Assembly (NCBI GenBank): GCA_963704705.1
Contig: OY969931.1
Location: forward strand, 390,001-422,000
Direction: 5' to 3'
Source: an uncultured bacterium
GTDB lineage: Bacteria; Patescibacteriota; Gracilibacteria; UBA1369; PNNO01
DNA length: 32,000 bases
Shown here one piece after another: positions 1 to 32,000 of the stretch. The notes under the pieces were generated by a model. It had not been told where the DNA came from and searched no databases. It was given only the letters and a program-made list of their open reading frames with translations. Both the position numbers and the translations under genes were made by a program. Every line of letters begins with the position of its first letter. The first letter of the stretch is position 1.

Positions 1-40
1 TAAATATGAAAAAAGTCTTAGCAAAGGTCATGCTAAACTT

Positions 41-889
41 GTGTTGTACGATAGAAGCATAGTTATTGTGCCATTTGAACGCGATGCATTCAGTATTTCA
101 CTTAATTTTTTAAAGAGATTTGATATTGATGATGAATTTTATGAAATTAACCTGATATTAGATCAAGGTTTTATTATTCACTTTAAAAATTTGGGAACCG
201 CATTTGAAGAATTTAAATCAAAGGTTGAAGAAGTTCAACAGCGGATGTATCAAGATACTATCGATAAACTTAAGGATATTTTATTGGAATTTGATTCAGC
301 TACTTTAATTAAGCTTGGTTACGAAATGAAACGCGGTAAAGCCGTGAATATTAAAAAAATTAAAAAAATAAACGATAAACTTGTTGATAGCATGAAGGAA
401 ATTATTCTTCATGATGATCTTGCGAAAAAACATTATGAATATTTTGAAAAAATGGCTGACCCTGAACATATTTATCTTGGAATTAGCCCTGAACCACCAA
501 AACATCAACCAAAAGGCAACGACACGCAGTTTTCTACCTGGTTTTTTATGGGAATGCCTGATAAAAATCTGGTTGTTGCTGTAATTACAAATGGAGGATA
601 TAGGGGGATTTATTTCTTTAAAATAATTATGGAGAAAGGTAATGCGAAAGAAAAAGTAGAGGAAAAATTACTCGAAGTTAATCAGGCATTATTGAAAATG
701 AAATTTGTAACAACAGCATTTTATAAAGATAAAAGGGAACTTAGAAGGTCAGTTTACAGATTTGCACTCCGAAAATTGCCTTATTTGCGTTTATTACGGC
801 GTTCATATGTTGGTCGTCTTACCCCATTTAATGAGGTGGATTGGGATAAGAGAATTAAAGATATTTTTGATAAGGCTGAACTTAAATAA
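41..889 (+). CDS. hypothetical protein, possibly truncated at its 5' end by the window edge
   Basis: 282-aa ORF starting at GTG 41. The same frame has no stop codon back to nt 2, so the true start may lie upstream of the window. No motif recognised. Host-like AT-rich codon usage. Confidence 0.5.
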   Translation: MLYDRSIVIVPFERDAFSISLNFLKRFDIDDEFYEINLILDQGFIIHFKNLGTAFEEFKSKVEEVQQRMYQDTIDKLKDILLEFDSATLIKLGYEMKRGKAVNIKKIKKINDKLVDSMKEIILHDDLAKKHYEYFEKMADPEHIYLGISPEPPKHQPKGNDTQFSTWFFMGMPDKNLVVAVITNGGYRGIYFFKIIMEKGNAKEKVEEKLLEVNQALLKMKFVTTAFYKDKRELRRSVYRFALRKLPYLRLLRRSYVGRLTPFNEVDWDKRIKDIFDKAELK

Positions 890-893
890 ATTT

Positions 894-922
894 TTTACTT
901 TCCAATATTTCTGGTGTACAAT
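894..922 (+). promoter_or_regulatory. candidate sigma70-type promoter for trxA (TTTACT-17-TACAAT)
   Basis: Hexamers read directly at 894-899 and 917-922 with a 17-nt spacer, about 35 nt upstream of the trxA ATG. AT-rich DNA produces such matches easily. Confidence 0.25.
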
Positions 923-955
923 AACGTACTGATTTATCCTTTAACATAACTTTTT

Positions 956-1279
956 ATGGCTGAAGTTACTTTTACAGATGATAACTTTGAAGCAGAAGTA
1001 AAGAATGCTCAGGGTGTTGTTTTGGTTGATTTCTTTGCTACATGGTGCGGTCCTTGTAAAATGATGGCCCCTGTAATCGATGAACTTTCCGGAGAATTCG
1101 AAGGAAAAGCTAAAATCGGAAAACTTGATGTTGATGAAAACAATAAATCTGCTTCTGAATTCGGAGTACAAAGTATTCCAACTTTAATTCTGTTTAAAGA
1201 CGGAAAGGAAGTAGACAGAATGATCGGATTCCAATCAAAAGAAGTACTAAAAGAAAAGCTTGAAGGAGCTGTCGGCTAA
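956..1279 (+). CDS. trxA: thioredoxin
   Basis: 107 aa with the canonical WCGPC active site (FFATWCGPCKMMAPV) and a typical thioredoxin length. Confidence 0.95.
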   Translation: MAEVTFTDDNFEAEVKNAQGVVLVDFFATWCGPCKMMAPVIDELSGEFEGKAKIGKLDVDENNKSASEFGVQSIPTLILFKDGKEVDRMIGFQSKEVLKEKLEGAVG

Positions 1280-2173
1280 TTGTTAACCCCTCTAATTATG
1301 GCTGATGTTGTTGAAATTAAACAGCGATTTTTAAATGCTAATAAATATAAACTGATCGCACCTGCAGTTATCGCTCTAATCATTATATTTATTATTATGG
1401 ACGGGTTGGTTAGTGTTCCTGCGGGTCATGTGGGTGTAATTTTTGATCAGGGAAGGGGAGTTCTGGAGCAGGAGATTGGTGAAGGGCTTCACTTAAAGAT
1501 ACCGTTTTGGCAGCAGGCAACTATTATGGATGCGAGAACTCAGGAATATACTATGAGTATTGCTGAAGGAGAAGGCAGTAAATTCAACGACGATAGTATC
1601 GAAAGCAGATCTAAGGACGGCCAGGTTATTTGGGTTGATGCAACAATTCTTTATCATATCGATAAAAATGAAGCTGATAATATTAAAAGAACTTTAGGTA
1701 CAAAAGAAGAATATAATACTAAAATTGTAAGACCGCGTGCTCGCGAAGTGATTCGTGAAGTTGTTGCGCAGTACAATGCTTTGGATTTAGTTTCGGAAAA
1801 ACGTGCTGAAATTGTTGAAGTTATGAATAATGATTTAAAAGAAGCATACGCAAAACATGATATTGTTCTTGAAGAGGTTGTATTAAGAAACGTAACCTAT
1901 TCTGCTGATTTTGCTGATGCTATTGAGCAAAAAGAGGTAGCAAGACAACTCATTAAAACTTCTGAATATCAAAAAGAACAGGCAACAGAACTTAAAGCAA
2001 AAAAAATCATTGAAGCAGAAGGTGAAGCAGAGGCTATTAAATTGAAAGGTGATGCTCTTCGCGATAATCCAGAAGTTATTCAGCTTGAGTTTATTAATAA
2101 ACTTGGACCAAATGTTCAGTGGGGAATTTTACCAAATTCAGCTACTCCGTTGTTTAATGTTCCGGGTTTTTAA
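1280..2173 (+). CDS. SPFH/band-7 (prohibitin/HflC-like) membrane protein
   Basis: N-terminal TM helix followed by a typical SPFH core (PAGHVGVIFDQGRG...GLHLKIPFWQ) and a coiled-coil A/E/K-rich C-terminus. TTG at 1280; the ATG at 1298 (MADVV) is an equally plausible start. Confidence 0.85.
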   Translation: MLTPLIMADVVEIKQRFLNANKYKLIAPAVIALIIIFIIMDGLVSVPAGHVGVIFDQGRGVLEQEIGEGLHLKIPFWQQATIMDARTQEYTMSIAEGEGSKFNDDSIESRSKDGQVIWVDATILYHIDKNEADNIKRTLGTKEEYNTKIVRPRAREVIREVVAQYNALDLVSEKRAEIVEVMNNDLKEAYAKHDIVLEEVVLRNVTYSADFADAIEQKEVARQLIKTSEYQKEQATELKAKKIIEAEGEAEAIKLKGDALRDNPEVIQLEFINKLGPNVQWGILPNSATPLFNVPGF

Positions 2174-3335
2174 ACTTTAGCATTACTACAAAATAAAGAA
2201 TCGTTGAAACCACAGTTAGTGATGCGCTGTAAGTGAATGCTATTTGCGGATTTAATATGTCCCAAAGAAATCCAACAATGATACTCGCGGGTAAAGCGCA
2301 AATTCCGAGTGTAAAATTGTAAATTCCCACTGCTGTAGCACTATAACTTTTTGGTACTGATTCTGTTATAAATGCTTTTGCGGATCCAACATTAAATGCA
2401 AAAAATAGTCCGTACATAATAAACGCCACCCATATAAATACTTCTGGTACTTTGAATGTAAATAATAAAACTGCGGCTAAGAAAAATACATTTCCCATTA
2501 TTAATGTAGGAATTTTTCCTATTTTGTCAGATAAATTCCCTGCATAAAGAGCAAATGCAGCATAAGTGATTGTATATACCAAATAAACAATTGGAATCAG
2601 CGCTAAAGATAAGCCAAGGTCGCTGGCTCTTAAAATAAAGAATGCATAACTCATATTGCCGATTCCAAAAATAAAAGTCGGAATCAAAAAGAATTTATAA
2701 ATTTTTGGTAAATGCACTATTTCTTTTACTTTAATTTTTTTTGTTTCTTTAGCGAGATATTTATCTTCTTTGACTTTAAATACCGAAATTATAAATGAAA
2801 TAATACCCGGAATAAAAGCTATTAAGAACAACGGCTTAAGTGTATCAGGTACAAAGTGCAGAATTATTGTAAGAGTTAATACACCTGAAACAGCACCTAA
2901 AGTATCCATGGTCCTTTGCCATCCAAAAGCCCCTCCAATATGGTTTTCTTTTGCTGATGCATATAATAGAGCATCCCGCGGAGGATCTCTGAAACCTTTG
3001 CCACTTCTTTCGAGTATTCTTACTATTAATATATAAACCCAGCCTGTAGCGAATATGTAAAAAGGCTTTAAAAAAGCAGGCAATCCATAGCCTAAAATTA
3101 TAAAAATTTTACGTTTTTTCAGTTTGTCCGATAAATAACCTGAAACAACTTTAAGAAAACTAGAAAAACTTTCAGCAACACCTTCAATTATACCTATAAA
3201 AGCCTTATTTATGCCTAAAGACTCATAAAACACCGGAAGTATAGGCATAAGCATTTCACTTGAAAAATCAGTGAAAAAACTTATCACTCCAAACCAAAAT
3301 ACATTTTTTTGATTTTTATCTTTCCGAAGATTCAT
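2154..3335 (-). CDS. MFS transporter
   Basis: 393 aa with about 12 hydrophobic segments and an MFS-like loop motif (ERSGKGFRDPPRDA) between TM2 and TM3. Converges on the SPFH gene with a 20-nt overlap. Confidence 0.8.
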   Translation of the reverse strand: MNLRKDKNQKNVFWFGVISFFTDFSSEMLMPILPVFYESLGINKAFIGIIEGVAESFSSFLKVVSGYLSDKLKKRKIFIILGYGLPAFLKPFYIFATGWVYILIVRILERSGKGFRDPPRDALLYASAKENHIGGAFGWQRTMDTLGAVSGVLTLTIILHFVPDTLKPLFLIAFIPGIISFIISVFKVKEDKYLAKETKKIKVKEIVHLPKIYKFFLIPTFIFGIGNMSYAFFILRASDLGLSLALIPIVYLVYTITYAAFALYAGNLSDKIGKIPTLIMGNVFFLAAVLLFTFKVPEVFIWVAFIMYGLFFAFNVGSAKAFITESVPKSYSATAVGIYNFTLGICALPASIIVGFLWDILNPQIAFTYSASLTVVSTILYFVVMLKFKNPEH

Positions 3336-3368
3336 ACACTAATTATAGCTCAAAACAGACAAAATGTC

Positions 3369-3397
3369 TTGCCAAATTATCAAGATTCTGGTAAATT
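3369..3397 (+). promoter_or_regulatory. candidate promoter for rpsO-pnp (TTGCCA-17-TAAATT)
   Basis: Hexamers at 3369-3374 and 3392-3397 with a 17-nt spacer, about 90 nt upstream of the rpsO ATG. Confidence 0.3.
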
Positions 3398-3485
3398 TAT
3401 GTAGCAAAAATTATGCCTATCTTTTTTTGAGCCAATGGCGACTCTCAAGAGGATAGGACCTTACTTTTCTAACGTAAAAAGCATT

Positions 3486-3749
3486 ATGAAACGCGCTGAT
3501 AAAAAGAAGATAATAACTAAGCATTCGCAGCACCAAAAAGATACTGGTTCTCCGCATGTACAAGTTGCTATATTAACTGAAAGAATCAAAGAAGTTCAGG
3601 ATCATTTATCAACTCACCCTAAAGATAATCATTCACGAAGAGGATTACTTGGTATGGTTGGTAAAAGACGAAAGCTGCTTAATTATTTGAGATTAAACAA
3701 CAAAGACGATTACGAAGCTTTGATCACTAAATTGAAATTAAGAAAATAA
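3486..3749 (+). CDS. rpsO: 30S ribosomal protein S15
   Basis: Conserved S15 sequence (TGSPHVQVAILTERI...HLSTHPKDNHSRRGLLGMVGKRRKLLNYL). I chose the ATG at 3486 (MKRADKK, 87 aa) over the longer ORF start at 3435. Classic rpsO-pnp synteny. Confidence 0.9.
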   Translation: MKRADKKKIITKHSQHQKDTGSPHVQVAILTERIKEVQDHLSTHPKDNHSRRGLLGMVGKRRKLLNYLRLNNKDDYEALITKLKLRK

Positions 3750-3876
3750 TCTTATATCTCTAATGGATTATAAGGGCTTAAGTTACAGGTTCCAGGGTTA
3801 TAAATATTATAATTTTGAGACTTGTTCCTTAGGCCGAGCATATTCCATAGAGGCTTAAAAATTAACCATTTTTACT

Positions 3877-6006
3877 ATGGAATCAACAGAATTCTCGATG
3901 GATCTTGCCGGAAGAAAGTTCAGCATTGAAACCGGTGAATTAGCTTTACAAGCTAGTGGATCAACAATGGTGTCATTAGGAGACACTAAAATTTTAACAG
4001 CTGCTACAATGGGCGAAGCCCGCGAAGGAACAGACTTTTTTCCTTTGCAATGTGAATATGTAGAAAAGTTTTATGCTGCAGGTAAGATTAGTGGCAGCAG
4101 ATTTATTAAAAGAGGAGGACGTCCAAGTGAAAACGCTGTACTTAACAGTCGTTTGATCGACAGGCCTATTCGTCCGTTATTCCCAAAAGGTACAATTAAT
4201 GAAACTCAGGTTATTTGTACTGTAATGTCAGCTGATATGGAAGTCAGCCCTGGCCCGCTTGCAATTACAGCTGCTTCAACAGCATTAATTATTAGTGGAA
4301 TGCCATTTGAAGGGCCGGTTGCAGGTGTTCATGTTGGGCTTGTAGATGGTGAGCTGATTCTGAATCCTACTTACGACCAAGTTGAAAAAGGAGATTTGGA
4401 TTTAACTGTAGCAGGTACTGATGATGCAATTACAATGGTTGAAGCAGGCGCAAAAGAAGTTGATAACGAAATGATGCTTAAAGCATTGGAATTTGCTCAC
4501 AAACACATTAAAGAACTTTGTCAGTTACAGATTAAATTTGCTGAAAAGTATAAAAAAGAACCAATTGAAGTAACTATCAATAAACCTTCTGATGAAGCAG
4601 TAGAAGCTGTTTCAAGTTTTGTTACTGAAGATATGCTTAATACAATTAAAGGTGTTACTAAAAAAGAAATTAAAGATACTATCCATGCTATTGAAGATCA
4701 GGTTAAAGAAAAATTTGCGCAAGAATTAGAAGATGAAAAATTTACAAAAATAGATTTAATGGAAGCATTAAATAAAATGATTGAAAAGAATATGCGTAAA
4801 AATATTCTTGAAAAAGAAGCAAGAATTGATGGCCGAAAAATTGATGAAATCAGAAAATTAAAATGTGAACTTGACCTTCTTCCACGTGCTCATGGATCAG
4901 CATTATTCCAAAGAGGTGAAACTCAGGCATTAACAGTTACAACACTGGGTGGTCCCGGAGACGCAATGATAGTAGATACAATGGAGGAAGATAAAGAAAA
5001 ACGATATATGCATTTTTATAACTTCCCTGCTTATTCAGTTGGAGAAGTTAGACCAATGCGAGGACCAGGAAGACGTGAAATCGGACACGGTGCATTGGCT
5101 GAAAGGGCATTAGTTCCTGTTTTACCTGAAGAAAAAGACTTTCCGTATACTATGGTTTTGGAAAGTGAAGTTCTAACTTGCAATGGTTCGAGTTCAATGG
5201 CTTCTGTTTGCGGATCTTCATTGTCGTTAATGGCATGCGGAGTTCCAATTAAAAGTCATGTATCTGCGATTGCAATGGGTCTTGTAACTGATGGTGAAGG
5301 TAAATATAAGATATTAAGTGATATTCAGGGAATGGAAGATTTTGCAGGAGATATGGACTTTAAAGTTGCCGGTACTGCAAAAGGTATTACAGCGCTTCAA
5401 ATGGATATTAAAATTAAGGGTCTTTCATTGGATATAATGCGGGAAGCATTATCAAGAGCGCATGATTCAAGAATGGAAGTTATGAAAGCTATGACTGAAA
5501 CTATTCCAACTCCAAGAACTGAAATGTCACAATACGCTCCATTGATTATGAATATTAAAATTAATCCTGATCAAATTCGTGAAGTTATTGGTAAAGGCGG
5601 CGAGACAATTCAAAGAATTACAAAAGAATGGGGTGTTCAGATTGATATTGATGATGATGGAAATGTTGTTATTACAGCGCCTGATCAGGAAAAAGGCAAC
5701 GGTGCTTTAGATGAAATTAAGAAAATAACATACATACCAAAAGTTGGTGATGTATTCGAAGGAGAAGTTGTAAGAATTATGGATTTTGGTGCATTTGTTC
5801 AGATTGCTCCTGGCAAAGACGGACTTGTTCACATTTCTCAAATAGCAAATGAAAGAGTTAATAAGGTTGAAGATAAGCTTAAACTGGGTGATAAAGTTAA
5901 AGTTAAATTAATGGAAATCGATGATCAGGGAAGATACAATCTTTCAATGAAAGCATTATTGGACAAACCGAAAGAAGACAAACCGAAGCACGATGATAAG
6001 AAATAA
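3877..6006 (+). CDS. pnp: polyribonucleotide nucleotidyltransferase (PNPase)
   Basis: 709 aa with two RNase PH-like halves, then KH (GKGGETIQRI) and S1 (GEVVRIMDFGAFVQIAPGKDGLVHISQ) domains. Lies downstream of rpsO. Confidence 0.95.
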   Translation: MESTEFSMDLAGRKFSIETGELALQASGSTMVSLGDTKILTAATMGEAREGTDFFPLQCEYVEKFYAAGKISGSRFIKRGGRPSENAVLNSRLIDRPIRPLFPKGTINETQVICTVMSADMEVSPGPLAITAASTALIISGMPFEGPVAGVHVGLVDGELILNPTYDQVEKGDLDLTVAGTDDAITMVEAGAKEVDNEMMLKALEFAHKHIKELCQLQIKFAEKYKKEPIEVTINKPSDEAVEAVSSFVTEDMLNTIKGVTKKEIKDTIHAIEDQVKEKFAQELEDEKFTKIDLMEALNKMIEKNMRKNILEKEARIDGRKIDEIRKLKCELDLLPRAHGSALFQRGETQALTVTTLGGPGDAMIVDTMEEDKEKRYMHFYNFPAYSVGEVRPMRGPGRREIGHGALAERALVPVLPEEKDFPYTMVLESEVLTCNGSSSMASVCGSSLSLMACGVPIKSHVSAIAMGLVTDGEGKYKILSDIQGMEDFAGDMDFKVAGTAKGITALQMDIKIKGLSLDIMREALSRAHDSRMEVMKAMTETIPTPRTEMSQYAPLIMNIKINPDQIREVIGKGGETIQRITKEWGVQIDIDDDGNVVITAPDQEKGNGALDEIKKITYIPKVGDVFEGEVVRIMDFGAFVQIAPGKDGLVHISQIANERVNKVEDKLKLGDKVKVKLMEIDDQGRYNLSMKALLDKPKEDKPKHDDKK

Positions 6007-7296
6007 TTAAAACTTCCCCTCATACCACTCATAATTATCAACAATCACATCTCCCACAAATACAGTGAAGTGGAGATGTGAACCTGTTGCTATACCGGTT
6101 GAACCCATTAATGCAATTAGGTCGCCTTTGTTAACATGGTCACCTTTTTGAACTTTGAGCTCAGAGCAATGCAGGTACATGGTGAATACATTCTGGCCGT
6201 GATCTATAACAACAGTATTGCCATATGACATTGTTTCTTCAGCTAGGGTCACAATTCCATCATTTGAGGCGTAGATTGGGGTGCCTTCAATATTTGCGTA
6301 GTCTAAGCCGAAATGTGAGCCCGAGAAATTACCGTTTATGTAAAGTTTGTCGCCAAAACCAAGTGTGATAGTGCCATCTGTCGGCACAATAAATGAGCCT
6401 TTCCATAATTGTTCGGGCACGGGATTTGCCTTGGCTCCATTTATTAAATCCCATGTTGTGTCGATTTTTGTTGATTCAAATAGCTCGGTTTTTGTTTCCG
6501 GAAGAGTAAAAGATTCAACAGGGACTTCGCGTTTTGTGACTGTAATAGGGTAATCGTGATTGCTGTCAGTAATGATTTTTAGTGTTTTTGTGCCGGTTTC
6601 AGTTAGACGATAAACTCCCACATAACCTCTGAAGTATTGTTTAATTTCAGGTTCGATAAATTCTTTTGGCACAGCTGCGCGTTTAATAACAATTTCAGCT
6701 TCATCAAAATTAATAGGGCGATCCGGCTTCATTGTGCCATCAGGATAGCCCTGAAAATAGCGTGCTCCTGCTGCCTGATTTATATAATTATAATGCCAGT
6801 CATCAGGCGAGACATCGGAAAATTCAGGGGTATTTGTAATTATTTGTTTAGGTTCAAATGCTTCAACAAGAATTTTTGCTATTTGGGCTCTTGTTATTGT
6901 GTCGTAAGGTCCGAAATTGCCGTCTTCGTAACCGCTTATAATACCAAGTACACTTGATTTATCGATGTATGCTTTATAAGGGTTTTGGTCTGTTACATCA
7001 GGAAAATCCAATGCCTTTGAAGTGTTGACAGCGCCAAAATCATAATTATCAAATAGTAATTTGAGGAATTCAGCACGAGTGATTGGTTCGTCCCAGTTTG
7101 GTTTTTTTGAAATTTCGTAAAATTTGATGTCACGGCCGTCAAACGAACCGTTTATTTCAGTTGTTTCAAATTTAGGAATATCAATAATAAATGTGCTGCC
7201 CTGCAGAATTTCATCAGGCAAATATACAGGCCCTGAAGCAAGTACAATATTTGAATGAATGACAATTAATGCAAATGTAATAAAAAGCTTTTTCAT
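6007..7296 (-). CDS. secreted SLH-domain protein with a C-terminal M23 (LytM-type) peptidase domain
   Basis: Signal peptide (MKKLFITFALIVIHSNIVLA). Two SLH-like repeats (FPDVTDQNPYKAYI...ITRAQIAKIL and FSDVSPDDWHYNYI...). M23 motifs HFGLDY and GSTGIATGSHLHF. I preferred the ATG at 7296 over the TTG at 7311. Confidence 0.85.
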   Translation of the reverse strand: MKKLFITFALIVIHSNIVLASGPVYLPDEILQGSTFIIDIPKFETTEINGSFDGRDIKFYEISKKPNWDEPITRAEFLKLLFDNYDFGAVNTSKALDFPDVTDQNPYKAYIDKSSVLGIISGYEDGNFGPYDTITRAQIAKILVEAFEPKQIITNTPEFSDVSPDDWHYNYINQAAGARYFQGYPDGTMKPDRPINFDEAEIVIKRAAVPKEFIEPEIKQYFRGYVGVYRLTETGTKTLKIITDSNHDYPITVTKREVPVESFTLPETKTELFESTKIDTTWDLINGAKANPVPEQLWKGSFIVPTDGTITLGFGDKLYINGNFSGSHFGLDYANIEGTPIYASNDGIVTLAEETMSYGNTVVIDHGQNVFTMYLHCSELKVQKGDHVNKGDLIALMGSTGIATGSHLHFTVFVGDVIVDNYEWYEGKF

Positions 7297-7360
7297 ACAT
7301 TGATTTAACAAATACTCAAATAAATTATATACTTTTAGTTAGTAAAATTAAAATTTCACA

Positions 7361-8002
7361 ATGAAAATAATAATAGTAGGAGGAACTCCAACAGCACTCA
7401 CTCTCGCAAATTTAATGGGTGAACAAAATGAATTAACAATTATTGAGCAGGATACTGAAAAAGCAAAAGAAATTGCAAACACCACTGCAGCGCTTGTTGT
7501 TGAAGGGGACGGAAGTGATATGGCTGTTCTAAATGATGCAGGACTTACCGAATGTGATGCGATTGTTGCAACCAGTGACGATAAAACCAATTTAATGGTT
7601 TGCGAAATTGCAAAAAGCGAGAAAGTTAAAAAAATTATCGCACTTGTAAACGAACCTAAAAACGAGGAACTTTTTGAAAAGTTAGGTATTAGTAAAATGG
7701 TTTCTGCTGTTGGAACAAATGTGACAGCAATAAAACAGGTGCTTGCAGAGTATGGTGACGAAAGAACTATTTGCCAGATTGGAGATGGTAAAATTCAGAT
7801 TTTTGAACAAACAGTAAAAGAAGGCAGTGATTTAATAGGTAAACCATTGGCTCTTGCAAATTGCAGTGTAGCAGGTCTTTATCGAAATGGTGAAATTATA
7901 ATGGCTAAAGATATTGATATTGTTAATGCTGGCGATGTACTTATTATTGTAGCAAAAACCGAAGATATTCCAAATATTAAAAAAATCATAAACGGCGAAT
8001 GA
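7361..8002 (+). CDS. trkA: Trk/Ktr potassium uptake regulatory subunit (RCK/TrkA-N + TrkA-C)
   Basis: N-terminal Rossmann-type start (MKIIIVGGT), 213 aa. ATGA stop/start overlap with the downstream TrkH-type gene. Confidence 0.8.
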   Translation: MKIIIVGGTPTALTLANLMGEQNELTIIEQDTEKAKEIANTTAALVVEGDGSDMAVLNDAGLTECDAIVATSDDKTNLMVCEIAKSEKVKKIIALVNEPKNEELFEKLGISKMVSAVGTNVTAIKQVLAEYGDERTICQIGDGKIQIFEQTVKEGSDLIGKPLALANCSVAGLYRNGEIIMAKDIDIVNAGDVLIIVAKTEDIPNIKKIINGE

Positions 8003-9436
8003 AAACAGTTTACAGGTATTTAGGCTATCTATTGATAATTTCCATTTTTTTTAGAATAATTCCCATTATTACAGGTTTGCTTTACGGGGAAACAATTTGG
8101 AATTTTTTATTAAGTGCGGGTATTTCGCTTGTACTGGGATTGATTTTAATTTTGGCGTTTAGAGACAAAGACAAAAGAAAAACAATTTCGATAAAAGACG
8201 GGTTTGTTCTTGCTGGGATTTCATTTATTGTAATACCCCTTATTGGCTCAATTTCTTTTTTACCTTTCTTCAATTATCATTTTATTGATGCTTTTTTTGA
8301 ATCGGTTTCAGGTTTTACAACAACCGGACTTTCACTTTTCTCAGGCCTTGAAGAATTACCAAAAAGCCTGTTGATATGGAGAGCTGAGACACAGTGGCTT
8401 GGCGGAATAGGAATAGTGATGTTCTTTTTATTTTTAGTTTCTTATTTTGGAAGAATTGGTCAGTTTAAAGTTGAAGACAGTGAAAAAATTCAGAATAAAA
8501 CACGCAATACAATGGCCTTATATCAGACGCAGGGTTTTGACGAAAAGTTAGAAGGCGGTTTTAGAAAAACACTTGTAAGCGTTATGATTATTTATTTTGG
8601 TTATACATTAATCGGTATTCTTCTGCTGTTTCTTTCAGGTATGAGTTTATTTGAATCAACTGCATTAACTTTTGCATCTCTTTCAACGGGCGGATTTACT
8701 GTTTCAGATAATTTAGTATTGAATAATACACAATTGATAATTCTTTGTATTTTAATGATACTTGGAGCTATATCGTTTATTGCACATCATAAATTATTAA
8801 AACTTAAATTAAAAGAATTCTTTTTATCTTACGAAAAAAATGTATTACTTATATTTATTTTAGTTTCAGTAATAATAGCACTTTTATTCGTTCAGGATTT
8901 TAAAATAGCGTTTTTCCAGACAATTTCCGCAATAACAACAACGGGTTTTTTCAATAACTGAAATTAAACTACTGCCTCAAATTTTCATATTATTGATATT
9001 TATCGGGATGATAATTGGTGGATCAACTTCTAGTACTTCGGGCGGAGTTAAGATAAATCGTGTTTATATATTATTCAGAGCTATTCCATGGTATATAAAA
9101 AAGAAAACCTCACCGCAAAGAGCAGTTATTCCATTTAGAATACACGGTCAAAATATTGACGAAGAACATTTAACAGGAATCGGGATTTATTTATTTGTAT
9201 ACGTAATGTTTTTAATTATTGGCACAATTATTTTTATGTTTCACGGTTATGGGTTTTTGGATTCTTCTTTCCAAATTACTTCAGCTCTTGGTACTGTTGG
9301 TTTGAGCACAATGCCGCTTTATTTATTACCGGGACTTTTAAAAATATTACTTATATTTGCAATGATATTCGGACGTCTTGAAATATTCCCGTTATTAATA
9401 GTATTGAGGCAAATTTTTGGGCGCAGCAAGAAATAA
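7999..9436 (+). pseudogene. trkH: TrkH/KtrB-family potassium transporter split by a frameshift in a T6 run
   Basis: ORFs 7999-8961 (frame 1) and 8993-9436 (frame 2) are both polytopic. They carry TrkH-like pore motifs (SGFTTTGLS, LSTGGFT, ITTTGF, and GGSTSSTSGGVK in the second ORF). Removing one T from TTTTTT at 8946-8951 gives ...TTTGFSITEIKLLPQIFILLIFIGMIIGGSTSSTSGGVK, one protein of about 478 aa. Confidence 0.75.
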
Positions 9437-9464
9437 TTGAAATTTTTTGATTGTTCGCTATAAT
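9437..9464 (+). promoter_or_regulatory. candidate promoter upstream of the tRNA-Gly locus (TTGAAA-16-TATAAT)
   Basis: TTGAAA at 9437-9442 and a consensus TATAAT at 9459-9464 with a 16-nt spacer. Confidence 0.35.
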
Positions 9465-9488
9465 TCTAAGGCGTTCAATTACAAAATC

Positions 9489-9594
9489 AAAAATAGGCGG
9501 GTATAGTATAGTGGTGCTAGATCAAGCTGTGAAGAGGGAACGAAGTGACTGACTGAACAGGTTGAGCGAGTACGCATCGCGCATATTACGACTG
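9489..9594 (+). pseudogene. truncated 5' copy of tRNA-Gly with a 69-nt insertion in the D-loop
   Basis: The 26 nt at 9489-9514 (AAAAATAG + tRNA nt 1-18) are identical to 9602-9627. After 69 unrelated nt, 9584-9594 (TATTACGACTG) matches tRNA nt 20-30 (9629-9639), and similarity then ends. There is no anticodon loop or 3' half. Confidence 0.7.
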
Positions 9595-9609
9595 ATGTTT
9601 AAAAAATAG

Positions 9610-9684
9610 GCGGGTATAGTATAGTGGCTATTACGACTGGTTGCCAATCAGTAGACACGGGTTCAATTCCCGTTACCCGCTCCA
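9610..9684 (+). tRNA. tRNA-Gly (anticodon GCC), CCA encoded
   Basis: Folded by hand. Acceptor stem GCGGGTA/TACCCGC. Anticodon stem ACTGG/TCAGT with loop TTGCCAA. T arm ACGGG-TTCAATT-CCCGT. Discriminator U followed by CCA. Confidence 0.9.
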
Positions 9685-9770
9685 AAGCTTCCGAAGAGGG
9701 AGTTTTTTAAACGACCGATTGAGGAGGTTTGGGCGGAGTATCTCGAACGAAGTGAGAGGCACCCGCTCCA
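9685..9770 (+). repeat. tRNA-flanking segment related to the upstream D-loop insert, ending in a second copy of the tRNA 3' end
   Basis: AAGCT..GAAGAGGGA (9685-9701) matches 9524-9539. GAACGAAGTGA (9745-9755) matches 9538-9548. ACCCGCTCCA (9761-9770) repeats 9675-9684. Confidence 0.6.
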
Positions 9771-9797
9771 TTATTTCGAAAAATCGCTTGTTTAAGC

Positions 9798-9941
9798 TTA
9801 CTTACGTCCTTTAATTAATCTTATCACAAGTACAACAACAGCGATGATAAGCAGAATATGGATGTATCCGCCCAACGTATACGAGCTTACAAGTCCAAGC
9901 ACCCATAAAATCAATAGGATTATAAAGATTGTCCAAAGCAT
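9798..9941 (-). CDS. small membrane protein resembling the lmo0937 family (47 aa)
   Basis: Absent from the ORF track because it is under 60 aa. My translation: MLWTIFIILLILWVLGLVSSYTLGGYIHILLIIAVVVLVIRLIKGRK. It resembles the widespread two-TM lmo0937-type family, recalled from memory. Confidence 0.65.
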   Translation of the reverse strand: MLWTIFIILLILWVLGLVSSYTLGGYIHILLIIAVVVLVIRLIKGRK

Positions 9942-9962
9942 ATATTTAAATTAAAAAATAAA

Positions 9963-10274
9963 TTATTTACGTTTCCACCAATTCAAAAATGTTACGATAG
10001 ATAACCAGATTATTACAACCAGCATTAATATTATGCCAAACACGGAATAACCCGGGAATGAACCCGTATTAGAATTTGAATTTAGACTTAGATATATAAT
10101 AACCCCTCCAATTATAAATATTCCGATTGAGATTATTAAATGTAATTTTAAAGGTTTGCTTTTTTGAACGGGCTGTTTGTTATTTTTTTGTGCAATTGAA
10201 TTTCCACATTTCGGGCATAATTCAGCATTATCTGATACTTCTGTATTGCACTCAGGGCAATGAATAAGATTCAT
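9963..10274 (-). CDS. zinc-ribbon domain membrane protein
   Basis: N-terminal CPEC...CPKCG zinc ribbon followed by two TM helices. The start is likely MNLIHCPEC at 10274, inside the 107-aa ORF. Confidence 0.7.
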   Translation of the reverse strand: MNLIHCPECNTEVSDNAELCPKCGNSIAQKNNKQPVQKSKPLKLHLIISIGIFIIGGVIIYLSLNSNSNTGSFPGYSVFGIILMLVVIIWLSIVTFLNWWKRK

Positions 10275-10387
10275 AATAATAAACAATAATTATTATGACG
10301 ATTATACCATAAGAATAATAATAAATCAGTCCATTGTTTGCTTCTTGAATAAATAGCTTTTCAAGCTTTTTTATATTTATAGGTGGG

Positions 10388-10409
10388 AGGGCGACCTTGC
10401 GATCGCCCT
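10388..10409 (-). terminator. hairpin downstream of the GC-rich lipoprotein gene (weak terminator candidate)
   Basis: AGGGCGA (10388-10394) pairs with TCGCCCT (10403-10409), giving a 7-bp stem. There is no clean U-tract on the minus strand. Confidence 0.3.
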
Positions 10410-10426
10410 TGAAAAGAGAAGTTGGT

Positions 10427-10921
10427 CTACATGTAGCAGTTGTCACCGCAGCCCGGGCCAGTGTTTGGATCGTTGTTCGGGATGCCGTCACCGTTGGAGT
10501 CCAGTTCCCCGTCACATGGCCCTGTTGGGTATGTGCAGGGATTGCAGGGATCCAGTTCGAGAGGGATCTCGGCGCGGTCCAGGACACCATCTCCATCTGA
10601 GTCTTTCTGAGAGGTCCACAGATCATCCAGTTCGAGCTCGGCCCAGCACTCATTGTTGGTCTTGATGTTCTCGAGACAGATGATGAAGGAATCCTCTCTC
10701 TGTTGTACACAGTTGATGCTGCATGCAGCACTGCTCGGATCCACTTCGCATTCCAGATCATTGACCTGGCATTGCAGTCCTGCAGTGTAGTAGTCCTGGA
10801 AGCAGTCACTGATGGACCGCGCGACCCACATGGTGTGAGGCGGACGATCTTCACCAGCAGTCTCTCCGCAAGCGGAAAAGACAGCGATGAACAGCACGAG
10901 CGAAATCAAACAGCGTTTCAT
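10427..10921 (-). CDS. GC-rich, Cys-rich secreted lipoprotein with thrombospondin-type-3-like calcium-binding repeats
   Basis: Signal peptide with lipobox (LVLFIAVFSAC). 16 Cys. Repeats DSDGDGVLD and DSNGDGIPNNDPN. Strong SD (AAGGAGGtttcgatATG). The line 10441-10500 counts 37/60 G+C. Confidence 0.8.
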   Translation of the reverse strand: MKRCLISLVLFIAVFSACGETAGEDRPPHTMWVARSISDCFQDYYTAGLQCQVNDLECEVDPSSAACSINCVQQREDSFIICLENIKTNNECWAELELDDLWTSQKDSDGDGVLDRAEIPLELDPCNPCTYPTGPCDGELDSNGDGIPNNDPNTGPGCGDNCYM

Positions 10922-11018
10922 ATCGAAACCTCCTTCAGGTGAAATGTTTGCAGACGAAAAGCCAACTTCTTAAAGATCAACTTGAATAGCACAGTAAGAC
11001 TGGCTATTTAAGAAGTGC

Positions 11019-11047
11019 ATTTTAGATAGATTCTCACATTCTGTCAA
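11019..11047 (-). promoter_or_regulatory. candidate promoter for the lipoprotein cassette (TTGACA-17-TAAAAT)
   Basis: On the minus strand, TTGACA spans 11047-11042, followed by a 17-nt spacer and TAAAAT at 11024-19. Lies about 95 nt upstream of the ATG at 10921. Confidence 0.4.
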
Positions 11048-11064
11048 TAGGGGTAGTTCGGAAG

Positions 11065-11092
11065 TTGTTAATTTTTAAAAAAGTGGTATAAT
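11065..11092 (+). promoter_or_regulatory. candidate promoter for the methyltransferase gene (TTGTTA-16-TATAAT)
   Basis: TTGTTA at 11065-11070 and a consensus TATAAT at 11087-11092, preceded by TGG (extended -10-like). Confidence 0.35.
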
Positions 11093-11117
11093 TTAAGCAG
11101 ATATTATTCTTCTAATT

Positions 11118-11834
11118 ATGCCAAAGAATTTTAGATTTAAGGAAAAATTAATGAATGGTGTATCTGAGTTTTCTCCAGTAGATAAAGCTTTAAGGAAACG
11201 AGCTGACTGGATTATTTCTGCAACAGGTGTTGAAGATGACATGACTGAAGGAGGGCATTATTTAGATGTTGGTACGGGAAAAGGACATATTACTCAACAA
11301 ATTTTAACAGATATGGAGCAAAAAGAAGCTCCTCTTGGTAGTTATTCGAGTATTGATATAGCTGATAAACCTCTTAAAAAAGTTCAAAAAAGAGAAAGGA
11401 AAAGATTACAACAGGTTGGAGTTGTTGAGAACACTAAAAATCCAATGGGATTTGCCTGGGCTTCAGCTGAAGCTTTACCTTATAAATCAGATAGTTTGGA
11501 TGGGGTTAGTTTCTTTTTTTCTATGCATCATGTAGATAAAGATGAGTTGGATGAGATAATTAATGAAGCAAAACGTTTAATTAAAAAAGAAGGAGGTCGC
11601 ATTTATATTGCTGAAGATTTGGTTGAAACAGAAGAACAAAGACAAATAACTGAAGATGTAGATCGAAAAGTTAATTGGGAAGATAAAGATGCCGAGCATA
11701 GTTATAAAAACAATAAAGAATGGGAGGAGTATTTTAATCAAATGGGATTGGAAGTTGTTAGGAGTACATTCTTTGAGACTGAGGAGAAAAAGGGGACCAT
11801 CCAACATGGTTTTTATGTATTGAAACTAAAATAA
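11118..11834 (+). CDS. class I SAM-dependent methyltransferase
   Basis: Motif I LDVGTGKGHIT and a post-I acidic residue. ALPYKSDSLDGVSFFFSMHHV is typical of the Methyltransf_11/UbiE-like fold. Confidence 0.8.
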   Translation: MPKNFRFKEKLMNGVSEFSPVDKALRKRADWIISATGVEDDMTEGGHYLDVGTGKGHITQQILTDMEQKEAPLGSYSSIDIADKPLKKVQKRERKRLQQVGVVENTKNPMGFAWASAEALPYKSDSLDGVSFFFSMHHVDKDELDEIINEAKRLIKKEGGRIYIAEDLVETEEQRQITEDVDRKVNWEDKDAEHSYKNNKEWEEYFNQMGLEVVRSTFFETEEKKGTIQHGFYVLKLK

Positions 11835-11850
11835 GATGTAATATAGACAT

Positions 11851-12099
11851 ATGCAAAATTACTATGTTTATTTGGCGCGATGCAGCGATGATAGTTTGTA
11901 TGCGGGTTATACAACTGATTTGAAGAATCGCGAAACAGCACATAATGAAGGTAAAGGCGCACGCTATACCCGTATGCGCAGGCCAATAAAGATTGTTTAT
12001 TTTGAGGAATTCAAAACAAAATCAGAGGCAATGAAGCGTGAATATGAATTAAAACACTGCAAGAAAGCTGAAAAAGAAAATCTGATAATATCAGCTTGA
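11851..12099 (+). CDS. GIY-YIG nuclease-family protein (small UPF0213/YhbQ type)
   Basis: 82 aa with YYVYLARCSDDSLYAGYTTDLKNR...H and a conserved E in the EYELK region. Confidence 0.85.
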   Translation: MQNYYVYLARCSDDSLYAGYTTDLKNRETAHNEGKGARYTRMRRPIKIVYFEEFKTKSEAMKREYELKHCKKAEKENLIISA

Positions 12100-12223
12100 C
12101 AAATATATTAAAACAATGATAAGCTTCGTTTGTCAAATCATTAGCTGTCCAAAAGGAGCATAGTCGAGTTTCAATTTAGGCAATCAAAGTTTGATACTAA
12201 ATTATTTTTTTACACATTGTAAA

Positions 12224-12430
12224 ATGCAAGAAGGAACTATTGCTCGTCTTGTTACGGACAGAGGGTTCGGATTCATCTCTCGAGAGGGAGAAGAAAAAGA
12301 TCTGTTTTTCCATTCAAATGAGCTTGTAGACGTAGATTACAAAGACCTTAAAGAAGGGGATAAAGTAACTTTTGAAGTTGCTGATGGTCCTAAAGGTCCT
12401 AATGCTACCAAGGTTACCCTAGTTAAATAG
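12224..12430 (+). CDS. cold-shock domain protein (CspA family)
   Basis: RNP1-like GFGFI and RNP2-like FFH motifs (GTIARLVTDRGFGFISREGEEKDLFFH). I took the ATG at 12224 (68 aa) inside the longer TTG ORF. Confidence 0.9.
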   Translation: MQEGTIARLVTDRGFGFISREGEEKDLFFHSNELVDVDYKDLKEGDKVTFEVADGPKGPNATKVTLVK

Positions 12431-12451
12431 GTTAATACTACAAAATTTAAA

Positions 12452-12489
12452 ACCGGAGAGCTCTTAAAGAGTTTCTCCGGTTTTTTTTA
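12452..12489 (+). terminator. rho-independent terminator after the cold-shock gene
   Basis: ACCGGAGA...TCTCCGGT stem followed by a run of 8 T. Confidence 0.7.
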
Positions 12490-12513
12490 TTTCGTTTATG
12501 ATAATATACTGCC

Positions 12514-13515
12514 ATGAATATTCAACTTTTAGAAAAACTCCTTGCTGACCAGCCCAGTTATCGCTTAACACAGGTGAAAAAGGCAATCTTTGGTAATCTT
12601 GTTTCGGATTGGGATCAGGTCACAACGCTTCCAAAAGAATTACGTGAGAAATTACAGGTGGAATGTCCTTTGACCATTGATTCGAACCTCTCAAAATCGA
12701 TCAATGAAAATACTGTTAAAGCGCTTATAAATCTTGAAGACGGGCTTTCGATCGAAGCGGTTTTAATGAAGCATAAAAACCGCAATACAGTTTGTGTTTC
12801 CAGTCAGGTCGGATGCTCTTTAAACTGCAGTTTCTGCGCCACAGGTAAAATGGGCTTTAAAAGAAATCTTGAGATGTCTGAGATTATTGAACAGATATTA
12901 TTTTTTTCCAGAATACTGAAAAATGAAGGGCAAAAAGTAACAAATGTTGTCTTTATGGGCATGGGAGAGCCTTTTTTGAATTATGATAACGTTGTCAGTG
13001 CAATAAGATATCTGAATGATAAATCCACTTTGAATTTGGGAATGCGGCATTTTTCTGTTTCAACTTCGGGCATTCCGGAGAAAATAAAAGCGTTCGCAGA
13101 TGAAAATTTTGAAGTGAATCTGGCTCTTTCTTTGCATGCTGCCGATGATGCGCTGCGTACAAAACTTATGCCTGTAAATAAAACTTATCCTCTTAAAAAT
13201 CTCTTGGATGCATTGGATTATTATCAAAATAAAACAAATCGCAAAATAATGTTTGAATATATTATGATAGATAAATTGAACGACAATGAATCCGATGCAA
13301 AAAAACTTATTCAAATTGCTCAAAATTATATTTGTATGGTTAATCTCATACCTTATAATCCTTCAAAAAACGCAATTTATAAGCCGTCAAACACACAACG
13401 AATAAAAAAGTTTAAAGCCATTCTCGAAAAAGCTAAAGTTAATGTTGTTCAAAGGTTTACGTTCGGCCAGGAGATTGATGCTGCGTGTGGTCAGCTGGCA
13501 AAGAGATCTCAATAA
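12514..13515 (+). CDS. rlmN: 23S rRNA/tRNA A2503-C2 methyltransferase, radical SAM (RlmN/Cfr family)
   Basis: Radical-SAM CxxxCxxC (GCSLNCSFCATG), GMGEPFLN, and a conserved C-terminal Cys (DAACGQL). Confidence 0.9.
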   Translation: MNIQLLEKLLADQPSYRLTQVKKAIFGNLVSDWDQVTTLPKELREKLQVECPLTIDSNLSKSINENTVKALINLEDGLSIEAVLMKHKNRNTVCVSSQVGCSLNCSFCATGKMGFKRNLEMSEIIEQILFFSRILKNEGQKVTNVVFMGMGEPFLNYDNVVSAIRYLNDKSTLNLGMRHFSVSTSGIPEKIKAFADENFEVNLALSLHAADDALRTKLMPVNKTYPLKNLLDALDYYQNKTNRKIMFEYIMIDKLNDNESDAKKLIQIAQNYICMVNLIPYNPSKNAIYKPSNTQRIKKFKAILEKAKVNVVQRFTFGQEIDAACGQLAKRSQ

Positions 13516-14110
13516 CAGTAACAAGATCTAAAGAAAAGGTTCGGTGAGATTTTACGTTGTAGAATTTTTCAATAATTGAATGGTCAAAACTATCCGCATA
13601 AAATAAATGTTTTGCAACAGGTTTAAACCAAAAATTTAAGTACCATTTTGGACGGGTGTAAAAAACAAGAAAGAATTTACCGCCGGGATTAAGGTGTTTT
13701 TGAGCGTTATTAACAAATTCAACAGGATTTTCAAGATGTGAAACAACCCATGTACAAATTAAAATATCAAATTTTTTATCCAAATTTTCAAGATTGGTGA
13801 CATCTCCGATCATGAATTCTACATTTTGTTTTTTTTTAAATTTATTTTTTGCGATTTGCAGCATTGAATCTGTGAAATCCATACCAAGATATTTTTTGAA
13901 TTTCAGTTTTAATTTGAAAATTTTATATAAATTAAGAGCTGTACCACAGCCGAGTTCCAAAATACTTTTACTTTCATCAATGTTTTGTTTTAAAAATTTT
14001 GTCAGAGTTTTTTCTGCCTGGCGTGCAATAATGAAATTCCACACAACCTTAAAGGGGTCGTACCATATTGCATTTAAACGCGAATACATTTTTTGAATTT
14101 GATTTTTCAT
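13457..14110 (-). CDS. class I SAM-dependent methyltransferase
   Basis: Motif I ILELGCGTA, then LGMDFT and FDILICTWVVSHL. I preferred the ATG at 14110 (MKNQIQ). The 3' end overlaps rlmN by about 59 nt in convergent orientation. Confidence 0.75.
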   Translation of the reverse strand: MKNQIQKMYSRLNAIWYDPFKVVWNFIIARQAEKTLTKFLKQNIDESKSILELGCGTALNLYKIFKLKLKFKKYLGMDFTDSMLQIAKNKFKKKQNVEFMIGDVTNLENLDKKFDILICTWVVSHLENPVEFVNNAQKHLNPGGKFFLVFYTRPKWYLNFWFKPVAKHLFYADSFDHSIIEKFYNVKSHRTFSLDLVTVIEISLPADHTQHQSPGRT

Positions 14111-14197
14111 GTATTCATGATAACACAATTATATTTTGCATATAAAAGGAAAATATTGTATATTATTAGTTAGTTTATTATTTCTAACCCTTTCTTT

Positions 14198-14416
14198 ATG
14201 AAAGCTGTTGGTTTAATTGCAATGATCCTGGTTGTAATTGGAGCTATTAATTGGGGCCTTATTGGTCTTGGTATGCTCATAGGATCAGATTTAAATGTTG
14301 TGAAATTGATTTTAGGATCAGTTCCAACTGTTGAAGCAATTGTATACCTATTGGTTGGAGTGTCTGGACTTCTTGTTGGATGGGTTCATGTGACAGGAAA
14401 ATGTGCTATGAAATAG
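14198..14416 (+). CDS. DUF378-type small membrane protein
   Basis: 72 aa with two TM helices and an INWGLIGL motif typical of DUF378. Confidence 0.7.
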   Translation: MKAVGLIAMILVVIGAINWGLIGLGMLIGSDLNVVKLILGSVPTVEAIVYLLVGVSGLLVGWVHVTGKCAMK

Positions 14417-14434
14417 TTAATGAAATTGAAAAAA

Positions 14435-14469
14435 AACCTGGTATAAAATATTTTGTGCCAGGTTTTTTT
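14435..14469 (+). terminator. rho-independent terminator of the DUF378 gene
   Basis: AACCTGG (14435-41) pairs with CCAGGTT (14458-64), followed by a T7 run. Confidence 0.65.
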
Positions 14470-14473
14470 GTAT

Positions 14474-14507
14474 ATGGAAAAGGCCGGCGCACAGGATGTG
14501 CGCCGGC
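14474..14507 (-). terminator. GC-rich hairpin terminator of the 242-aa GC-rich gene
   Basis: 10-bp stem GCCGGCGCAC (14483-92) / GTGCGCCGGC (14498-507) with a 5-nt loop. On the minus strand it is followed by TTTTCC. Lies 24 nt past the stop at 14531. Confidence 0.6.
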
Positions 14508-14530
14508 AGAGGCAGGCTTGGAGTCGGGGA

Positions 14531-15259
14531 CTAGAGGACGGTACGATCCGCTCCGCGGGTCGTCGGCGTTCCGGGGTTCGTGATGGCCTCGTAGATCACC
14601 TCGATGGTCGGCTTCTTGTCCGTCGTGAGCTTGAGCACGCCCGTGTGAGACCGGTTCATCTCGTCGATGGCCTCGATGGTGTTGGTGTGCCCGCTCGTGG
14701 TGACGAAGCGGAAGTCGCGGATGTTCTCGACGCCTTCTGGCAGAGGGGTGACCGTCGTGGTCCCGCAGGAGTAGAGGTAGTATGCCTCGGTGACGAGCTC
14801 AGAGTGCTCGTACTCGAGCACCGGCACGTTCCGCAGGTCGTCCGTGGTGAGACTGAAGAAGTTCCGAAGGGTGTTCAGCTCGGTCTTGCCGAGGAACTTG
14901 GTGGTGCCGATCCGGCTCACCGTGACACCCTCGATCTCGGGGACATCTGCGTTCTCGTAGGTCCCGAGCATGAACTTGGTGACCCAGATGATGCCGGCTG
15001 CGTCGTTGATGTACGCCTTCTTCTGGCCGGCATAGATGGCGATCAGACCCATGTCGGTGATACCGATGTAGGCCTTGATCTCCTTCAGCTGGATCACGCG
15101 CTCGAGGTGAGTGGTCCGGCTGGTGATGTTCGCCGCGAGGATCTCGGCCCACTGCTCGGTCGTGAACAGGTATGGGGTCTCCTTAGTCCTCTCGATGAAC
15201 ACGTTCCAGTCGGCCTTCATCATCTCGATGTCACGCTCGGTCAAAACAGGGATCTTCAT
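14531..15259 (-). CDS. hypothetical protein on the GC-rich island (242 aa)
   Basis: ATG at 15259 preceded by GGAGATGGGGAGGacaacaa. Strong third-position GC bias (AAG, GAG, ATC, TTC, CTC, ACC). Balanced amino-acid composition, unlike the R/G/D/L-rich ORF on the opposite strand. No family recognised. Confidence 0.7.
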   Translation of the reverse strand: MKIPVLTERDIEMMKADWNVFIERTKETPYLFTTEQWAEILAANITSRTTHLERVIQLKEIKAYIGITDMGLIAIYAGQKKAYINDAAGIIWVTKFMLGTYENADVPEIEGVTVSRIGTTKFLGKTELNTLRNFFSLTTDDLRNVPVLEYEHSELVTEAYYLYSCGTTTVTPLPEGVENIRDFRFVTTSGHTNTIEAIDEMNRSHTGVLKLTTDKKPTIEVIYEAITNPGTPTTRGADRTVL

Positions 15260-15674
15260 TTGTTGTCCTCCCCATCTCCTTCTAGGAGATGTGTTGTTTC
15301 GCCGCATCTAGCGGCTCTTCACCGGTACGCCACGGAATTGTGACGTACGGAAAGAAAATGAAAAACTCATCTATAAATTAAGCCTGATTATCAATATTGC
15401 AGTGCATCATTATTTGGACACACGCGATCAGTAATTTACGCAAATGAGGGCATAAAATCAAGGGAATTTTAATCGATTAACTAGACAAAATTACTCATAA
15501 TTTAGGTAAATAATTTATAAGTAAATAAGTAAAACAACTCAATTTATAAAATAAATATATATAATTCTTATTTAACCGAGAATAAGATATTTTTTGCGGC
15601 ATGCCTTCTTGGTTTTTATTTTGATTTAATACTATTATCATACAATAATCTAGCCCTTAGGTCAAGTAATGCGG

Positions 15675-15703
15675 TTGACAAAATTGATAATTTATATTAA
15701 AAT
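15675..15703 (+). promoter_or_regulatory. candidate promoter of the HTH/GHKL operon (TTGACA-17-TAAAAT)
   Basis: Consensus -35 TTGACA at 15675-80, a 17-nt spacer, and TAAAAT at 15698-703. Lies about 165 nt upstream of the ATG at 15869. Confidence 0.45.
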
Positions 15704-15737
15704 TGCTGCCAACTTTGGTGATTGTTGGTTTGGCTTA

Positions 15738-15749
15738 TTTGTGCACAAA
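15738..15749. promoter_or_regulatory. perfect 12-bp palindrome TTTGTGCACAAA (candidate operator)
   Basis: Read directly from the sequence. Lies about 35 nt downstream of the -10 element, inside the predicted leader of an operon whose first gene encodes an HTH protein. Confidence 0.3.
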
Positions 15750-15813
15750 CTCAGCATTCTTCAATAGAATTTTCATCAAAGTGATACTTGAAACATCGGC
15801 TAGCAACAAAAAC

Positions 15814-15830
15814 ATCCCAAATTCTGGGAT
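15814..15830. promoter_or_regulatory. inverted repeat ATCCCA-n5-TGGGAT (candidate operator or leader hairpin)
   Basis: 6-bp arms at 15814-19 and 15825-30, about 40 nt upstream of the ATG. Confidence 0.25.
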
Positions 15831-15868
15831 TTAAAGATAACAAAACTGAAAAAGGAAGGAGAAATCGT

Positions 15869-16678
15869 ATGAGTCGCTGGAAAGAAAGGCTTGACCCCGC
15901 ATGCGGGGCTGCAACACAACAATTGATGGAGAAAACGGGCTTCTCACAAGCTCAACTTGGAAAGATCCTCAACTGTGATCCCTCCGAGGTATCACGTGCG
16001 GCAAAGGGCTATCGACCTTTTGCAACAGTGCTGGCGCGTTTGTACATCATGACTGATGATAAGGCATTCGCGCCCAAGAACCCGCTTGAAAAAGAGCGGT
16101 TCGACAAGGAACGAGCTTCGCTTGTTCCAAGTCTTAAAAAGTATCTCGAAAAAGGGGTACCTGAATCGAAGGTCGCCAAGGACGATCCTAGCGACCTTAC
16201 TGCGAAGTTTATTATTATCCTTCAGACTCTGGGAGACATCCTTGGGGTTGATTGGAGGGATATTCGAGAGCTTGCGCAGGGTATTCTCGGTGAAAAACAA
16301 AGCAGACCAAGCGAGGTCATCGAATCTCCGTGGTTCGACCGGCTGATGTCCGGCGTCTCGGAAGTCAGTGGCCAACAGCTTGGTGGAGTTCGTTTTGTCC
16401 TTACAGAAGGGTCTTTTAGGCCTTTGAAGGGGCAATTCACACCTGCGGAAGTGCAGGATACTCGCCTTCTGCTTCAGGAGCTTCGGCGTAGGATTAACCT
16501 CGTGACCCAGCTGCAAAATAAAGCAGCCAGAGCACAGATTCTTAAGAAACTTGCACCGGAAATAAGGGAGCTCTACCTTGCTATTGAGCGATCTAAGGAT
16601 GCCGATCCGTCAAGAACTGCTGAACGAATCAGCCAACTCCGAAAACTAACCGCCCTCAAGGGGGCGGGAGAAAGGTAA
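15869..16678 (+). CDS. XRE-like helix-turn-helix protein with an uncharacterised C-terminal region of about 220 aa
   Basis: ATG at 15869 preceded by AAGGAAGGAGaaatcgt. HTH-like segment TQQLMEKTGFSQAQLGKILNCDPSEVSRAAKG (aa 16-46). Compositionally foreign relative to the flanks. The stop lies 6 nt before the next ATG. Confidence 0.75.
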   Translation: MSRWKERLDPACGAATQQLMEKTGFSQAQLGKILNCDPSEVSRAAKGYRPFATVLARLYIMTDDKAFAPKNPLEKERFDKERASLVPSLKKYLEKGVPESKVAKDDPSDLTAKFIIILQTLGDILGVDWRDIRELAQGILGEKQSRPSEVIESPWFDRLMSGVSEVSGQQLGGVRFVLTEGSFRPLKGQFTPAEVQDTRLLLQELRRRINLVTQLQNKAARAQILKKLAPEIRELYLAIERSKDADPSRTAERISQLRKLTALKGAGER

Positions 16679-16684
16679 AAAGCC

Positions 16685-18724
16685 ATGTCAGATAAGGCAG
16701 TGTATACCGTAACCGGAACAATCAACTACAGTCGCATGATGTCCGCTTTTATCGAGAGCGGACAGGCCGGCCGGCCCGCGTTTTTTGCCGGCATGAAGCA
16801 AGGTGTAGAGAACAGCGTCGACGCGGGCGCTTCGCGCATCAACATCGTGGTGAACCGCAGGGCGGACGCCTTGCGCATCGAAGATGATGGCTCCGGCTTC
16901 GGGGAGACCGAACTCCAGGGCTTTTTCAGCCTAATGGAGAGCCCCAAGCTTTTCGACCCCAAGAAGATCGGCCGCAACGACACGGGCCGCATCTTTCTCC
17001 TCCTTTTCGCAAAAACTCTACTTGTGTACACTGTCTCCAAAAAGTTTCCGGAGATGGTGCACTTCGAACTTGCCCGCGAATCTCTCGATGAGCTCGCAAA
17101 AAAGGGCAAGCTGGAGGCTAATATCCAGCGGGCTCTTAAACCCAGCTGGTGGGAGATCTGTGGAACGGGCAGCGCAATCTGCCTCACGAATGTGGACTGG
17201 TCTCGTGTCCCGTCCCCGTCCGTGATCCGCAAGGAATTTCCGCTCTATCTCAAGCCGTCAATCGCCCGAATGGTGTTCGTCAACGGCGAGCCGCTCGAGC
17301 CCCGTGCAGTGGTGGGTGAGGTCATCCAGGATGAGATCCTGGTCGACTATTTGCCCGGCATGCAGGAGATCGAGCTGTATATCCCGGAAAGCCGGAAGCA
17401 GCACGACGAGGTGCGCGTAGGCGGGTTTAACCCGATCTGCAGTCTCAAGGACATGGTTAGGCAGGGTGGCGCAACCTTTGGGATGCTAATTCCTGACAGC
17501 CTTCGTTACGGCGAAGTCTGCGGCGACATCTTCCTCCCCATGCTCAACGAGTTTCGGGGGCATGACGGACACTCCATCGATTCCGGATTTTTCAGTTCGG
17601 AGTGGGTGGAGCCTTTCATCCGCTTCCTTAGGGAAGAGGTGGAGCCGCGCATCAAGAAGGTGATGGAGGACCGCGAAGAGGATGCACGGACCAAGGAGAA
17701 CATCGCTCTGCTCAACGATGTTTGCGATGCGATTAACACTGCATATGAAAATGCTGTGCCGCCGCGCAAACTCGATGAGGAAGAGGACGACGATGATACG
17801 GATGATGACAAAGGCTCAAAGCCTGAGGAGTCTCCGATTCGGCTCAACTGCGGAATGCTTGTTACCCTCCCGGGTGAGCAGCATCGCATTCGGATAACGC
17901 GGTCCCTCGGGACCAGCGGTCAGTTCAATTGGCTCCACAGGGAGTCGGGTGGCCGCATCAGCCAGCGGAAAGGCAAGAGCGTTCTCTATACAGCGGGTAC
18001 CGAAACCGGAAAGTTCCGGCTCATCGTGGAGGATTCCACCGACTCCGACAAAAAGGCACGTGTCTCGATCCGCATCGTGGACGAGAAGCCTTTGGTGCTT
18101 TCGCCGGTGCACGTGCAGATCACAGCCGGCGATCGACAACGGTTCCGCGTGCGGAATCTCGGCGATACGTCGGGCCGCATCTGCTGGAAGCTCTCTAATG
18201 CTGCCGGCCTTCGGCTGAGTAGCGAAGAAGGTAGTCAGGTGGAGGTAATCACTTCACCGGATACACCTTCTGGTGAATATCAGATCACGGCTTCTGATTT
18301 TAAGAAGCCGGATTTGGCCTCGACCAGTAGTTTTGAGGTACTTCCTCGGGAAGACCACCTCATGCTCTGCATCGAAGGCAAATGGTACCTACTGGACATC
18401 GCGACCACGAGCATTCCGAACGTGGTCCATCGCGACCGGGCGGCCGCGCTCAACTTGGTGAAGGCCGATGGCAGCGCCATCGACGTGATGCAAATCGACC
18501 TCATGCATCCTGTCCTGCAGGGTGCCAAAGCGCTAAGTCGCTCCAACGAAGTGGTGATGCAGGCACTTCTGCCGCATCTCATCACCGCCCACCTCCAGGG
18601 CCTGGTGGAAGACGGAGAGGAAGAGTCCATGGACGAAAATTCCATGAGACAACGCCTTGCCGAAATCCACCGACAGATCATGTTGGCTCGCACTGGCCTC
18701 AGTTTCGGGGTCGATGACGAGTAG
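16685..18724 (+). CDS. GHKL (Bergerat-fold) ATPase of MutL/MORC type, with an acidic linker, two internal beta-rich repeats and an unknown C-terminal domain
   Basis: Motif I VENSVDAGASRI (aa 41-52; compare MutL ENSLDAGA). Motif II RIEDDGSGF (aa 64-72). Gly-rich KIGRNDTGR (aa 94-102). Acidic run DEEEDDDDTDDD (aa 364-375). Repeats at aa 384-466 and 468-553 share a V.(L/I)..G...R.R..R.LG.(T)SG...W pattern. The line 16801-16860 counts 37/60 G+C. Confidence 0.8.
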   Translation: MSDKAVYTVTGTINYSRMMSAFIESGQAGRPAFFAGMKQGVENSVDAGASRINIVVNRRADALRIEDDGSGFGETELQGFFSLMESPKLFDPKKIGRNDTGRIFLLLFAKTLLVYTVSKKFPEMVHFELARESLDELAKKGKLEANIQRALKPSWWEICGTGSAICLTNVDWSRVPSPSVIRKEFPLYLKPSIARMVFVNGEPLEPRAVVGEVIQDEILVDYLPGMQEIELYIPESRKQHDEVRVGGFNPICSLKDMVRQGGATFGMLIPDSLRYGEVCGDIFLPMLNEFRGHDGHSIDSGFFSSEWVEPFIRFLREEVEPRIKKVMEDREEDARTKENIALLNDVCDAINTAYENAVPPRKLDEEEDDDDTDDDKGSKPEESPIRLNCGMLVTLPGEQHRIRITRSLGTSGQFNWLHRESGGRISQRKGKSVLYTAGTETGKFRLIVEDSTDSDKKARVSIRIVDEKPLVLSPVHVQITAGDRQRFRVRNLGDTSGRICWKLSNAAGLRLSSEEGSQVEVITSPDTPSGEYQITASDFKKPDLASTSSFEVLPREDHLMLCIEGKWYLLDIATTSIPNVVHRDRAAALNLVKADGSAIDVMQIDLMHPVLQGAKALSRSNEVVMQALLPHLITAHLQGLVEDGEEESMDENSMRQRLAEIHRQIMLARTGLSFGVDDE

Positions 18725-18740
18725 AAAATTTGCTAGCCGA

Positions 18741-18775
18741 AAAGCCCGCTACCTAATAAGTAGCGGGCTTTTTCT
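18741..18775. terminator. bidirectional rho-independent terminator shared by the GHKL gene (+) and the 870-aa gene (-)
   Basis: 12-bp stem AAAGCCCGCTAC (18741-52) / GTAGCGGGCTTT (18760-71) with a 7-nt loop. T-run on the plus strand; TTTTCGG follows on the minus strand. Confidence 0.75.
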
Positions 18776-18783
18776 TATATAAT

Positions 18784-21396
18784 TTATTTAGATTTTGAAA
18801 ACTTTTCGGTCCACTTTTTATTTGATCGCATTCTATCTTCTTTTTCTTTTTCTTTTGCAGCATTAATTTTTTCTCTTGCTTCTATACTCAATTTTATATC
18901 TTCAGGCAAAGCTTCCGCTAAATCGTAGGCAAGATAAGTAGGCAAACACCAAAGACTTTGAGCTGAATCAGATCTTGCATGTTTATGTACAAATTTCCAA
19001 ACTATAAATAATTGATCGCTTGATTCACGTAAATTTTTTTTTGGTGGTAGAGATCTGATTTCATTTACTGTCTGAGATATAGGTGATAATTCCTGCGCGA
19101 GTGCATTTAAATCTTCCATTTCACCGCCAAAAATATCAGCAATATGCTTATTTAAATGATCTTTATCGATTCTAAGTCCCCATACTTTATGCCTTAATCC
19201 CCATGCAGTAGTTAAAAGTATCGCATTTAACTGGGTTGGTGTTAATTCCATAATTTCATTTCTGAATTCAATTTTGATTGTTTCACTTTGGTTTGATGAT
19301 TCCAGAACTTTAACTATTTCTTTTTCTGGTTCTTCTTCTGGTTCAAGTTGTGATTTTGTAGTTTTTTCAATAGCAATTTTAATAAGATCAAAAGCTTCTT
19401 TAATTTTATTTTTTGCATCAATTTTCAAATTAGATTTTTTTTCATCAATAATAATTAATATCTGCCTGTAAAAATGTATGCTGGCGTTAAAACCTCTCAT
19501 AAAGGCATCCAGTTCGGGATTTTTTTCGAATAACTCTTTATTTGATTCTCCGATTATTTTTTCGGGATCGGCACCTAGCGCAATATCGTAAATTTTCTTT
19601 TCAAAAAATTTATCACCTATTTGAATTTCGTTTATTATTTTTATAATAAAATTATCAATTTTTTTAATTTCATCAACTAATTGCTGAACTTGGTCAAAAA
19701 GGGAAGTCAGTTTTTCCCATATCTCAAGATATCTTTTAATCTTATCCCAATTTTCATTGAATTTAGCATCACAAAGGTCAATGTCTTCGGGATTAGATTG
19801 TCTTATTTTCATTGAAGCTAAAAGTGCCGATGATTCAATTGCCCTTAAAGCGCTGACTTCAGCGGTTATTTCATCTTTTAATTCTCTCAGCTTTGGTAAA
19901 TATTCATCAAGTTTACTTTTATTTTCATTGATTTCATTTAAATCCGGATTCCTTAATTCGTAGTGTTTTCTAACCAGATCAACAAAACCTGATCTCATAT
20001 TTAACAATTCAGCAAAAAGCGAAAGTTGATTCAGGTTTTCTTCAACGATAGTAATAGTACGTTGAAGTTTTTCTTGTACTTCGTAGCATACCGTATCAAC
20101 GTCGAGTGCTATTGGGTTTTTTTCTTCATTGTTTACCGGTTCTGGTTCAGCTTCAGCTTCGGTTTCAGTATGTGGCTCCCCAAAAAACATTTCTTGATCA
20201 TTTGGTTCAACTTGCTCAGCCTCAGGTTCTTCATCAGCCTGAGAAGCCGTTTGACTAATGATCTCAGCAACTTCTTCATCGGTGACATCGCAAACTTTAG
20301 TTGGATTATTATAGCTGTTTATTAAATTTTCAATTTCAGAAGAAGTTCTGAAATCAAGTCCGCAATGAAATTGATGATTTACTTTATCTGCTATTGTTTC
20401 AAATATATTGCCATTATTATCGTTAGTTTCTGATGTATAAATGTCTAGAATATATGCGATTTCATCATCTGTAATCGGATACATTTCGGTTTTTTGTTCT
20501 TCGGTACATTCATTAAGACATTTTATCCTGTCATTTAAAAGAATTTTTTTTACTTTATCCGGATTTAGCATTAAATCGTTATTTTCAGAGGATTCAATTA
20601 AAGCAGTTAAATTATCGATATCTCTTAAAATTGTTATAACATTAGTTAGAACAGAATTTTTAAATAATTCTGCTGTATCTTGAGTTAAATATCTAAATTC
20701 GAATTTAAAATTTAAAATTGCGTCAATAGTTGCATCTCGGAGTTTTATAAAAGTAAGGTCTCTCTTGTTAATTAATTTAAGGAATTCTTCATAAATTTTT
20801 TCAGAAAGCATTTCGAATAAACAAATAATTTCATTAATATGTTCAATTGAAATTTCTTCTTCAAAATCCACATCATCCAATTCATTCAAACTCGCAATAA
20901 AATCTTCAGCGAAAACCAGTACAATGCCATAAATTTTTTCTAAAATAAATTTAATTTCAAAAGATTCTGTTGCACCTTGTTCTCTGCAATCATTGAATAA
21001 TTGTTCACGATTGGATAGTTCGGGAATTATGTCCTCCTTTTCTTCATCAATAAAGGTATATTGATCCAATTGAGAACAAACAGTGTCGATGGCTTCAATT
21101 AAAGGATATCTTTCGTTTGAATGAGGTGTACTTAAATTTGGTAAAGTAAATATTCTTTTCTTTTTAGTTAAATACCTTAATGCACGTCTTCTGATTTCAT
21201 TTCTTTGCTGCATACTATCAAGGCTTCCATTGCTGCAAACATTTTTTACCTCTTTGAGGATCGCTGTGGTTGCATCATCAATTACTCTTTTAATTGATTT
21301 TTTTGAGCCAGCACTGCTTATTCTATCCACTTGCTCTTTAAGTGAAATTGTTTGCGCTTTAATCAAATTATCTATAATTTGTCGAGAAACACCCAT
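18784..21396 (-). CDS. large orphan hypothetical protein (870 aa), predicted helical and coiled-coil rich with an acidic E/P/A linker
   Basis: Long uninterrupted ORF with host-like AT-rich codon usage and no SD. No signal peptide or TM segment. Acidic segment EEPEAEQVEPNDQEMFFGEPHTETEAEAEPEPVNNEE. No recognisable catalytic motif. Confidence 0.75.
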   Translation of the reverse strand: MGVSRQIIDNLIKAQTISLKEQVDRISSAGSKKSIKRVIDDATTAILKEVKNVCSNGSLDSMQQRNEIRRRALRYLTKKKRIFTLPNLSTPHSNERYPLIEAIDTVCSQLDQYTFIDEEKEDIIPELSNREQLFNDCREQGATESFEIKFILEKIYGIVLVFAEDFIASLNELDDVDFEEEISIEHINEIICLFEMLSEKIYEEFLKLINKRDLTFIKLRDATIDAILNFKFEFRYLTQDTAELFKNSVLTNVITILRDIDNLTALIESSENNDLMLNPDKVKKILLNDRIKCLNECTEEQKTEMYPITDDEIAYILDIYTSETNDNNGNIFETIADKVNHQFHCGLDFRTSSEIENLINSYNNPTKVCDVTDEEVAEIISQTASQADEEPEAEQVEPNDQEMFFGEPHTETEAEAEPEPVNNEEKNPIALDVDTVCYEVQEKLQRTITIVEENLNQLSLFAELLNMRSGFVDLVRKHYELRNPDLNEINENKSKLDEYLPKLRELKDEITAEVSALRAIESSALLASMKIRQSNPEDIDLCDAKFNENWDKIKRYLEIWEKLTSLFDQVQQLVDEIKKIDNFIIKIINEIQIGDKFFEKKIYDIALGADPEKIIGESNKELFEKNPELDAFMRGFNASIHFYRQILIIIDEKKSNLKIDAKNKIKEAFDLIKIAIEKTTKSQLEPEEEPEKEIVKVLESSNQSETIKIEFRNEIMELTPTQLNAILLTTAWGLRHKVWGLRIDKDHLNKHIADIFGGEMEDLNALAQELSPISQTVNEIRSLPPKKNLRESSDQLFIVWKFVHKHARSDSAQSLWCLPTYLAYDLAEALPEDIKLSIEAREKINAAKEKEKEDRMRSNKKWTEKFSKSK

Positions 21397-21464
21397 TTAA
21401 CAATATATTTAAAAAATAAGACAACATTAAACATTGAAATAGATAATTTGTCAATGATTTTATC

Positions 21465-21884
21465 TTAATCATTAATTGATGTTTCCACTTTTTTTCGTGT
21501 TTCTTTTATTTCACTTCTTTTATGTTTTATTTTTAGTATTTTTTCTTTTGCCCTTTTACTTCTTTTTTGTTTTTGTTTTTTTAATTTAAAGATTTTTTTG
21601 GCTTTTTCAGATTCCTTACCTTTAATTAATTCTTCTATTTTATTTATTAAAAGCTTATAAGCTGACATTCTGTTTTTTTCGCGTTCGCGGTGCCTTTGAA
21701 CTTTAACTTCAACTCCGGTAGGAATATGTTTCAGCCACACAGCATTAGAAGTTTTATTGATTTTTTGACCGCCATGTCCCGAACCTCTAACAAACTTTTC
21801 TTCAATATCAAATGCTTTAATTTCAAGCTCTTCGGCTTTTTTTATGCTGTCTGGTTTTAATTCAATTGGGAATTCATTTTTCAT
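21465..21884 (-). CDS. arfB: ArfB/YaeJ-like peptidyl-tRNA hydrolase (RF-1 domain, GGQ motif)
   Basis: 139 aa with GSGHGGQKINKTSNAV and a long basic C-terminal tail (KKQKQKRSKRAKEK...), as in alternative ribosome-rescue factor B. Confidence 0.8.
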   Translation of the reverse strand: MKNEFPIELKPDSIKKAEELEIKAFDIEEKFVRGSGHGGQKINKTSNAVWLKHIPTGVEVKVQRHREREKNRMSAYKLLINKIEELIKGKESEKAKKIFKLKKQKQKRSKRAKEKILKIKHKRSEIKETRKKVETSIND

Positions 21885-21926
21885 ACAAATATAATACTGT
21901 ATAATCGCTATAGTTTAAAAGGAATT

Positions 21927-22565
21927 ATGATTATTTTAGGATTAAATACAGCAACAAACCTCTCGCAAATCGCAATTGTTAAAAATCACGAAGTTTTGGC
22001 GGAAAATTCATGGAAATCCGAGCAAAACGAAGCGGAAACACTTCTTCCAAATATTAAAAAATTGCTAAAAAAAGCACAATTAGATTGGAAAGATATAGAT
22101 AAAATTGCAGTAATCAAAGGCCCTGGCCCATTTACTGCACTTCGAGTATCAATAGCAGTTGCAAATGGCATAGCTTATGCATTAAACATACCGATTTGGG
22201 GGATTCCAATTCAGGATTACTGGCAAAACGCTTATGAAGGCGACTTCGTGCTTCAGTCAGGCTTAAATCGCGTATATTACAAAGGTAAATTAATTGATTT
22301 TGAAGAATTTTTGCACAAAGCAGAGGGCAAGCTTTGCGGCCATCTCAAAGAATCCCAAATTGCGCAGCTTAAAGCCAAAAATGTGGAATTTGTCGACGAG
22401 AAATCACTTAGTGATTTGGGATCACTCGGTGATTTGGGATCACTCGGTGATCGCACATTACTCGGTAATTTATTAAAAATCGCAAACTACAAAGATGAGA
22501 AAATGATCAAACCCGAGTATTTTGCGCCTCCAACTATCACCAAAAGCACTAAATCTTATAAATAA
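21927..22565 (+). CDS. tsaB: tRNA t6A37 biosynthesis protein TsaB (inactive Kae1/TsaD paralogue)
   Basis: N-terminal MIILGLNTATN... and KGPGPFTALRVSIAVANGIA are typical of TsaB/YeaZ. Confidence 0.8.
   Translation: MIILGLNTATNLSQIAIVKNHEVLAENSWKSEQNEAETLLPNIKKLLKKAQLDWKDIDKIAVIKGPGPFTALRVSIAVANGIAYALNIPIWGIPIQDYWQNAYEGDFVLQSGLNRVYYKGKLIDFEEFLHKAEGKLCGHLKESQIAQLKAKNVEFVDEKSLSDLGSLGDLGSLGDRTLLGNLLKIANYKDEKMIKPEYFAPPTITKSTKSYK
22403..22470 (+). repeat. in-frame 18-bp tandem repeat (about 3.5 copies) inside tsaB
   Basis: ATCACTTAGTGATTTGGG / ATCACTCGGTGATTTGGG / ATCACTCGGTGATCGCAC / ATTACTCGGTAAT... encodes SLSDLGSLGDLGSLGDRTLLGN. Each unit contains the palindrome GATCAC-n3-GTGATC. Confidence 0.8.
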
Positions 22566-23239
22566 TGGCACTTTACATTGTTTCAACACCCATAGGAAAT
22601 CTTGACGATATTACTTTACGTGCGATTGATACGCTTAAAAAGGTCGATATCATTGCTTGTGAAGATACGCGTCACAGCCAAATTCTGCTAAACAAATACG
22701 AAATAAAAAAACCGTTATTAAGCTATCATTCACATAGCGGTCAAACCAAACTCGACAAATTAATAGCCGCACTTGAAGAGGGAAGCGAAATAGCTCTGAT
22801 AAGTGATGCAGGAACACCAGGGATTTCTGACCCTGCTTATGGATTAATCAAAGCCGCTCTTGAGCAAAATATTGAGATTATTCCAATGCCCGGAGCATGT
22901 GCTTTTTTAGCTGCGCTTGTTGCTAGCGGTCTTCCAATGAATCAATTTATGTATTTGGGCTTTCTCCCTATTAAAAAAGGCCGTCAAACATTACTTAAAT
23001 CATTGGCAGAAGAAGAAAAAACAGTAGTTTTTTATGAATCCCCACACAGAATTCAAAAAACATTAAGCCAGCTCGAGGAGTTTTTGGGACCGGAACGAAA
23101 AATCGTAATTGGCCGTGAACTAACAAAAATGCATGAAGAATTTGTACGGGGAACCATTAATGAAGTTAAAGAAATATTTGCCAAGCGTGCGCCAAAAGGG
23201 GAGTTTACCGTTGTACTCGGCGGCAAAGGCGTGTTATAA
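22565..23239 (+). CDS. rsmI: 16S rRNA (cytidine1402-2'-O)-methyltransferase
   Basis: LYIVSTPIGNLDDITLRAIDTLKKVDIIACEDTRHSQILL and YESPHR motifs, 224 aa. Confidence 0.9.
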   Translation: MALYIVSTPIGNLDDITLRAIDTLKKVDIIACEDTRHSQILLNKYEIKKPLLSYHSHSGQTKLDKLIAALEEGSEIALISDAGTPGISDPAYGLIKAALEQNIEIIPMPGACAFLAALVASGLPMNQFMYLGFLPIKKGRQTLLKSLAEEEKTVVFYESPHRIQKTLSQLEEFLGPERKIVIGRELTKMHEEFVRGTINEVKEIFAKRAPKGEFTVVLGGKGVL

Positions 23240-23246
23240 ATACATT

Positions 23247-23894
23247 ATGAAACTAAAATTTCAAAAAGGCGTAACCCTTATAGAGTTAATTCTCGTTATT
23301 GCAATTATCTCAATTATAACAGTATTTGCGGTATTTTCAGGAACAACTTTAGGTGAGCAGGTAAGATTCGCTTCTGCTTATCGGAGTGTGGAAGGTATGC
23401 TTTCAGAAGCCAGAAACAGGTCGCTTTCAGGTGAATCTTACCCTGATTATAGTGATTATGATGGAGATGGGCTTTCTGAAGCACAGGGCGATTTGATTTT
23501 GCCTTATGGATATATTGTTAATTTTCATACTGATGCAGATGGTATAATAACTGTTTCTTTATATGCTGATTTATTGAGAATTGAGTCGATCGCCGGTCAG
23601 CTTGAAACTGATGCTGATGATTTAATTAAAACAATCACTTTGCCTGATGATATTGAATTTGATTTAACTGCTCAGGATAAATTTGGTGTAGCAGAAACTA
23701 TATCAGATCCAAATGATTTTTCAGTTCTTTATAAAACTCCTGATGCTGCTTTTGAATTGATAGATTACAATCCAACCACACTTCAAATTGAAATAAAACA
23801 GGTTAACGATAGCGGTGAATTAAAAAGGAGTAAATATTTATTTTTACATTATTTGTATGGGATTCCTGAAGTGTTAAGCGATCCCTTTATTTAA
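23247..23894 (+). CDS. prepilin-type N-terminal cleavage/methylation domain protein (type IV pilin or pseudopilin-like)
   Basis: MKLKFQKG|VTLIELILVIAIISIITVFAV is a class III signal peptide. I took the ATG at 23247 inside the longer ORF. Confidence 0.8.
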   Translation: MKLKFQKGVTLIELILVIAIISIITVFAVFSGTTLGEQVRFASAYRSVEGMLSEARNRSLSGESYPDYSDYDGDGLSEAQGDLILPYGYIVNFHTDADGIITVSLYADLLRIESIAGQLETDADDLIKTITLPDDIEFDLTAQDKFGVAETISDPNDFSVLYKTPDAAFELIDYNPTTLQIEIKQVNDSGELKRSKYLFLHYLYGIPEVLSDPFI

Positions 23895-23932
23895 AAAAAC
23901 CGGCCACATAATTTAAATGCAGCCGGCTTTTT
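23893..23932. terminator. candidate bidirectional terminator between convergent genes
   Basis: A7-CCGGC...GCCGG-C-T5. The stem is short (5 bp) with a 17-nt loop. Confidence 0.35.
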
Positions 23933-23947
23933 AAAAGAATAAATTTT

Positions 23948-25231
23948 TTACATACTGCTTGCCAAATCAACTATTTTAGCAAGTTCCGCTCTTGTAATCT
24001 CTTTTCCTGGTCCGAACATCCCGTCAGCGTAACCCTGTACCCATCCGAGTTTGCTTGCTTTGTATACGTATCCGGCAAACCATTCACCATATGGAACATC
24101 CGGGAATGGATTTTCTGTTAATGCAGGCGATTCATAACCTTTTACCTTCATTATTATTTTTATTGCTTCAGCTCTGTTGATTGTTCTAACACCGTACAAA
24201 TTTCCGTTTTCACCTTCAACAACGCCTTTGTTATAAGCTTTAGTTGCAATTCCGCAGTACCAGTCATCTTCACCCATATCAGGGAAGATTGAAGGATTAC
24301 AAGTAACTGGTTCAAATCCCAATCCAACCATAATCATTTTAATTGCTTCACCACGAAGAACTGGTTCGTTTGGTTCAAAGTAACCGTTACGACCTTCAAC
24401 AACACCTTTAGCAGCTAGATCTTCCACATAAGGTTTACCCCAATGTCCTTCCATATCAGAAAAATTAGGGTAAGTTGTTAACTCACTTTCTCCATGTTGG
24501 AGAGTAACAGTATTTGAACATCCTCTTCTGTCGTCATTTGTAATTACACAAACTCTGTAGTAGTTAGTTCCTTCAGCAACATCTGCATGTGTATAATTGG
24601 TTTGAGTTACATCACTGTAAACTTCAACGTATCCATCAGCAGGATAATAAGGCTCAGCATTTGTTTGTGAATGAACAACTTTATACCATTTTAAATCATC
24701 ACCTTCATATTGAGTCCAGTTTAATTCAGCTTTCCCAAGATCATTCAAAGCTCCTGTTAAAGTAATTTGAATACTATCATCGTTTGTATAAGGGTCATTT
24801 ACTTCTGGCGTTGGTTCAATAGCAGCAACATCAGATTCAAGAGTTACAGTATTGCTGCATGCTCTTAAATTAGCCTCAGTAATAACGCAAACTCTGTAAT
24901 AATTTGTGCCTTCTTTTACACCTGTGTGAGTATAAGTTGTATCTGCAGGGTCGCTAATTACGCCTACATACCCATCCATAGGATATTTCGCATCAGCATT
25001 TGTTTGAGAATGTACAACTTTGTACCACATTAAATCACCTCCTGTGTATTCGTTCCATGAGAGATCCGCATAGCCGTCAGCATTTAAAGAACCTTCAAGA
25101 ACAACTGAAATATTTTCAGTGTCTGTGTATGGATCTTCAGTTACGCCAGTGGTGTTTGCAGAAACACTGCTAACAAAAACAAGCATTGTTAGTGCTGTTA
25201 CTGCAATCCCTCTGGTGATGAATTTTTTCAT
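23948..25231 (-). CDS. secreted surface protein with two tandem ~100-aa beta-rich (FN3/Ig-like) repeats and three C-terminal SLH domains
   Basis: Signal peptide. Repeats at aa 32-132 and 145-245 (DPYT...W..Y.G.DL.WYKVVHSQTNA...GTNYYRVCVIT...CSNTVTL). SLH motifs FSDMEGHW..., FPDMGEDDWY... and FPDVPYGEWF... Confidence 0.85.
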   Translation of the reverse strand: MKKFITRGIAVTALTMLVFVSSVSANTTGVTEDPYTDTENISVVLEGSLNADGYADLSWNEYTGGDLMWYKVVHSQTNADAKYPMDGYVGVISDPADTTYTHTGVKEGTNYYRVCVITEANLRACSNTVTLESDVAAIEPTPEVNDPYTNDDSIQITLTGALNDLGKAELNWTQYEGDDLKWYKVVHSQTNAEPYYPADGYVEVYSDVTQTNYTHADVAEGTNYYRVCVITNDDRRGCSNTVTLQHGESELTTYPNFSDMEGHWGKPYVEDLAAKGVVEGRNGYFEPNEPVLRGEAIKMIMVGLGFEPVTCNPSIFPDMGEDDWYCGIATKAYNKGVVEGENGNLYGVRTINRAEAIKIIMKVKGYESPALTENPFPDVPYGEWFAGYVYKASKLGWVQGYADGMFGPGKEITRAELAKIVDLASSM

Positions 25232-25280
25232 ACGTCATTGGTTAAAGGGTATATCAATATTTTAAACGTGGCTGTAAAAG

Positions 25281-26588
25281 TCACGTTACATTATGTTCTT
25301 TGCTTATTTGCGATTTCTGGTTTAGCAATTTTTCAATAATTTTAATATGATCAGCTTTCGAGAGTTCGAATTCCGGTTTTTTTGCTTTTATTTTTTCTTT
25401 TAAATAAGGAAAAATATCTAAATAATTAACTTCTCTTTCCTGTTCGCAAAAAGTATGTGCGATTGAAAGATGATTTTTTGGGTCCGCTTTTATAAGCTGT
25501 TCCGCGCTAATTATTAATAACCTTTTCCACATTGATTTAACAATAAAATTCAAATCATCGCTTATATCACCAAAATATCCCTCAAAAAATCCTCTTAAGA
25601 TATTATGTTGTTCAAAGTTCATGTTTTGATCCTGAAAAAGATGAACTCCTTCAATATAACCGCTAAGCATCAAATTACTCATTATTGCAACCAACCCTAT
25701 TTCAAAATCTTTCAATGCATAATAAAAATATTTTTGAGCGCTTAACTCATCAATGTGCTTAACATGATCCAAATCAAAAATCATAACATGTCCGTTTTCA
25801 TTATCTACTGCCGCATTAAACAAGTGACTGTCATGATCAACAAAATATTCGTGCAGTTTTGATAAACTTTTACCGAATTCACGAGCCAATTGCTGCAAAG
25901 TAAGTAAAATATCAAAATAAGTAGGCTCTTTTTTGCCAAGTGGAGCCATGTTTTTTTGCCAGTATTCAAGTATCTGGGGGCTGATTCTAAGTCCTTGTTC
26001 CTCAAATTGACCTGCAAAATAATTCCCAAGTGCTTTTTCAGTTTCGGTTCCAATGCCAAAAACAGCAACTCCAAGTGCTTTATCGCCATAATTCATATCT
26101 TTGTATTTGGCATATCCAATCGGGAAATAAAAAGGAAAATCCTTTAAATCTCCATCCCATGCCTCCAATAATACTTTATAAGCCTCAAATTCTTTAACAG
26201 CCTGATCAAAAATTTGCGCACCAAAAGGTCTTTTTTTTGGCTTACTATAATAGATTTCATCTTTATCGTTAACTTCAATTTGATAATGAATTTCAGTGAT
26301 TCCATCAGGAGCCTGCTGAATATGTGCTTCGTATCCTTCATCAACCGAAGGCTGCATAACAGCATTTGAATAAGGATCAAAATATCCACACCCTTTAATT
26401 TTGATTCCCTTAAAAGGTAATTCAGGTTCCTGAATTATTAAAAAAGTACTTCTTCCTGTTTTAACAAGCGGTGGCTGGGTTTTCCACGAAATCACATCTT
26501 CAATTATGCTTTTTTGCCCCTGATTTAAAGGGAATTTATCATAAAATTCAATTTTCTCTATTTCTAGAACACTTTCGTCCTGACTCAT
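25281..26588 (-). CDS. hypothetical protein, possibly a protein-kinase-like/APH-fold phosphotransferase
   Basis: 435 aa. VDHDSHLFNAAVD...HVMIFDLDH resembles the HxDxHxxN...D catalytic and Mg-binding loops of APH/choline-kinase-like enzymes. One-nt TAATG overlap with the upstream gene. Confidence 0.45.
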   Translation of the reverse strand: MSQDESVLEIEKIEFYDKFPLNQGQKSIIEDVISWKTQPPLVKTGRSTFLIIQEPELPFKGIKIKGCGYFDPYSNAVMQPSVDEGYEAHIQQAPDGITEIHYQIEVNDKDEIYYSKPKKRPFGAQIFDQAVKEFEAYKVLLEAWDGDLKDFPFYFPIGYAKYKDMNYGDKALGVAVFGIGTETEKALGNYFAGQFEEQGLRISPQILEYWQKNMAPLGKKEPTYFDILLTLQQLAREFGKSLSKLHEYFVDHDSHLFNAAVDNENGHVMIFDLDHVKHIDELSAQKYFYYALKDFEIGLVAIMSNLMLSGYIEGVHLFQDQNMNFEQHNILRGFFEGYFGDISDDLNFIVKSMWKRLLIISAEQLIKADPKNHLSIAHTFCEQEREVNYLDIFPYLKEKIKAKKPEFELSKADHIKIIEKLLNQKSQISKEHNVT

Positions 26589-26746
26589 TAAAAGAGGGTG
26601 TAAATGAATGGAGCAAGTGCGCTTCCTTCAGTAAAAACAATTAAAGCTCCAAGTAAAATCAGTATAATTATTAATGGGGCTAGCCACCATTTTTTTCCTT
26701 TACCTATATAAGAGAATATATCTTTTATTGTGCTTAGTTTACTCAT
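26588..26746 (-). CDS. DUF5989-type small membrane protein (52 aa)
   Basis: Absent from the ORF track. My translation: MSKLSTIKDIFSYIGKGKKWWLAPLIIILILLGALIVFTEGSALAPFIYTLF. The KKWWL...GSALAPFIYTLF C-terminus matches my recollection of DUF5989, which usually neighbours carbamoyltransferases. ATGA and TAATG overlaps link it to both neighbours. Confidence 0.7.
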   Translation of the reverse strand: MSKLSTIKDIFSYIGKGKKWWLAPLIIILILLGALIVFTEGSALAPFIYTLF

Positions 26747-27888
26747 AACTTAATATTATTAGCTATTATCTCTGCGGCCAATTCATGACCTTCGTTTGTC
26801 CAGTGAGGATCTTCTTTTTCGTAATAATACCATACATTTGAATCAGCTTCTCTGAAAAATGGAAGTAAATCAATATATTCAATTCCCATCGTATCTGTTA
26901 ACTGTTTCATTTTGGCTTGAGGACGCGATAATTCGTATGCTTCTTCATCAAAATACATTTCAGAATATTTTTTCCAGAATTTTTTATCAGTCTGAACATC
27001 CATCGGGATAGCAACAACAATCATTTTAATGCCTTTTTCATCAAGAATCCTTTTCATCTCGGTTAAAGTATATTCAACCTTAGCCCAGTATTCAGGAAGA
27101 TTAGGATCACCATGTTCATCATCTGGTTCCAAAAATGCAGGCCAGGTTAAAGTTGGGCCTTCTTCTTTATTAAAGCCAAGTTTTTTCATTAGAATCTGCC
27201 ATCTTGTATATATGAAATTTGCAAAGTATGAAACAGGCTCTTCTTCACCTTTGTATCGTAACCTGTTTTCGTCATCAACATAATGCTTAGTATCAATAAC
27301 CTTTACCAAATTTTCATTATCATCCAACACCCATTCGTGCCTTCTGAATTCAGTTACATCGTTACCTGCAAAAAAATTAACAATAACTGCATCCGGTTGA
27401 AGTGAAAGTCCTTTTTCTTTTAATAAAAGCAATTCTTGATCGAGTGTATAACCAATTGCACCCATGTTCACAACTTCATAATTATTCTCCTGATCTTTCT
27501 GTCCCAAAAAATTTTGTAGTTTTTCAGTGAAAATATTTTCATGTCTTACGCCCATTCCAAAAGTAAATGAATCTCCAAGCGCAAGAATTCGTTTTGTGTT
27601 TTCCGGTTTAGTTTGAGACATTTTGTCGTCCCTAAAACCAAATTGGTTAATTCTAATTTCAGGTGTTGGATTTTCATAACCATGATAATCTACAGCACCT
27701 GGCAAATGTCCCCAAACATACGAATCATTTGCTTCGAATATCTGTAGATTTACGGCTGTGGGTCCTTCTTTTGTATATTTAAATGCGATTCTCGAAATAC
27801 CTTCAGCAACAACAAATAGTATGAGCAGCATTACCAAAAAGGTACCGATATTTATAAGTATTTTGTTTCGCAGCTTAATCATTTTCAA
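26743..27888 (-). CDS. membrane-anchored SGNH/GDSL hydrolase
   Basis: N-terminal TM helix. Block I ILALGDSFTFG, block III FFAGNDV, block V DPHWTNEGH. Confidence 0.8.
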   Translation of the reverse strand: MKMIKLRNKILINIGTFLVMLLILFVVAEGISRIAFKYTKEGPTAVNLQIFEANDSYVWGHLPGAVDYHGYENPTPEIRINQFGFRDDKMSQTKPENTKRILALGDSFTFGMGVRHENIFTEKLQNFLGQKDQENNYEVVNMGAIGYTLDQELLLLKEKGLSLQPDAVIVNFFAGNDVTEFRRHEWVLDDNENLVKVIDTKHYVDDENRLRYKGEEEPVSYFANFIYTRWQILMKKLGFNKEEGPTLTWPAFLEPDDEHGDPNLPEYWAKVEYTLTEMKRILDEKGIKMIVVAIPMDVQTDKKFWKKYSEMYFDEEAYELSRPQAKMKQLTDTMGIEYIDLLPFFREADSNVWYYYEKEDPHWTNEGHELAAEIIANNIKL

Positions 27889-29623
27889 ATTTCTGTTCGT
27901 AGTTAAGAGTTTTACTTATACTATCTTTATCGATATTTTCTTTATTTACAAGGTAATTTTCCATGACAAGAATGTCCATATCTGTTCTTAAAAAACATTT
28001 AAGAGCATCTTCGGGAGTACATACAATCGGCTCACCCCTTACATTAAATGAAGTATTAATAATTACTCCTGTACCGGTTTTTTCTTTAAATTTACTAATT
28101 AATTTATGGTATTTTGGATTTTCGCTCTCAGAAACACTCTGAATTCTTGCTGAATTATCTACATGTGTTATTGCAGGCAGATTGTCTTTTTTAACCTGTG
28201 CAACCAAAAGCATATATGGTGTTGAAGTTTGCAGATCAAAGTTTTCGTTAAGGTCCTCTTCAATTACACTTGGGGCAAAAGGCCTAAAACTTTCACGGAA
28301 TTTTATTTTTAAATTAACTCTTTGCCAGTTTTCTTTGTTACGGGCATCAGCAACAATTGAACGATTTCCCAGTGCGCGAGGCCCATATTCCATTCTTCCC
28401 TGATACCATCCGATTACATTTTGTTTATTTATATAATCAGCAACTTTATCGTATAAATCCTGATCTTCAAGTTTTTCATATTTAACTTGATGTTTATTTA
28501 AAAGTTCCTCGATTTGTTCATTACTGAATGAAGGACCTAAATATACATTCTTCATTTGATACGACCTTTTGTTTCCAAGAATTGAATGCCAGGCAAAAAG
28601 TGCTGCGCCAAGCGCTCCTCCTGCATCTCCGGAAGCAGGCTGAATAAATATTTTTTTAAATTTTGATTCTCTTAAAAGTTTTCCGTTCGCCACGCAGTTA
28701 AGCGCTACGCCGCCGGCTAAACAAAGATTTTCTTCTCCTGTCTCATTATGAATATGATTTGCAATTTTAAGCATAATATCTTCCAAAACAACCTGTAAAC
28801 TTTTAGCTATGTCGAATTCTCTTTGAGTTATTTTAGTTTCTGGTTTTCGCGGAGGCGCTCCAAATAACTTATTAAAATGGCGATTTGTCATTCTAAGTCC
28901 GTAATGATAAGCAAAATATTTCATATTTAATTCAAAACTGCCGTCATCTTTAACATCGATTAATTTACGTACTTCATCGCAATATTTGGCTTCGCCATAA
29001 GGAGCGAGACCCATAACTTTATACTCACCACTATTAACTTTGAATCCCAAATAATAAGTAAATGCCGAGTATAATAATCCCAAAGAATGTGGGAATCGGA
29101 TTTCTTTTAAAATTTCAATTTTAGAGTTTGCGGCTTTGCCATAAGTTAAAGTGGACCATTCTCCAACTCCGTCAGCAGTTAAAAAGGCACACTTTTCAAA
29201 AGGAGATGCAAAAACCGAACTTGCTGCATGGGATTCATGATGATCCATATAAAAAATGTCTCCTTTAAATCCGAGTTCTTTTCTAATGATTGTTGGAATC
29301 CACAGTTTTTGTTTGAGCCATACCTTCATTGCTTTTAGAAAAGACAGATAACTTCTTGGCCATGTATTGATATATGTTGTTAAAAGTCTTTCGAATTTAA
29401 CAAATGGTTTTTCGTAATAAGCAACGTGTGAAATGTTCGATTTCTCAATGCCGGCTTCTTTTAAACAATATTCAATTGCGTTTTCAGGAAAATCCTCATC
29501 ATGTTTTTTTCGCGTAAACCTTTCTTCCTGAGCTGCAGCTATAACTTCACCGTTTTTTATGAGTGCAGCTGCGCTGTCATGGTAAAAGCAAGAAATTCCC
29601 AGTATGTAAGTATCATTATTCAT
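27875..29623 (-). CDS. carbamoyltransferase (NodU/CmcH family)
   Basis: 582 aa. N-terminal ILGISCFYHDSAAALIKNGEVIAAAQEERFTRKKHD and C-terminal NTSFNVRGEPIVCTPEDA are hallmark carbamoyltransferase N and C domains. Confidence 0.9.
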   Translation of the reverse strand: MNNDTYILGISCFYHDSAAALIKNGEVIAAAQEERFTRKKHDEDFPENAIEYCLKEAGIEKSNISHVAYYEKPFVKFERLLTTYINTWPRSYLSFLKAMKVWLKQKLWIPTIIRKELGFKGDIFYMDHHESHAASSVFASPFEKCAFLTADGVGEWSTLTYGKAANSKIEILKEIRFPHSLGLLYSAFTYYLGFKVNSGEYKVMGLAPYGEAKYCDEVRKLIDVKDDGSFELNMKYFAYHYGLRMTNRHFNKLFGAPPRKPETKITQREFDIAKSLQVVLEDIMLKIANHIHNETGEENLCLAGGVALNCVANGKLLRESKFKKIFIQPASGDAGGALGAALFAWHSILGNKRSYQMKNVYLGPSFSNEQIEELLNKHQVKYEKLEDQDLYDKVADYINKQNVIGWYQGRMEYGPRALGNRSIVADARNKENWQRVNLKIKFRESFRPFAPSVIEEDLNENFDLQTSTPYMLLVAQVKKDNLPAITHVDNSARIQSVSESENPKYHKLISKFKEKTGTGVIINTSFNVRGEPIVCTPEDALKCFLRTDMDILVMENYLVNKENIDKDSISKTLNYEQKFEND

Positions 29624-29853
29624 TAAAACGGATATTTATAATCTTTGGATTGAGTATGATCAAAATAATATGATTTGGGAGGTTTTTTAAAATGTTCGAT
29701 TATTCTTTTAGGTAAACCAATTATTATTGCGTAAATACCAATAAAAACAATGTAAAACACTGTTAAAAGTATTGTTGTATTTACCACGCCAATCACGTGA
29801 GCAAATTTAAGCCACCCAGTCTTTATGCTTTTTAGGATTTTTTTCATAAACAA
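29623..29853 (-). CDS. small membrane protein of the carbamoyltransferase cluster
   Basis: 76 aa with one or two TM segments (WLKFAHVIGVVNTTILLTVFYIVFIGIYAIIIG). Stop/start overlap with the carbamoyltransferase gene. Family name uncertain. Confidence 0.55.
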   Translation of the reverse strand: MFMKKILKSIKTGWLKFAHVIGVVNTTILLTVFYIVFIGIYAIIIGLPKRIIEHFKKPPKSYYFDHTQSKDYKYPF

Positions 29854-30739
29854 GAAAAAATGATATTATCCACATCACTAAAGCAAAAACACCTGTCTGA
29901 ACAGGATCAAAATCAACTCCTTTAAATATTTCTGCCCCAAGCGGATCATTTGTTAAATATAAAATTACTGTAAAGAGACTAATTACTCCAACGGAAAATA
30001 GAATAAGCCCAAATCCCGCTTTAATATAATTCCACGCATTCCATTTTATTGGTTCCAACGCACCTCCGATTCTATCTAGAAAGTGAAGTTGTTTTATTTT
30101 GTGCCGTACATGTATATATAAGCCTAAAATCATTGGTATAACCAGTAACGCGAATATAGATTCTGACATAAGGAGCAAATCATATACTCCATGGAAGAAA
30201 ACAGCAAGCAATAAACCTTTTGCCAGTAATTTTTTTTCAATTTGTTTATCTTTCTGGAATTTTGCTTTTCCAAAATAGTACCCCATGATTGCTCCGAACA
30301 TTGCATGAGCCGGTACAGCTAAAATAGCTCTTATTACAGCAACATAAATTCCGCCTTCCATTACATAAAAAATATTTTCCAATGCAGCGAATCCAAGAGA
30401 GGCAACAACACCGTAAATTACACCATCGTAGTATTCATCAAATTCAATGTTGTGATAAGCTTTCTTTTTAACAACCCAGTATTTGGCGAATTCTTCAATA
30501 AGTGCAGTATAAACAAACGCCAGAATAATTAAATTAATAAAAGAAGATGAAAAAAGATCACCAAGATAACTTGCCAACCCATATTCAATCAGGCCTGCAA
30601 TAAATGCTGCCAACATCCCCCACATAAAAATTTTCCACAAAAATTTTCTTGATTCTTTACGCTTATCCAGGTGGTCAAAATACCAAAGCAGTAATGCAAC
30701 CGGAGCCAGTGATAATATTATTAAACCTATTGTCCACAT
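29807..30739 (-). CDS. PrsW-family intramembrane metalloprotease
   Basis: Polytopic, 310 aa, with an EEFAKY motif (ExxK-type), ALENIFY, and FHGVYD (HxxxD). Confidence 0.8.
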   Translation of the reverse strand: MWTIGLIILSLAPVALLLWYFDHLDKRKESRKFLWKIFMWGMLAAFIAGLIEYGLASYLGDLFSSSFINLIILAFVYTALIEEFAKYWVVKKKAYHNIEFDEYYDGVIYGVVASLGFAALENIFYVMEGGIYVAVIRAILAVPAHAMFGAIMGYYFGKAKFQKDKQIEKKLLAKGLLLAVFFHGVYDLLLMSESIFALLVIPMILGLYIHVRHKIKQLHFLDRIGGALEPIKWNAWNYIKAGFGLILFSVGVISLFTVILYLTNDPLGAEIFKGVDFDPVQTGVFALVMWIISFFLVYEKNPKKHKDWVA

Positions 30740-30796
30740 ATAATCTATGATACCATTATTGATGACCTTACGATTTTACCAGAACACTTTAAAAAT

Positions 30797-31555
30797 ATGA
30801 AAAAGATTATTATTTATACAGATGGCAGTTGTTTGGGAAATCCAGGACCTGGTGGTTATGGTGTTTTAATTCAGCCAAACGGAGATGAGATTATTTTAAG
30901 TGGTGGTGAAGCTTCAACAACAAATAATAGAATGGAAATGATGGCTGTTTTAGAAGCTTTAAAATGGGTTGCGAACAATGCTGAAAAAAGTACTGAAGTT
31001 GATATTTATAGTGATTCAAGCCTGGTTGTGAACTCTATGAAACAGGGATGGAAAAGAAAAGCTAATTTGGATATTTGGGGAGAAATTGATAATACAATGA
31101 TTAAACTTGGAGATATCAAAATAAATTGGCATTGGGTAAAAGGTCATGCTGATAACGAATTCAATGAAAGAGTTGATGAAATTGCAGTTGAAGAATCAAA
31201 AAAGTTTGAAAAATCCGATCAAATAAAGCTTCCAACAGAACTTGCCGATGGTTATTTTTGCCAAAAATGTAATAAAAAGGTTGATGGAAGGTTAAGTTAT
31301 AATAGTGAAGCAGACATGATTCGGGTTGATTGTGAAAATTGCGGATCTTACATTATGTTTGCGGAAAAAAATCCAAAGAATCTAAAAGAAGCAAAAAAAC
31401 GAATACTCGCAAGCAAAGCTCAACTTGAAAAAATTAAGCAAATTAAAGAAGATCAGGGTGAAACAGTAGGGGACAAGGAAATGAAAAAACTTAAAACATT
31501 AACCCGCGAACAAGCGGATAAACTAATAAATAGCGCTCAAACATTATGGAACTAA
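30797..31555 (+). CDS. rnhA: ribonuclease HI with a ~115-aa C-terminal extension containing a CxxC...CxxC zinc ribbon
   Basis: RNase H motifs IYTDGSCLGNPGPGGYG, NNRMEMMAVLEAL, IYSDSSLV, WHWVKGHADNEFNERVDEIA. These are followed by CQKCNKK...CENCGSY and a K/E-rich helical tail. Confidence 0.85.
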   Translation: MKKIIIYTDGSCLGNPGPGGYGVLIQPNGDEIILSGGEASTTNNRMEMMAVLEALKWVANNAEKSTEVDIYSDSSLVVNSMKQGWKRKANLDIWGEIDNTMIKLGDIKINWHWVKGHADNEFNERVDEIAVEESKKFEKSDQIKLPTELADGYFCQKCNKKVDGRLSYNSEADMIRVDCENCGSYIMFAEKNPKNLKEAKKRILASKAQLEKIKQIKEDQGETVGDKEMKKLKTLTREQADKLINSAQTLWN

Positions 31556-31911
31556 GAAAACAATCAGAAGTTTCGGAAGACTTGGTTAATTGCCCGGAAA
31601 CAACCATAGTACTGCCTACAGATGAAGTCAGAGATAAATTGGTAAAATTATATTTTATTGCCAAATCCAATTTGGAAACTTTAGCGGCAATTTTTGAAGC
31701 AGTACAGGATAGAACTTTTGGCAGGGCGATTGTGAGAAAGAATTATATTATTATGAATCCAGATTATATTATGACCATACCTGATAAATTGCCTTATATG
31801 ACAGCAGAAATCGAAAAAGTATATATGGAAATTATTGATGCAAATCAACTAGCTTCAGTATTTCAATCATTTGCAAGATCATCTGTAACAGGGCAGGCAC
31901 CTCATCTTTAA
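31546..31911 (+). CDS. hypothetical protein
   Basis: 121-aa ORF overlapping the rnhA stop by 10 nt. Host-like composition. No motif recognised. Confidence 0.5.
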   Translation: MELRKQSEVSEDLVNCPETTIVLPTDEVRDKLVKLYFIAKSNLETLAAIFEAVQDRTFGRAIVRKNYIIMNPDYIMTIPDKLPYMTAEIEKVYMEIIDANQLASVFQSFARSSVTGQAPHL

Positions 31912-31975
31912 TGATTTTTTTCTTGATATAAACTTTGGCGCAAAGTATACTCTTTTTTGTTGAAAAAGTTATTTT

Positions 31976-32000
31976 GCCGCGGTAGCTCAGTGGTAGAGCA
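31976..32000 (+). tRNA. 5' part of a tRNA gene truncated by the window end (identity undetermined)
   Basis: GCCGCGG-TA-GCTC-AGTGGTA-GAGCA is a canonical acceptor stem plus D-arm. The anticodon lies beyond the window. Confidence 0.7.

What the first reader, a model, noticed from the sequence alone, without database searches (positions are those of the whole stretch)
15675..18775. Self-contained foreign operon: XRE-like HTH protein plus an atypical MutL/MORC-type GHKL ATPase with tandem beta-rich repeats
The two genes are 6 nt apart (stop at 16678, ATG at 16685). They sit behind a consensus TTGACA-17-TAAAAT promoter, each has a purine-rich SD, and they end at a 12-bp-stem terminator. Gene 1 has an N-terminal HTH and about 220 aa of unknown sequence. 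Gene 2 opens with clear Bergerat-fold motifs (VENSVDAGA, DDGSGF) that resemble the MutL N-terminus. I found no MutL C-terminal endonuclease motif (DQHAxxExxxxE) and no mutS nearby. Instead it has about 250 aa of unknown sequence, an acidic linker, two ~85-aa internal repeats and a ~125-aa tail. GHKL/MORC-like ATPases paired with DNA-binding partners have been predicted computationally as components of prokaryotic conflict systems. I infer that this pair is a candidate nucleic-acid-sensing defence or mobile-element maintenance module that I cannot match to any named system.
Basis: partly seen in the sequence, partly recalled or inferred. Interest (0 to 1): 0.85.

Follow-up and report, generated by a model that had tools for sequence, protein, structure and literature searches.

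The report
Three-gene MORC-like ATPase cassette
A 5.8-kb accessory cassette in a Peregrinibacteria (candidate phyla radiation) genome encodes a MORC-type ATPase with two immunoglobulin-like domains, a small partner protein and a large fast-evolving helical protein; the trio recurs in every related locus examined, matches no named system, and its function is untested.

Summary
The interpretation needs correcting.

- **Three genes, not two.** The convergent 870-aa gene (18784-21396) belongs to the unit. A large gene without any Pfam match follows the ATPase in all 9 loci that extend far enough, and a homologue of gene 1 precedes it in all 11. A relative with 85% nucleotide identity has 18 bp in place of window 15648-21465.
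- **MORC-like, not MutL-like.** MORC2 is the best solved relative by sequence and by fold. Gln39 sits where the catalytic Glu normally is, and a Glu sits at N-1. The repeats are Ig-like.
- **The HTH is not the conserved part of gene 1.** It is sub-threshold and is present in 0-3 copies across the family. The conserved part is a C-terminal helical domain of about 100 aa.
- **GC richness is neither an assembly artefact nor proof of recent transfer.** An independent assembly is 100% identical. A neighbouring gene with GC3 0.89 keeps that composition in syntenic relatives.

There is no match to PADLOC defence models, phages, plasmids or IMG/VR. My best reading is a new MORC-type, ATP-driven, nucleic-acid-directed conflict or silencing module. 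That function is inferred, not shown.

The parts
15648..21465 (.). The cassette as an indel: present in the window, replaced by 18 bp in the syntenic relative L091. The left edge lies just beyond the -35 hexamer of the neighbouring 242-aa gene's promoter. The right edge is the stop codon of the arfB-like RF-1-domain gene.
   Evidence: blastn of the window against L091: 9745-15647 and 21466-27855 align contiguously at 85% identity. Junctions were read. No target-site duplication or att site was found; the apparent GTCAA repeats are promoter -35 hexamers.
15675..15703 (+). Promoter of the gene A and gene B operon: TTGACA, 17 nt, TAAAAT.
   Evidence: 11 of 12 matches. An equivalent TTGAC[AT] promoter precedes the cassette in L001, L004, L005, L007, L010, L096 and L098.
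15704..15868 (+). Conserved 5' leader of about 165 nt, including the hairpin or palindrome ATCCCAaattcTGGGAT at 15814-15830.
   Evidence: The leader core is 72% identical to that of L001, while the coding DNA is 48-54% identical. L001 has a hairpin of different sequence at the same position. There is no Rfam match.
15869..16678 (+). Gene A, 269 aa. It has a sub-threshold XRE-like HTH (about residues 15-60) and a conserved C-terminal helical domain (about residues 175-262; motif F-[VI]-LT..F..L.G....E[IV].DT..L..ELRRR...ELY).
16685..18724 (+). Gene B, 679 aa. Domains in order: MORC-type GHKL ATPase (1-170), transducer-like domain (171-305), long helix (308-354), acidic disordered linker (357-382), Ig-like repeat 1 (383-468), Ig-like repeat 2 (469-556), and a C-terminal beta/alpha domain (557-670) with conserved Y568 and H636.
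   Evidence: Pfam; AlphaFold2 model, mean pLDDT 77.5; Foldseek against the PDB, top hit MORC2; profile against the PDB, MORC2 at E 7e-10; repeat homology; conserved columns.
18739..18773 (.). Shared intrinsic terminator hairpin between the convergent genes B and C.
   Evidence: 14-bp stem, -22.6 kcal/mol, z -4.9.
18784..21396 (-). Gene C, 870 aa. It is acidic (19% D+E) and has no Pfam or PDB relative. It has a basic N-terminal patch, an N..F[HY]GG...R motif, an acidic low-complexity linker, a C-terminal domain of about 130 aa (L[ST]..Q...L..L...G[KR]...L.K[YF]...PPKK...W) and a Lys-rich tail.
   Evidence: It is homologous to the downstream gene of L001 (33% identity, E 8e-152), of L004/L005/L010 (hhalign 98.7%, E 2e-16) and of L096 (95.5%, E 1.4e-8). 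No family hit. The all-helical character is judged from the sequence, not from a model.
21426..21454 (-). Gene C's own promoter: TTGACA, 17 nt, TTTAAT.
   Evidence: Read from the sequence. L001 has the same hexamers upstream of its gene C.

Best explanation
Window 15648-21465 is a 5.8-kb accessory cassette made of two convergent transcription units. Each has its own near-consensus sigma-70 promoter, and they share one terminator. The cassette encodes three proteins.

- **Protein B** is a MORC-type GHKL ATPase. I infer that it binds ATP, dimerises through its N-terminal domains like other GHKL clamps, and uses the transducer domain, the two Ig-like domains and the C-terminal domain to hold partners or nucleic acid.
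- **Protein A** is made from the same mRNA with tight coupling. I infer that its conserved C-terminal helical domain docks onto B, and that its variable HTH-like modules (0-3 copies across the family) direct the complex to DNA or auto-regulate the conserved leader.
- **Protein C** is large, fast-evolving and acidic, with basic ends. I infer that it is the specificity or effector-scaffold subunit.

The most likely role is a nucleic-acid-directed conflict module: defence against phages or mobile DNA, or silencing of them, by ATP-driven clamping or compaction rather than by a recognisable nuclease.

Shown here: the gene anatomy, the three-gene co-conservation, the presence/absence polymorphism, the MORC-like fold and motifs, and the absence from known system catalogues.

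Inferred: the protein contacts, DNA as the target, and the defence role.
For: - **Three-gene linkage.** A gene A homologue lies upstream of the ATPase in 11 of 11 independent loci. A large gene of 835-2048 aa without any Pfam match lies immediately downstream in 9 of the 9 loci that extend far enough. The flanking genes differ in every case.
- **Gene C homology** is shown for 6 of the 8 big proteins compared. L103's 1444-aa protein was compared by blastp only and shows a weak match (E 5e-4 to L010).
- **Accessory status.** L091 has 18 bp in this slot and L094 has an unrelated 1221-aa GEVED protein there. A single-pattern scan of GTDB species-representative genomes, which include MAGs and SAGs with 82-83% PNPase identity, found no homologue.
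- **MORC-type module.** HATPase_c_3 is above its cut-off. MORC2 is the best PDB relative by profile (E 7e-10), with S86 and K88 aligning to MORC2 S87 and K89, and by fold over about 410 columns including the transducer. N43, D46, D67, G69, G71, G96, G101 and T161-G162 are conserved in at least 81% of 69 full-length relatives.
- **Tight coupling of A and B.** The gap is 6 nt here, and start and stop codons overlap or abut in L007, L100 and L102.
- **Defence or mobile-element context in distant members.** In L100 the pair lies next to a type IIG restriction-modification enzyme (E 7.5e-100), a TIR effector-like protein and an integrase-like gene. In L007 the cassette starts about 200 nt after a tRNA gene.
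- **Rapid divergence of C.** It is 33% identical where B is 44% identical, and is barely alignable in more distant loci. That fits an arms-race component.
Against: - None of the three proteins has a recognisable effector domain (nuclease, NADase, pore former, protease).
- There is no PADLOC match for the window proteins.
- Most loci are flanked by housekeeping genes, not defence islands.
- Defence context is seen at one distant locus only.
- Gln replaces the canonical catalytic Glu. ATP turnover could therefore be slow or absent unless E42 compensates.
- DNA binding is unproven, because the HTH is sub-threshold and is missing in three loci.
- No experiment exists for any family member.
Confidence: 0.45

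Rival explanations
1. A lineage-restricted cell-biology system rather than immunity: a MORC-like or condensin-like nucleoid organiser, or a gene-silencing machine. A would be the DNA adaptor, B the ATP clamp and C a structural scaffold.
For: Flanks are mostly housekeeping genes and most loci have no integrase. There is no toxic effector domain. Eukaryotic MORCs compact and silence chromatin, and MORC2 bound to DNA is the closest structure. C has basic termini and an acidic linker, like chromatin scaffolds.
Against: The cassette is present in one genome and absent in another that is 85% identical at the nucleotide level, and the same slot holds unrelated cargo in a third. The family is very rare and patchy: 7 clusters by word search, about 100 representatives by full HMMER, each with 1-4 members. 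Gene C evolves too fast for a core structural protein.
Confidence: 0.2
2. One reading: a two-gene operon (XRE-type HTH regulator or sensor plus a MutL/MORC-type ATPase), recently acquired from a GC-richer donor, that works as a stand-alone defence pair.
For: The A-B pairing is universal (11 of 11 loci). GC3 of A (0.49) and B (0.70) is far above the flanks (0.28). B sits at 53-58% GC in six of the seven code-11 loci whatever the host GC (the seventh, L100, is 66% against flanks of 66%), which could reflect exchange of the pair.
Against: Gene C is inside the same indel and is co-conserved, yet it has host-like GC3 of 0.20. The same A/B-rich, C-poor pattern recurs in L001 and L007, whose B proteins are only 44% and 31% identical, so it is old and maintained. 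No B relative above 44% identity exists among 5.8 billion proteins. The HTH is dispensable in the family. GC-rich genes that are vertically conserved occur next door.
Confidence: 0.1
3. An Hsp90-like dedicated chaperone: B (N-terminal ATPase, middle domain, charged linker, C-terminal dimerisation domain) folds or holds the large protein C as its client, with A as a co-chaperone.
For: Foldseek returns many Hsp90, TRAP1 and HtpG chains at E about 1e-9. B is about as long as HtpG. A charged linker is present.
Against: The full-length Hsp90 alignments have rmsd of 20 A or more. The profile-to-sequence match to HtpG or TRAP1 is weak (E 0.0015-0.008) compared with MORC2 (7e-10). Ig-like domains and an HTH-bearing partner are not Hsp90 features.
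Confidence: 0.07
4. Canonical mismatch-repair MutL, a sensor histidine kinase, or an assembly chimera.
For: There are weak MutL N-terminal hits (E 6e-7 in NCBIfam; 9e-4 in the PDB). There are sharp GC boundaries.
Against: MutL scores 28.7 bits against a cut-off of 180, there is no C-terminal endonuclease motif, and no mutS gene lies in the neighbourhood. HATPase_c reaches only E 0.044 and there is no HisKA domain. An independent Logan assembly is 100% identical over 13153-28724. The same architecture and GC contrast are seen in L001 and L007. The boundary around the GC-rich 242-aa gene is syntenic in L091 and L094.
Confidence: 0.02

Closest known systems
MORC ATPases (eukaryotic MORC2/MORC3; prokaryotic MORCs of Iyer, Abhiman and Aravind 2008, PMC2292703)
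   Same: Both have a HATPase_c_3-type GHKL domain followed by a transducer-like domain. MORC2 is the best PDB relative by profile (E 7e-10) and by fold. The S-x-K lid motif aligns with MORC2 S87/K89. Like the prokaryotic MORCs, the cassette is patchily distributed and accessory.
   Different: Gln replaces the catalytic Glu at N-4 in this clade, with a Glu at N-1. After the transducer come two Ig-like domains and a new C-terminal domain, not CW, coiled-coil or S5-only architectures. The partners are not the SFII helicases, nucleases or methylases that the 2008 paper reports for about 70% of prokaryotic MORC neighbourhoods.
paraMORC families 1-5 (PMC2292703) and Tiamat/TmtA (PADLOC). That TmtA stands for Tiamat, and that Tiamat resembles paraMORC3, is from my memory.
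   Same: These are GHKL ATPases with family-specific C-terminal extensions that function, or are predicted to function, in defence. 14 of 37 family members give weak TmtA hits.
   Different: The TmtA matches cover only about 65 residues (motifs I-II) of profiles about 1500 positions long, and the window protein gives none. There is no RecB/PD-(D/E)xK, TIR or HxH C-terminal domain. No paraMORC profiles were available to test directly.
MutL N-terminal domain
   Same: The Bergerat motifs are shared, and the RP..F....(K/Q)..VEN..DAGA stretch resembles E. coli MutL residues 22-39 (my own comparison with the MutL sequence as I recall it).
   Different: It scores 28.7 bits against the 180-bit cut-off. 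There is no MutL C-terminal dimerisation or endonuclease domain and no MutS partner.
Phage RIIA proteins and VcSduA (GHKL-Shedu, PMC12137116)
   Same: Each has an N-terminal GHKL plus middle-domain module of similar size. RIIA models align at TM 0.3 with rmsd about 6 A over about 330 residues. VcSduA shows that a GHKL domain can gate a defence effector.
   Different: There is no significant sequence relation: only PHROG 6203, of unknown function, at E 0.003. There is no DUF4263 nuclease. The family was not found in phage collections.

Membership tests
MutL (mismatch repair) | Full-length match to the MutL equivalog model (TIGR00585, cut-off 180 bits) | tested here: not met
   28.7 bits, covering residues 41-81 only.
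MutL (mismatch repair) | C-terminal dimerisation/endonuclease domain (DQHAxxExxxxE) and a functional link to MutS | tested here: not met
   No DQHA motif. The C-terminal half consists of Ig-like repeats plus a new domain. No MutS family appears among the Pfam assignments for the neighbouring genes.
MORC / HATPase_c_3 GHKL ATPases | GHKL domain of the HATPase_c_3 type with motifs I-IV | tested here: met
   PF13589 scores 36.4 bits against a cut-off of 25. N43, D46, D67, G69, G71, G96, G101 and T161-G162 are conserved. MORC2 is the best PDB relative at E 7e-10.
MORC / HATPase_c_3 GHKL ATPases | S5-fold transducer domain following the GHKL domain | tested here: inconclusive
   The Foldseek alignment to the MORC2 ATPase spans 408 columns (TM by target 0.45, rmsd 7.3 A), which reaches beyond the GHKL domain. 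No domain-level superposition was possible, and no conserved transducer Lys was identified.
MORC / HATPase_c_3 GHKL ATPases | Catalytic Glu four residues before the Mg-binding Asn of motif I | tested here: not met
   Q39 is invariant in the 14 closest members and aligns with the MORC2 Glu four residues before its motif-I Asn, which I recall as catalytic E35. Across the wider family, Q..EN alternates with the canonical E...N.
Prokaryotic MORC/paraMORC restriction-modification-linked systems (Iyer 2008) | Conserved neighbourhood with an SFII helicase, restriction-fold, HNH or Vsr nuclease, or DNA methylase | tested here: not met
   None is present in the cassette at any of the 11 loci. The partners are instead gene A and gene C, both without known domains.
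Tiamat (TmtA), MzaB and other PADLOC defence ATPases | Significant full-length match to the system's profile | tested here: not met
   The window protein gives no PADLOC hit at E up to 1. Relatives hit TmtA over about 65 residues of profiles about 1500 positions long. MzaB reaches only E 0.09 in NCBIfam.
Sensor histidine kinase | HATPase_c above its cut-off plus a HisKA/DHp domain | tested here: not met
   HATPase_c scores 14.7 bits against a cut-off of 26.4, and there is no HisKA domain.
XRE-family HTH (gene A) | Match to an XRE-type HTH model above the gathering score | tested here: inconclusive
   HTH_31 scores 18.9 against 27, and HTH_3 scores 14.3 against 23. The top profile-to-PDB hits are all HTH proteins, but at E 0.05-0.7. 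No structure model could be made with an alignment.
Hsp90/HtpG | Significant sequence match to the Hsp90 N, M and C domains | tested here: not met
   Only the N-domain matches, at E 0.0015-0.008. Full-length fold alignments have rmsd of 20 A or more.

The most novel reading that the evidence does not exclude
The trio is a previously undescribed kind of prokaryotic immune or silencing system with no nuclease or other enzymatic effector. A MORC-like clamp (B), loaded by an adaptor (A) and a hypervariable scaffold (C), would neutralise invading DNA by ATP-driven entrapment or compaction. That would make it a bacterial counterpart of eukaryotic MORC silencing. In addition, the ATPase genes would be held at a GC-rich codon usage alien to their AT-rich hosts by selection at the nucleotide level, for example to throttle translation of a dangerous protein.
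Probability: 0.15. Interest if true: 0.85.

Novelty: new variant of a known kind. Interest (0 to 1): 0.62.

Why it matters
- GHKL/MORC ATPases are known or predicted parts of prokaryotic conflict systems, but always alongside helicases, nucleases or methylases. This is a well-delimited, recurrent three-gene cassette whose other two proteins have no known domains and which contains no recognisable effector.
- If it restricts mobile DNA, it would show a non-nucleolytic, MORC-style mechanism in bacteria. It would also add a defence-type system to candidate phyla radiation bacteria, which to my knowledge carry few known ones.
- The clean empty-site comparison, the alternation between Q..EN and E...N in motif I, and the conserved leader give direct handles for experiments.
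- Separately, GC-rich genes that stay GC-rich in an AT-rich genome warn against reading GC contrast as recent transfer. They are a puzzle in their own right.

Tried and rejected
- **Scan of GTDB species genomes for ATPase relatives:** none found. The window's own genome is apparently not a representative.
- **JGI metagenome scan:** one extra locus only.
- **IMG/VR scans with two sub-family alignments:** none found.
- **tblastn against phage and plasmid collections with two family members:** nothing beyond a generic GHKL hit on a Methylobacter plasmid, which is not a family member.
- **Broad alignment A3:** too divergent for pattern scans.
- **Word-based homologue search for the 870-aa protein:** returned only itself.
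- **Profile searches of genes A and C against Pfam and the PDB:** nothing significant.
- **PHROGs:** nothing useful.
- **AlphaFold2 model of the neighbouring 242-aa protein:** failed (pLDDT 42), so no fold search was run on it.
- **Apparent direct repeats at the cassette ends (GTCAA..TAAT):** rejected as att sites. They are the -35 hexamers of two promoters.
- **MukF_C hit in the ATPase (E 0.04):** dismissed as chance.
- **Literature searches:** found no description of this trio.

Full report
**1. What is in the sequence**

- A TTGACA-17-TAAAAT promoter lies at 15675-15703. It scores 11 of 12 and is the best promoter-like site in the region.
- Six nucleotides later gene B starts at 16685 and ends at 18724 (679 aa).
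- A hairpin with a 14-bp stem at 18739-18773 (-22.6 kcal/mol, z -4.9) follows.
- Gene B carries VENSVDAGA and DDGSGF and passes the Pfam HATPase_c_3 threshold (36.4 against 25 bits).
- The acidic stretch 357-382 is predicted disordered.
- The two repeats (383-468 and 469-556) are truly homologous (hhalign 98.9%, E 1.4e-17).
- The GC contrast is real and lies at the codon level. GC3 is 0.70 for gene B and 0.49 for gene A, against 0.28 for the flanking genes.

**2. The organism**

The window's PNPase is 82-83% identical to those of marine single-cell and metagenome-assembled genomes labelled Patescibacteria or simply bacterium, and 57-79% identical to genomes labelled Peregrinibacteria or Peribacteria. 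The identical ATPase sits on a 1.37-Mb contig. The host is therefore a small-genome bacterium of the candidate phyla radiation with about 33% GC and the standard genetic code.

**3. The unit has three genes and is an indel**

I recovered contexts for ten further independent loci, eleven with the window.
- In all eleven, a homologue of gene A lies immediately upstream of the ATPase. It is often overlapping or abutting.
- In all nine loci whose contig extends far enough, the next gene downstream is a large protein (835-2048 aa) with no Pfam domain. It is usually convergent and once co-directional.
- Everything beyond these three genes differs from locus to locus.
- The window's 870-aa ORF on the minus strand (18784-21396) is homologous to the downstream gene of L001 (33% identity, E 8e-152). 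By profile comparison it is also homologous to those of L004/L005/L010 (98.7%, E 2e-16) and L096 (95.5%, E 1.4e-8). L007 is borderline, homology with L098 is not demonstrable, and L103 shows only a weak blastp match.

Comparison with a close relative settles the boundaries. Contig L091 is 85% identical in nucleotides. It aligns contiguously with window 9745-15647 and 21466-27855 and has 18 bp where the window has 15648-21465. The missing block is exactly this: promoter, leader, gene A, gene B, terminator, gene C and gene C's own TTGACA-17-TTTAAT promoter (21454-21426, minus strand). A third relative, L094, has an unrelated 1221-aa GEVED-domain gene in the same slot. The slot lies between the stop codon of an arfB-like gene and the -35 hexamer of the neighbouring gene's promoter, and it behaves as a variable hotspot. 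I found no target-site duplication, inverted ends or integrase. The short GTCAA-type repeats at the ends are promoter hexamers.

**4. Protein B**

The AlphaFold2 model (7-sequence alignment, mean pLDDT 77.5) shows these parts in order:
- a GHKL domain;
- a second alpha/beta domain;
- a long helix (308-354);
- the disordered acidic linker;
- two beta-sandwich domains, which give Big_2, nucleoporin-210 and Robo Ig-type hits;
- a beta/alpha C-terminal domain.

Foldseek against the PDB puts the DNA-bound MORC2 ATPase first (E 2.5e-10, 408 aligned columns). Hsp90/TRAP1, the topoisomerase II ATPase and MORC3 follow. A 14-sequence profile finds MORC2 at E 7e-10 and MutL only at 8e-6. In that alignment the family's invariant S86-x-K88 matches MORC2 S87-A-K89.

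The Glu four residues before the Mg-binding Asn, which I recall as catalytic E35 in MORC2 and E29 in MutL, is an invariant Gln (Q39) in the window's clade. A Glu (E42) sits directly before the Asn. Across about 110 relatives the motif alternates between Q..EN..DA and the canonical E...N..DA. I read this as the acidic residue having moved by one helical turn, but reduced hydrolysis is equally possible.

In 69 full-length relatives the conserved residues are the ATP-binding motifs, N288, the Ig-core tryptophans, and Y568 and H636 in the C-terminal domain. There is no MutL endonuclease motif and no HxH motif.

**5. Protein A**

The HTH call is weak. All Pfam HTH models fall below threshold (best 18.9 against 27 bits). 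Profile searches of the PDB return only HTH proteins at the top, but at E 0.05-0.7.

More importantly, the HTH-like module is variable across the family. It is absent in L004, L005 and L010 (122-130 aa proteins), single in the window, L001, L007, L096, L100 and L102, double in L098 and triple in L103. What every member keeps is a C-terminal domain of about 100 residues with the motif F-[VI]-LT..F..L.G....E[IV].DT..L..ELRRR...ELY. That domain, not the HTH, is the obligate partner of the ATPase.

**6. Protein C**

It is acidic (19% D+E) and has no Pfam, PDB or PHROG relative. A collinear alignment of five members shows:
- a basic N-terminal patch;
- an N..F[HY]GG...R motif;
- an acidic low-complexity linker;
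- an LGA.P..L[IL]G motif;
- a shared C-terminal domain of about 130 residues ending in PPKK...W;
- a Lys-rich tail.

It diverges faster than B (33% identity against 44% between the window and L001).

**7. Distribution**

- The word-based search found only 7 clusters among 5.8 billion proteins.
- Exhaustive HMMER found 213 representatives at E below 1e-30. About 110 of the listed hits are proteins of 600-730 aa and 69 cover the C-terminal domain. The rest are giant Ig-repeat proteins.
- The 20 representatives checked belong to clusters of 1-4 members, and none carries an informative name.
- L004, L005 and L010 read TGA as a sense codon (10-19 in-frame TGA in gene C), which by my knowledge points to Gracilibacteria or Absconditabacteria. 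Other loci are GC-rich.
- The family was not detected in IMG/VR, in GenBank phages or in PLSDB plasmids.
- PADLOC gives nothing for the window proteins. Weak TmtA hits in relatives cover only motifs I-II of profiles about 1500 positions long.
- One distant locus (L100) places the A-B pair beside a type IIG restriction-modification enzyme, a TIR effector-like protein and an integrase-like gene. In L007 the cassette begins just after a tRNA gene.

**8. Composition**

The first is the cassette, which is compositionally split. A and B are GC-rich while C has GC3 of 0.20, like the host. The same split recurs in L001 and L007, whose B proteins are only 44% and 31% identical. In six of the seven code-11 loci gene B sits at 53-58% GC whatever the flanks are (0.34-0.63). 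The seventh, L100, is 66%, the same as its flanks.

The second is the gene at 14531-15259 on the minus strand (242 aa, GC3 0.89). It is not part of the cassette.
- It is present in synteny in L091 (GC3 0.94) and L094 (0.86).
- Its four-fold degenerate sites are only 65-74% identical to those orthologues, and the neighbours' four-fold sites are near saturation.
- Its composition is therefore maintained over time. It is not a fading trace of recent transfer.

A third GC-rich gene, a lipoprotein-like gene at 10427-10921 with GC3 0.64, lies in the same syntenic block.

An independent assembly of run ERR11571143 is 100% identical over 13153-28724. A chimeric join is therefore excluded.

**9. How it most likely works**

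Shown here:
- three co-inherited genes in two convergent units with strong promoters;
- tight coupling of A and B;
- a MORC-type ATP-binding module with an intact nucleotide pocket;
- accessory, patchy distribution;
- a rapidly diverging third subunit.

Inferred from established GHKL mechanics (ATP-driven N-terminal dimerisation, with the transducer sensing the gamma-phosphate, as in MutL, GyrB, Hsp90 and MORC):
- B forms an ATP-gated dimeric clamp;
- A docks by its conserved C-terminal domain and, where it has HTH modules, brings DNA specificity or auto-regulates the leader;
- C supplies target recognition or the physical effector.

None of the three has an enzymatic effector domain. I therefore favour entrapment, compaction or silencing of invading DNA over cleavage, and give the defence/conflict reading 0.45. 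MutL, a histidine kinase and an assembly artefact are excluded.

**10. A conserved leader**

The 5' leader of about 165 nt is more conserved between the window and L001 (72% in its core) than the coding DNA is (48-54%). It holds an ATTCT-N5-AGAAT inverted repeat and a hairpin (15814-15830) whose sequence, but not position, differs in L001. L007 and L096 have hairpin-plus-U-run elements in their leaders. A GTTCTTTnACA-like motif recurs in the leaders of L004, L005, L010 and L096. This suggests regulated expression by an operator or an attenuator. With so few sequences it is only a lead, and Rfam has no match.

**11. Verdict**

The object is a new, rare three-gene cassette built around a MORC-type GHKL ATPase with Ig-like domains. 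It is a new variant within the known theme of GHKL/MORC conflict systems, and its mechanism and function are still open.

Noticed in passing
window 14531-15259 (minus strand); L091 10001-10723; L094 9460-10170: A 242-aa gene of unknown function has GC3 of 0.89 in a genome whose genes have GC3 of 0.2-0.3. Syntenic orthologues keep GC3 of 0.86-0.94 although four-fold sites are only 65-74% identical, so the composition is maintained. The gene has its own GC-rich terminator (14483-14507) and a TTGACC-17-TATGAT promoter (15665-15637). The gene call stored for the identical Logan contig (L006) is on the opposite strand (289 aa). An AlphaFold2 model failed (pLDDT 42).
   Followed up: partly
window 10427-10921 (minus strand): A lipoprotein-like 164-aa gene (signal peptide with Cys, DxDGDG calcium-binding-type repeats) is also GC-rich (GC 0.55, GC3 0.64) and lies inside the block that is syntenic with L091. 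GC-rich genes are scattered through this AT-rich genome.
   Followed up: no
window 15704-15868; L001 3248-3422: The 5' leader of the gene A and gene B operon is better conserved than the genes (72% against 48-54% nucleotide identity). It contains an ATTCT-N5-AGAAT inverted repeat and a hairpin at 15814-15830 that L001 replaces with a hairpin of different sequence. A possible shared motif, GTTCTTTnACA, occurs in the leaders of L004, L005, L010 and L096. There is no Rfam match.
   Followed up: partly
window 15648-21465, compared with L091 9615-9632 and L094 5515-9180: The intergenic slot between the arfB-like gene and the 242-aa gene is a variable hotspot. It is empty (18 bp) in L091, holds a 1221-aa GEVED-domain protein in L094, and holds the three-gene cassette here.
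   Followed up: yes
L004, L005, L010 (gene C homologues): These loci have 10-19 in-frame TGA codons in gene C, and two in one gene A (L004), so they come from organisms that read TGA as a sense codon (code 25 or 4). The cassette therefore spans lineages with different genetic codes.
   Followed up: partly
L100 1-5688; L007 3370-3445: In a distant GC-rich locus the A-B pair lies next to a type IIG restriction-modification enzyme (E 7.5e-100), a TIR effector-like protein and an integrase-like gene. In L007 the cassette starts about 200 nt after a tRNA gene.
   Followed up: partly
motif I of the ATPase family (window residues 39-47): Motif I alternates between Q..EN..DA and the canonical E...N..DA across about 110 relatives. 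This suggests that the acidic residue moved one helical turn within motif I.
   Followed up: partly
window 7999-8961 and 8993-9436: The trkH potassium-transporter gene is split into two ORFs that match profile positions 19-292 and 348-491. This could be a frameshift, a pseudogene or a genuine split.
   Followed up: no
L103 8666-9952: This gene A homologue is 428 aa and has three tandem HTH-like units (GLW..EC..IG....TVSKY) before the conserved C-terminal domain. Its gene C is 1444 aa, and the neighbourhood is rich in unknown genes plus a DUF5131 gene, which I recall as a phage-associated family.
   Followed up: partly
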